A stretch of 63,700 nucleotides of DNA, counting the filler, from Bacteroidales bacterium (lineage in GTDB: Bacteria > Bacteroidota > Bacteroidia > Bacteroidales > CAIWKO01), in assembly GCA_035389045.1 (NCBI GenBank). It is 3 parts of 3 records of this genome, joined end to end, with 100 filler letters (N's around TTAATTAATTAA, not from the genome) between each part and the next. Parts side by side here need not be neighbours in the genome. Positions count along the whole stretch, not along the records: positions 23,199 to 46,275 come from DAOORA010000071.1; 2 more parts are not named here. One strand, given 5' to 3'. Below, piece after piece: positions 1 to 63,700 of the stretch. Numbering within the stretch: the stretch's first letter is position 1; each line of letters starts with the position of its first letter. The position numbers and the translations under genes were made by a program. A model generated the notes under the pieces. It did no database searches. It worked only from the letters and a program-made list of their open reading frames with translations, and was not told where the DNA came from.

Positions 1-369
1 TTTGTAAAATCTATAAAGATAAATACGGTCTATTATTGACATGAAAATCTATGTTCAAAACATCCTAAAACTTCTTCCGCTATTAAAAGTTCAAGAATGT
101 GTTTCTCGATACTTGTGCTTGTTGTACTTATTTTTGCCATGTGCCAAAGCTCGTATTTTTTTTCCAGCGCATCAAATTATGATTTTGCCTCTTTATGCGT
201 CTTTTTTGCTGCAAATCGTTAGATTTTTCGACATAGGATAAACTATGTCTGCAAAATCTGCCTCGTTTCGCTAAAAAATCCATCATATATCTTATGTAAC
301 ATAAAATCAAAACAGTTTCTAATGAAAAGTTTGGTGTCTTTATAACAGGGATCCGATTTATTGAAGATC

Positions 370-1173
370 ATGGAAGCAGGCAAAGCAAAAAAAACTATAT
401 TTGCCCAAATTTTCCTGATGGCCGGCAAACTCAGATATTCCATACTGTTTTTGATTTATAAGAATCTGCAGCTAAAATATAAACACTCGGCATTAGGATT
501 TTTATGGAGCGTGCTGCATCCTTTTTTCTACCTTCTTATTTTCCTGATAATCTTTTCTACGGCGTTTCCCTACATCGAGAATTATCCGCTTTATGTCCTG
601 AGCGGATTGGTGTTCTGGATATTTTTTACGGGAGGTACAAGTCAGATATGTATTGTTTTTATTAAAAATGCTCATATCATCAAGTCGCTGAACCTGCCCA
701 AAACCATTTTTCCCCTGACAGAACTGGGGAGTGAACTAATAAGTTTCTTATTGGCGCTTATTCCCTTCATGGTAATCATGTACTTTTTGGGATTGGACTT
801 CAGCTGGAATATGTTTTATCTTGTTCCTGTGATAGTTCTGTTTTCGGTTTTCATTTTTTCTGTGGGTTTGATACTGGGTTCACTCAATGTGTTTTTCAGG
901 GATGTCGGTATCTTGTGGAATACGATAAACCCTGCATTGTTTTATTTTTCGCCTATAGCATACTCTTATGAAATCATACCTGAAAAATACCATTTCCTGG
1001 TAAAGTATAATCCTATATATCATTTTCTGGAAATAATCAGAGATGTGTTATATGACGGCCGGGCGCCCTCGCTGCATTATACTGTAAACTGTCTTATTAT
1101 CACCGGGGCTTTTGCTTTACTGGCTGTTTTTATTTACCGGAAAACCCGTAATGGTTTCATCTCAAACATATAA
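370..1173 (+). CDS. wzm: ABC-2 type polysaccharide export permease (Wzm/TagG-like)
   Basis: 'LKYKHSALGFLWSVLHP', 'FFRDVG..W', 'FSPIAYS', 'NPIYH' motifs and about 6 TM segments; upstream of an ABC ATPase. Start uncertain (TTG 361, ATG 370 or ATG 418). Confidence 0.9.
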   Translation: MEAGKAKKTIFAQIFLMAGKLRYSILFLIYKNLQLKYKHSALGFLWSVLHPFFYLLIFLIIFSTAFPYIENYPLYVLSGLVFWIFFTGGTSQICIVFIKNAHIIKSLNLPKTIFPLTELGSELISFLLALIPFMVIMYFLGLDFSWNMFYLVPVIVLFSVFIFSVGLILGSLNVFFRDVGILWNTINPALFYFSPIAYSYEIIPEKYHFLVKYNPIYHFLEIIRDVLYDGRAPSLHYTVNCLIITGAFALLAVFIYRKTRNGFISNI

Positions 1174-1177
1174 AGCT

Positions 1178-1933
1178 ATGGATCATCCGGATTACGTTGT
1201 AAAACTTAATAATGTATCAGTTAGCTACATGCAAAACCGGAAGGGTGTCCATTCCATAAAGGATTTTTTTGTGAAGGCAGCATTTTTGAGCCCCTTTCAG
1301 AAGCGCCGCGTATTGCATCACATTGATTTTGAAATATATAAAGGCGATTCTATCGGTGTGTTAGGCCCTAACGGCAGCGGTAAAAGCACCTTGTTGCGCA
1401 CTATTGCCGGAATACTGAAACCGGATGATGGCTGGGTACATTCGCGAATACCAATTTCCCCTCTGCTTACATTGGGTGCCGGTATAGAACTTGAACTTAC
1501 CGGGTATGAGAATATTCGCCTGACCATGGCGCTGACAGGTAATTACGACAAATCTGCAAGGAACGAGTTAATAGGTAAAGTAGCCGATTTTGCTGAGCTC
1601 ACAGATGAGCAACTACGTATGCCGGCCAAGATGTATTCGTCGGGTATGCTTGCCCGTCTTGCCTTCAGCAGCGTAATGACATCACAGCCGGAACTGCTGA
1701 TGATCGACGAGGTACTTGCCGTGGGTGATAAGGGCTTCCAGAAAAAATGCATGGACAGGATACATGAGATACTTGATCACGGAGCTACCCTCTTGTTTAT
1801 CTCGCATAGTCCCGGCGAAGTGAAAGAATTATGTAAAAGAGGTTTGTGCCTCAAAGATGGCCGGATGATCTATAGTGGCAGCTCTGAAGGCGCTGTGGAT
1901 GCATACGAAGACTTATTCAGCACAAAAGTATAA
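1178..1933 (+). CDS. wzt: ABC polysaccharide export ATP-binding protein (Wzt/TagH-like), no C-terminal carbohydrate-binding domain
   Basis: Walker A GPNGSGKST, signature YSSGM, Walker B LMIDEVLAVGD. ATG 1178, just after the wzm stop, is preferred to the ORF-track start at 1112. Confidence 0.92.
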   Translation: MDHPDYVVKLNNVSVSYMQNRKGVHSIKDFFVKAAFLSPFQKRRVLHHIDFEIYKGDSIGVLGPNGSGKSTLLRTIAGILKPDDGWVHSRIPISPLLTLGAGIELELTGYENIRLTMALTGNYDKSARNELIGKVADFAELTDEQLRMPAKMYSSGMLARLAFSSVMTSQPELLMIDEVLAVGDKGFQKKCMDRIHEILDHGATLLFISHSPGEVKELCKRGLCLKDGRMIYSGSSEGAVDAYEDLFSTKV

Positions 1934-2021
1934 TTCTCATACCTCCGGTCGTGCTTTTCAGATAATCCAAATTTCATAACTTTGCAGCGGATAAGGCAGG
2001 AAAACATAGCAAAAAGCAGCC

Positions 2022-4151
2022 ATGGGTGTTAATAAAGAGAGAATTGCAGAAGACAACGACAATGAACAGTTGTATGTATTCCCGGAACCAGAGGATGACG
2101 ACAAAGATCAAAACTGGGAGGTTAAATACAAAGGAGCAAGAAAGGAGATTTCCGAACTTAACAAACAGCTTGCCCTGGCGTTGCGGAGCATGGACAAACT
2201 CATCAAGCAGTTAGCTGAACTCGAGAACAGCAAACTGGTCAAATTCCGTAAGTACTATTATTATTATATAAACCGGCTCAGGTCGAATGTCAGGAAGGAC
2301 AAAGAGCGCAGTTTCTTTTCGGTATTATATAATTATATCTTTAAGCGGGGTGGGAGAGTGCTCCGGATACTCCTGACCAAAATTTTCAGAGCGCTTTATC
2401 TTATCTTTGAAACACGCAAAGTGGTGATCATCGAGGTGACCAGCAATTACTTAGCCAATACCAGCCAGTATTCGCAATACCTGTTGCGAAAAAAGCTCAA
2501 CAAGGAAAAAATTAAATTATACAAAAGGAATACTAAAAGTTTTGAACATAAACCTTTGTTCAGCATTATCATGCCGGTTTATAATCCCCGGATAGACCTG
2601 TTCACCCAGGCGCTTGATTCGGTCATAGGGCAGATTTATGAGTTCTGGGAGTTATGTATCGCCAACGATAGTTCTACCGATCCTGAAGTAAGGGAAATAC
2701 TCGAAAAATACATCAAGGCAGATGACCGGATCCGGGTGGTTTACCGCACTCAGAACGGCCATATATCGCGGGCCTCCAATTCAGCCCTGGAGCTGGCCAC
2801 CGGCGAATATGCGGTACTGATGGATCATGACGACATGCTTCGCGAAGATGCCCTGTATGAAATGGCCAAAGCCATCAATCTGAAAGGCGGTTGCGACCTG
2901 ATTTATTCTGATGAGGACAAGATCGATGAATGGGGTTTGCATTCTGAGCCGCATTTCAAGCCCGACTGGTGTCCTGATAATCTGCTTTCGCGCAATTATC
3001 TTGGCCATGTCTGCGCGTTTAAAACTGCCCAGATCCGTGATGCCGGGGCCTGGCGTGCCGGTTTTGAAGGTAGTCAGGATTATGACCTTGTGCTGAGATA
3101 TACTGAAATGTTCAATGATGTATATCACATTCCCGAGGTGCTTTATCACTGGCGGGTGCACAGCGAAAGCGCCGCCATGAGCGAAGCGGTAAAACCCTAT
3201 GCTTACCGGGCCGCACAGCGTGCTCTTGCCGAAGCTATGGACCGGCGGGGGATGGAAGCAAACGTAGATTTTTTAGACAGTTTCAGAGGTTATTCCATCA
3301 GGTTTACCCTGCAAAACAAAAATGCACTGGTCAGTATTATCATTCCTTCGAAAAATAAAGCCGACCTGCTCCGGAAATGCATAAGGTCTATTGAACGTAA
3401 ATCCAGCTACACGAATTATGAGATCATTGTCATCGACAACAACAGCGATGAGAAAGATTTCTTTGCCCTCATGAAACAGTATACCCGGCAAAATAAGATC
3501 AGGTTCAAGTGTGTGGAAGATAAAAAAGAGTTCAATTTTTCGCGTCTGATAAACCTGGGAAGACAACATGCCAGCGGCGAATACCTTTTGCTGCTGAACA
3601 ACGATACGGAAGTGATCACACCCGACTGGATGGAAGCACTGATGGAGCATGTTCAGCGTAAGGAGGTCGGCGTGGCGGGCGCTAAATTGCTCTACGACAA
3701 TGATACGATACAACATGCAGGCGTCATCATTGGCTTGGGTGGTGTGGCAGGGCATGTGCTTGTGGGTGAGGATCGGGATGGTCCCGGATATTTTAATTAT
3801 GTCAACATGCTGAATACATATTCGGCCCTCACCGGTGCCTGTTTTATGGTGCGCACCTCAGTCTTTGATGAGGCTGGCGGTTTTGACGAAAACTTCGGTA
3901 CGGAATATAACGATGTTGATTTCTGTCTGAAACTGGTTGAAGCAGGTTACCATAACCTGTATGTCCCTCATTGCGAGCTATACCATTATGAATCCCTTTC
4001 CAGGGGACACCCGCACAGCACCAGCGAATCATACAAGAAGCATGTGAGAGAAGTGAACCTGTTCAGGAAAAAATGGAAGAAATATGTGGAACACGATCCG
4101 TGTTATAATCCGAACCTTTCGCTGGGTGTTCATAATTTCGGAATGAAATAG
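2022..4151 (+). CDS. Two-domain GT2 family glycosyltransferase with N-terminal coiled-coil-like extension
   Basis: 'FSIIMPVYN...DHDD...YSDED...SQDYDL' and second domain 'VSIIIP..N...LLNND...TGAC...YNDVDFCL'. Confidence 0.92.
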   Translation: MGVNKERIAEDNDNEQLYVFPEPEDDDKDQNWEVKYKGARKEISELNKQLALALRSMDKLIKQLAELENSKLVKFRKYYYYYINRLRSNVRKDKERSFFSVLYNYIFKRGGRVLRILLTKIFRALYLIFETRKVVIIEVTSNYLANTSQYSQYLLRKKLNKEKIKLYKRNTKSFEHKPLFSIIMPVYNPRIDLFTQALDSVIGQIYEFWELCIANDSSTDPEVREILEKYIKADDRIRVVYRTQNGHISRASNSALELATGEYAVLMDHDDMLREDALYEMAKAINLKGGCDLIYSDEDKIDEWGLHSEPHFKPDWCPDNLLSRNYLGHVCAFKTAQIRDAGAWRAGFEGSQDYDLVLRYTEMFNDVYHIPEVLYHWRVHSESAAMSEAVKPYAYRAAQRALAEAMDRRGMEANVDFLDSFRGYSIRFTLQNKNALVSIIIPSKNKADLLRKCIRSIERKSSYTNYEIIVIDNNSDEKDFFALMKQYTRQNKIRFKCVEDKKEFNFSRLINLGRQHASGEYLLLLNNDTEVITPDWMEALMEHVQRKEVGVAGAKLLYDNDTIQHAGVIIGLGGVAGHVLVGEDRDGPGYFNYVNMLNTYSALTGACFMVRTSVFDEAGGFDENFGTEYNDVDFCLKLVEAGYHNLYVPHCELYHYESLSRGHPHSTSESYKKHVREVNLFRKKWKKYVEHDPCYNPNLSLGVHNFGMK

Positions 4152-4181
4152 AAATACGGGAAATATTCCCAACATAAACTA

Positions 4182-5708
4182 ATGATTATCAACTTTCTAT
4201 ATTGCATTGATTATCCTGCTGGTTCGGAAAAACCTGATAAAGCCGATAGCATTGACGGATGGTTGCTGTGCTCTCGACCGTTAAAGAAAATAACCCTAGC
4301 GGAGGATGAAAGTGCAGGCCACACTTTTGAATACGGTTTGTCAAGGCCTGATGTTGCGCAGATTTTCAAAAACTTTCCGGGGAACGTTTTGTGTGGTTTT
4401 ACCATTCATAAGGGGCAGCTTGCCATTGATATGAAAAAAAAACTGTTGTTGGATGCGGAAATCCTGACAGCTGAAGGAAAGATAAATAAAACAGGAATTG
4501 CATTGGATTTAAAGGCTCCTGTAATAAGGGATATAGAAATTGATAGCAGGCAGATATGTTCTGAATGGAAATTTCACAGAACGGAAAAGAAGTACTTTAA
4601 AGCACTAAAAAAGCATCCCTGGATTACCATCCGTATGGATATCACCAATAAATGCAACCTGAGGTGCATCATGTGCCATTACAAAGAAAAGGAAATCTAT
4701 TCCAGACCGGCACAAAACATCACTCCCGGTGAACTGAAGAAACAACTACATGATATTTCGCCTTTTGTAAAGCATATCATGCTTTCGTGCGGTTACGAGC
4801 CGCTGATGTCGAAGTATTTTTCAGATATTTTGAAAATGATATATGAAAATTATCCGCATATGGAGATGGCGATGTGTACCAATGGCATGTTGCTCGATTC
4901 GCGGGCACGTAAAGCTATCATTGAGAACAAAGTAGCCAGTGTCTTGTTTTCGCTCGATGGCGCTACGAAAAATACAGTCGAAAAAATCAGGGTGGGGGTG
5001 AACTATGAAAAAGTAATCGGCAATATCATGGCTTTGCGCGATCTGAAACGTAAATACAACAGGATATACCCCTTGATGAACATGGATTTTGTGCTAATGA
5101 ATTCCAATATTCATGAGGCGCCGGCCTTTGTGGAACTGTGCAGTCAGCTGGGTATGGAGCTGATTGACTTCCGGCATCTTGTGGGTAATGTTTTTTTTAG
5201 TGAACACGATGAGATGCTGAACCACAATAAAGAAAAATACAACTTTTACAGGCAACGGATCATTGATGAAGCAAAAAAATTCAATATCCATGTAAGGCTT
5301 CCGGAGCCTTTTGATGTTTCCGGCCGCTTTGAACAGGAAACTGCGCCGGTTGTCGCCCTTAGCGATTTTATGAATGTAAAGCCGGATGTGCAAACCGAAG
5401 ATATTATCGATACGGGGGATTTTGTTCCCTCAAAGGGCGATGATGCTGATTTTGAATTTCTTAACGGTGCAGATTGCCTGAGGCCTTTCAATGAAATAAT
5501 GATCGTGGATCAGAAAAAGATCCTTCCCTGTTCGTATTACAGCGATGCTATGGCGATGCTTGATGATGAAAAGACAAGTCTGGCCACTGTTTTTTTTAAT
5601 GAGAATTATAAAGAAGTTCGCCGAAAAAAGATCTTATCCCGTTTTGATCACAATTGTATCAACTGCCCCATAAAATCAAATTTGTTACCTACCGATATTG
5701 TCAGGTAA
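4182..5708 (+). CDS. Radical SAM protein with C-terminal SPASM/twitch-like Cys cluster
   Basis: CxxxCxxC (CNLRCIMC), GYEP, TNG, SLDG; C-terminal 'CLRPF...PC...CINC'. Confidence 0.88.
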   Translation: MIINFLYCIDYPAGSEKPDKADSIDGWLLCSRPLKKITLAEDESAGHTFEYGLSRPDVAQIFKNFPGNVLCGFTIHKGQLAIDMKKKLLLDAEILTAEGKINKTGIALDLKAPVIRDIEIDSRQICSEWKFHRTEKKYFKALKKHPWITIRMDITNKCNLRCIMCHYKEKEIYSRPAQNITPGELKKQLHDISPFVKHIMLSCGYEPLMSKYFSDILKMIYENYPHMEMAMCTNGMLLDSRARKAIIENKVASVLFSLDGATKNTVEKIRVGVNYEKVIGNIMALRDLKRKYNRIYPLMNMDFVLMNSNIHEAPAFVELCSQLGMELIDFRHLVGNVFFSEHDEMLNHNKEKYNFYRQRIIDEAKKFNIHVRLPEPFDVSGRFEQETAPVVALSDFMNVKPDVQTEDIIDTGDFVPSKGDDADFEFLNGADCLRPFNEIMIVDQKKILPCSYYSDAMAMLDDEKTSLATVFFNENYKEVRRKKILSRFDHNCINCPIKSNLLPTDIVR

Positions 5709-7418
5709 AAATAGTGATGCTTTATAGATGGTATGGCTTTTCTTCAGTTTCTGTGCTTTGCCTGTATTGGCATCAAACACCCATGCACTGATCACCAGAG
5801 TATCGGCAGGAATGTTATTTATTGAAAAGGTTTTTTTCCAGTTTATACTGTCGTTGTTGTACAATGTAAAAGCCACGGATTGCCCTTTTTTATTGTCATA
5901 ACTCAGTATTATGGCATCAGCCGGTCCGTCTGTTCCCGGCAATCGGGCACAACCTGAAGCGATATAAGAGGTGTCATTTAATCTTATAAGTGTATCAAAA
6001 GATCCAAAATCAAAACCCTGGTTTTCTGAACTTTCAATATGCTGCATAATGTTGCTTTTTATCAATCCGGGCCGGAGCAAATTAAGGGAATCAAGGGTTG
6101 AAGCTCTTTTTTTAAACTTTTCAAATTCAAATGGGTAGACCTTGTTTTCATAATCTTCCGGGCTGATATAGTTAATGAATAGCAATCCGGCTTTTCCGTG
6201 TTGTATCATAGCATGAAATGCCTTGAGGTCGGTCACGGAATCGGGGTATTTATCGGCCCTGTTCCAGAGTAGCAGGCCGATGAGTATTGCAAGAGCTGAT
6301 TTTTGCAATAGTTTCAGAGGTTTTTTGCCTGCCCTGTGCCTGATAATAATGGCAGACAGGAAGAGTATGGACACGATCAGATACAGCGAAAAAGTGGTAT
6401 AGCGAGGTGTGAGTGATTGCACCAGGCCGAAACCGAGTCTGCCTGCAGTGATCAGCGCGGTAGTGCCGAGGGAATATAATCCCAAAACGATCCACACCAG
6501 CGTATCACGTATCAATGATTTATCCTTGTAATGCCATGCCACATAGAGCAGCAGAATGAAATATACAGACAAAAGCACGGCGCCGACAATGATAATGGTA
6601 TTCAGTGAATGAATGACCCTGAGCGGGTTTCCCAGTACACCGCAGAAATATTTCAGGGCTTCTGCCGGGTAGGTGAATAATAAAGTGGTACTGGGATGAT
6701 TTACCGGGTTTTTGTAGTTGATAAAATACAGGCATAATGTGATCAGAGTTCCTGTTGCCCAGGCATATATTACCGGCCATTTCCGGAAGAAGACCCTGTT
6801 TGGTTCAGAAACATAAAACAGCGGGAATAGTAAAAACCAGCTGATTATTCCGTTGGCTGCAGAGAATGTGCTGATGGTGGAGAGGATCATGCCAGCAAAC
6901 AGTTTCAGGCGAACGTTGGCCTTCGAATATATCACCACCATGCCGGAAGTTATGCAGAGCAAAGGCAGAAAATATTCGATCTGGACGCCAAAAAGCCAGT
7001 TCTCATATTGGAACGGTCCAAAAATAAAAAGGTTGGCGAGGAAAAACACCAGCCACTTCTGCCATTTTGCACTACTGACGGTATAGGAAGCCAGGCGGAA
7101 CACAGTATATGAAATAAGACAGGCCATAATAAATATCACCACCATTTCGTACCTGACATTCCAATGGGTAAGAGAACCCAGGCCGACAAATATCAGGTTG
7201 GGAAACAGTTGCCTGTATTCACCCTGAAGTTTGAACAGCTCATTAAAGGTCAGTGTGCCTTTTGCCAGATGATCAAAAAAACTTACGTATTCCCACTGAT
7301 CCATGTAAGGGACATCAACGCCGTAGCGAAGAATAGAATAAAGTATGAAACCCGCATATATGGCCGAAAGGCATATAACAATGACTGGCACATATTTTAA
7401 TACTCTTCTGATATTCAT
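5685..7418 (-). CDS. Polytopic membrane protein, putative GT-C fold (lipid-phosphate-sugar dependent) glycosyltransferase
   Basis: About 11 hydrophobic segments; 'DVPYMDQW' acidic first loop; 'ITAGRLGFG...RY' motif; soluble C-terminal domain; co-oriented with an ArnC-like GT2. Confidence 0.55.
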   Translation of the reverse strand: MNIRRVLKYVPVIVICLSAIYAGFILYSILRYGVDVPYMDQWEYVSFFDHLAKGTLTFNELFKLQGEYRQLFPNLIFVGLGSLTHWNVRYEMVVIFIMACLISYTVFRLASYTVSSAKWQKWLVFFLANLFIFGPFQYENWLFGVQIEYFLPLLCITSGMVVIYSKANVRLKLFAGMILSTISTFSAANGIISWFLLFPLFYVSEPNRVFFRKWPVIYAWATGTLITLCLYFINYKNPVNHPSTTLLFTYPAEALKYFCGVLGNPLRVIHSLNTIIIVGAVLLSVYFILLLYVAWHYKDKSLIRDTLVWIVLGLYSLGTTALITAGRLGFGLVQSLTPRYTTFSLYLIVSILFLSAIIIRHRAGKKPLKLLQKSALAILIGLLLWNRADKYPDSVTDLKAFHAMIQHGKAGLLFINYISPEDYENKVYPFEFEKFKKRASTLDSLNLLRPGLIKSNIMQHIESSENQGFDFGSFDTLIRLNDTSYIASGCARLPGTDGPADAIILSYDNKKGQSVAFTLYNNDSINWKKTFSINNIPADTLVISAWVFDANTGKAQKLKKSHTIYKASLFLPDNIGR

Positions 7419-7493
7419 GATAAGGGTCAGAAAACACTTTTGTGTACCTGCAAAAGTACGGTTTTTCGGCTATCGATTAACCCTCACCGGATT

Positions 7494-8276
7494 TCACCGT
7501 GAAGAATAATGTAGCGGAGACGAAACCTTAACCGTTTTTTTTGCCAGCACTAATACCGACAAACCAAAAGGAAGTGAAAAATGTTTTAATAATGAATTTT
7601 CTAATAGCATGATTGATAAAAAGATGCGGTTAACAAAGGGCGAGGGAAGCCTGACTTCATTATGTTCAGTATCACGGGCACTGAATATTTTATCGAACAG
7701 CCGTTTTATCAATGCCACGGGAAACAACAGACAAACACAATATGAAATTTTTACGACTTCAAAACCGTTGTTTTCCATTAAATGCCGGACCTGTTTTCTT
7801 GTATATCTTTTCCGCGCATGTACCACCTCATCATGCCTGCTGAACAGGAATGAATAGGCCGGTACCGTCAAAAGAAGATGGCCGTTTTTTTTAAGACAGG
7901 TATGAAAATTTTTAACCGCCAGTTCATCATTGACCTCCCGGTGATAAATTACATCAAAACTTGTTATAAGATCGAATGAAGATTTTTCAAAAGCATAAGT
8001 ATTTATATCTCCGCAGACGAGGTTGAGCGGCACCGGACGCGATTTGGCATAATCCAGGGCTATTTCGTGATTGTCAATGCCGGTTTCAATGATGTTATAC
8101 GATTTTTTCAGGAGATGAAGCCAACCACCTGTGCCACAGCCGGCATCCAGAAGCCTTAAACTATTTTTCAAAATATTCTTTGACCGGAGAATGTTGATAA
8201 AGATTTCACGGTTGCCAACGTACCACCAATGATGGTCTTCAGCTTCAAACATATATTGATATTGTTGAGACTTCAT
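7494..8276 (-). CDS. Class I SAM-dependent methyltransferase
   Basis: LDAGCGTG motif I; 'FDVIYH', 'LLTVPAY...HD...H..RY'. Confidence 0.88.
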   Translation of the reverse strand: MKSQQYQYMFEAEDHHWWYVGNREIFINILRSKNILKNSLRLLDAGCGTGGWLHLLKKSYNIIETGIDNHEIALDYAKSRPVPLNLVCGDINTYAFEKSSFDLITSFDVIYHREVNDELAVKNFHTCLKKNGHLLLTVPAYSFLFSRHDEVVHARKRYTRKQVRHLMENNGFEVVKISYCVCLLFPVALIKRLFDKIFSARDTEHNEVRLPSPFVNRIFLSIMLLENSLLKHFSLPFGLSVLVLAKKTVKVSSPLHYSSR

Positions 8277-8332
8277 TGTGTTTATCTTGCAAAATCGCTT
8301 ATGAATTTTGAATTACGAACAATCGAAAATTT

Positions 8333-10000
8333 CTAATCGCAAATAACTATTTTTTTTGTTTCAGCAATTTTATCATCAACAATTATCTTAAAAACGTACA
8401 ATCCGCTACTGAGTTTATTTTTGTTAAAAAGTATTTTGCTGCAATCGGCATATCTGCTTTTAGATATAAGCTGACCCTGAATGTTATATACTTCAATTCC
8501 AATGCTGTTATGGGTTTGGCCAAAGGATATCTTTGTTGAAAGGCTAAAAGGGTTGGGAGAAACCGAAATATTTGATATTCTATTTAAATCATCAATTCCA
8601 TTAACTTCAGGCTGTTTCATCTTTGCTATAAAAATATCCAACATATGCGAAATCCCAACATAATGATTCGTCAGAGTAATATTGTTAAAAGTGAGTGTAG
8701 GACTTCTGAAACCTCCTGTTACATATAAATTGGCTGCGGCATCCACAGCAACAGAGTTTGCTCCATCATGTTGAGTTCCTCCTTCATTTATTGCCCAGAG
8801 AGCATTGCCATCGGTATCGTATTTAACTATATAAATATCATCATAAGTTAAAGATGAGTTATCCAATGTTAAAGAACCAAAGGTTATACTATCACTTTTG
8901 AAACTACCTACAAAATAGGAAGACCCAAAAGCATCCACGGCAACAGATAATCCAAAATCAAAGCCATACCCTCCGGCGCTTTTTGCCCAATGCACATTGC
9001 CATCCATATCTGTTTTTATAAAAAAAACATCATTAGAAGCAGGATAATAATTTGTTAGAATTATGGAATCAACATATAAGCTGTACCCATCATAATAACC
9101 TGTTACATAAGGGTTGCCTGCATTGTCCACAGCAACGCAGGCTCCTATACCCCACCCCGTTCCAATAAAGTTTTTTGCCCATATTACGTTCCCATTGGTA
9201 TCATATTTTACGAGAAAAACACCTGTATTTTCAAATGTAACCGAATCAAACGAAATAGAGGGACTAGTATCATAACCTGTTATATAGACATTGTTTAAAT
9301 TATCTATCGCAATAGAAAGCGCATTATCATTATTTATTCCTCCGGCACTTTTTGCCCAAAGTATGTTCCCATTAGTATCTAATTTTGCAAGAAAAATATC
9401 ATGATACCATGCTTGAGGATGAGCATTTACTAAGGTGATATATCCGAAAATGAGCGAATCACTTCTGAAATTCCCTGTCATATAAGCATTCCCTGAATGA
9501 TCAAGTGCAATAGAAGCCCAATCTCCGTATCCCTTCATGGATTTAGCCCAAATTAAATTACCATTGGCATCGTATTTTAAAATAAATAATGCATTTGCAA
9601 TGGTAACTGAGCCAACAGTAAATTGACCTCTCCCATATCCGACAGCATAAACGTTTCCCAATATATCAACTTTCAAAGAAGTAACAATTCCTGACATAAT
9701 ACATTTTCCATTTTTAGTCCATAATACATTTCCAATTGAATCGTATTTTACAATAAACCAATCCGTATTACCAGACATCCCATTATAAGGATCTGTCAAA
9801 GTATCAGAACCAAGTATTATAGATGGGCTTCTGAAATAGCCTGCAATATATACATTTCCGGAAGCATCGGTTGTTACAATATTTGGGACATCTTCTAAGG
9901 TGCCTCCCGAACTTTTTGCCCAAAGCCAGTTGGGGGTTTGTCCAAATGATAAATTAGTTAGCCAATTTACTATTAGTACAAGAAAAATTGTATTTTTCAT
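8333..10000 (-). CDS. SBBP-type beta-propeller repeat protein with T9SS type A sorting domain
   Basis: Signal peptide; repeated 'D..GN.Y.TG.F...D.F..KYD..GN..WAK' units; C-terminal 'SPNPF...IEVYNIQGQ...LSSGLY...KKIVI'. Confidence 0.88.
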   Translation of the reverse strand: MKNTIFLVLIVNWLTNLSFGQTPNWLWAKSSGGTLEDVPNIVTTDASGNVYIAGYFRSPSIILGSDTLTDPYNGMSGNTDWFIVKYDSIGNVLWTKNGKCIMSGIVTSLKVDILGNVYAVGYGRGQFTVGSVTIANALFILKYDANGNLIWAKSMKGYGDWASIALDHSGNAYMTGNFRSDSLIFGYITLVNAHPQAWYHDIFLAKLDTNGNILWAKSAGGINNDNALSIAIDNLNNVYITGYDTSPSISFDSVTFENTGVFLVKYDTNGNVIWAKNFIGTGWGIGACVAVDNAGNPYVTGYYDGYSLYVDSIILTNYYPASNDVFFIKTDMDGNVHWAKSAGGYGFDFGLSVAVDAFGSSYFVGSFKSDSITFGSLTLDNSSLTYDDIYIVKYDTDGNALWAINEGGTQHDGANSVAVDAAANLYVTGGFRSPTLTFNNITLTNHYVGISHMLDIFIAKMKQPEVNGIDDLNRISNISVSPNPFSLSTKISFGQTHNSIGIEVYNIQGQLISKSRYADCSKILFNKNKLSSGLYVFKIIVDDKIAETKKIVICD

Positions 10001-10037
10001 TTTACCAGTTATATCATCTGTAAAAATTAAAACATAG

Positions 10038-10333
10038 GTAACTATTCACCCCATTGAAAATATCATAATGAAATTCTATAAGACTTGATATACTTGTTAT
10101 TAAGAATGATTTTTGTCACGCGCATTAATAGGAGATTCCTCGCTTTGCTCGGAATGACAATTCAGTTTTGGAGGGTATAGGGAGGAGGAAAGCAGCGGGG
10201 CGCTTTGCGCCCCGCTGCTTTCCTCCTCCCAAATAACAAACCCTAATGTCATTCCGAATGGAGTACCGATGGCCATCGGTACGAAATGAGGAATCTCTTT
10301 GTTTTCAAGTACTTCAACGGGGTGAATAGTCAC
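10038..10333. mobile_element. MITE with about 22-bp terminal inverted repeats and 8-bp target-site duplication (IS66-like ends)
   Basis: Left end GTAACTATTCACCCCATTGAAA; right end reverse complement GTGACTATTCACCCCGTTGAAG; AAACATAG at both 10030-10037 and 10334-10341; no transposase inside. Confidence 0.85.
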
Positions 10334-10350
10334 AAACATAGTTCTATAAA

Positions 10351-11280
10351 TTATAAATACTCCTTTCTTATGGTGTACTGAGGTTGTTTGTTCTGTGAGA
10401 TGAAAATTCTGCCGATGTATTCACCGATCATTCCAAGAGACATCAATTGTATACCCGAAAAAATGAAGATCACGGTAATGGTTTCGGTAAATCCGGGAGG
10501 CAGGCCGGGAACCATGAAGCGTTCTACCACCGATAATATGCCAAACACAAAACCCGTGATTGCAAAAAACAACCCGACAAAAATAGAGATACGCAGTGGA
10601 AGCACCGAAAAACTGGTAACCATGTTTGACCATAATTTAATCAGTTTGAAAACGGAGTAACCGGATTTTCCCGAATGCCTTTTCTGATGATGAACCAGTA
10701 AGGTGCCGATATTAGCTGTGGATCTGAGGATCAACCCATCAATATAGGGGTAGGGCTTGTCATATTTTATTATCTCGTTGACCAGAAATCTGTTCAGACA
10801 TTTAAAACTTGAAAGATACAGTTTGTCGGGTTTTTTTAGAAGAACGTCTGCGACCCGGTTATTTATGAGGCTGCCCAGATTACGCCATACTTTGTGCATT
10901 TTTTCATCATAATAAGTATAAACAACATCAAAATCGTTGTTTACAGCGAAATCGATCACTCTGACAGCTTCTGTCACCGGATTCTGAAAGTCATCATCCA
11001 TGATCACTGTGAAATCGCCGGTCACCTTATTTAATCCGGCCATTACGGCGTTGTGTTCGCCGAAATTTCTGGCCAGCGATAAATACTTTACCTTGCCTTT
11101 GTGATCATTATATAGTTTAAGACATTCACTGTGAGAATCATCGGAAGAATAATCATTCACCAGGATGATTTCCGGATCATAGCGGCATGAAATCTCAGCG
11201 ATCAACTGATTGACGAGTTCACCAATGGTTTCATGCGCATTAAAGACCGGAATTACGATGGAGACTTTTGTATCAGACAT
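10351..11280 (-). CDS. ArnC/GtrB-like GT2 (polyprenyl-phosphate glycosyltransferase)
   Basis: 'VSIVIPVFN', 'RNFGEHNA', 'MDDDFQNP', two C-terminal TM helices and 'GEYIGRIF'. Confidence 0.88.
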   Translation of the reverse strand: MSDTKVSIVIPVFNAHETIGELVNQLIAEISCRYDPEIILVNDYSSDDSHSECLKLYNDHKGKVKYLSLARNFGEHNAVMAGLNKVTGDFTVIMDDDFQNPVTEAVRVIDFAVNNDFDVVYTYYDEKMHKVWRNLGSLINNRVADVLLKKPDKLYLSSFKCLNRFLVNEIIKYDKPYPYIDGLILRSTANIGTLLVHHQKRHSGKSGYSVFKLIKLWSNMVTSFSVLPLRISIFVGLFFAITGFVFGILSVVERFMVPGLPPGFTETITVIFIFSGIQLMSLGMIGEYIGRIFISQNKQPQYTIRKEYL

Positions 11281-12580
11281 AAAGGTTCATATTGGATGTA
11301 ACACTATTCATTTCAAAGGCGGTGTTTTTTCATGATCTCATGTATGGCATCTGTTATATACCTTTGTTTTTCGAACGACAACGACGGGTATACCGGAAGC
11401 GAGAATACCTGTTCAGCTGTTTTTTCGCTTACCGGCAGATCGCCTTTATGGTAGTTCAGGTANNNNNNNNNNNNNNNNNNNNNNNNNNNNNNNNNNNNNN
11501 NNNNNNNNNNNNNNNNNNNNNNNNNNNNNNNNNNNNNNNNNNNNNNNNNNNNNNNNNNNNNNCCTGTTCAGCTGTTTTTTCGCTTACCGGCAGATCGCCT
11601 TTATGGTAGTTCAGGTATTGGTATCCGCTCATTATATGAACCGGCCAGGGATAATGAATGTTCAGAAATATATCTTTTTTCTTCAATTCTTCAAGGATCA
11701 AATCTCTTTCCATGTGTCTTACCGGGAATAAATACCAGGCATGTTGCCCGTACGTTTTCTCGCAGGGTAGTATTAATCCGGTATCCGATAATAATTCCCT
11801 GTATTGTTTGGCAAGCAACCTCCTTTTTGCAAGGTATTCGTTAAGATGTTTTAATTTTTTCAATAAAACAGCGGCATGGATCTCGTCTAACCTGCAGTTG
11901 TACCCGTGTCCGGCGGCATAATAATTTTTCTCCATTCCATAAAACCGAAGCCTTAACAACTTGTGATACAGGTCTTCATGCCTGGTCATGACCAGTCCGC
12001 CGTCGCCAAAAGTTCCCAATATCTTGGTGGGATAAAAGGAAGTGGCAGCAATATCTGATAACGATCCGGCTTTGTGCCCTTTGTATTCAGCGCCATGGCT
12101 CTGGGCGCAATCTTCGGCTACAAAAAGTTTATATTTCCTGGCTATCCGGTTAACTTCTTCCATGTCAACACATTGCCCGTAAAGATGAACTGCAAGGATG
12201 CATTTGGTTTTGTCACTGATGGCGGATTCAATTTTTGTGGTATCCATTACCATAGAGGCTTCATCAATGTCAACAAAAACCGGCCTTGCACCTGCTGAAA
12301 CTATGGCAGATACCGTCGGAACAGCTGTAAATGAAACGGTTATTACCTCATCATCCTTACCAATGCCTAAGGCTTTTAAAGCCAGAAATATCGCATTGGT
12401 ACCATTGTCAACCCCTACACCATATTTTAGCTCACAGTATCCGGCATATTCGGATTCAAATAGCCTTACTTTTTCGCCGAGTACCAGCTGACCTGATTCT
12501 AAAACTTCCGAAATTGCTGAAAGAATTTCTTCCTTTTCATCCTCATATTCCTGTATATAATCCCAGCCTTTTACTATCAT
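11273..12580 (-). CDS. DegT/DnrJ/EryC1/StrS family sugar aminotransferase (FdtB-like); interrupted only by an assembly gap
   Basis: 'EDCAQSHGA', 'SFYPTK' (PLP lysine), 'NCRLDE'. 11408-11462 duplicates 11563-11617 across the N gap; merging them continues the frame (…TAEQVFSLPVYPSL…NLYV*) to a stop at 11273-11275. Confidence 0.9.
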
Positions 12581-12655
12581 GATTGAAAGAAAAAATATGT
12601 TTAGTATTCATGTTTAACTTCAAATAGACTTATCAAAAGTTTGTATGATAACGTT

Positions 12656-13060
12656 TTAAAATCTTTTTACATAAGCCAGATATTCATCCATTGTCCTTAA
12701 ATATTTATCAGGATCGTACTTGGTATTGGCAAGAACCAGGCAGACGGAATTTTCCGAGAAATCGTACATCTCAAGGTAAATCAGATGCGGAATGTATAAA
12801 CCCTTTTGGGGGTTGTCCAGTAAGTATATTTTCGACGATGTTTTATCGTAAACCCTGATGTGAAAACTTCCGGCAACAGGGATCAAAACTTCGTCGGTAT
12901 CCATAGGGGCATGGTTTCCTCTTTGCCCTGTGATGTGATGAACATAAAAAATACGTTTTATATCAAAAGGGATATCGATATTTTGCTCTATAGAAGAAAG
13001 AATACCCCTGGAATCTTCAAACGATGGAATATCAATCAGTTTTACATGCTCCAGATTCAT
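12656..13060 (-). CDS. FdtA/QdtA-like cupin sugar 3,4-ketoisomerase
   Basis: 'DSRG.L...E...IPFDIKRIFY...RGNHA...LVLAN..YD...Y'. Confidence 0.85.
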   Translation of the reverse strand: MNLEHVKLIDIPSFEDSRGILSSIEQNIDIPFDIKRIFYVHHITGQRGNHAPMDTDEVLIPVAGSFHIRVYDKTSSKIYLLDNPQKGLYIPHLIYLEMYDFSENSVCLVLANTKYDPDKYLRTMDEYLAYVKRF

Positions 13061-13523
13061 TGTTCCGTATTTCTAAAGTTAATAATAAGTTCCCTGAATA
13101 GTTATATTCATAAGGGTTGTTTTTTAATAACTGAAAAACAAAGATAAAAAATTAATAATATGTTGCACATTTTTTTTGGCGAATTTGTATATCGAAAATG
13201 GTTTGGTAGGTTGGCAGCCTTTATTTTCTAATACATTCCGGAAAAATCAGGAAATTATAAATTATATTAACTTGATTGGTTGAAATATGATTGTGGACTA
13301 ATTGTGGGTAACCGATATTTCCAAGGATAGTTTTTGTCAGCATTTTTTTTCTTTTCCCTATAATATAATCAAGTGTTTTAATGCAGACAGGCGTTGGGTA
13401 ATACCCGGTTCAATTTATTAATTTCCTTTTCAGTTCATTATGCTTTAGGCTATTTTGAATTATCTTTGCCTGATGCTGTAAATCAGCTGCGGATAAGAAG
13501 TTTGTCGAACATAAAAATTAGTT

Positions 13524-14918
13524 GTGGTATACAGTTCTGCAGTTTTTCTGTTTTATTTCCTGCCGCTTTTGCTTGCAGGATATCATTTGCTTCCTAAAAC
13601 ATGGTTCCGCAATATTTTTTTATTTTTGGCAAGCATGCTGTTTTATGCGTGGGCTGAAGGAACCATGCTGATATTATTGTTGGGAATAGCTTTCAGCGCC
13701 TGGCTTTTTTCGTACCTTATCGCGAAAACACGTTTCAGCAGACTTTTTGTCTATCTGGCTGTGATTCTTTATGTTGCCGTATTGTTTTATTATAAATATC
13801 TTGGTTTTTTCATTAATGACGTGTTTAATCTGGATGGGGATGGGCTGTCGCATTTCAAACTCATGATGCCTGTTGGGGTTTCCTTTTTTGTTTTTCAGGC
13901 GATATCGTATGTTATTGATGTGCACCGAAGACGTGACTGTTATGAAAAAAATCCTTTTCATGTGATCTTGTACATCACCATGTTTCCTCAGCTTATTTCG
14001 GGGCCGTTAGTCCGTTATCAACAGCTTGGCCCGCAACTGAAACTCAGAACATACAGTTTTGATATGTTTGCCGTGGGTATCAGGCGGTTTATGGCCGGCC
14101 TGGCTAAAAAGGTACTTATAGCCGATACGCTGGGATTGCTTGTTAGGCAGATAATGGATACCGAAACACAATTTTTAGGCGCCTCAGCGGCATGGATAGG
14201 AATTATCGCCTTTACGCTTCAGTTGTACTATGATTTTGCCGGGTATACCGATATGGCGATCGGTGTCGGTAAAATGCTCGGTTTCGACCTGCCGGAGAAT
14301 TTTAACTTTCCATACATCAGTCGTTCCATTGCTGAGTTCTGGCGCAGATGGCATATGACGCTGTCGGCATGGCTGAGGGATTATGTCTTCATGCCGCTGT
14401 CACTGAATACCCGCCGCCGGGGCAGGGCAGGAGTGTTTTTTTCTCTGATGATCACTTTTACCCTTTGCGGAATATGGCACAGCCCCGGCTGGAACTTTTT
14501 GATATGGGGGGCTATTCATGGATTGTTTCTCGGACTGGAACAGTTATTCCTGGGAAAATACCTTGTAAAGCTGAAAGCGGCTGCGTTCATATATACGCTG
14601 TTCATTCTGATAACAAGTTTTGTTTTTGTGCGTACCAGAGATGTTCATCATGCTCTGGAGTATCTTGGAACTATGTTTTCGCCTGGAGAGTATACGGCAT
14701 TAGGTCCGGAAGCATTTCTTGCACCGCAATATATTGTTATCATGATAATCGGGATTATTTTTTGTTTCCCGTTAAAGCTGCCACCCCGATTAACTAATGG
14801 GAGTTTAGCAGGAGCGCTGCAAACGGTAAAAATCATTTTGTTACTTGTGCTGTTTCTTCTGTCTGCTATGGCTGTGACTACTGAAACCTATAATCCTTTT
14901 TTATATTTTAAATACTGA
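13524..14918 (+). CDS. MBOAT family O-acyltransferase (AlgI/PatA/DltB-like)
   Basis: 'PVGVSFFVFQ', 'FPQLISGP', 'DFAGYTDMAIG', 'ENFNFPY', 'FWRRWH', catalytic 'GIWH'; C-terminal 'YNPFLYFKY'. Confidence 0.93.
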   Translation: MVYSSAVFLFYFLPLLLAGYHLLPKTWFRNIFLFLASMLFYAWAEGTMLILLLGIAFSAWLFSYLIAKTRFSRLFVYLAVILYVAVLFYYKYLGFFINDVFNLDGDGLSHFKLMMPVGVSFFVFQAISYVIDVHRRRDCYEKNPFHVILYITMFPQLISGPLVRYQQLGPQLKLRTYSFDMFAVGIRRFMAGLAKKVLIADTLGLLVRQIMDTETQFLGASAAWIGIIAFTLQLYYDFAGYTDMAIGVGKMLGFDLPENFNFPYISRSIAEFWRRWHMTLSAWLRDYVFMPLSLNTRRRGRAGVFFSLMITFTLCGIWHSPGWNFLIWGAIHGLFLGLEQLFLGKYLVKLKAAAFIYTLFILITSFVFVRTRDVHHALEYLGTMFSPGEYTALGPEAFLAPQYIVIMIIGIIFCFPLKLPPRLTNGSLAGALQTVKIILLLVLFLLSAMAVTTETYNPFLYFKY

Positions 14919-14930
14919 CACGAGAAAGAA

Positions 14931-15515
14931 TTGAAATTAAATCAATATATGAAATTTCCCGAATCTGCCCTGGCACACAAATACCTCGACGGGCTGAAAG
15001 GTATCGAAATTGGAGGGGCGGCTCATAACAGCTTTGGGCTTGACACGCTTAATGTGGACCGGCTGGGCAGCATGGATACCCATTTTAAAAAGTACGAGAT
15101 CGAGATGTGCGGCGAAGCCATGAATGTTGATATTGTTGCCGAAGGTAACCGCCTGCCGCTTCCCGACAAGTCGTATGATTTTGTGATCTCAAGCCATGTC
15201 ATCGAGCATTTTTATGACCCGATATCGGCCTTGCTCGAATGGGCGAGGGTGGCGCGGAAATACCTGTATATCATTGTTCCTCACAGACAGCGCACCTTTG
15301 ATGCAGGCAGGGAGCTTACCATTGTGGCTGAGCTTCACGAAAGGTATAAGTCCGGTGTTGTTAAGGAGGATGAACAAAGGGGAGAGCACTGGTCGGTGTT
15401 TGAACCGTCAAATTTTAATGAATTATGTGTCCTCTGCGGGTTGCATGTGATCGAGATACAGGACCCGGATGATAAAGTGGGCAATGGCTTTGCCTTTGTA
15501 ATTAAACTGGATTGA
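14931..15515 (+). CDS. SAM-dependent methyltransferase domain protein
   Basis: 'GIEIGG', 'DFVISSHVIEH..DPI.AL.EW.RV'; alternative ATG at 14949. Confidence 0.75.
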   Translation: MKLNQYMKFPESALAHKYLDGLKGIEIGGAAHNSFGLDTLNVDRLGSMDTHFKKYEIEMCGEAMNVDIVAEGNRLPLPDKSYDFVISSHVIEHFYDPISALLEWARVARKYLYIIVPHRQRTFDAGRELTIVAELHERYKSGVVKEDEQRGEHWSVFEPSNFNELCVLCGLHVIEIQDPDDKVGNGFAFVIKLD

Positions 15516-18500
15516 AAAGCAGAAAAATGTACCAGGTGATGTTAAAAAGAAAGTTCAAAGCGGCTTATTTGTTGTTTTTCACAATTCCGCTTGTGTATGT
15601 TCTTCTTTTTAGTGAGGCCAAAAGTATTGACCAGGTCAGCTTCCCCGATCACTTATATTTTTCTGCACGGTCTTCATCACCGGCAAAGATTAGTTTATAT
15701 CGCATTAATGACTTACTGGTAACCTGGCAGTTGAATGGTACTGCCTATCAGTATTTTGATTACGAAGGGCAGCTCAATGACAGCGCCGGCCTTTCCTTGA
15801 AAATCGAAAACCTGAGCAGGGGCGATACTGTTTCGTTTCTCGCATTTAATCATTATCATCACAATGAGCTGAAAACACTTGCTGACCGGGTGAATAACAA
15901 CTGTTCCGTAAGTAATGCAACGGCTTATGAACAAGATGGGGTATTGTATGCCATAGTTCAGAAAACAGGCGTTCCCCTGACGGTCAGCATGCCGCCATCG
16001 CAGGCATGGGAAAAGGAAGATGGTGCCACATCTTATAAATATGTTACCGCCCTTATCTTTTTGATCATTTTCATCCTGATCATAATTTGCTCTCCTCCGG
16101 CGAAGTATTTTATTTTCAGCTGTTTACTAACTGTTGCGGTTATGCTGGTTGTGCGTGGATGCTATCATGCTGAGGAGGGATCGGTGGGCATAAAAACAAT
16201 TTCCGGATTGAAAAAAGCGGAGTTTTATTTTAACCGCCATCCGGGATTTACACAATTAAAACGGTCTGCAGCCGATAGCGCAAACCATTGGCGTAAATCC
16301 GGCATTGACCTGAAAACCAACCGATTTATCCGGCTGGATGTCGAGGACTGTGAGGAATTGAAACATCTGAAGATCCGTGCTGATGCCGGCTTTTTTCATA
16401 AGACCTGGGATTTCGATGCCGGGCAGTTGGGTAATACGGAAATCAACGACCTGATCTTTAAAAACGGGACGTTCTATATTAGGGGTAACGATCCTTTTAT
16501 TGCGCTTACTACCACTTCTTTTATTAATGACATTAACGGGTTGTTGTGGCTGGAGCATAGGCTGTTTTTGTTTGCAGGTCTCTTGGTTTTTATCGTACTG
16601 ACTTTGCTGAGTTTTTGGCTGGGGCGGTTTATCGATTTGAAATTCAGGGCAATATACCTTCTTTTCCTGTTGTTCCCGTTGTTATATTATCTGTTGCTTT
16701 ATGATAACACAAAGCCTGAACTGTATAAGGAACGCGACTGTTTATATTTTTCTGCTATGACAAGCGGCCCGGCCTCTGTCACTTTATTTTCGGGGAAAGA
16801 CTCACTCTGCACCTGGAATGTATCTCCGCCGGGTTATAAGTTGTTGAGTTTCGTGAGCAAACTCAAAGATACGGCCGGTATGTGCCTGAAGGTCATCGGT
16901 ATAGGAAACGATCCGATGGTTTCATTCACAGCATTTACTATTTATCATGATGGAGTAACCTGTTCATTGTATGATCGCTCTTCACCGTATTGCAGGGCTG
17001 AAAATGCAGTTATGACCAATGATAAAGGCGTCTTATCAGTGTATGCAGCAGAGCCTGGTAAGCCGGTAAAACTGCATCTGATCAATGCTTCCAGCTGGCA
17101 ACCGATGGATCTGGAACCTCAGACGGGCGGCCTCGCGGCTGCGGTTTTTATTGCTGCCTTTATTATTCTTTTGTTGCTGGCGCCGTCGACAAAAATTTTC
17201 ATTATTTCATTTTTTGTTACCCTGTTTTTTTCGGGATTATATTACTGGCTGGGCAGGGATATACAGGATCAGGTCACCATAAGCACCACATCTCCGCAGC
17301 GCAGCGTGGAATCGTACTTTAGTAAGTCTCCCGTTTTCAGATCCGACGATAAATTCCCCACGAAGATATATAAATATCACTTCATCACACAGGTTGAATT
17401 GGGAAAGTACCAATATATCCGATGCGACCTGGATGACAGCACAAAGCAGATTAACAACCTGAAAATTGCAGTAAAAACAGGATTACTTAAAAAAGAATGG
17501 GATTTTACCCGGACGCCGCCCGGAACTATGGTGATGAACGATGTGGTCTGTAACAACGGGGTTTTTACCGTTTGCGGCAACGATCCTTTTTTTGCACTCA
17601 CCACCACTTTTTTTCTTGATCCGGTACATCAGCTGGTGTGGCTTCGCAAGAGTGCATTTTTGTTTATTACCATTTTTGTATTTCTTTTGTTACTGCTGAT
17701 TTATAAATATGCGGGCAAGGCAAAGACGGTGTCATTGGTACTGACGGCCTTTTTTATTTGCATACTATACAATGGCTTTATGTTCAGGCCGTTCAACTCC
17801 GACCGCATCAGGCTGATCTCCGAAAAACGCGATGCCGATACGCTTCCCATTTTTGATAGGGATTCCGTTAAACCTTTTATGAAAAAGCTTAACAACTACC
17901 TCAATGACCAGTTGAACGGACGTAATGAGATCATCTCGCTGAACAACTACCTGTATTATTCCGTTTTCGGAGAGTTGCTGAACAACCCTGATGTATATTT
18001 TGGGAATAATGGCTGGATGTTCTATGTCGGCGCCAATGGCAGGGAAACATACGAGAACCGGGTGCCGGTCACACAAGAAGAACTGGTGCAGCTAAAGGAG
18101 CTTTTTGAGGAAAGACGTGACTGGCTGAAAGAACGCGGAATAAAACTATATATTGTTTTTCCTAGGATTTCGCAGTTCATCTATGAAGAAGAATTGGGCA
18201 GCAGGATGTACCGGCATCATAAAACCAGCAAACTGGATCAGCTACTCAGCTATTTAAAGAATAATTCAGACCTGGATATCATTGATGTTGAAAAACCTTT
18301 GCTGGAAGCTAAGAAATCGGCGAAAACCGAATTATACTACAAAACAGGCACGCATTGGAATTATTATGGGGCATATTTTGCCTATGCCGCTATTATTGAA
18401 TACATCAGCAGGGATTTTCCCGCTATAGGGAAGCCGATCCCGCAAGACGACATACTCTGGGTTTATTCACAGGAAGCCCGGAAAGATATTGACCTTATTG

Positions 18501-18964
18501 ATATGTCAGCCCTTACCGGTTATCTTAAAGGCCATGAAGTCAAGCCCAAAGGTGCGTTGCTGTATGCCGGTGATACGGTAGCGCATGATTTTGCCGGCGG
18601 AAAACCTGATTTTCCGACATTATTCATCGTCAACGACCGGAAGAAAGGCCCCGATATGGTGATGTTCCACGATTCCTATGCCAAGTTCTTTTATCCCTAT
18701 TTTTGCCACCATTTTAACCGGAGTGCCTTTTTTTGGACCAATACTTTTAACAGGGATCTGGTCGAAGAAGAAAAACCAGACCTGGTGATCTGGGAGATGA
18801 GCGACCGTTTCATACCCTTCTATGTGGCTTATAAGAACCCTTCCTTTTTGAAAGCAGCGATAAACACCCGGTACGAGACGATGGAATTATTGGATTTGTT
18901 GAATGAAAAGGATCTACTGAACATGAAGCCATACTGTTATAAGGCCACTAAGGGAGGGAGGTAA
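15512..18964 (+). CDS. Large membrane protein: two tandem N-terminal modules fused to an AlgJ/AlgX-like SGNH acyltransferase domain
   Basis: C-terminal 'EKR..', 'V.FG.NGWMFY', 'YYKTGTHWN..GAY', 'HDSY', 'EKPDLVIWE..DR'; internal duplication visible by eye. Confidence 0.75.
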   Translation: MKSRKMYQVMLKRKFKAAYLLFFTIPLVYVLLFSEAKSIDQVSFPDHLYFSARSSSPAKISLYRINDLLVTWQLNGTAYQYFDYEGQLNDSAGLSLKIENLSRGDTVSFLAFNHYHHNELKTLADRVNNNCSVSNATAYEQDGVLYAIVQKTGVPLTVSMPPSQAWEKEDGATSYKYVTALIFLIIFILIIICSPPAKYFIFSCLLTVAVMLVVRGCYHAEEGSVGIKTISGLKKAEFYFNRHPGFTQLKRSAADSANHWRKSGIDLKTNRFIRLDVEDCEELKHLKIRADAGFFHKTWDFDAGQLGNTEINDLIFKNGTFYIRGNDPFIALTTTSFINDINGLLWLEHRLFLFAGLLVFIVLTLLSFWLGRFIDLKFRAIYLLFLLFPLLYYLLLYDNTKPELYKERDCLYFSAMTSGPASVTLFSGKDSLCTWNVSPPGYKLLSFVSKLKDTAGMCLKVIGIGNDPMVSFTAFTIYHDGVTCSLYDRSSPYCRAENAVMTNDKGVLSVYAAEPGKPVKLHLINASSWQPMDLEPQTGGLAAAVFIAAFIILLLLAPSTKIFIISFFVTLFFSGLYYWLGRDIQDQVTISTTSPQRSVESYFSKSPVFRSDDKFPTKIYKYHFITQVELGKYQYIRCDLDDSTKQINNLKIAVKTGLLKKEWDFTRTPPGTMVMNDVVCNNGVFTVCGNDPFFALTTTFFLDPVHQLVWLRKSAFLFITIFVFLLLLLIYKYAGKAKTVSLVLTAFFICILYNGFMFRPFNSDRIRLISEKRDADTLPIFDRDSVKPFMKKLNNYLNDQLNGRNEIISLNNYLYYSVFGELLNNPDVYFGNNGWMFYVGANGRETYENRVPVTQEELVQLKELFEERRDWLKERGIKLYIVFPRISQFIYEEELGSRMYRHHKTSKLDQLLSYLKNNSDLDIIDVEKPLLEAKKSAKTELYYKTGTHWNYYGAYFAYAAIIEYISRDFPAIGKPIPQDDILWVYSQEARKDIDLIDMSALTGYLKGHEVKPKGALLYAGDTVAHDFAGGKPDFPTLFIVNDRKKGPDMVMFHDSYAKFFYPYFCHHFNRSAFFWTNTFNRDLVEEEKPDLVIWEMSDRFIPFYVAYKNPSFLKAAINTRYETMELLDLLNEKDLLNMKPYCYKATKGGR

Positions 18965-19231
18965 GAGATTTTTTCAGAATTCGTTACTGATTTTCGGTTA
19001 AGTTGTTGAATAAAATTTGTTATATCAACTGGTTTAGCAGCGAATACCTAAAAATGCCATAAGCAGCCTGCCAAATGAATTATATTATATAATTTTGACA
19101 AATCCTGACAATGAAACAAGGGCAGCCAAATACTAAAAAAGTAATTCAGGGCAGGTGGTTAAGTCGTTGTGTCGTACAGGTTTTATGTCGTATGGATTAA
19201 TAATTAATACGTAGCTCCGTTTGGCTTTTAA

Positions 19232-20929
19232 ATGAAAATGAGTAAAACAGTCTGGCAATATTGGGAAGAAAATGCACAGCATAAGCCTGATGCTGATGCT
19301 ATTATTCACTGGATACCCGGGCAGGAGCCTTACCGCTGGTCGTTTGGGTCCCTGCTTGCCACAGCAAAAAAGTTTTCGGTAGTATTAAAAGGTTCCGGTA
19401 TCACAAAAAATGAGGTTTGTGCACTGATCATCCGGCATAATCCTTACTTTTATCCTTTGTATATGGGTGTTTCGCTTCTTGGCGCCATTCCTGCGGTATT
19501 GGCTTATCCCAATCCACGTCTTCATCCTGAGAAGTTCAGGCAGGGCCTCGAAGGAATGGCGCAACGCTCAGGGCTGGACTGGATATTGACAGAAGCTCCT
19601 TTAGCCGGCCTGTTAAAACCGCTGTTAGAGCGGGAGAGGAGCACCATCAAAGGAACGCATCTGCCTTTGGAGCAAAATTTTGAAGATGCCGATATCAGCG
19701 GGTTCAATGTTCCTACAGGGATTAATGATACCGATCCGTTTTTGTTGCAACATTCGTCGGGAACCACGGGGCTGCAAAAGCCTGTTCTTTTGTCGCATAA
19801 AGCGGTGACGGATCATGCAGAGGCTTATGGAGAAGCCATCAGACAATCTGAAAACGACAAGGTGGTGAGCTGGCTTCCGTTGTATCACGATATGGGGCTG
19901 ATCGCTGCCTTTCATCTGCCGATGATCTATGGAATACCTTCTATACAGATAGACCCTTTTGACTGGGTGCTGATGCCTGAACTGATGATTGAAGCAGCCT
20001 CAAAAGAAAAGGCTACCCTTGCCTGGCTGCCCAATTTTGCATATAACCTGATGGCCGACAAGATACACGATGAAGATATCGCCGGTTTTTCGCTTTCAGG
20101 TATAAGGATGCTGATCAACAGCGGCGAGCCGGTGAGAAAAAAAAGTCATGAGCGTTTTATACGGAAATTTGCAAAAACCGGATTGAACCCTTCAGCACTG
20201 TCTACCAGCTACGGCATGGCGGAAACAACTTTTGCCGTGACACAGACCTGTGCCGGTGAACTTTCCAAAGAAGTAAAAGTGAACCGGCAGGCCCTGGCCA
20301 AAGGCATAGTGAAACCCGAACCGGAAAATGAAAACGCACGTATTTGTGTTTCTACAGGTACTCTTATAAGAGGGTGCGAAATTAAAATTATTGATAATCA
20401 GCGGAATGAGCTGCCTTCGGGCAGTATGGGCGAACTTGCCATTAAGTCGCTTTCACTTTTTGAGGGGTACAGGAACTACCCTGAAAAAACGGCAGAGGCC
20501 ATGATGGGGGCATGGTACCTGAGCGGTGATCTTGGTTTCGAAATGGACGGATATTATTATATCATCGGGAGAAAAAAAGATATGATTATTTCTGCAGGGA
20601 AGAATATTTATCCTGAAGATATTGAAGATGCCGTGGGACATGTGCCCGGAGTCATCCCGGGCAGGGTGATCGCTTTTGGTGCGGAAAGCGAAGAGTTTGG
20701 CACAGAACTCATCAGTGTGATCGCGGAAACCATTACCGATGATGAGCAGGACAAAATAAAACTGAAAACAAATATCGTCATGGCAGGAATGGATATCGAC
20801 GTCACCATTTCGGAGATCTATCTTGTCCCTCCACGCTGGTTGATCAAAAGTTCTGCCGGTAAACCCGGTCGTAGCACCAATAAAGAACGCATCATGAACA
20901 AGGAAGAGAATATAAAATGGAAACTATGA
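19232..20929 (+). CDS. Acyl-AMP ligase / AMP-dependent synthetase (FAAL-like)
   Basis: 'LQHSSGTTG..K', 'SWLPLYHDMGL', 'YGMAE', 'GDLG', 'GRKKD', 'KSSAGK'. Confidence 0.9.
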   Translation: MKMSKTVWQYWEENAQHKPDADAIIHWIPGQEPYRWSFGSLLATAKKFSVVLKGSGITKNEVCALIIRHNPYFYPLYMGVSLLGAIPAVLAYPNPRLHPEKFRQGLEGMAQRSGLDWILTEAPLAGLLKPLLERERSTIKGTHLPLEQNFEDADISGFNVPTGINDTDPFLLQHSSGTTGLQKPVLLSHKAVTDHAEAYGEAIRQSENDKVVSWLPLYHDMGLIAAFHLPMIYGIPSIQIDPFDWVLMPELMIEAASKEKATLAWLPNFAYNLMADKIHDEDIAGFSLSGIRMLINSGEPVRKKSHERFIRKFAKTGLNPSALSTSYGMAETTFAVTQTCAGELSKEVKVNRQALAKGIVKPEPENENARICVSTGTLIRGCEIKIIDNQRNELPSGSMGELAIKSLSLFEGYRNYPEKTAEAMMGAWYLSGDLGFEMDGYYYIIGRKKDMIISAGKNIYPEDIEDAVGHVPGVIPGRVIAFGAESEEFGTELISVIAETITDDEQDKIKLKTNIVMAGMDIDVTISEIYLVPPRWLIKSSAGKPGRSTNKERIMNKEENIKWKL

Positions 20930-21171
20930 TAACGGAACGATTTAAAAAAACTGTGCTTAAAATCTTGAAAATTAGTGACTTTGACATGGACGAGGATACT
21001 CAGGCCAACCAGATTCCCGCCTGGGATTCGCTTAACCATGCCAATGTGATCGCTGCGCTGGAGGATGAATATGATATCAGGCTAAAAAATATTGAAATCC
21101 TGAACTGTCATAATATGGGCGACCTGCACAGGCTTATTGATGCTAAGTTGGAACGAAAAAAATCAAAATGA
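20917..21171 (+). CDS. Acyl carrier protein
   Basis: 84 aa, 'WDSLNH' phosphopantetheine Ser motif; overlaps the ligase stop codon. Confidence 0.88.
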   Translation: METMITERFKKTVLKILKISDFDMDEDTQANQIPAWDSLNHANVIAALEDEYDIRLKNIEILNCHNMGDLHRLIDAKLERKKSK

Positions 21172-21202
21172 GATAACGGAAATAGCCCGTCATGCAATAA
21201 AA

Positions 21203-21946
21203 TCAGGTTTTTTCAGCATAGATCACCACCCTGTGTCCCCGGACAAACTGTTCGTAATCGTTTTCTTCAGGATGATAAAAACGGATATTTGTAAAACCGA
21301 AATATTCCAGAAGCGTAACCAGGGCGTCACGAGAAGGAACCAGGGCAAGGTCTGAAAGGCCTCCTTCTGTCAGTGACGGGTAATCCATACATAATCCGAA
21401 CATTCCTCTGATGTCACGCTGTTTTTTGTAGCAGCCATCCTCAACCTGCATCTGAACAGTACATGGCAGCACCTGCGATTCGATGCAGATGGCTTTTGCA
21501 GTCAGGCCGGCAAGTTTACGGAAAACCTCAACCGGATTTTCGATATGATACAGCAATCCAAAACACAGGACAAAATCTGCAGGGCTTGTTTGTTTCCATT
21601 CTTCTAAAGACGTATGGATATAATCAATATTTTTAGCGCCTGTGACATCCGTAATGAGTTTTGCTTTTTCAAGAGACTCATAATTCTTATCAATGCCGGT
21701 AACATTTTCAAAGTATCCGGACAATAAAACAGTAAAATACCCTTCGTGGCACGAGACATCCAGCGCTTTGCCCATGGGCCGGTTCTCTCTATATTCATGT
21801 AAAAACTGCAGCAGGGCTTTTTCTCTTGTGTAATGTACAGGCCTCACAAAATCAGCGAGATAGCTGTCGGTTTTCGAGCCATCGGGCAAAACAAATTCAT
21901 AAAACCATTGCTGGCTTTTTACAAGTTCAAGTTTGTTTGTTTCCAT
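21203..21946 (-). CDS. Class I SAM-dependent methyltransferase (CmoB/DUF1698-like)
   Basis: 'ALDVSCHEGYF', 'DFVLCFGLLYHIENP'. Confidence 0.8.
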   Translation of the reverse strand: METNKLELVKSQQWFYEFVLPDGSKTDSYLADFVRPVHYTREKALLQFLHEYRENRPMGKALDVSCHEGYFTVLLSGYFENVTGIDKNYESLEKAKLITDVTGAKNIDYIHTSLEEWKQTSPADFVLCFGLLYHIENPVEVFRKLAGLTAKAICIESQVLPCTVQMQVEDGCYKKQRDIRGMFGLCMDYPSLTEGGLSDLALVPSRDALVTLLEYFGFTNIRFYHPEENDYEQFVRGHRVVIYAEKT

Positions 21947-21962
21947 AGTATTACGCTATCGT

Positions 21963-22382
21963 TTATTCTTCGATCAATTCAATCATATGTGCTTCCGGAG
22001 TATAAATAAAGATACAGAGTTTACCCTGAAAAACCGATGATTTAAAAAAATTAAGCGGTTTATAATTCAGTTTTTCAAGACGTGCAACGGTGTCATGAAT
22101 ATCTTTTACTTTATAGGCCATATGATAGTATGAAGTTCTTTTTTTTAACAGATTATATACGGATGATTCTTCGCCCATCGGCTGAACCAGTTCAAGAAAG
22201 ACCTCATCGGCAATTTTTATCAGGCAGAGTAATACTTTTGAGGTATCAACGGTCATGACCTCTGATATGTTTTCCTTACCGAATAATACCGCATAATTGG
22301 CCATGGATTCCTGTATGTTTTCCACCACAACGGCTATGTGATGAAGTTTGAGTTCAGGCAATACGGTCTCATTTGTGTTCAT
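21963..22382 (-). CDS. VOC/glyoxalase family protein (methylmalonyl-CoA epimerase-like)
   Basis: 'LHHIAVVV', 'LELVQP', 'YHMAY.V.DI', 'MIELIE' metal ligands; ATG 22382 preferred. Confidence 0.85.
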   Translation of the reverse strand: MNTNETVLPELKLHHIAVVVENIQESMANYAVLFGKENISEVMTVDTSKVLLCLIKIADEVFLELVQPMGEESSVYNLLKKRTSYYHMAYKVKDIHDTVARLEKLNYKPLNFFKSSVFQGKLCIFIYTPEAHMIELIEE

Positions 22383-22458
22383 TGTGTGTTTTTTTTTGGT
22401 TGACACGATGTATAGCTATTTACATTTATGAGTTAATTACTTAAAAACAATACGTAAA

Positions 22459-23098
<640 letters not shown>

Positions 23099-23198
23099 NN
23101 NNNNNNNNNNNNNNNNNNNNNNNNNNNNNNNNNNNNNNNNNNTTAATTAATTAANNNNNNNNNNNNNNNNNNNNNNNNNNNNNNNNNNNNNNNNNNNN
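23099..23198. other. Artificial contig linker (N44-TTAATTAATTAA-N44)
   Basis: All-frame-stop spacer flanked by Ns; identical structure at 46276-46375. Confidence 0.95.
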
Positions 23199-23444
23199 CT
23201 TATACACAGTACTTTGCTTCATTTTGTTGATAACTTTCTTGCGGATTTAAGGCGTTAAAAAATACAATTACGAAGACAAGAAAAAAATGAGTTATCCAAT
23301 TTCAATAAAATTCCTGTTGTAACATCTTCTGACTAAAAAATAGTTATCTGGACCGGAATAGAAAATCTAATTGCACTATTTTCTAAACAAAAGTGAATGA
23401 CTTAAGGTGACTCCTGAAAACGGGTTTAAGCACAGTTAAAAAAT

Positions 23445-23475
23445 AAAAAACACCTCTTCGTAATGAAGCGGTGTT
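23445..23475 (-). terminator. Probable intrinsic terminator of ssrA
   Basis: AACACC-TCTTC/GAAGC-GGTGTT imperfect hairpin followed on the minus strand by a T run. Confidence 0.6.
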
Positions 23476-23479
23476 GGCC

Positions 23480-23850
23480 TGGTGGAGCTGGAGAGATTCG
23501 AACTCTCGTCCAAACAAGTAGCAGAAGTGCTTTCTACATGCTTAGCTTTCTGTTGATTTTCGTGACAGAGCCGGAAAAAAGCGGTCCTACCCTGCCCTTA
23601 TCCCTTAAGGTTTTGCTCAGACATCAGGGCGCTGACTGAACTATCCCCGCATTTGCGATGCTTCGGTCGGGACACAGCAGGGAGAAGTTTCCCGGGAAGC
23701 AGCCAGCGCTTAATTCTGAATTAAGCAGCTAAGGCGTAATTGTAATCGTTGCCATTTAACTGGCGTGAGCATTGGGATTAACGGGCCACACACACAACGC
23801 CCGGCATGCTTACAGATCCACTAACCTCGCTGTCAAAACCGGTCAGCCCC
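23480..23850 (-). ncRNA. ssrA: tmRNA
   Basis: 5' GGGGCTGACCGGTTTTGACAGC; 3' T-arm GAGAGTTCGAATCTCTC then CAGCTCCACCA; tag reading frame 23753-23721 encodes GNDYNYALAA*; TATCTTTG -7 box at 23858-23865. Confidence 0.97.
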
Positions 23851-23880
23851 TGTGTTGCAAAGATACAAAACTTTTTCCAC

Positions 23881-24552
23881 TTAATGGCCCGCAGCGACAT
23901 CTTCAAAATTTATATCCTCCGGTATCTCAAATTTTTCAGGCGGTATGACTGCATTTTCTTCTATTTGGGTCGCTTCCATCGTAATACTGATCCCGGCTAC
24001 GGTCGATACCGTCTTGAGGGGTATTCCCTTCCATATATAATAGGTTCCTTTCAGTTTGGCAGACGCAATTTCCATAGTATAAACATCACACTGTCGTCCA
24101 AGCAACTCAGCAGTTCCGTTCTTTTTCAGGTTTAATTCCTTCGCCATGTCGTGAGTTATGGCATTGAAATTAATATTATCAGGCCCTTTGGCTTCAACCA
24201 TGGTACGCTTTCCCGTCTTATCATCAGGATTATATGAATACATATATACGGAATCGACAAGGCTACACTGACGTACTTTCTTGCCGAGCAATTCCTGGCT
24301 TACCTCGGCAAGTTGCTTTCTGCCGTAATCATCCATATATATTACAATATTCTGCGTCATTCCAAAAGTTGATGACTTCATGTGGATGATCACTGATTTC
24401 AGCAGGATTTTTTTTGCACCGGCAGGAATTTTATCAACATAGGCTATGCTTGTATCGCCTTTTATTTCGGTTTTATCATCGCTGCTTTTATTACCCGAAC
24501 AGCCCCAGAGCATAAATACGGCCAAAAGAACGATTAAAAGAATTTTTTTCAT
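23881..24552 (-). CDS. Lipoprotein of unknown function (DUF4412-like)
   Basis: Lipobox 'LWGC'; 'G.ELLGRQC.VY...W..KGIPLK...F.IP' pattern. Confidence 0.65.
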   Translation of the reverse strand: MKKILLIVLLAVFMLWGCSGNKSSDDKTEIKGDTSIAYVDKIPAGAKKILLKSVIIHMKSSTFGMTQNIVIYMDDYGRKQLAEVSQELLGKKVRQCSLVDSVYMYSYNPDDKTGKRTMVEAKGPDNINFNAITHDMAKELNLKKNGTAELLGRQCDVYTMEIASAKLKGTYYIWKGIPLKTVSTVAGISITMEATQIEENAVIPPEKFEIPEDINFEDVAAGH

Positions 24553-24562
24553 AACACAGGTA

Positions 24563-25141
24563 TTAATTTTTTTGAATTTTTTTTACAAAAGGGATTATTT
24601 CATCCATAAAATTACTGAAATCCCTGTCAAGTTCATCATAATGTTTGAATATTTCTTCTGCCGCATCATGCAGATTGTGAGCGTGGCGTGCCCTGAAAGA
24701 CAATCCTCTGAAAAAATGCCGGAAGCAACCAGGATTCCGGTAATAATCAAGCCAGTTGCCGATAACCATGAACGGGAGCATACGTTTCATGCGGACAGGT
24801 AATATCGGATAGGCAGCCAGCATGGTCTTATAGACATTTGCCGCAAAATGAGATAACGACTCATCATGATACCTGTACCAGTTAGCCGCCAGAAAATGAT
24901 CATAAAACATATCTATAATGATAGCAGCATAAAGGCCAAATTTACAATCGATGCGGGCCATACTCGTTTGAAAATATTTGTTGTCATCCGTAAACTCATC
25001 TATTTTACGATGAAGCAAAATACCCTTCCTGATCTGTTCATTGTATCCGTCGGATTTTCCTTTTAATGTATCGGTCATGAAATTCCCCACAAGGATATCT
25101 CCTTTGTCGAATGAAAGATAAGCGTGTGCCAGATAATTCAT
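24563..25141 (-). CDS. acpH: Acyl carrier protein phosphodiesterase
   Basis: 'MNYLAHAYLS', 'GNF..D..KG', 'GI.LHR.ID.FTD', 'DMFYDHFLA'; start reassigned to ATG 25141. Confidence 0.9.
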   Translation of the reverse strand: MNYLAHAYLSFDKGDILVGNFMTDTLKGKSDGYNEQIRKGILLHRKIDEFTDDNKYFQTSMARIDCKFGLYAAIIIDMFYDHFLAANWYRYHDESLSHFAANVYKTMLAAYPILPVRMKRMLPFMVIGNWLDYYRNPGCFRHFFRGLSFRARHAHNLHDAAEEIFKHYDELDRDFSNFMDEIIPFVKKIQKN

Positions 25142-25264
25142 AATATGCAAAAATAGTGAAAAATCGGTTTGGTGTTCCTCCTGTATATCGGTAATCCGAA
25201 TTGACATAAATTTTGTAATTTTGCTTCACATATACTCTTTTTTAGGAAAAAAATATAAAACACC

Positions 25265-27271
25265 ATGAATCTTCAGGAATTTCAGCATCAGGTTTTACAG
25301 GGCATCCCTGATACCCTGCCAGAACCACAACCTTATGACCATACTGTCAATCACGCACCAACGCGTAAGGACATCCTTACAACAGCAGAAAAAAAACTTG
25401 CACTGAAAAATGCCCTGCGTTATTTTGACCCGAAGCATCATGTAATTTTGGCCCCGGAATTTCTGAACGAGCTTAAAGAATACGGAAGAATTTACATGTA
25501 TCGTTTTCGTCCGGCCTATAAAATGTTTGCAAGGCCTATAAGCGACTATCCCCATCAATCAGCACAGTCGGCTGCCATCATGTTGATGATCCAGAACAAC
25601 CTTGACCCTGCCGTTGCCCAACATCCTCACGAACTCATCACCTATGGCGGCAATGGCGCGGTTTTTCAGAACTGGGCGCAATACCTGCTGACCATGAAAT
25701 ACCTGGCCACGATGACCCACGAACAAACCCTTGTGATGTATTCCGGACATCCGATGGGATTGTTCCCTTCACACAAAGATGCACCAAGGGTGGTGGTGAC
25801 CAATGGCATGGTTATTCCCAATTATTCCGGGCCTGACGACTGGGAGCGTTTTAATGCGCTGGGTGTCTCTCAATACGGGCAAATGACTGCGGGATCCTAT
25901 ATGTATATCGGCCCGCAGGGCATCGTTCATGGTACTACCATTACGGTTCTTAATGCCGGAAGAAAAATTGATAAAACAGGTGATGGCCTTGCCGGAAAAC
26001 TTTTTGTAACCTCCGGCCTGGGCGGCATGTCGGGAGCACAACCCAAAGCCGCAGTTATCGCCGGTGTTATCGGGGTAATTGCCGAAATCAATCCGAAAGC
26101 TGTACATACACGGTTTTCGCAAGGCTGGGTTGATGAAGTTTATACCGACCTTGACGAGCTTCTGCAGCGGATATCCAAAGCAAAAGAAGACAAAGAATCC
26201 GTGTCGTTAGCATACCAGGGAAATATAGTAGACCTGTGGGAAAAACTTGCTCAGGAAAATGTTCACGTGGATCTTGGGTCAGATCAGACCTCGTTGCATA
26301 ATCCCTGGTCGGGAGGATACTACCCTGCCGGCTTGTCTTTCGAAGAATCCAAAATAATGATGGCCGAACAGCCGCAGCTTTTCAGGGAAAAAGTGCAGGA
26401 ATCATTACGCAGGCAGGTAAAAGCCATCAACAAACTTGCTGCCGGAGGAATGTATTTCTTCGATTATGGCAATGCTTTTCTGCTTGAGGCAAGCCGTGCC
26501 GGTGCAGAAATCAAAAAGCCCGGCGGAGATTTTATTTATCCCTCGTATGTGCAGGATATCATGGGTCCAATGTGTTTCGATTTCGGGTTTGGTCCGTTCC
26601 GCTGGGTTTGCACCTCCGGAGACCCTGAAGACCTTGACAAGACAGACCAGATTGCCATACATGCACTGGAAAAAATTGCAGAAACCTCACCGGATGAAAT
26701 TCAACTGCAGATGAAAGATAACATCCACTGGATCAGGGAAGCCAAGAAAAACAAACTTGTTGTAGGTTCCCAGGCACGCATACTGTATGCTGATGCACAG
26801 GGTCGTACCCAAATTGCTGAAGCGTTTAACACCGCTGTAAAAAACGGTGAAATCTCTGCCCCTGTTGTTATTGGCCGCGACCATCATGATGTTTCAGGAA
26901 CAGACTCCCCGTACCGGGAAACATCCAATATTTATGACGGATCGAACAAAACAGCAGATATGGCGGTACAAAATGTCATTGGCGACTCGTTCCGGGGAGC
27001 TACCTGGGTTTCGCTCCATAATGGCGGTGGTGTCGGATGGGGTGAAGTGATCAACGGAGGCTTCGGGATGGTACTCGATGGTTCGGAAGATACCGACAGA
27101 CGGTTGAAGTCCATGTTGTTCTGGGATGTAAACAACGGCATCAGCCGGCGCAGCTGGGCACGAAATCCAGGAGCTATGTTTGCCATTAAAAGAGCAATGC
27201 AGATTGAGCCCCGCCTGCAGGTTACCTTACCCAGCATCGCTGATGACAATCTGATTGACGGGTTGTTATAG
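25265..27271 (+). CDS. hutU: Urocanate hydratase (long form)
   Basis: 'GQMTAGS..YIGPQGIVHGT', 'GLGGMSGAQP', 'SDQTS.H', 'GRDHHD', 'HNGGGVG'. Confidence 0.97.
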   Translation: MNLQEFQHQVLQGIPDTLPEPQPYDHTVNHAPTRKDILTTAEKKLALKNALRYFDPKHHVILAPEFLNELKEYGRIYMYRFRPAYKMFARPISDYPHQSAQSAAIMLMIQNNLDPAVAQHPHELITYGGNGAVFQNWAQYLLTMKYLATMTHEQTLVMYSGHPMGLFPSHKDAPRVVVTNGMVIPNYSGPDDWERFNALGVSQYGQMTAGSYMYIGPQGIVHGTTITVLNAGRKIDKTGDGLAGKLFVTSGLGGMSGAQPKAAVIAGVIGVIAEINPKAVHTRFSQGWVDEVYTDLDELLQRISKAKEDKESVSLAYQGNIVDLWEKLAQENVHVDLGSDQTSLHNPWSGGYYPAGLSFEESKIMMAEQPQLFREKVQESLRRQVKAINKLAAGGMYFFDYGNAFLLEASRAGAEIKKPGGDFIYPSYVQDIMGPMCFDFGFGPFRWVCTSGDPEDLDKTDQIAIHALEKIAETSPDEIQLQMKDNIHWIREAKKNKLVVGSQARILYADAQGRTQIAEAFNTAVKNGEISAPVVIGRDHHDVSGTDSPYRETSNIYDGSNKTADMAVQNVIGDSFRGATWVSLHNGGGVGWGEVINGGFGMVLDGSEDTDRRLKSMLFWDVNNGISRRSWARNPGAMFAIKRAMQIEPRLQVTLPSIADDNLIDGLL

Positions 27272-27314
27272 CTTTATGGAATAATTTTTGTTACTTCTAC
27301 CCAAATATTGACTC

Positions 27315-27719
27315 ATGAAAAATCCGATAAAATATATTGTATTTATACTTATAATAGGTCTTTCCACACTTTATTCCTGTGATCCGGAAGATAATATTAA
27401 TCCAGATGACGATGTCAGGGCGCCCTACCTGGGGACCTGGCTGTGTACAGAATTATCAGGCATGACATATAATGTAACCGTCACTCTCGACCAGGCAAAC
27501 AGCACCCAGATCCTGATCGGAAATTTTCATTTCTACGGAGCAAACGAAAAAGTTTATGCCATTGCTACCACCAACAACCTGACATTGCCTTCCCAAAACA
27601 TATGCGGCAATACCGTTTACGGATCCGGTACACTCATTAATGACAGTAAGTTTACCATGAAATACTATGTTAATGATATGGCAGATATTGATACAGTGAA
27701 CGCTACATATACCAAGTAA
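27315..27719 (+). CDS. Lipoprotein of unknown function
   Basis: Signal peptide ending 'LYSC-D'; beta-rich body. Confidence 0.7.
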   Translation: MKNPIKYIVFILIIGLSTLYSCDPEDNINPDDDVRAPYLGTWLCTELSGMTYNVTVTLDQANSTQILIGNFHFYGANEKVYAIATTNNLTLPSQNICGNTVYGSGTLINDSKFTMKYYVNDMADIDTVNATYTK

Positions 27720-27842
27720 TTTTATAGGATACTATTTTTCGGATCGTCATCTGCCCCGCAAATCAAACTTTTTTTGAAAGTGCTCCTACCTGAAAACTCT
27801 CTTTGGCATATAAAAATGCTATATTTTAAACCATAAAGAACC

Positions 27843-28223
27843 TCACCAGCCTTTTTTGGGAATGATTCCGGTTTTTTTACTGCCAATTTTTGATTGGGTT
27901 TTGCTCAGTTCTGTCACTACTTCTCCATATATCAGATGCAATTCCTTAAGATTTGAGGAGTAATATTGAAGACTTTCATTGAATTCCTTATAACTAATAT
28001 GGTGTTTCCTGAGTAAAAAATAATAATACTGATCTCTGAGCAAACCGACATCCCTGCCTTCAGGTCCGGCACAAGCCAGTGATGCCTCTGCAAGGTGAAA
28101 ATCAACCAATACCTGCACCATCCGCTCAGGCGGAATCACCTGAGGCGGTATTTGCGCTCTTTTATCTTCAGAGCATCCTGCAAGCGTAAGTACAATAACC
28201 AATATGACCAGCAATTTTTTCAT
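27843..28223 (-). CDS. DUF4296-like lipoprotein
   Basis: 'LAGC'; 'M..VL.D.HLAE', 'F..SL.YY...IY..V'; follows pyrC; ATG 28223 preferred. Confidence 0.75.
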   Translation of the reverse strand: MKKLLVILVIVLTLAGCSEDKRAQIPPQVIPPERMVQVLVDFHLAEASLACAGPEGRDVGLLRDQYYYFLLRKHHISYKEFNESLQYYSSNLKELHLIYGEVVTELSKTQSKIGSKKTGIIPKKGW

Positions 28224-28244
28224 CACAAACAGGATTAGCATCAA

Positions 28245-29600
28245 TTATGGCTTAAAACGCAGCCTCGTCCCTTTTATTTTTTCTGAAACCTTTTGTCCAT
28301 CATAAGCCATTTGACCGTTGACAAAGGTATTTGAAATTTTTGAATGGAATAACTCTCCTTCTAATGGCGACCATTTACATTTATATAAAACATTGTCATT
28401 ATCGACAACAGTATTTTTTTGCAGGTCAAACACCACCATATCGGCATGATAATTTTTACGGATGAACCCTCTTTTTTCAATTTTAAAGCATATGGCGGGG
28501 TTATGACACATCAGCTCGGCAATCCTTTCGAGCGAGATTTGTTTCTTATAGTAAAATTCGAGCATCATCAATAGCGCATGTTGTACCAACGGTCCTCCCG
28601 ATGGGGCTTTCAGATAAGATTGCTTTTTTTCCTGCAACGTATGAGGGGCATGATCTGTGGCTACAACATCAATCGTACCGTCAAGAATTGCTTCAAATAA
28701 TGCCTTACGGTCGCTTTCCGTTTTTATGGCAGGGTTCCATTTGATCAATGTTCCTGATGTATGATAAGCAGCATCATTAAACCATAAATGATGTACGCAG
28801 ACCTCTGCAGTAATTTTTTTCAGAGAAAGAGGAAGATCACTCTTCAGCAATGCAAGTTCCGCAGCAGTTGACAAATGAAGGATGTGAAGCCTGGTATTGT
28901 TTTTTCCGGCAAGTTCAACAACTTTTTTTGTCGAAATGAAGCAGGCTTCGGAACTACGGATCAGCGGATGACATTCCACGGGGATATTCTCCCCATATTT
29001 TTGCCGGTAGAACTCAAAATTGGCTCTGATGGTGTTTTCATCTTCGGAATGTACTGCAATCAAAAATGGCAGGCTGAATATTTGCTTAAGGGTTTCCTGG
29101 TCATCAACCAGTAAGTTCCCTGTTGATGATCCCAAAAAAACTTTTATCCCGCAATTATTCACCGGATCAAATTTTTTCAGTTCTTCAAAATTGTCGTTGT
29201 TTGCTCCCACATAAAACGAGAAGTTGGCATGTGACCTTTCTGCAGCCATGGAATATTTTTGTTCCAGAAGTGCAATGGTTGTTGTCGGAGGTTTCACATT
29301 GGGCATATCCATAAAACTGGTCACCCCCCCGGCAACCGCTGCAGCTGATTCAGAAGCGATATCGGCTTTATACTCCAGCCCCGGCTCACGAAAATGAACC
29401 TGGTCATCAATGACACCCGGCATCACATATTTGCCCGTAACATCAATGACCTCAATATTGTGTTGAGCTGTATAATCCCCGGAAAGTTCTATCTGACGGT
29501 CAAAATCGGCTATAAGGCCATCAAGGATCAGAATATCTTTGATTTTTATCTCGCCCTCATTGACAACCAATGCATTTTTTAACAGATAACTGCAATTCAT
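28245..29600 (-). CDS. pyrC: Dihydroorotase
   Basis: 'PGVIDDQVHFREPG', 'DMPN', 'KWNP', 'ATDHAPH'. Confidence 0.92.
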   Translation of the reverse strand: MNCSYLLKNALVVNEGEIKIKDILILDGLIADFDRQIELSGDYTAQHNIEVIDVTGKYVMPGVIDDQVHFREPGLEYKADIASESAAAVAGGVTSFMDMPNVKPPTTTIALLEQKYSMAAERSHANFSFYVGANNDNFEELKKFDPVNNCGIKVFLGSSTGNLLVDDQETLKQIFSLPFLIAVHSEDENTIRANFEFYRQKYGENIPVECHPLIRSSEACFISTKKVVELAGKNNTRLHILHLSTAAELALLKSDLPLSLKKITAEVCVHHLWFNDAAYHTSGTLIKWNPAIKTESDRKALFEAILDGTIDVVATDHAPHTLQEKKQSYLKAPSGGPLVQHALLMMLEFYYKKQISLERIAELMCHNPAICFKIEKRGFIRKNYHADMVVFDLQKNTVVDNDNVLYKCKWSPLEGELFHSKISNTFVNGQMAYDGQKVSEKIKGTRLRFKP

Positions 29601-29641
29601 GAATCAAAAAAATATGTGGGCGCCAATAAGTCCTTTTCTGC

Positions 29642-30379
29642 TCAAGCAGCTTTTTTATAGGAACGAAACCAGCTTCTGACTTTTAAAGAAATCACCCCGA
29701 ACACCGCTTCCTTGAAAATGCCCTTGCTCATTTTGGACTGTCCTTCGGTCCGGTCAGTAAAAATAATGGGAACTTCCCTGATCTTAAAACCATGTTTCCA
29801 GGTGGTGAACTTCATTTCGATCTGAAAGGCATAGCCAATGAAATGTATCCGGTCGAGTTCAATTGTTTCTAAAACTTTTTTGGTATAGCATTTAAAGCCG
29901 GCGGTGGTATCACGGATCTTCATCCCTGTAATAATGCGAACATAAGCCGATGCATAATATGACATAAGAACCCTTCCCATAGGCCAGTTCACAACATTCA
30001 CCCCGTTTATATAGCGGGACCCTATAGACATATCGGCGCCATCTTTTGCACAGGCATCGTATAAACGGATAAGATCATCAGGGTTGTGCGAAAAATCGGC
30101 ATCCATCTCAAAAATATATTCATAATTATGTGCAAGCGCCCATTTGAATCCATGAATATATGCTGTTCCCAAACCAAGTTTTCCCTGGCGTTCCTCTATG
30201 AATAAACGTTCCGGAAATTCTGTCATAAGATTTTTTACAATGGCGGCAGTACCATCAGGGGAATTATCCTCCACGATTAGGACATTAAAATCTTTCGGAA
30301 GCGAAAACACCTTGCGGATGATTTTCTCAATATTTTCGCGTTCGTTGTAAGTAGGAATTATTATTATGCTGTCTGTCAC
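29642..30379 (-). CDS. Polyprenol monophosphomannose synthase (Dpm1-like GT2)
   Basis: 'IIPTYNE', 'MDADFSH.P', 'GSRY', 'D.T.GF', 'GYAFQIE'. Confidence 0.9.
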   Translation of the reverse strand: MTDSIIIIPTYNERENIEKIIRKVFSLPKDFNVLIVEDNSPDGTAAIVKNLMTEFPERLFIEERQGKLGLGTAYIHGFKWALAHNYEYIFEMDADFSHNPDDLIRLYDACAKDGADMSIGSRYINGVNVVNWPMGRVLMSYYASAYVRIITGMKIRDTTAGFKCYTKKVLETIELDRIHFIGYAFQIEMKFTTWKHGFKIREVPIIFTDRTEGQSKMSKGIFKEAVFGVISLKVRSWFRSYKKAA

Positions 30380-30651
30380 AAAATTTTATTTTTAAAAACG
30401 TAACAAACCTACATATTATTTTCCAAAAAAAATATATAGTAATAAAAAAAATTTAAAATTACCAACAGATCTCTAATCTGCAGAATTCAAAAATAAGACA
30501 AATTTTCACTGCATCCTTCTGTGAAATTCTCTGTGAATCTTTGTTTAAAAAATTCCATTAGGGCATACCGAGAAAACGTCTATTGGTGAATAAATCAGGC
30601 TACAAGGTTATGGAAAAGATGGGTAGTTTTTTACTTTGTTATGATATTATG

Positions 30652-30706
30652 TTTAAGGTTAATATTATATTTTGTTTTAAGGTTAACATTATATTTTGTA
30701 TTTTTG
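30652..30706 (+). promoter_or_regulatory. 24-bp tandem direct repeat abutting a TAnnTTTG -7 box
   Basis: TTTAAGGTTAATATTATATTTTGT (30652-30675) and TTTAAGGTTAACATTATATTTTGT (30676-30699), then TATTTTTG. Confidence 0.55.
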
Positions 30707-30799
30707 CTGCAAATCAAAATCAGAAAACGATAAAAAATTCATTCAAAATCCGGTTATTATTAAATTTCTGAATAATTATTAATATTAAATTAAAAAAAC

Positions 30800-32173
30800 A
30801 TGAAAAAAATTTACATCATTATGATTGCGGTCCTAATAGGACTGATGTACAGTAATGTTTCTGCCCAGCCTTTTACGAGCGGATTCGAAAATTGGACAGT
30901 GACGGCACCCATTACACCAACGGACTGGTTTGGCTCAAAAACAAGTATTTCTTCCGACAGCATTTTTCAATACACTTCGAGTGTCCATGGCGGAACCTAT
31001 GCTGTCCAGTTAAAAAGCAGTACCACAACCCATAAGCGTTTTACCACACAGGGTACTCCGATAATTGCCGGAAAAACATATAAGATTGACTTCTGGGTCC
31101 GCGGTCACGGCGAAATCCGTACAGGATGCTACAAAGGAGCCGGCTCAGCAGGATCAACCTATTATACTTACAACAACTATATTCTTCTGGATACTCTGGG
31201 TTGGAAACATTGTTCACAAACCATTTTGGTTGATACCACTTCCGCAGTGGCTCAGTTCATTTTATCAGTCAGAAATACCAGGGCGGATAAAGATTATATC
31301 CAGGTTGATGATGTGACCATCGATACGATAGCCACTCTTCCTCCCGCCAATGTCAGTATCCACGACATTCAGTATACCACTGCCGTGCCTGCAGTTTCAC
31401 CTTATGCCAACCAGACCGTGTCAACCATGGGTATTGTCACCGGAAAATGTCTTACCGGCTATTTTATTCAGGATGGTACAGGGGAATGGAATGGAATCTG
31501 GGTGTTGGATGCTGTCAACACACTAACAGTAAACCGCGGTGATTCAGTGCGTGTTACCGGCCTTGTTTATGAAGATTTTAACCAGACCCTGTTGAAAAAT
31601 ATTTCGGCTTTTGAAGTGCTGGCAACAGGCATTACCGAACCTGCCGCCGCTGATGTGACCTCTGTTACCGTAAAAGACGAAAAATTTGAAGGCGTTTTGG
31701 TAAAAATCTCCAACGCCGAATGTACCGATGCCAATGCCGGTTATGGAATGTGGACAGTTTCAACTACCGGTGATCTTGCTGACACATGCAAAATACATAA
31801 CCTGTTATATGCTTTCCCATCACCTGTGGTCGGAACCAACTACGATATCACCGGTCCCGTTTATTTCTCCTATTCCGAATTCCGTATCGAACCCAGAGAT
31901 ATTAATGATGTTATGCTTACAGGTATCAATGAAAATGATGAAACTTCTTTCAGCATTTATCCTAATCCTGTTTCAGCCAATTTGCTTATCAATGATATTG
32001 ATGGTATCGAACAAATAAATATCGTTAACCTTCTTGGTGAAACAGTGGCTACTTATAGTGTCAACGGTAACTATGCCGGCCTGAACGTGGCCGACCTGCA
32101 GTCCGGAATTTATTTGGTAACTTTATTAAAACAAAATGTTATAGCCGGTAAAGCCAAATTTATTAAAGAATAA
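30800..32173 (+). CDS. T9SS type A substrate: N-terminal CBM-like beta-sandwich plus OB-fold-like domains (paralog 1)
   Basis: Signal peptide; 'FE.W...W...' CBM4/9-like start; 'SIHDIQ..SPY..Q.V...GIVT..GYFIQD...GI.V...GDSV.VTG.V.E' (YhcR-type OB fold); 'E.FEGVLV'; CTD 'IYPNP...GIY...KFIK'. Confidence 0.75.
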   Translation: MKKIYIIMIAVLIGLMYSNVSAQPFTSGFENWTVTAPITPTDWFGSKTSISSDSIFQYTSSVHGGTYAVQLKSSTTTHKRFTTQGTPIIAGKTYKIDFWVRGHGEIRTGCYKGAGSAGSTYYTYNNYILLDTLGWKHCSQTILVDTTSAVAQFILSVRNTRADKDYIQVDDVTIDTIATLPPANVSIHDIQYTTAVPAVSPYANQTVSTMGIVTGKCLTGYFIQDGTGEWNGIWVLDAVNTLTVNRGDSVRVTGLVYEDFNQTLLKNISAFEVLATGITEPAAADVTSVTVKDEKFEGVLVKISNAECTDANAGYGMWTVSTTGDLADTCKIHNLLYAFPSPVVGTNYDITGPVYFSYSEFRIEPRDINDVMLTGINENDETSFSIYPNPVSANLLINDIDGIEQINIVNLLGETVATYSVNGNYAGLNVADLQSGIYLVTLLKQNVIAGKAKFIKE

Positions 32174-32193
32174 GCAAGCTGTTTATTTCAAAT

Positions 32194-32228
32194 AAAAAAG
32201 CTGCTTCGGAAACGGAGCAGTTTTTTTT
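32194..32228 (+). terminator. Intrinsic terminator
   Basis: CTGCTTCG-GAAA-CGGAGCAG stem-loop plus T8. Confidence 0.85.
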
Positions 32229-32424
32229 ATGATGCGCCAAATGTTATATTTCATATGTGATTTTCCCATCAATTAAAATCTTTTTTTATTTATATTGATA
32301 CCCTTTATATTTGCCGCAATTTTTCAAATAAAATTCACTACCAATAAAACATAATAATTTTATATTTTTGACACAACATATTTTACAAACCATTAAATCA
32401 CAACATAAACCAAAATACCTATCT

Positions 32425-33777
32425 ATGAAAAAATTTAACTTGTTTTTATTTGCAGCCCTGATGGGGATGTTGTTCAATGCTTCTTCGTTTGCCCAGCCAT
32501 TCACGAGCGGGTTCGAAACATGGACATCAACGGTTCCTATTCTGCCAACCGACTGGTACGGATCCAAATCAAGTATTTCTCCCGACAGCGTTTTTCAGTA
32601 TACACCAAGTGTTCATGGCGGAAACTATGCATGCCAGTTGAGAAACATCACAACCAATCACAAACGTTTCGATACTAAGGGAACACGCATAATTGCAGGA
32701 AAAACTTATAAAATCCACTTTTGGGTTCGCGGCCACGGAGAAATCCGGACAGGTTGTTACAAAGGTACAGGATCAGGAGGCGCCGCATATTACACCTACA
32801 ATCCTTATATCCTTTTAGACACTTTGGGATGGAAACATTGTGTACAAACTATCACCGTCGACACGACTTCAGACTCGGCACAATTTATTTTTTCCATAAG
32901 AAGTACCAACGCTGATAAAGGCCACATCCAGATCGATGATGTTAGTATTGATACCATTGCTCCTACGATCAGTATTTATAATATACAATATTCAACGCTG
33001 CCATCAGGAGATTCTCCTTATGCGAATCAAAATGTAACCACTTCCGGTATTGTAACAGAGTCCTTTTCTAAAGGTTATTTTATTCAGAATGGCATCGCCC
33101 CATGGAACGGACTTTACATTTATGACAGCACACATGCTCCGGCATTGGGAGACAGCATCAAAGTAACGGGTACAGTATTTGAATATTACCACTACACGGA
33201 ATTAAAAAACATTACTGAATATTACACCATCACGACGGGAAACCTTTTACCGGCATCTGTCCCGGTCACAGCAACTACAGTGAAAAATGAAATGTACGAG
33301 GGCATGCTTGTAAATATAAACGATGCAGAATGTACTTTTGTTCATGCTAATGGCTGGTGGAAGGTACAACAATCATCCGATACCGTAGAAATTGGCAATT
33401 TTATTTTTGGATTCCCCGCTGCAGTAGTCGGTACACATTATGATGTTACCGGCCTCGTATTTTACTACTACGATTTTAGAATTTTTCCCAGAGACATCAC
33501 CGATATTCAGGTAAATCCCGGTGTTGGCATTAATGAATCCTCTGCACAATTAATGAATATTTATCCTAATCCGGCATCAGAAAAATTATTTATCGGGAAT
33601 ATAGAAGGAATTGACCAAGTAAAAATCTTCAACTCACTTGGAGAAAATATCCTCACCTTTGAAATAGCCGGAAATTCATTGAGTTTAAATGTATCCAAAC
33701 TGCCAGGCGGAATTTATTACGTTACGTTCATTAAAGACAACTCCATTTCCGGAACACGAAAATTCATTAAGCAATAA
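32425..33777 (+). CDS. T9SS type A substrate, tandem paralog of 30800-32173
   Basis: Same architecture; near-identical N-terminal domain (AQPFTSGFE…FWVRGHGEIRTGCYKG…ILLDTLGWKHC); ATG 32425 gives an MKK signal peptide. Confidence 0.78.
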   Translation: MKKFNLFLFAALMGMLFNASSFAQPFTSGFETWTSTVPILPTDWYGSKSSISPDSVFQYTPSVHGGNYACQLRNITTNHKRFDTKGTRIIAGKTYKIHFWVRGHGEIRTGCYKGTGSGGAAYYTYNPYILLDTLGWKHCVQTITVDTTSDSAQFIFSIRSTNADKGHIQIDDVSIDTIAPTISIYNIQYSTLPSGDSPYANQNVTTSGIVTESFSKGYFIQNGIAPWNGLYIYDSTHAPALGDSIKVTGTVFEYYHYTELKNITEYYTITTGNLLPASVPVTATTVKNEMYEGMLVNINDAECTFVHANGWWKVQQSSDTVEIGNFIFGFPAAVVGTHYDVTGLVFYYYDFRIFPRDITDIQVNPGVGINESSAQLMNIYPNPASEKLFIGNIEGIDQVKIFNSLGENILTFEIAGNSLSLNVSKLPGGIYYVTFIKDNSISGTRKFIKQ

Positions 33778-33795
33778 CATTCTTATAATTTCATT

Positions 33796-33828
33796 AAAAC
33801 TGCTTTGGAAACGGAGCAGTTTTTTTTT
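33796..33828 (+). terminator. Intrinsic terminator (paralogous to 32194-32228)
   Basis: ACTGCTTTG-GAAA-CGGAGCAGT plus T run. Confidence 0.8.
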
Positions 33829-34219
33829 GCTTTTTGGGTATCGCCACAGCCCGAAAGAAATGAATTGAAATTAATAGAAGCCAAACGGTACTACATTATA
33901 AAATGTTGAACCTAATACAGTGCGCTTTTTTGTCTGGAAGTTCTTGTTTAAAATCAGTACTGACCGGCAAAAATACTTTTTAAGGTTCAAGGCTTTGCTA
34001 TATCACGTTCCTTTGAAGAAAGAATTTTCGACAGGGATCAACCTTCCAAAAAAAATCCGGCAGCCACATTACCTCCTATAAATCACCCATTACTGGTTCC
34101 TGTTTGCCATTATATGAGTAATCAATCAAACAGATTTTATCCTTAGTAAAGTCTTCCTTACAAATTTTCACTCTATGTATTATTGTTGTATCCTGAAAGA
34201 CACAAACCACTTAATCAAC

Positions 34220-34248
34220 AAAAAAGACTGCCCTTTTGAGACAGTCTC
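34220..34248 (-). terminator. Intrinsic terminator after the DUF5689-like gene
   Basis: Minus strand AGACTGTCT…GGGCAGTCT followed by a T run. Confidence 0.65.
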
Positions 34249-34276
34249 TTTGTGATTTATTTTCACTCTCTTAATT

Positions 34277-35569
34277 CTAATTATGAGTCCCTGTAAGAAT
34301 TATGCTTGTTATCTCCCATGTAGGAATAGAGGCGCCACTGGTATATTTAAATCCAATATGGACATTTGAGCCTGAAAACGCAGAAAGGTCAATATCGCCT
34401 GAAGACACAAAGTTCCAGTCTGCACCTGAAGGTAAATTGGCTATGGTCAACTCAGTCCAGGTTGCAGTATTGGGATCGCCACTGGTATAATCCGACGAAA
34501 CATATGCTTTGAAGGTGCCATCACCAACCGTTCCGTATTTCATGGCCGTACTGAACTTTAACTTTTCTCCGGTGTACTGATCAAGATTGATAGAAGGTGA
34601 GATCAGCCAGTCTTCGTTGGCAAGTGACGAGCCATAGCTTGTCATTTTTGCACAGGTTGTTCCGCCGGGAGTTACATATTGTGTCCAGATATATCCGGGG
34701 TCAGTGACACTAAATTGTGTGAAAGTACCCAGAGATCCTGCTGTGGCAAAACTTTCATTAATTATCATTTGGGCATTAAAGTCAAATCCGATAAGGTCGT
34801 TGAGGTCTCTGATATATAATTGAAGGTCGCCGCTGTAAACACTTAAAATGCCGCGGATCGATCCCTGCCCGTTAGGGATCAGGTCGGCTGCAAAACTGGC
34901 ATAATTGCTGGTACGGAGCAAAATCGTGTTCAAGCCATCAGAAATGGTCCTGTTGGTTGTAGCGGTGGTAGATGCAAAAGGCTGTCCTGCTTCCAGTATG
35001 GATACATCATCGAGTTGAATAAGCATCCCATAATGATCCGGTGTAATGTCAGAGATTGTCAGCACCTTAGGAGCCGGGGCATTACCGGGCAGGCTGTCGC
35101 GGAGCAGGTGTTCTTCAACAGAAATTTCAGGTATGCGTCCGATTGAACCGGCATACGGCGCACCCAGCTGGGTCATTCCGCCATAATCGCCTAAGAAAAG
35201 TCCTTTGCATTTTACATAAATACGCTGACCGACTTTATAAAGATTATAAAGACTGGTCTTGTCAAGCCCGATATATAATCCGCCTGAGGTATCCTGAATA
35301 TAAAGACCTTTATAAATATTGCCTGATTCATCATTACCAATAACTTTTCCTCCAACGTAAACATTGTCATTGATGCTGTCGAGAGCGCCCACTACGGTAT
35401 GACGTGCTTTAAGTTGTTTAATGCTGATGAGCGTAGCATCTGTTGGCAGCGTAAAAACCGGAATTTGTACCGGGGGCACATCAAATTCTTTGCTGCAGCC
35501 GGTTATCAAAGCAAAGACCGCTGCAAAAGCCAGAACTAAAATTTTTCTTATCATCTTAAAAGTTTTCAT
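34277..35569 (-). CDS. DUF5689-like (OB-fold) lipoprotein with C-terminal beta-sandwich (DUF5017/choice-of-anchor J-like)
   Basis: Lipobox 'ITGC'; 'G.VIGNDESGNIYK.LYIQD.SGG', 'RTSNYASFA', 'Q.YIR...D'; C-terminal 'NEDWLISP.I.L…SG.IDLS'. Confidence 0.8.
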   Translation of the reverse strand: MKTFKMIRKILVLAFAAVFALITGCSKEFDVPPVQIPVFTLPTDATLISIKQLKARHTVVGALDSINDNVYVGGKVIGNDESGNIYKGLYIQDTSGGLYIGLDKTSLYNLYKVGQRIYVKCKGLFLGDYGGMTQLGAPYAGSIGRIPEISVEEHLLRDSLPGNAPAPKVLTISDITPDHYGMLIQLDDVSILEAGQPFASTTATTNRTISDGLNTILLRTSNYASFAADLIPNGQGSIRGILSVYSGDLQLYIRDLNDLIGFDFNAQMIINESFATAGSLGTFTQFSVTDPGYIWTQYVTPGGTTCAKMTSYGSSLANEDWLISPSINLDQYTGEKLKFSTAMKYGTVGDGTFKAYVSSDYTSGDPNTATWTELTIANLPSGADWNFVSSGDIDLSAFSGSNVHIGFKYTSGASIPTWEITSIILTGTHN

Positions 35570-35601
35570 ATGTTTAAATTTTATTGTTTACATTTATTTT
35601 G

Positions 35602-38361
35602 TTAATACCGGAGAGAAACCATGAAAAAGAAAGTTCTGCCATAACCGTAATAATACTTAGCCGGGAATTTGCTGATATCTTTGTTTTCATAATCAAACCG
35701 GGATTGTTCATAACCTGAAGTGATCATATTCTGATTATTTAAAATATTGCTCACACTGGCATTGAAACCCAGGTAGAATTTATTGATTTTAAATGATTTA
35801 CTCACAGAAGCATCTAAGGTGAATTGTGGTTTTGCGTTAGCTTTCTGTTGTTCTGTAATAGTTGTGATCAGCGGATCGTAGGGACTCATATTTTCAAGAG
35901 CTTCCACTGTGCGACGGCTGGGGTTAAAATCAATCCAGTTATTGGCAAACAGGTTGGCATTAAGATTCGCATACCAGAAATGCTGATTCTGGTATTTAAG
36001 CCCAAATGAACCTGCAGCCTGTGGAGTGCCATTTACATAAAAGTTTTTACAATATATTGTCTGGATTGAATCAGGCTGTGAGCCATTTTCAACGGACATG
36101 TAGGCCGTCGGGCGGTTGGTATACCGGTAACTTCCATAAGAGCCTGCAAGCACTGCCGATAAGGAGGGTATGATTTTCACTTCGACACCCAACTCAATCC
36201 CCTGATGAATTTTATTTATTCCCACCATAAGAAAATTCACAAAGGTCTGAAGGTCGTCATGGTAGAAACTGCTGACTTTGGTGTCTTCCCAGAACATTGT
36301 GTTGAAGGCTGTGATGCGTCCTTTGACACCGGGATAACGGATGATATAACTCAGATCAGCGCTGAAAATTTTCCTTGACCTGATATCTGGGACTACGGTA
36401 TTTCTTATCCTGGGTGACAGATAGATATCACTGAATGAGGGTGCCATAGTCATGTAAGCGCCATTCAGAAGGATATAATGCCGTCCGGTTGGTTTATAGG
36501 TTACCCCTGCCTTCACGGCATAATCAAAGAAATTATGTTTTGCTGATTTGCCATAAGAATCATCAACAAACCGGCCGTTTTTCATATTTCCGACACGCCA
36601 GAACTGGCTCCCGGTAATGTTCAGACCTGCATAAAAATCGAAATGGTTAAAGGTAAATTCCCCTACTCCCCAAAGGTTTGCCTTGTTGATGTGAATATCG
36701 TAATCATAACCAAAGCTATCTCCTTTTCTTATGATTCGGTTAGGGTTGTTCAGATCATTCTGCAGCATGGTGGTGTTTTCCGGAAAGTCACGCTCAGCGT
36801 ACTGGTCAATATCAATCCAGTAACCTTCGTAAGCGTCACCGGTGTTTACATCCGTCATGCCGTCGAGCATATCACTGATGACTTTATAATTGCGGCTTTT
36901 GTATAAGTTGACGCTTAAACCTCCGCTAAAAAATACATGTTTGTTAATATCATAATTCAGATGTGAGGACAAGGCGGCTTGTGAATGGTCAAGCCTGCGT
37001 TCCTCAATGATGTATTTTGCCTGGTCGCCGCTGAGATAACTCAGATAATTGATCTGATAAAGTTCGTCCCAATTAATCTGGCTCACACTTTCGTTATTCT
37101 GCCATGCTGCCGTAATATAAGCCATGGTTGCCGGATCGGCGGGATCCTCAAAACTCATGTTTTCCTGCCAGCTGGGCAGATTACGGTAATAATCCGGGCG
37201 CGGATCGGCAGAATTGTACCAGTTAAGTGCCGTGGTTCCGGTACGTCCGAAACTATAACCTAATGTTGTTGTTAGTTTCAGCTTATCGCTGATATCATAA
37301 TAATCGGTGAGTAAAAGCACCGGTTCGTGCGAATTTCTTACCCTGGCGTTACGTACTTCGCCATTCTGCCATCCCCAGTTCGGATTATAATAATTATCAT
37401 CCAGCATATCATAGATTTCCTGAACAGAAGCAGATTGCATACCCCTCTTTGCCGGAGCGCCAAAACCTGTAAAAGAAAGAAAATGCCTTTTACCAATCTT
37501 TTTTTCGACAGAAAGAAAATAGGAGTAAGCATCATAAAATGTTCCTTCCACATAACCATGGTTTCCCTGACGCGTGGAAAGTGAAGCCGTAACAGCCCAT
37601 CCGTTTTTCATAAGCCCGGTTGAGCCTGTTATCATGGCACGATGCTGGTATGAACGGTTAGAGAATGCATAAGAAGCTTTTACCTGCCTGCGCTGGTGTG
37701 AAGCCCTTACATCCATATCCGTCGTCCCGGCAATGGTTCCGAATGAAAATCTGGCGGGTGTGAGCCCGTAAACGCTCTCCTTGAATCGTGTAGCATCGTT
37801 CAACCCGCCCCAATCCGAAAAACTTGGCCGGCCGGTTTCAGGATCATTCAGTGAAAGCCCTCCGATCATCACCTCCGAATATTCATTATCATAGCCCCGC
37901 GGACGGAAATATCCGGCGCTTAGGGTATACCCGGCAACAGAAATAAAAGCATCGTTGGACGAATGTAAAAGCCCTGCAACATACTGATCTTTGATCTCGT
38001 CCTCCGACTCAATGTTGCTGGTCATAACTTCGGACGTTGTGGCCTGGGACTTGTCCGTACCATTAACTTTCATTTGTATCATGCCCAGATTCATTTCGGG
38101 CGAATTCACATCTATGCTCATGGTCTGGCTTCCATATCCTTCCAATTCAAAGGTAATATCGTTCTTACCGAAAGTAATACCATCAGCGGAGAACTTCCCT
38201 TCCGCATCTGAAACCAATCGTTGCATGCCGATGTTCACTGTAGCTCCTGCCAGGGGTTTACCTTCAACATCAGTAAGTAAACCGCGGACTATCGCATTTT
38301 GAGCTTGTACACAAATTACTGTCGTAAATACAAGCAAGGTTAAAAGCAGCTTTTTCATCAT
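35602..38361 (-). CDS. TonB-dependent receptor with N-terminal carboxypeptidase-regulatory-like domain
   Basis: Signal peptide; 'G.PLAGATV'; plug 'RPRGYD…WGGLNDATR'; barrel end 'SNILNN…GRTFFFMVSLRY'. Confidence 0.9.
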   Translation of the reverse strand: MMKKLLLTLLVFTTVICVQAQNAIVRGLLTDVEGKPLAGATVNIGMQRLVSDAEGKFSADGITFGKNDITFELEGYGSQTMSIDVNSPEMNLGMIQMKVNGTDKSQATTSEVMTSNIESEDEIKDQYVAGLLHSSNDAFISVAGYTLSAGYFRPRGYDNEYSEVMIGGLSLNDPETGRPSFSDWGGLNDATRFKESVYGLTPARFSFGTIAGTTDMDVRASHQRRQVKASYAFSNRSYQHRAMITGSTGLMKNGWAVTASLSTRQGNHGYVEGTFYDAYSYFLSVEKKIGKRHFLSFTGFGAPAKRGMQSASVQEIYDMLDDNYYNPNWGWQNGEVRNARVRNSHEPVLLLTDYYDISDKLKLTTTLGYSFGRTGTTALNWYNSADPRPDYYRNLPSWQENMSFEDPADPATMAYITAAWQNNESVSQINWDELYQINYLSYLSGDQAKYIIEERRLDHSQAALSSHLNYDINKHVFFSGGLSVNLYKSRNYKVISDMLDGMTDVNTGDAYEGYWIDIDQYAERDFPENTTMLQNDLNNPNRIIRKGDSFGYDYDIHINKANLWGVGEFTFNHFDFYAGLNITGSQFWRVGNMKNGRFVDDSYGKSAKHNFFDYAVKAGVTYKPTGRHYILLNGAYMTMAPSFSDIYLSPRIRNTVVPDIRSRKIFSADLSYIIRYPGVKGRITAFNTMFWEDTKVSSFYHDDLQTFVNFLMVGINKIHQGIELGVEVKIIPSLSAVLAGSYGSYRYTNRPTAYMSVENGSQPDSIQTIYCKNFYVNGTPQAAGSFGLKYQNQHFWYANLNANLFANNWIDFNPSRRTVEALENMSPYDPLITTITEQQKANAKPQFTLDASVSKSFKINKFYLGFNASVSNILNNQNMITSGYEQSRFDYENKDISKFPAKYYYGYGRTFFFMVSLRY

Positions 38362-38483
38362 AATAAGATCACTTAGTTATATATTTTTTTAAATTATTAC
38401 AATTATATACACGAGAGTATTTTGACAGATAAAGATTTGGTAACCTATTCTTTAAATAATATTCTTCCGAAATAATTTTCCGG

Positions 38484-38550
38484 CAAAGGTACTTAAAAAA
38501 CCATTATTAAAATATTTTCGCTCTTTTTTTGACAAGAATAACTAATTTTG
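38484..38550. promoter_or_regulatory. Divergent Bacteroidota sigma-A -7 boxes for the TonB-dependent receptor and the nuclease
   Basis: TACCTTTG on minus strand (38484-38491) and TAATTTTG on plus strand (38543-38550). Confidence 0.5.
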
Positions 38551-38582
38551 ATAATTAATTCATCTCGAAAAATCATTATTGT

Positions 38583-39617
38583 ATGTTCAAAAAACTTATT
38601 CACCTATCTATTATCATTCTAATTAGCATTACCTTAAATGCCCAGGATAAAAAACTCAACATTGCTGTCGTTGCTTTTTATAATGTTGAAAACTTATATG
38701 ATACTATTGATGATCCTAAAACCGATGACGCAGAATTTTTACCCACCGGAATCCAAAACTGGAATACAGCTAAATACAGTTTAAAGTTACAGCGCATTTC
38801 GGAAGTTATCTCCAAAATAGGCCAGGAGGTTGTTCCAGGTGGCCCTGTGATCATAGGATTGTCTGAGATTGAAAACAGGTATGTATTAGAAGATTTAACG
38901 AACAGCGAACCATTAAAAAACCAAAACTATGGAATTGTTCAATATAATTCTCCAGACCGCCGTGGTGTTGATGTTGCCTTACTATATCAGAAAAAACGTT
39001 TTACGCTTGAAGGCAGCAAGCCCTTTACGCTGAAATCTTCAGACACCTCACTGCGTACCAGGGATCAGCTGCTGGTGTGGGGCAAACTCGACGGGGAAGA
39101 AATGTATTTTCTTGTCAACCACTGGCCTTCACGCCGCGGAGGTGAACAACGCAGCGCTCCCAAACGTAAAGATGCCGCTCTGCTCTCCAAACAAATCAGC
39201 GATTCATTATTTAAGATGAACCCAAATGTCAAACTGATAATTATGGGCGACCTTAACGATAATCCCAACAATGCCAGCATTGCCAAACACTTAAACGCAA
39301 AAGGTGAAATTAATAAAATAACTCAGGGAGATTTATACAACCCCATGTTTGGTCTTTTCCAGGATGGAATAGGTTCGTATGCGTATCGTGATTCCTGGGA
39401 CCTTTATGATCAGATGATCCTTACATCCGCATTTCTTGGTACGGATCGTAATTCATACAAATTGCTGAAAGCAAAGATATTCAATGAACAATTCCTGAAA
39501 CAAAAAACCGGGACGTTTTCGGGGTATCCCTGGAGAACAGCCGCCGGCGGGCAATACCTGATGGGCTACAGCGATCACTTCCCCATTTATGTGATCTTAG
39601 GACGTGAAACAAAATAG
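38583..39617 (+). CDS. Secreted endonuclease/exonuclease/phosphatase (EEP) family protein
   Basis: 'FYNVENLYD', 'GLSEIEN', 'NHWPSR', 'MGDLND', 'GYSDHFP'; signal peptide. Confidence 0.92.
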   Translation: MFKKLIHLSIIILISITLNAQDKKLNIAVVAFYNVENLYDTIDDPKTDDAEFLPTGIQNWNTAKYSLKLQRISEVISKIGQEVVPGGPVIIGLSEIENRYVLEDLTNSEPLKNQNYGIVQYNSPDRRGVDVALLYQKKRFTLEGSKPFTLKSSDTSLRTRDQLLVWGKLDGEEMYFLVNHWPSRRGGEQRSAPKRKDAALLSKQISDSLFKMNPNVKLIIMGDLNDNPNNASIAKHLNAKGEINKITQGDLYNPMFGLFQDGIGSYAYRDSWDLYDQMILTSAFLGTDRNSYKLLKAKIFNEQFLKQKTGTFSGYPWRTAAGGQYLMGYSDHFPIYVILGRETK

Positions 39618-39696
39618 TTATACCATATTATTATAGATCTCGTACCTTTTAGTTTTACAGACCTCATATCTTTTCACAATTTTTAATAAATCCAGT

Positions 39697-41874
39697 ATGA
39701 AAAAAATCTGTTTCATTACGGTTTATCTGATATGGATATTAAGCGCAACAGCTCAATCGTATTTTTCAGCCGATTCGAGGCTGTTTTTGGCAGACATGAA
39801 GTTTTGCGGCAATATCAATCGGTCAGCCACAGCAACGATCATGGAAAAATATCCGGTATATAAATTCGGGGATAAATATTATGTATCATGCCTGGCAAAG
39901 ACAATGGGAAATTTTGGCAGAAAAACACTTGAATCCCAGGGCATTATCACAGGATCTCAAATTGGAAATGTTGTTACCCTGCGTATCCCGCTTGAAGACT
40001 TTAATGAAAAATTATATATTCCGGGCATTTCATACATTGAGATAGCCGGAAAAGCCGCCCCGAACCTCAACCGCGCCATTAAAGATACCCGTACCGACAG
40101 TGTATGGAAGGGAATCATGCTGCCTCAGCCTTTTACAGGAAAAGATGTTTTGATAGGTATTACCGACTGGGGCTTTGATTATACCAACCCCATGTTTTAC
40201 GACACCACCTTGTCCCATACACGCATATTAAAAGCCTGGGATCAGTATCGCAACGCAGGACCTCCGCCGGCAGGTTTTACCTACGGAACGGAAATTGAGG
40301 GTGAAACAAACCTATTACTGACGCAGTGCGATACATTTAATATTTATGAATGGGCCACCCACGGCTCTCATGTGGCCGGCATTTGCGGAGGAAGCGGCGC
40401 CGGAACCCCTTACCGTGGTATTGCCTTTGAAGCAAATTATCTGATGGCCACTATCCTTGTGGATATGGCTGCCGTACTGGATGCCTATAACTGGATGTAC
40501 GATTATGCGCAGAGTGAAGGCAAGCGTCTGGTAATTAACCAGAGCTGGGGATTGTACTGGACTGGAACTCTTGACGGCACATCGCTGCTTAGCCAGGCCA
40601 TCAACCAGTATTCCTCCAACGGGGTAGTTTTTGTTTCAAGCGCCGGCAACAACGGGGATGTGAATATGCATGTAAAACACACCTTCAGCAGCCCCTCCGA
40701 TACCATGAAAACCCAGATCGTATTCGACAACTACAGTTATTACCCGAAAATGTGGGGACAATCCGTCACAATTTGGGGCGAAGCGGGTAACAGATTTGAT
40801 ATTTCAATTAAAGTCCTGAACAGTCTGAATGAGATCATTGCTGCTACACCGGTATATTCTTCTGATGATACAGCCTCTTATACTACCGGACAGATCATTA
40901 TCGGCTCCGACACTGTTTTTTATAACCTTGCCTCCGATTCGGCGAATCCGCTTAACAACCGTCCGCACATGCGTCTTCGTGTGCAAAACCTGCGTACCTC
41001 CCTCTATAAAATTGCCCTTTTTGCCAACGCTCCTGCCGGTACCATCCATTGCTGGAATATCATCGAGCTTACCAACGATGTCGGCAACTGGGGATCACCA
41101 TTCAATGCGCTGTTAACAGGTTGGAAAAACGGTGATTACTATTCAGGCATCAGTGAGCCCGCATGTACGCAAAGTGTGATCACGGTAGCAGCACATATGT
41201 CAGAATTGGAACTTCCCAACGGCAACATCGTGGGAGGCAGCATTGCCGCTTTCTCAAGTTATGGGCCTACTTACGACGGAAGGCTCAAACCCGATATTTC
41301 TGCTCCCGGGGTCAATGCCATTTCCTCTGTTTCGTCCTTTACCAACCAGGCGCTTTCTTCGCCTGCTGCTACCGTTTCCTTCGGAGGACGCTCATACCAG
41401 TTTGTACCCTTCTCGGGGACATCCATGTCGTCGCCCATGGTCACCGGTATCGTGGCACTGATGTTGCAGGCCAATCCGGCTCTTACACCCCAGCAGGTAA
41501 AAGACATCATTATCACAACAGCCCGCGAAGACATCCGCACCGGAATCATCCCTGATACGGGAAGCCTGCGGTGGGGATGGGGAAAAATTCATGCATGGAA
41601 CGCGGTAAGGATGGCTTATGCCGGTATTGCAGAAAACAAGACTATTGATAATTATATTATATATCCCAACCCCGCAGCAGATATCCTTCATATCATAGGC
41701 GATACCGGAGAACAGTCATTACAAATAAATATATATAACACCTTTGGTTCCCTCGTGTTTTCAAAACCCACACAGAACCAAACACTTGATGTCGGAAAAC
41801 TCAGCCCCGGCGTTTATCTGATGGATATAACCAACGGAAAAAAAAGAACCCAAAGAAAACTTGTCAAGTTATAA
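39697..41874 (+). CDS. S8 subtilisin-like serine peptidase, T9SS type A substrate
   Basis: Triad motifs 'ITDWG', 'HGSHVAG', 'GTSMSSP'; 'AGN' oxyanion; CTD 'IYPNP…GVY…KLVK'. Confidence 0.93.
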   Translation: MKKICFITVYLIWILSATAQSYFSADSRLFLADMKFCGNINRSATATIMEKYPVYKFGDKYYVSCLAKTMGNFGRKTLESQGIITGSQIGNVVTLRIPLEDFNEKLYIPGISYIEIAGKAAPNLNRAIKDTRTDSVWKGIMLPQPFTGKDVLIGITDWGFDYTNPMFYDTTLSHTRILKAWDQYRNAGPPPAGFTYGTEIEGETNLLLTQCDTFNIYEWATHGSHVAGICGGSGAGTPYRGIAFEANYLMATILVDMAAVLDAYNWMYDYAQSEGKRLVINQSWGLYWTGTLDGTSLLSQAINQYSSNGVVFVSSAGNNGDVNMHVKHTFSSPSDTMKTQIVFDNYSYYPKMWGQSVTIWGEAGNRFDISIKVLNSLNEIIAATPVYSSDDTASYTTGQIIIGSDTVFYNLASDSANPLNNRPHMRLRVQNLRTSLYKIALFANAPAGTIHCWNIIELTNDVGNWGSPFNALLTGWKNGDYYSGISEPACTQSVITVAAHMSELELPNGNIVGGSIAAFSSYGPTYDGRLKPDISAPGVNAISSVSSFTNQALSSPAATVSFGGRSYQFVPFSGTSMSSPMVTGIVALMLQANPALTPQQVKDIIITTAREDIRTGIIPDTGSLRWGWGKIHAWNAVRMAYAGIAENKTIDNYIIYPNPAADILHIIGDTGEQSLQINIYNTFGSLVFSKPTQNQTLDVGKLSPGVYLMDITNGKKRTQRKLVKL

Positions 41875-42120
41875 ACCTGAGTTCGGGATAAATAAATCAT
41901 TTTTGTTTTGTCAAAACACAGATTATTAAATTGATAGTATTTGCCGTAAGCAATTCATATCAATAGAAAATCAAAAATGTGCAGCATATTTTGTCCGTAG
42001 GACATAAACCATATTCAATGTTAATCTCCTGACGGAGAATAAATGTTTCTGTTATTTGTTTTCAATTGATATTTAAATCCTAACGGATTAAGATACTATG
42101 TTCTTAACCCGAACTCAAGT
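41875..42120. mobile_element. MITE-like element with terminal inverted repeats and short target-site duplication
   Basis: ACCTGAGTTCGGGATAA … TTAACCCGAACTCAAGT; TATAA on both sides (41870-41874, 42121-42125). Confidence 0.75.
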
Positions 42121-42195
42121 TATAAATAAAGGGATATCCTGTTTTGTTTCTATTCAAAAAAAAAATTTCAGATGGCTGAATCTGCATCAGGTGAT

Positions 42196-42792
42196 TTATA
42201 ACACCAACTGTATCATTCCGTTACGTGTTTTGGATTCACCGCTCAGTGTCTGGTAGGTAACCACATAATAATAATAGGCAGCCGGCATCAGCACCCCATT
42301 GTAATATCCATCCCATGCTGCATTTGTGCTGTTGGAAAAGAACATACTATGGTTATCCTTATCATAGATATTCAGGGAATAATTTTCCTGGCTGATCACT
42401 GAGAAAAAAGGATGCCAGGTATCATTATCGCCATCCTGGTTTGGAGTAAACGAATTTGGAATATAGCAATCGCTGCCTTCGAAAAGAATCAGCACTTCAA
42501 ATATGAATTCCTGTGAATGTGTGGCAATTTTCACAATATAATTACCTTCTTCAGTGATACTGATCAATGGGGTTGTATATCCGCCAGGCGTCCAGAAATA
42601 AGTAATGGCATCCGTCATGGTAGCATCAAGGGTAAGGATGGTGCTTTCATTCAGGGTGTGAACGGTATAAGAGGAATTCACTTTCAGTGTATCGTAGCGA
42701 GTTTCAGGTGATGGCGCATCCTGTTTTTTACAGGAAAAAAACAACATTGCTGACAACGATAAGTAAATAAATATGCTGAAAAATTTTTTCAT
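42196..42792 (-). CDS. Small lipoprotein with T9SS type B (gliding-motility-associated) C-terminal domain
   Basis: Lipobox 'LFFSC-KK'; 'YIPNSFTPNQDGDNDTW…IYD…WDG..NG…YYY…G.IQL'. Confidence 0.85.
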   Translation of the reverse strand: MKKFFSIFIYLSLSAMLFFSCKKQDAPSPETRYDTLKVNSSYTVHTLNESTILTLDATMTDAITYFWTPGGYTTPLISITEEGNYIVKIATHSQEFIFEVLILFEGSDCYIPNSFTPNQDGDNDTWHPFFSVISQENYSLNIYDKDNHSMFFSNSTNAAWDGYYNGVLMPAAYYYYVVTYQTLSGESKTRNGMIQLVL

Positions 42793-42819
42793 AATTTCAG
42801 ACCTGAGACAATTCAGTAC

Positions 42820-44514
42820 CTAAAACTGAAGACGGACATTAATGCCGGCATAATCAATAATCCCAAAATTATTCATTATTACCCTTTTCATAGGCACTCC
42901 GGAATGAATATTTATGATAACATTATCTTTCATATTAAACCCTAAGACCAGCCCTGCATTGGTAAGATTCTTAAATTCAGTGCCAAACAACAACCATTTC
43001 CTGTAAGTAAACAACATGCCCGGAGTAAAGTTGAAGATTCTTTCATTGTACTTCAATTCCAGGGCAGGAAGCATACCAAAATTATCGCTGATTTTGTAAT
43101 TGTATCCGGCAGCCAGCAGATATTCACGGGGAATAGTGTTTGAACTGATTACGCCGATATCCGGCGAGGTAAGATGAATGGCTGAAACGCCCACATACAA
43201 TGATTTCCAGCTATACCAAACGCCCACTCCAAGGTCAAGATTGTTTTTTGTGGTCCTGCCTGAAAAAACTTCCGATGTGCCAAACACAAAGCCATGGTTC
43301 TCATCAATCATATCGGGAAAACTCAGGTTGTCTTTGTTGATGTCACTTGAATAGTATGAAAGTGAAGCCCCAATACGTAAATTATGGTATCTCGCCAGGT
43401 TGAACCGGTATGAAAAAGTCACATCAACGGCTATTAATCCTTCCGCACCTCCGATAAACCTTCTGTAATTGGCACCTATACCACAGTTTTTCCTCTTTCC
43501 GAAATTAAAATCATAGGCGATACGGTATTCAAAAGGCACATTAAAATCGTTACCCGGCTTATAAAGCGGCTTATAAACCATTGTAGAAACATTGATGGTA
43601 TGACGTTGATTAAACCCCGTATAGGCAGGATTCACCGCAAAATTGTTCACCACGCCAACTTTATAATCCGGCACAGCTTCCATATTTTTATTCTTGGCAG
43701 CATTCGAATTCTTACGGTTTTGCTTTTTACCGGCTGACGCATTTTCTGCATTATAATCATCTATCACACTTGAATAACCCAGGGTGTCTGTTACTAAATT
43801 GTCGTTATTGACAGCTTGAGATATATTGTTTATTACCCGGTCTTCATTCGGATGAATCAGGTTCTGATCAATTTTAACGCCGTTGACATAACTTTGATCA
43901 ACAATTTCAGATTTTGCCAGTTCAACTTCTACAATTTCTTCTTCTTTTATAATATCTCTTGGATCAAAGTTGAAAGTCTTATCAAAGGAAGGTGAAGAAG
44001 CGGGTTCATGAACCGCAGTAAATTGAACAGTTTTCTTTTCAATGACAGGATTCTTTTTCGACGTCTTTACTGTATTATTCTCTAATAAAGATGTATTATC
44101 CCGACTGCCGGAAGAAATACCCCTATCCTGCACCCTGCTTTTATAAACATTCGGTGATGATTTCTCAACATTATTGCTTTCACTGTTATTAGCAGGGGAT
44201 ACTGTTTTTGAATTATATTCAGTTTTCAGTATAGGATTGGCAGGTGGCGTATATAAAGCAAGCTGCGCTGCGTCTGAATTGGTCTGACGATCTCTTTCAG
44301 AGAGTACATAAGTAATAATTCCTGTAGAAACAAGGAATATGGCAGAAATGATTATGATAATATTAGTGATATTGGTTCCGGAGTTTTTAAAACCTGCATT
44401 TCGTGGATTTACAATAGCAGATTTCATCATCTGCCAGTGCTCAGGAACAAATTCTGGTTCGTAACTGCCTAGTCTTTCCCGGAATAAATCGTCTATCTGA
44501 TTTTTTTTATCCAT
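42820..44514 (-). CDS. Anti-sigma-like N-terminus + TM helix + long polar linker + PorP/SprF-family beta-barrel
   Basis: N-terminal 'IDDLFRERL..YEP….HW', TM about aa 50-72, low-complexity linker; then 'NPAYTG', 'LSFPDMID…GF', 'DLGVGVWY', 'YVGVSA.HL..P', terminal Phe. Confidence 0.75.
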   Translation of the reverse strand: MDKKNQIDDLFRERLGSYEPEFVPEHWQMMKSAIVNPRNAGFKNSGTNITNIIIIISAIFLVSTGIITYVLSERDRQTNSDAAQLALYTPPANPILKTEYNSKTVSPANNSESNNVEKSSPNVYKSRVQDRGISSGSRDNTSLLENNTVKTSKKNPVIEKKTVQFTAVHEPASSPSFDKTFNFDPRDIIKEEEIVEVELAKSEIVDQSYVNGVKIDQNLIHPNEDRVINNISQAVNNDNLVTDTLGYSSVIDDYNAENASAGKKQNRKNSNAAKNKNMEAVPDYKVGVVNNFAVNPAYTGFNQRHTINVSTMVYKPLYKPGNDFNVPFEYRIAYDFNFGKRKNCGIGANYRRFIGGAEGLIAVDVTFSYRFNLARYHNLRIGASLSYYSSDINKDNLSFPDMIDENHGFVFGTSEVFSGRTTKNNLDLGVGVWYSWKSLYVGVSAIHLTSPDIGVISSNTIPREYLLAAGYNYKISDNFGMLPALELKYNERIFNFTPGMLFTYRKWLLFGTEFKNLTNAGLVLGFNMKDNVIINIHSGVPMKRVIMNNFGIIDYAGINVRLQF

Positions 44515-45076
44515 TTACTACTGACTCCTTTTTTTTAAGTTTTTGGATTCGGCTCATTAGAATCCGGCGGGCATTGAGTAAATGCCACTGAGAAGTGCTT
44601 TCGGTAATGTTCAGTATTTCGCCGATTTCTTTATGATTGTAATTTTCAAAAACATACATATTAAAAACAGAGCGGCTTGCAGGAGGCAAGTCTTCTATCA
44701 TCCTGATCAGGTCTTCTTCACCGAGTTTACTTACAGCATCATTCTCAATATGCACCGAGTCATTATTGATATTGAGAGGAACGGTATTATAATAACGGTT
44801 TTTTTCAAACCTGATCTTGTCGAGCGCTGTATTAACCATGACTTTCCTTATCCAGGCATTCAGATATTCGCCTTCTCCTTTGTACTTTTCCATGTTCTGA
44901 AAAACTTTCAGGAATCCGGTATTCAGTATCTCTACTGCATCATCGCTGTTTTTTGCGTACCGAAGACAAATATTCATCATCTGCCCGTAAAACATTTTAT
45001 ACATTTTTTCCTGAGCGAACGAATTCCCGTCCCTGCATAATTTTATCAACTCCTTCAGCTCTTTCCCGGGATTCAT
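44507..45076 (-). CDS. ECF RNA polymerase sigma factor
   Basis: Region 2 'CLRY…DA.EI…GF.KVF…AWIRKVMVN..LD'; region 4 'LP..SR.VFN….E…H.EI…L.I.ESTS..HL..AR'. Confidence 0.95.
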   Translation of the reverse strand: MNPGKELKELIKLCRDGNSFAQEKMYKMFYGQMMNICLRYAKNSDDAVEILNTGFLKVFQNMEKYKGEGEYLNAWIRKVMVNTALDKIRFEKNRYYNTVPLNINNDSVHIENDAVSKLGEEDLIRMIEDLPPASRSVFNMYVFENYNHKEIGEILNITESTSQWHLLNARRILMSRIQKLKKKESVVNG

Positions 45077-45142
45077 ATGCTCAATTTAATTAATAAACGC
45101 ATTCTTTATAAAAAGACTTGGTTAAACAGGTGTTTTTATTCC

Positions 45143-45200
45143 AGACGTGATAACTCATAAAATGGTTGTACCACGTTGCCAGGGATTTAATGCAAATATA
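45143..45200 (-). promoter_or_regulatory. Candidate ECF-type promoter (CAACC-N16-CGTCT) with an upstream sigma-A -7 box
   Basis: Minus strand: TATATTTG (45200-45193), then CAACC (45168-45164), a 16-nt spacer, and CGTCT (45147-45143). Confidence 0.5.
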
Positions 45201-45209
45201 AGAAAAAAA

Positions 45210-46169
45210 CTAGAGAATATCCTTGTTTTCACAGGGGAAACCGGATGAATTTTTAAGTCTGGAAACAAACTCCATAGATACATAATTATCGTAACTTTTG
45301 CAGACATCCGTGGCAAATTCAATGGCCGTAGTGATCATTTTTTCATATTCCTCCAGCGAAAGCTGCTGCAGTTTCATTTTATCAATGTGGTTTGTATACA
45401 GCCAATATGCCATACCTGCAGTGAATGTGTCGCCTGCACCTACTGTGCTTAAGGGTTTTACACCAATCGCCGGAAGGTGGTTTTGAAAGTTCGTTGTATG
45501 TAAATCCACACCGTAACGGTTACGGGTATATATCATTGATTTACAGCCCTTGTTATTTAATACCGAATAAGTTGTCTCGGCATCTTCTGTCTGAAAAATA
45601 TTTTTAAAATCTTCATCTGAGCCTTTGGTTATATCGGCATTTGAAATATTTTCCTCAATATAGGGTTTCAGTTGACCGAGTAATTTCAGGTGGGCCTGTC
45701 TGAAATTTGGATCATACACAATCACAGCATTATTATTCCTGCAGGCGCTGACAAATTCTGAAACCATAGCCCGTATCTCCGGTTTTATTGCATAATAGGA
45801 GCCATACAGCAATATATCATCCTGCTGCAGAATTGGGAAGTTGATGAATGGTTTGTCTTCGATCCTGATTTTATAAAAAGAATAATCGGCATTGTTTTTT
45901 TCATCCAGAAATGCCAGTGCAATGCGCGATTTGGCATTGGTGTACATGGTAATATAAGTAGTATCTACATTATTATCCTGCAGAAATTTTTTTATAATGT
46001 TTCCGACCCTGTCGTTGGCAAAATCCCCTACAAAATACACCGGCAGCCCGAGGCGTCCGAGCGTAACGGCAACATTAAGCATAGCCCCTCCCGGTTTGGC
46101 TTCCACAGGTTTCTCATTTTTAAAAATAATATCATAAACAGCTTCTCCGAAACAGTATATTTTCCGCAT
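45210..46169 (-). CDS. PfkB family carbohydrate kinase (fructokinase-like)
   Basis: 'PGGAMLNVA', 'YDPNFR', 'STVGAGDTF.AG'. Confidence 0.92.
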   Translation of the reverse strand: MRKIYCFGEAVYDIIFKNEKPVEAKPGGAMLNVAVTLGRLGLPVYFVGDFANDRVGNIIKKFLQDNNVDTTYITMYTNAKSRIALAFLDEKNNADYSFYKIRIEDKPFINFPILQQDDILLYGSYYAIKPEIRAMVSEFVSACRNNNAVIVYDPNFRQAHLKLLGQLKPYIEENISNADITKGSDEDFKNIFQTEDAETTYSVLNNKGCKSMIYTRNRYGVDLHTTNFQNHLPAIGVKPLSTVGAGDTFTAGMAYWLYTNHIDKMKLQQLSLEEYEKMITTAIEFATDVCKSYDNYVSMEFVSRLKNSSGFPCENKDIL

Positions 46170-46275
46170 GACTTTTTGCCGTCAAAAATACTGTTTAAAA
46201 ATGAAAGAAGGGTGATGTCTGAATAAGAAATTGTTTTGATTTTATCTTTTCATATCTTTATGCGTCTTTTTTGCT

Positions 46276-46375
46276 NNNNNNNNNNNNNNNNNNNNNNNNN
46301 NNNNNNNNNNNNNNNNNNNTTAATTAATTAANNNNNNNNNNNNNNNNNNNNNNNNNNNNNNNNNNNNNNNNNNNN
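46276..46375. other. Artificial contig linker (N44-TTAATTAATTAA-N44)
   Basis: Same structure as 23099-23198. Confidence 0.95.
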
Positions 46376-46649
46376 ATTATTAATTTATACTTTGTGAAAA
46401 GAGAATCAATTTAGTACCCATTAATCTCAAAGAGCAATTTGATTTTTGTCACCCGCATAACCGGCATTGGCAGACAGGGTGCCCTTACAGGATGTTGCAA
46501 CTATGGAGCTCGTTGCAGGATTAAAAAATGATAAAATTCAAACTTTACTGATATTTTTTTTAAAGTTTTTATAATAAATTGGTAATTTATTAAGGAAAGT
46601 CTATCTTTGCACCTTCAAAAAAAAGAATATTATAAAAACGTTGTAAGAT

Positions 46650-49600
46650 ATGCAAAACAAAGGAGTTTTCAGGTTTTTAGCGATTTTGATCGCGCTGGTA
46701 TGTTTATTTCAGCTCTCATTTACTTTATGTACGCGAATGGTTGAAAAAGATGCTAAAGAATTTGCTTTAAGCGGTAATGTTGACAGCCTCGCCAAAGCGA
46801 TGGCCAAAGGAATCCCTGAAATGGAGATGTACTATAAAGACTCCATAGTCAACAAGAGGGAACAACATTATCTGGATTCAATGTCGGGCGAGGTAGTATA
46901 TAATTTTGCGTGGATACGTAAATATTCCTACAAAGACTGTAAAGCACGTGAAATAAATCTCGGGCTTGACCTTAAAGGCGGTATGAATGTTACCCTCGAA
47001 GTGTCCATTCCCGATATCATCAGAGCATTGGCCAGCAACTCCAAAGATCCTTTCTTTAATAAAGTGATGGATGATGCCGTTGAAATGCAAAAAAACAGTT
47101 CTGCCGATTTTGTTTCATTATTTGAAGCTTCTTTTAAAAAGAACAATACCGCTAATGCCAAACTAGCGTCTTTCTTCATAGTCGGACTAAAAGACAAAAT
47201 CAATTTTAACACTTCCGATGAAGATGTTCTGAAAGCCATACGTATTGAAACCGATGGCGCCGTTGACCGGACCTTTAATATTTTGCGTACCCGTATCGAC
47301 CGCTTTGGCGTTGCCCAGCCCAATATCCAGAAATTATCGGGATCAGGAAGGATCCTGATCGAATTGCCCGGGATAAAAGAACCCGAACGTGTCAGAAAAC
47401 TTCTTCAGGGAACTGCCCAATTGGGATTTTGGGAAACCTATGAATATAAAGATGTTTACGGATTCCTGGAACAGGCCGATAAAAAATTGAAAGCAGTTCT
47501 GTCTTCAGGTGATTCTCTTGAAATAAAAGACAGCACTAATGTTTCAGAAGGCGATTCGGTCACGAAAGAAGAGGTGGCTGTTACAGAAGAAAAAAAAGAC
47601 ACATCCCTCACAGAAACGGCCATAAGCGATTCGGCAAAAGATACCACGGGGCAGGGTCAGCAATCGTTTGAGGAATATGCAGCTGAACATCCGCTTCTTG
47701 CATACTTACAGCCGGCTTTAATACAGGATGAAGCAGGGAATTATTATCCCAATAAAGGCCCGGTCATTGGTTATTGCCAGTCATTTGATACCAACCGCGT
47801 TATGACGATGTTGCGCAATCCGCAGATTCAGACCATATTTCCGCGCGAAATCCGTTTTATGTGGAGTGTCAAAGCCATTGACGAAAAAGGCGCCACGCAT
47901 CAGCTGATAGCCCTCAAATCCTCACGCGACGGCACGGCAGCACTGGCCGGCGATGTCATTGTAGATGCCCGTCAGGATATTGATCAGCAACAGGGTAACC
48001 AGATATCAATGAGTATGAACTCCGAAGGAGCCTCCATCTGGAAGAATCTGACGGCTAATAACATAGGGAAATCAGTCGCTATTGTTCTTGATAACCTCGT
48101 ATATTCATACCCCACAGTGCAGGGTGAAATACCCAACGGACAATCATCAATAACCGGAAATTTCACACTGGAGGAAGCCAAAGACCTTGCCAATATTCTT
48201 AAAGCCGGAAAACTACCCGCCCCGACAAAAATTGTTGAAGAAGCCGTCGTAGGTCCATCGCTGGGTAAAGAAGCCATTAATGCAGGTTTGCTGTCTTTTA
48301 TCATTGCTTTTGTGCTCGTACTGATCTATATGGCGCTGTATTACAATACTGCCGGATTAGTGGCCGATACAGCCCTGCTGGTTAATGTTTTCTTCCTCAT
48401 GGGCGTTTTGGCCTCTCTGGGCGCCACCCTCACCTTACCCGGCATTGCCGGTATTGTACTCACCATGGGTATGGCCGTGGACGCTAACGTTATTATTTAT
48501 GAGCGTATCAAGGAGGAGGTAAGAGCCGGAAAGGGTATGAAACTGGCAATTGCAGACGGATACAAACATGCCTATTCGGCCATCATCGACGGTAATGTTA
48601 CCACCATATTGACCGGTATCGTATTGTTTATATTTGGAACCGGCCCCATTCAGGGTTTTGCTACTACACTTATCATCGGTATCCTCACCTCTCTGTTTAC
48701 CGCTATTTTCTTGTCGCGTTTGATCTTCGAAGGCCTGAGCGCCAAAAACCGTGCGATTAAATTCGGGAACAAATACACCATCAATGCTTTCACCAATACG
48801 AAGATAAAGTTTATTGAAATTCGTAAAAAGCTGTATATTGTTTCTTTGTCGATCATTGTCATCGGTATTATCTCTCTTTTTGTCAGAGGTATGAATTTTG
48901 GTATTGACTTTACCGGAGGACGTACTTATGTGGTTCGTTTTGACAAGGATGTAAAAACCAATGACATACGCACTTTACTCGAAAAATCTTTTGGACAAAC
49001 CCCCGAGGTAAAGACTTTCGGGCCGGGTAACCAGGTGAAAGTCACCACAAAATATATGATTGATAACACCGATAAGGCAACGGATTCCATAGTGGAAAGC
49101 AAACTGTATGAAGGTTTGAAAACTGTTTATACAGCCCCGATCACCAGGGATGAGTTCCTGAGCGATAATGCCGGCAAATTGCTGGGGAAATTGAGCTCCA
49201 ATAAAGTCGGGCCAACCATTGCCGACGATATTAAATTATCGTCACTCTATGCCCTTATTATTGCGCTGTTTGCTATATTTGTATATATAGCAATCCGTTT
49301 TAAGAAATGGCAATTCGGACTTGGCGGTGTGATTTCATTAACCCATGACACATTAATTGTTATATCCATGTATTCGCTGTTCTGGGGATTATTGCCTTTC
49401 GGAATGGAGGTTGACCAGGCATTTATTGCCGCTATTCTTACCATTATCGGATACTCTATTAACGACTCTGTGATCATCTTCGACAGGATCAGGGAATACA
49501 CCGGGCTTTATCCCAAACGCGACATAAAAGAAAACATGAATGCCGCCATGAACAGCACCCTGGGCCGAACCATTAATACCGCCGGAACAACATTGATTAC

Positions 49601-49784
49601 ACTGTTTGCCATATTTATACTGGGTGGTGAAATGATCAGGGGATTCATTTTTGCATTATTAGTGGGTATTCTTGTCGGTACGTATTCTTCCATCTTTAAT
49701 GCCACACCTGTCGCATATGATTTATTAATCTGGCAGCAAAGGCGAAAAGAAAAGAAAGCGTTGAAACTTCAGGCGAAAAAATAA
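46650..49784 (+). CDS. secDF: Protein translocase subunit SecDF (fused)
   Basis: 'LGLDLKGG', 'RIDRFGV', 'GMAVDANV', 'GIDFTGG', 'GYSINDSV..FDRIRE'. Confidence 0.97.
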   Translation: MQNKGVFRFLAILIALVCLFQLSFTLCTRMVEKDAKEFALSGNVDSLAKAMAKGIPEMEMYYKDSIVNKREQHYLDSMSGEVVYNFAWIRKYSYKDCKAREINLGLDLKGGMNVTLEVSIPDIIRALASNSKDPFFNKVMDDAVEMQKNSSADFVSLFEASFKKNNTANAKLASFFIVGLKDKINFNTSDEDVLKAIRIETDGAVDRTFNILRTRIDRFGVAQPNIQKLSGSGRILIELPGIKEPERVRKLLQGTAQLGFWETYEYKDVYGFLEQADKKLKAVLSSGDSLEIKDSTNVSEGDSVTKEEVAVTEEKKDTSLTETAISDSAKDTTGQGQQSFEEYAAEHPLLAYLQPALIQDEAGNYYPNKGPVIGYCQSFDTNRVMTMLRNPQIQTIFPREIRFMWSVKAIDEKGATHQLIALKSSRDGTAALAGDVIVDARQDIDQQQGNQISMSMNSEGASIWKNLTANNIGKSVAIVLDNLVYSYPTVQGEIPNGQSSITGNFTLEEAKDLANILKAGKLPAPTKIVEEAVVGPSLGKEAINAGLLSFIIAFVLVLIYMALYYNTAGLVADTALLVNVFFLMGVLASLGATLTLPGIAGIVLTMGMAVDANVIIYERIKEEVRAGKGMKLAIADGYKHAYSAIIDGNVTTILTGIVLFIFGTGPIQGFATTLIIGILTSLFTAIFLSRLIFEGLSAKNRAIKFGNKYTINAFTNTKIKFIEIRKKLYIVSLSIIVIGIISLFVRGMNFGIDFTGGRTYVVRFDKDVKTNDIRTLLEKSFGQTPEVKTFGPGNQVKVTTKYMIDNTDKATDSIVESKLYEGLKTVYTAPITRDEFLSDNAGKLLGKLSSNKVGPTIADDIKLSSLYALIIALFAIFVYIAIRFKKWQFGLGGVISLTHDTLIVISMYSLFWGLLPFGMEVDQAFIAAILTIIGYSINDSVIIFDRIREYTGLYPKRDIKENMNAAMNSTLGRTINTAGTTLITLFAIFILGGEMIRGFIFALLVGILVGTYSSIFNATPVAYDLLIWQQRRKEKKALKLQAKK

Positions 49785-50006
49785 CGTATAATGCGCTGAT
49801 AAAACATTTTTTGTTATAAATATTTACAGACAATCAAAAAAAATATTGAAAAAGTATATTATTTCACAAGATTTTCGCCACTAAATGATTGAAAATTAGA
49901 GCAATGGTGAGTTTTAAGAAAAATAATAAAAAATGTTCTTTTATTGGTATTAAATAATTATTTAAATTAGCACGGTTATTAATTCAGGGTTTAATATAAT
50001 TTAATT

Positions 50007-52526
50007 ATGAGTAAGAAAATATATTTTTTAGGAATTGCAGTATTTTTATTGTTCGTTCTGGCACAAAGTTCTCCTGCTTTTTCACAGCGTAATTATTCAT
50101 CAGATGCCGATCAGGCTTACGAGTTGGAACAATACTCTGTAGCCATCGATTTGTATAAACAAGCTTACAACAAAATAAAAGGGAATAAACCCGAAAAAGC
50201 ACGTGTTTTGTTTCGGCTTGCAGAATGTTATCGCCTCACCAACAATCAGAAACAAGCGATAAACTGGTATAGCAGGGTTGTAAAATCCAATTATCCCGAT
50301 CCGGTTGCACATTTATATCTTGCTGATGCGTTAAAAGCTGATGAGCAATATGCCGAGGCAATCATTGAATACAAAGAATACAGTAAACTGGCGCCTGCTG
50401 ATCCCCGCGGAAATCATGGCGTGGAATCCTGTGAGTATTCAATTAAATGGAAAGAAGATCCCACCCGTTATGTAGTCGAAAATGTAAAAAAGTTCAACAC
50501 CAAACAATCTGATTTTGCACCCTACTGGGCCGACAAGAATTTTAAAGCCTTGTTATTTACCTCCACCCGTGAAGGATCTATGGGAAAATCTGTGGATGGA
50601 TGGACAAACCAGAGTTTTTCTGATATTTATGTTACTACCCTCGATAAAAAAGGCGCCTGGAGTGAACCCTTACCCGCCGATGAAAATATCAATACTGAAT
50701 TTAACGAAGGAACACCCTGGCTGAACAATAAAGCCAATGTGATTTATTTTACGCGCTGTCCGATCGTGAAGAAAGAAAAAATGGGTTGCCAGATCTATTT
50801 TTCTAAAAAACAGGGCCGCGGCTGGGCGCCTCCTGATACATTAAAACTTAGCACTGATCTAAGCCTGCATATGGGGCATCCCGCGCTGAGCGATGATGAA
50901 CTTACCATTTATTTTTCTGCTGAAATGCCCGGAGGATATGGTGGAAAAGATATATGGGTGGCTAAGCGTACCAAAAAAACAAAACCTTTTGATAAAGCTC
51001 TGAACCTGGGCCCGGAAATCAACACCGCTGGCAATGAAATGTTCCCCTACCTCAGGGACGATGGTGTCTTGTATTTTTCATCAAACGGCGCAGAACATCT
51101 TGGCCTTGGCGGGCTTGATATTTATAAAACGGAATATCAGAACGGCAAATGGACAAAACCTGAAAACCTGAAATTCCCCCTCAATTCTGCCGGTGATGAT
51201 TTTAGCATTATTTTTAAGGGTAACAAAGAAGAAGGCTTTTTATCGTCAAACCGTAAGGAAGGTAAAGGCTCCGACGATATTTACTATTTTTATCTGCCGC
51301 CATTGGTTTTCACCTTACAGGGTGTGGTGAGGGACGACAGCACCAAACAGATCATTGCCGGTGCGCTTGTTAAACTCGAAGGCTCCGATGGCACTCTTGT
51401 GGAAGATTCAACGGATGCAACAGGTACCTTTCAGTTTGGTAAAACTCAGGTTCGCGAAAATACTTCTTACGAACTGACCGTGTCGAAAGAAAATTTTACC
51501 GGCACTAAAGGACGTGAAACAACGGTGGGGCTGAAAAACAGTAAGGATCTTACCCATGATTTTAATTTGGCTCCTATTCCCAAACAACCACAGGTATTAC
51601 CCGATGTTCTGTATGTTATCGGACAATGGTATCTTACACCTCAGGCAATGGACTCGCTCAACTGGCTGGTGGATATTCTCAACACCAATGAAAGATGGGT
51701 TATTGAATTATCATCCCATACCGATATCCGGCCCATAGCCATGACCAACGACACGCTTTCTCAACGCAGGGCACGTTCTGCCGTTCATTATATTGTTGAT
51801 TCTATGGGGATACATCCGGGAAGAGTTTTTGCCAAAGGTTACGGAGCTAACAGCCCGAGAATCCTTGATCGCGATAAATCCGTTTTTTTAGATCCTGAAA
51901 AATACCCGGCATGCAAGGATAAATCATACTTTTTTCCCAAAGGCACTCAGATCACAGAAGAGTATATCAAATCGCTGAAGACTACCTGTGAAAAAGAAGC
52001 TGCACACCAGCTCAACAGAAGAACTGAGTTCACCGTACTCCGCGAAGATTTTATTCCTCCGGCATCCAACGATTCCAATGCTGCAAATGTGGTCATCGAG
52101 GTTAACCCTATGGATAATGTACTTACCATTTTACCCAGCGGAAGCGGCACCTTTGAAGGGCGATGCATTGTAAACGGTATTTCAACTGATTTTAAATATG
52201 ATGCTGCTGAGGAAGGCATGCAGATTTCCGATAAGCTGATCATGAGGTTGCTCACCGAATACCGTGTCACCAAATCTGATTTTAAAGATAAAGACAAAGC
52301 CTTCAATGAAGATGGTTCCATAAAGGATAATTCTGTTGTCACCCTGAAAAAGATGACTATTGCCAAAAAGTCACAGGACTTCCTTACTGCTACTGTTGTG
52401 AAAAACCTGAGTCCGGATATTACCCTTGGATCCAAAGTTCTTTCAAAATTTGGCGAGTATTATATTGATGATGAAAAGAAACAGCTTATTTTCGGAACAG
52501 CTCCTAATGTCCCTGAAAATAAGTAG
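50007..52526 (+). CDS. PorE-like OmpA-family protein (TPR, PD40 propeller, carboxypeptidase-regulatory-like, OmpA_C) with C-terminal retropepsin-like extension
   Basis: TPR helices; 'GG.D(I/L)' PD40 repeats; 'IELSSHTD…N..LSQRRA…GYG…NRRTEF'; about 135 extra C-terminal aa. Confidence 0.85.
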   Translation: MSKKIYFLGIAVFLLFVLAQSSPAFSQRNYSSDADQAYELEQYSVAIDLYKQAYNKIKGNKPEKARVLFRLAECYRLTNNQKQAINWYSRVVKSNYPDPVAHLYLADALKADEQYAEAIIEYKEYSKLAPADPRGNHGVESCEYSIKWKEDPTRYVVENVKKFNTKQSDFAPYWADKNFKALLFTSTREGSMGKSVDGWTNQSFSDIYVTTLDKKGAWSEPLPADENINTEFNEGTPWLNNKANVIYFTRCPIVKKEKMGCQIYFSKKQGRGWAPPDTLKLSTDLSLHMGHPALSDDELTIYFSAEMPGGYGGKDIWVAKRTKKTKPFDKALNLGPEINTAGNEMFPYLRDDGVLYFSSNGAEHLGLGGLDIYKTEYQNGKWTKPENLKFPLNSAGDDFSIIFKGNKEEGFLSSNRKEGKGSDDIYYFYLPPLVFTLQGVVRDDSTKQIIAGALVKLEGSDGTLVEDSTDATGTFQFGKTQVRENTSYELTVSKENFTGTKGRETTVGLKNSKDLTHDFNLAPIPKQPQVLPDVLYVIGQWYLTPQAMDSLNWLVDILNTNERWVIELSSHTDIRPIAMTNDTLSQRRARSAVHYIVDSMGIHPGRVFAKGYGANSPRILDRDKSVFLDPEKYPACKDKSYFFPKGTQITEEYIKSLKTTCEKEAAHQLNRRTEFTVLREDFIPPASNDSNAANVVIEVNPMDNVLTILPSGSGTFEGRCIVNGISTDFKYDAAEEGMQISDKLIMRLLTEYRVTKSDFKDKDKAFNEDGSIKDNSVVTLKKMTIAKKSQDFLTATVVKNLSPDITLGSKVLSKFGEYYIDDEKKQLIFGTAPNVPENK

Positions 52527-52541
52527 TTTATAAAAAATTTT

Positions 52542-52578
52542 AAAAAAGCGTCCCGATAGCTATCGGGATGCTTTTTTT
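52542..52578 (+). terminator. Intrinsic terminator whose hairpin core is the dispersed palindrome TCCCGATAGCTATCGGGA
   Basis: AAAAAAGCG-TCCCGATAGCTATCGGGA-TGCTTTTTTT. Confidence 0.7.
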
Positions 52579-52588
52579 GTTGAACGTG

Positions 52589-53755
52589 ATGAGCAACGAT
52601 AAATACAACAAACGCGGAGTTTCAGCATCCAAAGAAGATGTACATAATTCATTAATGAATATTTCTAAAGGTCTTTACCCGCGTTCATTCTGTAAAATCG
52701 TTCCCGATCATTTCACCGATGATGAAGATTATTGTGCTCTTATGCATGCTGATGGGGCAGGTACCAAATCTTCACTCGCATACCTTTACTGGAAAGAAAC
52801 CGGGGATCTGTCGGTATGGAAAGGCATTGCACAGGATGCGATAGTAATGAATACCGATGACCTGCTTTGTGTGGGCGCTACTGAAAACATCCTGTTGTCA
52901 TCGCTTATCGGCAGAAACAAATTTCTTATCCCCGGAGAGGTTATTTCAGAAATCATTAACGGCACCGAAGAGTTTCTTGAAACTTTGCGCAAAAATGGCC
53001 TGACCATATATTCCACCGGGGGTGAAACTGCCGATGTGGGTGATCTGGTCAGGACCATAGCTGTTGATTCTGTGGTGTCATGCCGTATGAGACGCAACGA
53101 GGTCATTACCAATGGAAAAATCTCCCATGGCGACGTCATCGTCGGATTAGCGTCATCGGGGCAGGCAACTTACGAAAATGTATATAACAGTGGTATGGGA
53201 AGCAACGGGCTTACCGCGGCCCGTCACGAAATGCTGAATAAAATCTATTCGGAAAAGTATCCTGAAAGTTTCGATACCGCTGTACCTGAATACCTGGTAT
53301 ATTCAGGAAAATTCCTCCTGACAGACCAGGTGCCGGAAATGCCTGTAAATATTGGCAAAGCTCTATTGTCACCCACACGAACCTATGCACCATTAATTAT
53401 TAAAGTTTTTGAACAATTCAGGAACGGGATACACGGAATGATACATTGCACAGGTGGTGCACAGACCAAGGTGATGAACTTTGTTTCGGGTTTAAACGTG
53501 ATTAAGGACAATATGTTCCCTGTTCCACCGCTGTTCCGGCTGATCCAGAGACAGGCAGCCTACGAATGGAAAGAAATGTACAAAGTCTTTAATATGGGAC
53601 ACCGCATGGAGTTGTATACCAACGAAAAAACAGCCTTGCAGATCATTCAATTATCAAAGGAATTTAATATTTGTGCACAGATTGTCGGCCATTGTGAATC
53701 GTCACCGCAATCTTTCCTGACCATCAAGTCAGAATTTGGTTGTTTTACTTATTAA
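52589..53755 (+). CDS. purM: Phosphoribosylformylglycinamidine cyclo-ligase (AIR synthase, Bacteroidota type)
   Basis: 'HADGAGTKS', 'GGETAD', 'SNG', 'HCTGG', 'VFNMG'; ATG 52589 preferred because 52568 lies in the terminator hairpin. Confidence 0.9.
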   Translation: MSNDKYNKRGVSASKEDVHNSLMNISKGLYPRSFCKIVPDHFTDDEDYCALMHADGAGTKSSLAYLYWKETGDLSVWKGIAQDAIVMNTDDLLCVGATENILLSSLIGRNKFLIPGEVISEIINGTEEFLETLRKNGLTIYSTGGETADVGDLVRTIAVDSVVSCRMRRNEVITNGKISHGDVIVGLASSGQATYENVYNSGMGSNGLTAARHEMLNKIYSEKYPESFDTAVPEYLVYSGKFLLTDQVPEMPVNIGKALLSPTRTYAPLIIKVFEQFRNGIHGMIHCTGGAQTKVMNFVSGLNVIKDNMFPVPPLFRLIQRQAAYEWKEMYKVFNMGHRMELYTNEKTALQIIQLSKEFNICAQIVGHCESSPQSFLTIKSEFGCFTY

Positions 53756-53793
53756 CTCCTGTATTTATATTAATTTTGTAAAAAACTATTGTT

Positions 53794-54867
53794 ATGCTTG
53801 ACAAACTCAAGGCTATAAACGAACGCTGGGAAGAGATCGGAAGGTTGATGAATGAGCCTGACGCCATGAATGATGTAAAGAGATTTATCAAATTAAGCAA
53901 GGACTACAAGGAGCTTACGCCGATCATTGAAGCGTATAAAAGGTATGATACGATCATTAATCATATAGCTTCTGCCCGTGATATGCTTTATAATGAAAAG
54001 GACGAGGAAATGAAAGCGCTGGCCAAAGAAGAAGTGGAACTGCTCACTGCAGAAAAGGAAAAACTCGAGGAAGATATTCGTGTTATGCTTATCCCTGCCG
54101 ATCCGCAAGATAGTAAAAATGCCATAGTCGAGATTCGTGCAGGTACCGGAGGCGATGAGGCATCAATTTTTGCGGGCGATCTTTATCGTATGTATGTCAG
54201 ATATGCCGAGATCAAAGGATGGAAGACAGAACTGGTAGATATGACCGAAGGTACGGTAGGAGGTTATAAAGAAATCATTTTCAATATTAATGGTGAAAAT
54301 GTTTACGGACAGATGAAATACGAATCGGGGGTGCATCGTGTACAGCGGGTCCCAAAAACAGAAGCACAGGGAAGGGTTCATACATCTGCGGCCTCCGTGG
54401 TGGTGTTGCCCGAAGCCGATGAGTTTGATGTGGAACTGAAGGATGCCGATATCCGCAGAGATACTTACTGCTCTTCCGGCCCCGGAGGACAATCTGTAAA
54501 CACCACCTATTCGGCGGTGAGGCTGACACACATTCCGACCGGTATTGTTGTTACCTGCCAGGATCAGAAATCTCAGGTGAAAAACCTCGAAAAAGCTATG
54601 TCGGTCCTCCGTAGCCGTATTTATGAAATCGAATATCAGAAATATCTGGACGATATATCTTCAAAACGTAAAACCATGGTGTCTACGGGCGATCGTTCTG
54701 CGAAAATACGCACCTATAACTATCCGCAGAGCCGCGTGACCGACCACCGTATTCATCTTACGCTCTATAACCTGTCCTCTATAATGGAGGGTAATGGCGT
54801 GCAGGAACTGATCGACGCCTTACAACTGGCCGAAAATGCGGAACGGCTCAAAGCGGCAGGTGAATAG
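53794..54867 (+). CDS. prfA: Peptide chain release factor 1
   Basis: 'GGQ' motif, 'VP(K)T' RF1 specificity loop, 'RTYNYPQ'. Confidence 0.97.
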   Translation: MLDKLKAINERWEEIGRLMNEPDAMNDVKRFIKLSKDYKELTPIIEAYKRYDTIINHIASARDMLYNEKDEEMKALAKEEVELLTAEKEKLEEDIRVMLIPADPQDSKNAIVEIRAGTGGDEASIFAGDLYRMYVRYAEIKGWKTELVDMTEGTVGGYKEIIFNINGENVYGQMKYESGVHRVQRVPKTEAQGRVHTSAASVVVLPEADEFDVELKDADIRRDTYCSSGPGGQSVNTTYSAVRLTHIPTGIVVTCQDQKSQVKNLEKAMSVLRSRIYEIEYQKYLDDISSKRKTMVSTGDRSAKIRTYNYPQSRVTDHRIHLTLYNLSSIMEGNGVQELIDALQLAENAERLKAAGE

Positions 54868-54882
54868 TTTAAACCAAAATAT

Positions 54883-55731
54883 ATGAACCGGAAGGAATTA
54901 ATCAGCACTATTAAAAAAAAGAAATCTTTTCTTTGCGTAGGCCTTGATACCGAGATGAGTAAGATTCCAAGGCATTTGCTTGATACAGAGGATCCTGTTT
55001 TTGAGTTTAATAAAAGTATCATCAGTGCTACAATTGATTATGCTGTTGCCTATAAACCCAATATCGCTTTTTATGAATCATTGGGAATTCCGGGATGGAT
55101 CAGTTTGCAAAAAACGATTAATTTTCTGGAACCATACCGCAACGAAGTATTTTTAATTGCAGATGCCAAACGCGGCGATATTGGCAATACTTCAGCTCAA
55201 TATGCAAAAACATATTTTGATAAAAAAGTTTCCGGTTTTGATTTTAATGCTGTTACGGTTGCACCTTACATGGGCATCGATTCTGTCAGTCCGTTTCTTG
55301 AGTACCCTAATAAATGGGTAATCCTGCTGGCTCTGACCTCCAACAAAGGAGCATCTGATTTTCAGTTTTTAAAGATCAGCGGACCGGAAGAGAAATTGCT
55401 GTTTCAGAAAGTACTTGAAACATCTTCAAAATGGGGTACGGCTGAAAACATGATGTTTGTAGTTGGTGCTACACAAGCTGAAATGCTTGGGCATATCCGA
55501 AAAATTGTACCCGACCATTTTCTCCTTGTCCCGGGTGTGGGAGCGCAGGGAGGCAGCCTTGAGCAGGTAGCCACCTTTGGAATGAACAGCAACTGCGGAT
55601 TGCTTGTCAATGCATCCCGGAGTATTTTATATGCATCCGCGGAAAAGGATTTTGCTCTGAAAGCACACGAAGAGGCCAGAAATCTTAAAGAGGAAATGGA
55701 AGTTCAGCTCAGAAAATTCCATGTGATATAA
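54883..55731 (+). CDS. pyrF: Orotidine-5'-phosphate decarboxylase
   Basis: 'LCVGLD', '[10 protein letters not shown]', 'PGVGAQGG', 'SRSI'. Confidence 0.95.
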
Positions 55732-55778
55732 AATGACTTTGCAGATGCTTCCGTGTAAATGTTTGAACGATAAGGAAT

Positions 55779-55806
55779 AAAAAAAGCTCTTTAAAGAGCT
55801 TTTTTT
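55779..55806. terminator. Bidirectional intrinsic terminator between pyrF and ilvE
   Basis: A7-GCTCTT-T-AAAGAGC-T7 between convergent genes. Confidence 0.8.
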
Positions 55807-55819
55807 ATTTGGAGATCAT

Positions 55820-56839
55820 TTATTCGATGATATGTATCCATCCGAATTTATCGGGTTCTTCGCCGTATTGAATAGCTCGCAGCCTGTTGTATAGTTTGGT
55901 GGAAACCGGGCCGGCATTGCCATCCTTACAGTATTCATATACGGTGCCGTTGTCACGGTCCTGTATCTTTTTAAGCGGTGAAATAACCGCCGCCGTGCCG
56001 CAGGCGCCCACTTCGTCAAACTCGCTGAGCTCGGTCACCGGAACAGGCCTTTGCTCTACTTTCATTCCCATGTCTTCAGCAAGTGTCCTGAGACTCATAT
56101 TGGTGATGGATGGCAGAATTGATGAAGATTCCGGGGTGACATAGGTATTGCCTTTTATACCAAAGAAATTTGCAGGGCCGGCTTCGTCAATGTATTTCTT
56201 TTCTTTGGCGTCAAGGAATAAGGCTGTGGAGTATCCTTCGTCATGTGCCCGCATACCGGCCACGAGACTGGCTGCATAGTTGCCTCCTACTTTAATGGTG
56301 CCGGTTCCCAATGGTGCCGCACGGTCATAATCTCTGATGATCTGTGCTGTAACAGGTTTAAACCCTTCTTTAAAATAAGGCCCGACAGGCGTGACGAAAA
56401 TCAGGAACATATATTCATCGGCAGGAGAAACTCCTACTTTTGGCCCGCTGCCAATAAGCAAGGGCCTGATATACAGGGATGAACCTGTTTCGTGTGGGGG
56501 AACATAGGCCTTGTTGAGTTTTATCACCGTTTCCATGGCTTCTTTGAACAAGTCAAGAGGAACAGGTTGCATTAATATGCCTGCTGCAGAACGTTGCATT
56601 CTTTTTGCATTTTCTTCCCAGCGGAATACGCGTATTTTGCCATCTTTGCAGCCAAAGGCTTTCATTCCTTCAAAGGCTTCCTGACCATAATGAAGGCAGG
56701 TTGCTGCCATATGTATGTTCATATATTCCCAAGATGAAATCTCCAGCTTGCCCCATGCGCCATTACGATAGTAACAGCGTACATTGTAGTCTGTTTTCAC
56801 ATACCCGAAGGGTAGGTTTTTCCATTCAATATTTAACAT
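55820..56839 (-). CDS. ilvE: Branched-chain amino acid aminotransferase
   Basis: 'LHYGQEAFEG.KA', 'LYIRP', 'K.GGNY', 'ILPSIT', 'CGTAAVI'. Confidence 0.95.
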   Translation of the reverse strand: MLNIEWKNLPFGYVKTDYNVRCYYRNGAWGKLEISSWEYMNIHMAATCLHYGQEAFEGMKAFGCKDGKIRVFRWEENAKRMQRSAAGILMQPVPLDLFKEAMETVIKLNKAYVPPHETGSSLYIRPLLIGSGPKVGVSPADEYMFLIFVTPVGPYFKEGFKPVTAQIIRDYDRAAPLGTGTIKVGGNYAASLVAGMRAHDEGYSTALFLDAKEKKYIDEAGPANFFGIKGNTYVTPESSSILPSITNMSLRTLAEDMGMKVEQRPVPVTELSEFDEVGACGTAAVISPLKKIQDRDNGTVYEYCKDGNAGPVSTKLYNRLRAIQYGEEPDKFGWIHIIE

Positions 56840-56958
56840 AAGCTTTGTTTTTAATTCGTGAATAAAGCGTGCTAATTTAGAAATTTATTTAAAGCAAAAA
56901 GCATTATAAAGAAATTTATTTTAATGATGAAAATAAGAATATCCAGTGATAAAGCCGA

Positions 56959-57475
56959 TAAAAAAAAGCTGCTTTGAAAAGTCAAATTTTGTGTCCACAT
57001 AGTTTTAGTAAGCTTACCGTGTACTTAATGTCCCTTTATGGTTTTATTTCTTATTTGAAGTTTCGCATAAAAAAATAAATTGATAAATACCAATCATTAG
57101 TGGATTGTAAAGAGATTAACACTATGGGAAACAACTTTTTTACATATAGTCAAAAAGAACAAAACTACGGTCAGTCAGAGCAGATTCTCCTTTGTGCGCC
57201 TTAGTGCAAACACTTTGTGCGCCTTAGTGGTAAAAAAACTTAACCACGAAGTCGCACGAAGGAAATTCACAAAGGGACACGAAGGAAGAAATAAATTAAA
57301 CATCAAGAAAATGGTTCGTATCAACCCTCATTGCCGCGCTGTGTCCGCGTGACATAAAAAAATCATGCGAAACTTTATTTCTTATAATTACCACAAAGGG
57401 ACACAAGGCCTGCCTGACGGCGAGGCAGGTGCTTTACAAAAGCGCGTAAAGAACTTATGGGACAGCCTTTTTTTT
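56959..57475. repeat. Intergenic patchwork of short direct and inverted repeats
   Basis: CTTTGTGCGCCTTAGTG x2 (57190, 57213); inverted-type CAC(G/A)AAG…CAC(G/A)AG units (about 57244, 57268, 57391); hairpin CCTGCCTGACGGCGAGGCAGG (57409-57429). Confidence 0.75.
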
Positions 57476-59123
57476 ACAACATATTTTTTATATCTTCATC
57501 CGGATTTGTAATACCGCCGATGTTGAAATTTTCGACCAGCACTTTTGTTACATTCGGAGACAAAAATGCGGGTAGGGTAGGGCCTAAATGTATATTTTTT
57601 ACCCCGAGAAATAAAAGCGCCAGTAACACGATTACAGCTTTTTGTTCGTACCAGGCTATGTTGTATACAATAGGAAGCTCGTTGATGTCTTTGAGTTGAA
57701 ATACCTCTTTTAATTTCAAAGCGATCACTGCCAGTGAATAGGAATCATTGCATTGTCCGGCATCCAGCACCCGTGGTATACCGTTGATGTCGCCAAGAGG
57801 TAATTTGTTGTAGCGGTATTTTGCACAGCCTGCTGTGAGTATAACAGTATCCTGTGGCAGTCTTTGAGCAAACCGGGTATAATAGTCACGGTCTTTCATC
57901 CTGCCGTCACAACCTGCCATAACGATGAATTTCCTGATGGCGCCGCTTTTAACGGCCTCTACTACCTTATCAGCAAGAGCCAGCACCTGGTCGTGGGCAA
58001 AACCGCCGATGATCTCGCCTGTCTCAATCTGTGTGGGAGGTGGACATTTTTTTGCATGTTCAATGATTTCTGAAAAATCCTTTTTGCCTGTAATTTCACG
58101 GTCGGGAATATGTTTGAATCCGGTGAATCCCGCAGCACCTGTAGTATATACCTTGTCGCTGTATGATGCATTGGCATGTTGCGGAACCAGGCAGTTAGTG
58201 GTAAAAAGTATCGGGCCATTAAAGGTCTCAAACTCTTCACGTTGTTTCCACCAGGCATTTCCATAATTCCCGGCGAAACTCTGATATTTTTTGAAGAAGG
58301 GATAGTAATGCGCCGGCAGCATTTCGCTATGCGTATATACATCTACACCGCTGCCTTCGGTCTGATCGAGCAGGTCCTCAAGATCGCGCAGGTCGTGGCC
58401 GCTGATGAGGATACCGGGATTATTGCGTACACCAATATCAACTGTGGTGATTTCAGGAGTGCCGTACCGTGAAGTGTTGGCTCCATCCAGCAACGCCATC
58501 ACTTCAACGCCATTCTTACCACATTCCAGCACCAGCGAAACCAGATATGCGGCATCAAGATCATTGCGTGTGATCTCGGCCAGCGCATGCTGAATGAAGG
58601 CATGAACACCTTCATTTTCAAAACCCAGGTTGGAGGCATGTTCGGCATAAGCAGCCATTCCTTTAACACCAAAAAGAAGCAGATGTACCAGTGAACGGAT
58701 ATCTTCATCCTGATAGGATAAAGTACCCACAGATTTAGCTTTTTCATCAAATTCTTCAGGCGAACTGCCCGACCATGAAGCAGCGTCGTGTTGAATGGCT
58801 GAAATATCTATACCTTTGGAGATACAAATGTTTTTTATTTGCTCGCGCCATTCAAGTGCTTTTCGTATTCTTTCATAAAAAGCAAATTTATCGAAATTGG
58901 CATTGGTAATGGTGGTAAACAGACTTTCGATAACAAACCTGTCGAGTTTATTGTCGGTATAGCCGGTTTTGCGTGCCGCTGTGCTATATAACGAAATCCC
59001 TTTCAGGACGTGAATAAGCAAATCCTGCACATTGGACACATCTTCTTTTTTTCCGCATACGCCTGCGATGGTACAACCAAATCCTTTGGCTGTTTCCTGA
59101 CATTGATAACAAAACATACTCAT
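57474..59123 (-). CDS. hcp: Hybrid cluster protein (hydroxylamine reductase)
   Basis: 'MFCYQCQE…GCT..GVCGK', 'SGHDL', 'THSEMLP', 'GCDG', 'GQCND', 'WYEQKA'. Confidence 0.97.
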
Positions 59124-59150
59124 AATTTTATTTTTTTGTAAATATAGTTG

Positions 59151-60017
59151 TTAAATCCATTCTTCCTGTAAAATTTTCCCCTGAATACTTATATAAACCA
59201 CTTTAACAGGCACTTTGCGTGAAGCTTTTTGCACCGCCAGTTTTGTCATATGCAATAATCCTCCGCAACAGGGGACTTCCATCATGACGACAGTAATCGT
59301 ATTTATATTCGAGTCCTCAGCCATCATTTTTATTTTTTCGATATACGATTCAGTATTTGAATCAAGTTTAGGGCAGGCAATGACCACTGTTTTGCCTTTC
59401 ATATAATCGTTGTGAAAATTGCCATAAGAAAAAGCCGTGCAATCAGCGGCGATGACCACATCGGCATTCTTGAAATAGGATGCTGCAGGGTTCACCAGGT
59501 GAAGTTGAACCGGCCAATGGTGCAACTGCGATGTAACAGCTGTTGTCGTGGCATTGGTTTCAGGTTTTTCTGATCTGAAATCCATAATTTTAGAGCCGGG
59601 GCAGCCGCCGCCTTGTTGCTCATGAACATGTTTACTTTTTTGTGTTTCCATTTCAAAATCATTTATTAGTTCCGGATAAATATTATTTTTCTTTAGATAT
59701 TCCACCCCCTGTTTTACATATTCTTTTTCGTTATGATCGCGCAGATGCCGGAGGTGGGCCATGATGGTTCCCTTACCTGATTTACTGATACGTTCTATTA
59801 CCCTGGTTTCGTCGTAGGGTTCGGCTTCACGTTCTTCGAGGGTGATAGCTCCTTCCGGACATTCCCCGATGCAGGCGCCCAAACCGTCGCAAAACAATTC
59901 ACTAACCAGCCGTGCTTTTTCTTCGATGATCTGTAAGGCTCCTTCATGACAGCCGCTTACACATATTCCGCATCCCGTACATTTCTTTTCGTCTATCCTG
60001 ATAATGGTTCTTCTCAT
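59151..60017 (-). CDS. 4Fe-4S dicluster protein commonly linked to hcp
   Basis: 'CTGCGICVSGC', 'CDGLGACIGECP', 'GCPGS', 'WPVQL', 'CPKLD', 'MEVPCC'. Confidence 0.88.
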   Translation of the reverse strand: MRRTIIRIDEKKCTGCGICVSGCHEGALQIIEEKARLVSELFCDGLGACIGECPEGAITLEEREAEPYDETRVIERISKSGKGTIMAHLRHLRDHNEKEYVKQGVEYLKKNNIYPELINDFEMETQKSKHVHEQQGGGCPGSKIMDFRSEKPETNATTTAVTSQLHHWPVQLHLVNPAASYFKNADVVIAADCTAFSYGNFHNDYMKGKTVVIACPKLDSNTESYIEKIKMMAEDSNINTITVVMMEVPCCGGLLHMTKLAVQKASRKVPVKVVYISIQGKILQEEWI

Positions 60018-60195
60018 TTTAATTTGATCTTAATTTTTAAATAGGTATATGAGTACGCAAATGTAAAAATAAAATGTTTAAAAAAACCAAAAATTACTAA
60101 TCTAAATTATAAATATCATATAATCAGAATAATAAGGTGGTAATTTATAGCGGTACTTTTGAAGTGAATTATAAACAAACCACTTCAACAATTGC

Positions 60196-60597
60196 TTAAA
60201 TCAGATCGCTGATTTTTTTATTTTTAAAGTATTCACGGAGTTCACCTGTGATTCTATGGACTATGCCGCCCATCAAACATTCTTCAAAAGGGCAGATATT
60301 ATTGTCGAAAGGGCATTTATTTATTGCCATTTCTCCCTCAAGTGCTTCATATACAGTGAGTAGAGAAATTTCTTCAGGAGCTTTGTTCAGAACAAAACCA
60401 CCGGCAGGACCACGGGTAGATTTTACAAAATTTTCTTTTACCATTCGCTGCATAACTTTGGCTATATGGTTTTTGGAGGCGCCTGTTAGCTCGGATAATT
60501 TTTTCACGTTCATATTATGATTTTTGGAACGCGCAATCAGCACGATAACGTGTATTCCTATCGATGCTGCTTCAGAGAGATTTACAATGTGTGACAT
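60196..60597 (-). CDS. Rrf2 family transcriptional regulator
   Basis: 'S.RGP.GGF.L…EISLL.VYEA.EG' and three Cys (C-P-F…C-P-F..C). Confidence 0.92.
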   Translation of the reverse strand: MSHIVNLSEAASIGIHVIVLIARSKNHNMNVKKLSELTGASKNHIAKVMQRMVKENFVKSTRGPAGGFVLNKAPEEISLLTVYEALEGEMAINKCPFDNNICPFEECLMGGIVHRITGELREYFKNKKISDLI

Positions 60598-60615
60598 GAT
60601 GAATTTTGTATATTA

Positions 60616-60738
60616 TTATTTTGTAGCATGTTTTTTTTCATAATACCTGATAAACCGGAGGATAAGCCAGTAGTTAACCATAATGAAGGCTGGCCAGCTC
60701 AGATACCAGAGAACCGATGTTAATAGTGAATTATACAT
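60616..60738 (-). CDS. Unannotated 40-aa single-TM protein, candidate small subunit of cytochrome bd (CydS/CydX-like role)
   Basis: Hand translation MYNSLLTSVLWYLSWPAFIMVNYWLILRFIRYYEKKHATK*; starts 6 nt after the cydB stop and fills the gap to Rrf2. Confidence 0.7.
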   Translation of the reverse strand: MYNSLLTSVLWYLSWPAFIMVNYWLILRFIRYYEKKHATK

Positions 60739-60744
60739 TTTTAT

Positions 60745-61875
60745 TTAGTATTTGTGATCCGAACCTGACATTTCATGTTTACTGATTTTTTTCTTGTTGA
60801 TTGCTTTCCAGGCAAAATAAATATAGAGTGTGACAAAGGGAATAAAAAGTGAGACATAGCTCATTATGGTCAGTGTATATTCACTAGATGAGCTGTTTTC
60901 GATGGTTAACGAACTCTGCAGATCGGCTGAAGACGGATAGAAGCAGGTATTGTTCAATCCGGCGATCAGCAGTAAGGCCAGAACAGTCATAATAGTGCCG
61001 GATCCTGAAAACCATATTCCTTTATTATTTTTCCATAAAGCCGTAATTATAATTCCGGTTAGTACAAGTATTACCCCTGAAATAAAAATTAACAAGGTAA
61101 GCGGCATATCGATCAGGTTGTTGAAATATTTGTTGGGTTCCAATAATACTTGACCTGAATTAGTGTCATATGCAAATCCATCGTTCAGGAAGAGCATCAT
61201 AATGAAGGTAAGAAAGAATATCAGAAAGATCACCGTGTTGTATACGACCTGTTTACGCGAACGTTCAGCAATAGCTGAATCGTCAATGGTGTTAATGAAA
61301 TACAAGGCGCCAAGTATACGCGCCAGCGAAAAAACAGCAAGTCCCAGGGCAACATTCTGAAAGTTAAACAAGGCTTCGAGTCCTCTGGTTTTATGGAGCC
61401 ATTGCACCTGGTTCAGCTCATTAAGCCTGAATTCAGACCCTGTAAAAAATGTCCCTACGGCCACGCCGATAAGGAAAATGCCTATACTGCCGTTAATGTA
61501 TAAAAAGATCTCATAGGTTTTAGCGCCCAGAAAATTTCCCGGTTTTTTTCTGAATTCATACGAAACGGCCTGAATTATAAAACAAAACAATATAGCTATC
61601 CATAACCAATAGGCGCCACCAAAACTGCATGCATAGAATTTAGGGAAAGCGGCAAATATGGCTCCGCCAAAAGTTACCAGAGTGGTAAAAGTAAATTCCC
61701 ATTTACGGCCTGTGGCATTGATCAGCATGGTTTTTTCTTCTTCATTACCTGCAACAGTTCCTATAAGTGTCTGCCCGCCTTGCACAAAACTGAGAAAAAC
61801 CAGGATGGCGCCAAGCAACGATACAATTACCCACCAGTATTGCTGCAGAAATAACCAGGTGCAGTTTTCAAACAT
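60745..61875 (-). CDS. cydB: Cytochrome bd ubiquinol oxidase subunit II
   Basis: 'FVQGGQ', 'GRKWEFTFTTLVTFGGA.FA.FP..Y', 'SLTI.NSSSS.YTL..M'; ATG 61875 overlaps the cydA end. Confidence 0.93.
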   Translation of the reverse strand: MFENCTWLFLQQYWWVIVSLLGAILVFLSFVQGGQTLIGTVAGNEEEKTMLINATGRKWEFTFTTLVTFGGAIFAAFPKFYACSFGGAYWLWIAILFCFIIQAVSYEFRKKPGNFLGAKTYEIFLYINGSIGIFLIGVAVGTFFTGSEFRLNELNQVQWLHKTRGLEALFNFQNVALGLAVFSLARILGALYFINTIDDSAIAERSRKQVVYNTVIFLIFFLTFIMMLFLNDGFAYDTNSGQVLLEPNKYFNNLIDMPLTLLIFISGVILVLTGIIITALWKNNKGIWFSGSGTIMTVLALLLIAGLNNTCFYPSSADLQSSLTIENSSSSEYTLTIMSYVSLFIPFVTLYIYFAWKAINKKKISKHEMSGSDHKY

Positions 61876-63409
61876 TTTCACCTCCTTCAGGCCCTTTTTT
61901 GATCTGGGTCAGCATGATTTTTACTTCAGCGATTAACAAAATAGTGAACAATACCGCAAAGAGAAAAAAAGTGGTCATCACGGCGGTAGCGTCTATATGG
62001 GTTGTGGCTACCGACACGGGGAGCAAATCCTGAATGGCCCAGGGTTGCCTGCCCACCTCAGCGACAACCCATCCGCTTTCCGAAGCAACAAACCCCAAGG
62101 GAAGAAAACAAATCAGTATTTTTAATAAAAACTTTTTATTACTGAGTTTGTTTTTTATTGACAAATATAAGGTTACGATAAACAATAAAATAAATAGAAA
62201 CCCCAGGCCTGCCATGATATGAAAACTGTAAAAAGTCAGCGGCACATTGGGTATAATGCTGTCGGGATCGTTCAGGTACCCGTAACCCATGTAGTGTGAG
62301 TTTTCTCTGAAGACCTTCAGGGCTGAATCAGCGGCTGTCTTGTTGTTCATTTTGTAAAAATTCCGGAACGATCCTAATGCAGAAATGGCCAGACGCCCTT
62401 TTTGCATCTTTTCTGTTACAGGTATTATGTTTTTCTCCTTATTGCCGTCGACCAGGTCTTTAATACCGGGTACAAAAGCATCGGACTGGCGGTAGCCCAG
62501 CAGGGAAAGCATTTTAGGGACTTCAAATTTAAAATGGAAATTATCCTCTTTGTCCTTATGTGCATCTGATCTGGGTACTCCGAAAATGATCAGCCCTGCG
62601 CCTTCTTTTCCCTGGTACAGTCCCTCCATGGCTGCCAGTTTCACCGGTTGTTTCTGTGCAACCAGGTAGGATGAACCGTCGCCTGTGATGGCTACAAACA
62701 AGGCAGATGTCAGCCCGAAAACCGAGGCGATGACAATACTTTTTTTTGCCAGCAGCAGTTCGCGTTTTTTCAGAAGATACCAGGCGCTGACACAGATAAT
62801 AAATAATGCGGCGACAACATAAGACGAAGTGATGGTGTGCAGGAACTTGTTAACAGCAACCGGCGAAAGTAAAACTTCCCAAAAATTCAGCATTTCACTG
62901 CGGGCGGTTTCGGGATTAAAGTGCATACCCACAGGATATTGCATCCAGGAGTTCGCAACAAGTATCCATAAGGCCGAAAGGCTGGCGCCGAAAGCAACTA
63001 ACCACGATGAAGCAAGATGGAATTTTTTGCTTACTTTATTCCAGCCAAAAAACATTACTGCTATGAACGTAGATTCAAGGAAAAATGCAAATATACCCTC
63101 TATGGCCAGCGGAGCCCCGAAAATATCGCCAACAAACCAGGAATAATTTGACCAGTTGGTTCCAAACTCGAATTCCAGGATGATACCGGTGGCAACACCA
63201 ATGGCAAAATTAATTCCGAATAGTTTCATCCAGAATTTTGTTATGCGTTTCCATTCTTCCTTCCCTGTTCTGACATAAATGCTTTCCATTATAGCAATAA
63301 TAAATGACAGGCCCAGGGTGAGCGGAACAAAAAACCAGTGGTATATAGCGGTAAGCGCAAATTGTGCCCGCGACCAGTCAACCAAAGCGATATCAATAGT
63401 TCCGGTCAT
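61868..63409 (-). CDS. cydA: Cytochrome bd ubiquinol oxidase subunit I
   Basis: 'R.QFALTA.YH', 'EFEFGTNW', 'QP.KLAAME', 'EVGRQPW'. Confidence 0.96.
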   Translation of the reverse strand: MTGTIDIALVDWSRAQFALTAIYHWFFVPLTLGLSFIIAIMESIYVRTGKEEWKRITKFWMKLFGINFAIGVATGIILEFEFGTNWSNYSWFVGDIFGAPLAIEGIFAFFLESTFIAVMFFGWNKVSKKFHLASSWLVAFGASLSALWILVANSWMQYPVGMHFNPETARSEMLNFWEVLLSPVAVNKFLHTITSSYVVAALFIICVSAWYLLKKRELLLAKKSIVIASVFGLTSALFVAITGDGSSYLVAQKQPVKLAAMEGLYQGKEGAGLIIFGVPRSDAHKDKEDNFHFKFEVPKMLSLLGYRQSDAFVPGIKDLVDGNKEKNIIPVTEKMQKGRLAISALGSFRNFYKMNNKTAADSALKVFRENSHYMGYGYLNDPDSIIPNVPLTFYSFHIMAGLGFLFILLFIVTLYLSIKNKLSNKKFLLKILICFLPLGFVASESGWVVAEVGRQPWAIQDLLPVSVATTHIDATAVMTTFFLFAVLFTILLIAEVKIMLTQIKKGPEGGENV

Positions 63410-63412
63410 ATT

Positions 63413-63643
63413 TTATTTGCTATTGTTTATTAAAAGTTGCTCCATAACGAAATCTCCTTTCTGCGAGTCTGTGGTAAACCTGGAATTTAAATAATCCGGA
63501 AAGAAAAAAATCCGGAGGACGATGAAAATGATGAATAACTTGATAAAAATAATAGTCCAGAGTTTTTTTCCTATGGTCATATTACGAAAACCGTCGTAAT
63601 AAAAATGAAAAATACCATGTACTATGATAACAATTTTACTCAT
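63413..63643 (-). CDS. DUF4492-like small membrane protein preceding cydA
   Basis: 'FY.DGFRNMT.GKKLW.II.IKLFIIF..LR.FFFP'; start uncertain (63643 or 63661). Confidence 0.85.
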   Translation of the reverse strand: MSKIVIIVHGIFHFYYDGFRNMTIGKKLWTIIFIKLFIIFIVLRIFFFPDYLNSRFTTDSQKGDFVMEQLLINNSK

Positions 63644-63700
63644 AATTCTTGAGTTTGACACCTCAGAAGTCTATCTTGCTGAAAACATGAGTTTTAACAA

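Follow-up and report, generated by a model that had tools for sequence, protein, structure and literature searches.

Within the window, by which is meant the whole 63,700-nt stretch of DNA that was analysed, three coupled genes lie on the minus strand, well within contig C71. They encode an ECF sigma factor of 189 aa (44507..45076), a fusion protein of 564 aa (42820-44514), and a lipoprotein-like protein of 198 aa ending in a type-B CTD (42196..42792), hereafter the partner. The sigma and fusion genes overlap by 8 bp, and the fusion and partner genes are separated by a 27-bp gap, so the ORF coordinates bear out the layout proposed in the first-pass annotation. The operon is represented in RNA libraries: in three metatranscriptome runs there are contigs that agree with all three genes at 0 differences and that bridge the partner/fusion junction (X2 record 9 and X3 record 13) and the fusion/sigma junction (X1 record 5 and X2 record 12). 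As hints of a start site the ends of these contigs are inconsistent, falling at 45070 in X1 and at 45068 in X3 and running to 45141 in X2.

The sigma factor and its promoter

The sigma factor consists of sigma-2 and sigma-4 regions only (Sigma70_r2 and r4_2 in Pfam), and its TIGR02937 score of 80 bits exceeds the cutoff of 42.9. With phmmer it scores 76-139 bits against nine sigma factors of Dma-type loci versus 28-58 bits against the six other ECF sigma factors of its own genome, and by sequence similarity it groups with the Dma-associated (Das-type) sigma factors. Dma proteins are encoded beside ECF21-type sigma factors, and the present sigma factor, whose gene adjoins the fusion gene, is nearest to those of Dma-type loci. 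In one supplementary file of the ECF reclassification, beside which others may bear on the point, the names PorP_SprF, CHU_C and OMP_b-brl_2 or their accessions have 0 occurrences.

Upstream of the sigma gene lies a promoter-like element, CCAAGT-N16-CGTTT (45095..45121, minus strand), with a -35-like hexamer at 45116-45121 and a -10-like pentamer at 45095-45099, whose 3' end is 18 nt ahead of the sigma start codon. The element is kept at this place in all 13 aligned sequences, one of which has CCCAGT, and the genome of 4.46 Mb holds a single copy of the exact pattern, the same two boxes being absent at spacings of 12-15 or 17-20. It is a probable autoregulatory ECF promoter. Searches of the genome with the exact pattern and with a PWM yielded no regulon outside the operon and no T9SS gene bearing the motif. 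The next PWM match (28.4 bits, C98:4204-4236) lies ahead of a 314-aa ORF and of a 1852-aa protein, the latter with no Pfam match above cutoff; this site was rejected as a conserved target because the gene was not found in the two same-genus genomes that have the operon. A scan for consensus sigma-70 promoters gave 16 matches, no better than shuffles (mean 12.4), and the same scan found no terminator-like sites.

The fusion protein and its partner

The fusion protein begins with a hydrophilic segment (aa 1-51, 44362..44514, minus strand) that is predicted to be cytoplasmic and to bind the sigma factor. Its conserved core comprises aa 1-33, and many residues of aa 1-31 are invariant across 16 aligned family members. 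None of the Pfam and NCBIfam models matches the N-terminal 280 residues, and when aa 1-75 served as a single query sequence against the own genome, not even the two paralogous N-segments were recovered. A search of the ESM Atlas with aa 1-80 led to OMP_b-brl_2 and CHU_C proteins, which were later tested by hhalign. For this comparison nine Dma-type proteins were taken from other families of the order, each having an ECF sigma factor, an N-segment, a TM helix, a linker and an OMP_b-brl_2 barrel. The segments preceding the TM helix align with the nine Dma-type N-segments over 35 columns at a probability of 94.4. The score of 36.6 compares with 8.3 in the reversed control and with no more than 12.2 in 30 column shuffles, and the two kinds of segment are homologous.

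A single TM helix follows at aa 52-70 (44305..44361, minus strand; mean 2.53 in a 19-residue Kyte-Doolittle window), and the same succession of N-segment and TM helix was seen in 16 of the 18 PorP-type and in all nine Dma-type proteins scanned. Next comes a low-complexity linker (aa 71-284, 43663..44304, minus strand), predicted to be a tether spanning the periplasm, which is variable and gap-rich in alignment A1. N (13.5%), S (11.1%), K and E are abundant in residues 73-280, hydrophobic residues make up 21% of the linker compared with 35% of the barrel, and the one conserved island, SSV(I/T)DDY at aa 247-254, includes the invariant D253 and Y254. The first-pass annotation had described one helix at about aa 50-72 and an S/N/K/E-rich linker of about 210 aa, which the hydrophobicity scan and the composition corroborate, and had given the protein no cleavable signal peptide, which also holds: some 280 residues precede the barrel, and the N-segment stands before the TM helix.

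The C-terminal part (aa 285-564, 42823..43662, minus strand) is an outer-membrane barrel of the PorP/SprF family. PF11751 (PorP_SprF) covers aa 289-534 with 77.0 bits (cutoff 22.3, E 2e-21), in agreement with the earlier identification as PorP/SprF rather than as a generic outer-membrane barrel, and the terminal Phe noted at the same time is present (VRLQF at the C-terminus). TIGR03519 scores 89.4 bits, 1.15 bits below the NCBI cutoff of 90.55, and the cleavable signal peptide that is a feature of stand-alone PorP proteins is absent. The AlphaFold2 model of the barrel (pLDDT 91.8, pTM 0.87) has 14 strands, and the structures that match it best are FadL-family barrels and, in the T9SS translocon entries 8gl6 and 6h3i, chain F (TMq 0.65-0.66). 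Searching the PDB by sequence with the barrel gave 0 matches at E up to 1, so no solved PorP is recognisable by sequence.

In the partner, a lipoprotein-type signal is followed by a small Ig-like domain at about aa 32-104, and a type-B CTD (aa 111-196, nt 42205-42462) occupies the extreme C-terminus. The CTD is matched by PF13585 (CHU_C) over aa 111-196 with 52.3 bits (cutoff 27) and by the type B sorting model TIGR04131 with 58 bits against a cutoff of 35, and in the AF2 model (pLDDT 78.8) the protein folds into two beta-sandwich domains. Residues S20, C21, K22, K23 and Q24 are invariant in an alignment of 12 sequences, Cys21 being the lipobox cysteine. A lipobox is unusual for T9SS cargo, and the partner, which carries an invariant one, may therefore stay on the periplasmic side. 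The genome has T9SS core genes, SprA scoring 561.9 bits and GldM 107.6 bits.

Conservation and relatives of the operon

The first-pass annotation had made its proposal depend on whether the fusion occurs beyond this assembly and on whether the partner gene is conserved, and both are the case. A database search with the fusion returned 26 matches, of which 23 are uninterrupted full-length relatives (561-622 aa, 43-59% identity). Among 14 species-level loci the sigma gene is found at 12, the partner gene at 13 and the complete set of three at 11, the three incomplete loci being cut by contig ends or by a run of N, and the 8-bp overlap of sigma and fusion genes is kept wherever the junction is readable. 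The three-gene design also occurs in at least three other families of Bacteroidia (GTDB f219, f225 and f251). At all ten loci examined in other families a sigma gene lies directly upstream of the fusion; at eight, the gene immediately after the fusion is a small lipoprotein-like ORF, with CHU_C above the Pfam cutoff in all seven of these ORFs that were tested. The remaining two (L051 and L065) have no partner gene beside the fusion, so the CTD partner is not obligatory for this class.

Stand-alone barrels provide a second point of reference. Those examined have ordinary signal peptides, and the nearest ones, G476 and G675, are followed by a homologous CHU_C lipoprotein gene and have no sigma gene immediately upstream; in P0072, PorP_SprF barrel and CHU_C partner form a single chain. 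The PF11751 matches in 301 Bacteroidota genomes lie in frames of 271-371 aa among the best 150, which are the top scorers, weaker-scoring fused forms falling outside them. A word-indexed search with the barrel against longer proteins reached only its own family (26 of 26 matches), the other fused families being reached only by exhaustive HMMER search. As to whether the fusion arose once or several times, the free barrel tree requires six changes between fused and stand-alone forms, but a single clade of fused forms, a group defined after a first tree had been viewed, is not rejected in the AU test (p 0.247).

Two paralogs of the N-segment occur in the same genome. The one on contig C18 joins a Dma-type N-segment and a TM helix to a CHU_C domain, its N-segment aligning with the Dma-type N-segments at a probability of 96.4 (shuffles at most 11.8), and this build is common to about 43 full-length database clusters. 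The other, a 529-aa protein on contig C61, is situated upstream of two type-A CTD cargo genes; it was considered as a further PorP fusion and rejected, as phmmer found no similarity to PorP-type proteins.

A candidate trans-envelope switch and its relation to known systems

The operon probably encodes an ECF sigma/anti-sigma switch of the Dma (dual membrane-spanning anti-sigma) class, in which the 8-strand OMP_b-brl_2 barrel has been swapped for a 14-strand PorP/SprF barrel with its own CTD cargo gene. The first 35-50 residues of the fusion would hold the co-translated sigma factor at the cytoplasmic face of the inner membrane, a role suggested by homology, since in Dma1 it is the first 40 residues that bind Das1; Dma1(1-40) is reported to pull down Das1 and full-length Dma1 to span both membranes (PMC10927553). 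A single TM helix and some 210 aa of disordered tether would lead across the periplasm, and the PorP/SprF barrel in the outer membrane would dock the type-B CTD of the partner, as the precedents of PorP-PG1035 and SprF-SprB and the conservation of the gene pair suggest. Release of the sigma factor would then follow a change on the side of the barrel or the partner, presumably because the tether is cut by proteolysis, the step proposed for Dma1, and the freed sigma factor would drive at least its own operon from the CCAAGT-N16-CGTTT promoter. An objection is the assembly of a barrel that stays tethered to the inner membrane, a problem raised for Dma1 too (PMC10927553, Discussion).

What the barrel senses may be conceived differently. 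It is possible, though we do not favour it, that the barrel has been borrowed by a generic envelope sensor and acts only as outer-membrane anchor or stress sensor, as has been proposed for Dma1, the partner being an output of the sigma factor, namely a surface protein produced when needed, and not its input. Since the operon's own promoter is the sole strong match in the genome, the partner would be the only predicted non-regulatory product; moreover, the fused anti-sigma factor exists without a partner at two of the ten loci from other families, and classical Dma proteins are reported to function with a plain 8-strand barrel (PMC10927553). This explanation has to contend with the pairing of barrel and partner without any sigma factor (G476 and G675) and with their union in one chain (P0072), which argues that the two interact physically, and with the fusion of the N-module to a CTD, which is hard to account for if the CTD is mere cargo.

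A more specific proposal, put forward in the first-pass annotation and in our view rather unlikely, is a T9SS checkpoint, in which the barrel would be filled by the partner CTD only if the T9SS exports the partner, and an empty or occupied barrel or a stalled cargo would lead to tether cleavage and sigma release. It is consistent with the conserved barrel-partner pair, with SprA and GldM in the genome, with the position of the C61 paralog ahead of type-A cargo genes, and with the Dma N-module occurring on both members of the PorP-CTD pair, on the barrel here and on the CTD in C18 and its clusters; in P. gingivalis, the CTD protein PorA is reported to influence PorXY-SigP signalling (PMC7712824). 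Against it stand the two loci without a partner, the partner lipobox, which leaves T9SS export of the partner in doubt, and the confinement of the promoter motif to the operon, no T9SS gene bearing it. With the same reserve, docking of a CTD on a PorP/SprF barrel may be the signalling joint itself, to either side of which the Dma sigma-holding module can be attached, so that a T9SS-dependent 'reporter' CTD checkpoint would gate an ECF sigma factor. Here the module sits on the barrel and the CTD on a separate lipoprotein, while in C18 the module sits on the CTD and the barrel would act in trans. If this is true, Bacteroidota would gate an ECF sigma factor by a secretion checkpoint that depends on whether the T9SS delivers or anchors a dedicated CTD, a function analogous to that of FlgM/sigma-28.

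It is very improbable that the fusion is not an anti-sigma factor at all, that is, a PorP/SprF shuttle with a long leader, uncleaved or slowly cleaved, and an incidental sigma neighbour. Such a view could appeal to the lack of model matches in the N-terminal 280 residues and to the database names of the relatives, which are 'PorP/SprF family' only, yet the N-segment is the most conserved part besides the barrel and is homologous to Dma-type N-segments, the 8-bp overlap recurs at all readable junctions and the sigma gene precedes the fused form at ten of ten loci in other families, and the stand-alone barrels examined start with ordinary signal peptides and lack a sigma gene immediately upstream. 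An artefact of assembly or gene calling that joined an anti-sigma and a PorP gene, conceivable in a stretch of joined contigs from a draft MAG, is excluded for practical purposes by the position deep inside C71, the RNA contigs without differences, and the same unbroken frame in 23 independent database clusters and 12 species-level loci, whose linkers vary in sequence and length.

To our knowledge, no proteins other than the Dma-type regulators have been proposed to link the exterior of a Gram-negative cell to its cytoplasm in one chain. If the outer end of such a regulator is a PorP/SprF barrel whose type-B CTD ligand is dedicated to it and encoded alongside, Dma-type sensing would gain a definite candidate for its input, since binding partners of this barrel family are known. 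The variant would be the first case of the anchoring of T9SS cargo being physically linked to transcription. It would also widen the Dma family past OMP_b-brl_2 barrels and past gut Bacteroides, and the N-module-CTD fusion and the stand-alone barrel-partner pairs would offer natural controls for experiments.

Several known systems share parts of this design. In FlgM/sigma-28 the anti-sigma factor is soluble and itself exported, its state being coupled to the secretion machine; the likeness is one of analogy to the checkpoint reading, with no homology. In FecA-FecR-FecI and in the SusC-like/anti-sigma/ECF systems of Bacteroides PULs, an outer-membrane barrel signals to an inner-membrane anti-sigma factor and thence to an ECF sigma factor. 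The logic is the same, whereas one polypeptide does here what two proteins do there, and a search of the three proteins with Pfam and NCBIfam at E up to 1 detected neither a FecR domain nor a TonB-dependent receptor nor an N-terminal signalling domain. PorXY-SigP of P. gingivalis likewise ties an ECF sigma factor to the T9SS, with PorA as an influencing CTD protein, but is described as a two-component system in which PorX binds SigP directly, with neither an anti-sigma factor nor a barrel fusion (PMC7712824).

The PorP-PG1035(-PorE) system of P. gingivalis and the SprF-SprB and Fjoh pairs of F. johnsoniae have the same barrel family, PF11751, with a type-B CTD gene directly downstream, and complexes of PorP-PG1035 and SprF-SprB as well as cognate shuttle pairs have been published (PMC9143113; PMC12618676). 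The present fusion differs from these shuttles in having about 280 residues of N-segment, TM helix and tether in place of a signal peptide, an overlapping ECF sigma gene, a tiny cargo (198 aa) with an invariant lipobox, and a TIGR03519 score just below cutoff.

As to the Dma family, the trans-envelope anti-sigma build first proposed for this operon stands, but its supposed isolation does not, the fusion being a variant of a published family and its design occurring in several families of Bacteroidia. A literature search found no published account of an anti-sigma factor with a PorP/SprF barrel, PorP and T9SS have 0 occurrences in the Dma papers, and searches of this genome yielded no classical Dma-type protein. 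The two forms differ in the barrel, which is a 14-strand T9SS-type PorP_SprF here and an 8-strand OMP_b-brl_2 in Dma, and in the third gene, which here encodes a type-B CTD lipoprotein matching the barrel family. They agree in the short N-terminal segment, homologous by hhalign and predicted to bind the sigma factor here as well, in the one TM helix, the long disordered tether and the C-terminal outer-membrane barrel, and in the overlap with an ECF sigma gene of the same clade, and Dma2, too, belongs to a three-gene operon.

The operon, its setting and its three products

The module under study consists of three minus-strand genes, all present exactly as described in the first-pass annotation: an ECF sigma factor gene (44507-45076, 189 aa), a fusion gene (42820-44514, 564 aa) that overlaps it by 8 bp, and, after a gap of 27 bp, a partner gene (42196-42792, 198 aa). 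The source is a draft genome of 4.46 Mb in 135 contigs, 96% complete. The window being a concatenation, only positions 23199-46275 belong to the contig of the operon, C71, and 1-23198 and 46276-63700 come from other contigs; a large SecDF-like ORF at 46650-49784 sits outside this contig and is no true neighbour of the operon. The upstream flank is a PfkB kinase gene. Convergent with the operon on the plus strand, an S8 subtilase gene (39697-41874), whose product carries a type-A C-terminal sorting domain (CTD; Por_Secre_tail, 56.3 bits), represents a further type IX secretion system (T9SS) cargo gene. The T9SS core genes SprA and GldM are found in the same genome.

In profile searches, regions 2 and 4 were found in the sigma factor, which passes the TIGR02937 cutoff. 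The PorP/SprF identity previously proposed for the C-terminus of the fusion is borne out by PF11751 (PorP_SprF), which matches aa 289-534 with 77.0 bits against a cutoff of 22.3; TIGR03519 scores 89.4 bits, 1.15 bits below the model's own cutoff. The single transmembrane (TM) helix claimed for this protein was recovered by a hydrophobicity scan at aa 52-70, behind a hydrophilic N-terminal segment (N-segment), and the following ~210 residues are rich in N, S, K and E, unconserved and gap-rich in the family alignment. The barrel model of aa 271-564 (AlphaFold2, 49 sequences) has 14 strands, with a pLDDT of 91.8 and a pTM of 0.87. At the top of its Foldseek matches stand barrels of the FadL family and, from the T9SS translocon entries 8gl6 and 6h3i, chain F (TMq 0.65-0.66, rmsd 4.3-4.5), this chain presumably being PorV, the type-A CTD shuttle; a sequence search of the barrel against solved structures found no match. 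The tether, variable elsewhere, holds a conserved SSV(I/T)DDY island (aa 247-254, window 43753-43776) some 30 residues ahead of the barrel, with D253 and Y254 invariant and a K-rich stretch behind it; the island could be a site of processing or docking.

The partner does carry the type-B CTD ascribed to it, as both CHU_C (52.3 bits) and TIGR04131 (58 bits) are passed. Across 12 sequences it is 51-70% identical, with an invariant lipobox (S-C-K-K-Q) and a conserved CTD. The partner model contains two beta-sandwich domains, and a structure search with it returned no specific structural neighbour.

Conservation, promoter and expression

The fusion and its three-gene synteny extend beyond the source assembly. 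A search of a 5.8-billion-protein collection gave 26 matches to the fusion, 23 of them full-length relatives, all from Bacteroidales or Bacteroidota MAGs and named at the source only as 'PorP/SprF family'. Among 14 species-representative loci encoding the fusion, the sigma gene is present in 12, the partner gene in 13 and all three genes in 11; of the incomplete loci, L023 abuts the start of a contig, L030 the end of one, and L019 holds a run of N. Within 401 sampled genomes of the order, the full-length fusion was found in the own genus only (the source genome, G000, and genomes G342 and G689), and two further genomes of this sample carry stand-alone barrels only.

A promoter-like element, CCAAGT-N16-CGTTT, lies at 45095-45121 on the minus strand and ends 18 nt before the sigma start codon. 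It is common to 13 of 13 aligned upstream regions, one of which reads CCCAGT. In the source genome the exact element is present in a single copy, and the CCAAGT/CGTTT pair was found at none of eight other spacings. The operon is likely autoregulated from this conserved element. The second-best match to the promoter PWM (G000:C98:4204-4236, locus L048; 28.4 bits, GCAAGT-N16-CGTTT) precedes a 314-aa ORF by 23 nt, and an 1852-aa protein with a weak C-terminal FlgD_ig-like match comes next; it was rejected as a conserved target, since the gene was not found in two same-genus genomes carrying the operon.

Farther upstream, ~115 nt before the sigma start, TATATTTG (45187-45200, minus strand) is kept in closer relatives and fits TAnnTTTG, the -7 motif of Bacteroidota housekeeping promoters. 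This sequence could be a second, basal promoter, which might account for an RNA contig reaching 45141. Contigs of three activated-sludge metatranscriptome runs, which share year and habitat and possibly represent a single campaign, show 0 differences over all three genes and bridge both junctions. These contigs are compatible with expression as one unit, short of proving a single transcript, and may reflect DNA carry-over. The module is real, conserved and expressed-looking.

The N-segment as a probable Dma-type anti-sigma module

[quoted passage not shown] A classical Dma-type protein with OMP_b-brl_2 was looked for in the source genome and not found, and therefore 18 other genomes of the order were sampled for long OMP_b-brl_2 frames. 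From these, 15 loci were taken, nine of which are pairs of a sigma gene and an N-segment/TM/linker/barrel gene, with OMP_b-brl_2 confirmed by Pfam in all three of the nine proteins scanned. In profile-profile comparison of pre-TM segments, the fusion family (4 sequences) matches the nine Dma-type segments with a probability of 94.4 (score 36.6, 35 columns), as against 0.17 (score 8.3, 11 columns) for the reversed Dma-type alignment and scores of at most 12.2 for 30 column-shuffled ones. In addition, comparison of the studied sigma with the nine Dma-associated sigmas yields 76-139 bits, while the six unrelated ECFs encoded in the source genome reach no more than 28-58 bits. The best reading of the three-gene module is a putative trans-envelope anti-sigma factor of the Dma class, equipped with a PorP/SprF barrel and with a type-B CTD lipoprotein as its own partner; this architecture and family placement are probably correct.

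The same design recurs in other families. A HMMER search with the barrel over 1.84 billion representatives gave 640 matches at E <= 1e-3, and the best ~150 of these include 13 proteins outside the fusion family (431-640 aa), in each of which an N-segment motif and a TM helix lead, through a low-complexity linker, to a C-terminal barrel. In profile comparison, their N-segments reach a probability of 96.8 with the fusion family and of 96.3 with the Dma type. A profile of these outside fusions was run against 401 class-level genomes; among the matches listed, long-frame fusions occur in at least 13 genomes, spread over four GTDB families (f1, f219, f225 and f251). All 10 outside loci examined have a sigma gene immediately upstream of the fusion (Pfam-confirmed in 4/4 scanned), and in eight of them the 3' end of the fusion overlaps with a small lipoprotein-like ORF; CHU_C is above cutoff in 7/7 such ORFs scanned, and no partner gene was found at the other two loci, L051 and L065. 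The barrel tree calls for 6 switches between the fused and the stand-alone state, yet a single fused clade is not rejected by the AU test (p 0.247), so that the fusion may have arisen once or several times.

Barrel-partner pairing and a possible signalling path

Immediately downstream of each of the nearest stand-alone barrel genes, one in genome G476 (same family) and one in G675, comes a CHU_C lipoprotein gene, that of G476 being clearly homologous to the studied partner; neither barrel gene has a sigma gene directly upstream. Moreover, one database protein, P0072 (519 aa), holds a PorP_SprF barrel (aa 43-302) and a partner-like CHU_C (aa 430-515) in one frame; this may be a fusion that occurs naturally or the result of reading through the two genes of a barrel-partner pair. 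Published work describes complexes of PorP with PG1035 and of SprF with SprB, and shows that type-B cargo depends on its cognate PorP/SprF shuttles (PMC9143113; PMC12618676). By analogy with these complexes, and from the gene pairs and P0072, it seems rather likely that the barrel docks the partner. Most simply, the operon would have arisen when a Dma-type N-module, together with its sigma, was joined to a barrel-cargo pair that already existed. As for the signal, T9SS activity or occupancy of the barrel would be a possible but rather unlikely candidate. At locus L080 (G675:C162:13600-18600), a stand-alone PorP and a 121-aa CHU_C lipoprotein stand tail-to-tail with a Dma-like sigma/anti-sigma pair, whose 395-aa anti-sigma gives a weak OMP_b-brl_2 match at 19.9 bits.

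Two paralogous sigmas of the source genome, 112 and 105 bits to the studied sigma, head other operons outside the window. The first, on contig C18 (G000:C18:14735-16233; L017:1236-2734), has two genes: one is for the sigma, and the other is for a protein of 316 aa in which a Dma-type N-segment is followed by a TM helix at ~aa 70-88 and a linker, with a type-B CTD (CHU_C, 83 bits) at the C-terminus. This build occurs in ~43 full-length database clusters, named 'gliding motility-associated C-terminal domain protein' and none as an anti-sigma factor, and the N-segments of the family match the Dma type with a probability of 96.4 (shuffles <=11.8). The other, on contig C61 (G000:C61:375-7589; L016), encodes a sigma, a 529-aa protein and two type-A CTD cargo proteins, one with PKD and one with SprB-repeat/DUF7619. 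Its 529-aa protein has a Dma-like N-segment, a TM-like stretch and the C-terminus ...GIRYFF, with no Pfam match and no assignable barrel.

In the literature searched, which included few subscription journals, no link of PorP or SprF to an anti-sigma factor was found, papers that mention both doing so in separate contexts. A study pairing 'dual membrane-spanning' with 'type IX secretion' is reportedly on TamL. Neither Dma paper contains 'PorP' or 'T9SS' (PMC10927553; PMC13088901), and their references yield nothing further. The N-module thus occurs in three unions: with an OMP_b-brl_2 barrel, with a PorP/SprF barrel, or with a CTD of the kind that such a barrel binds. That it is fused to either barrel or CTD is the chief reason to think that CTD-barrel docking may itself be part of the signalling path, beyond the mere neighbourhood of a cargo gene.
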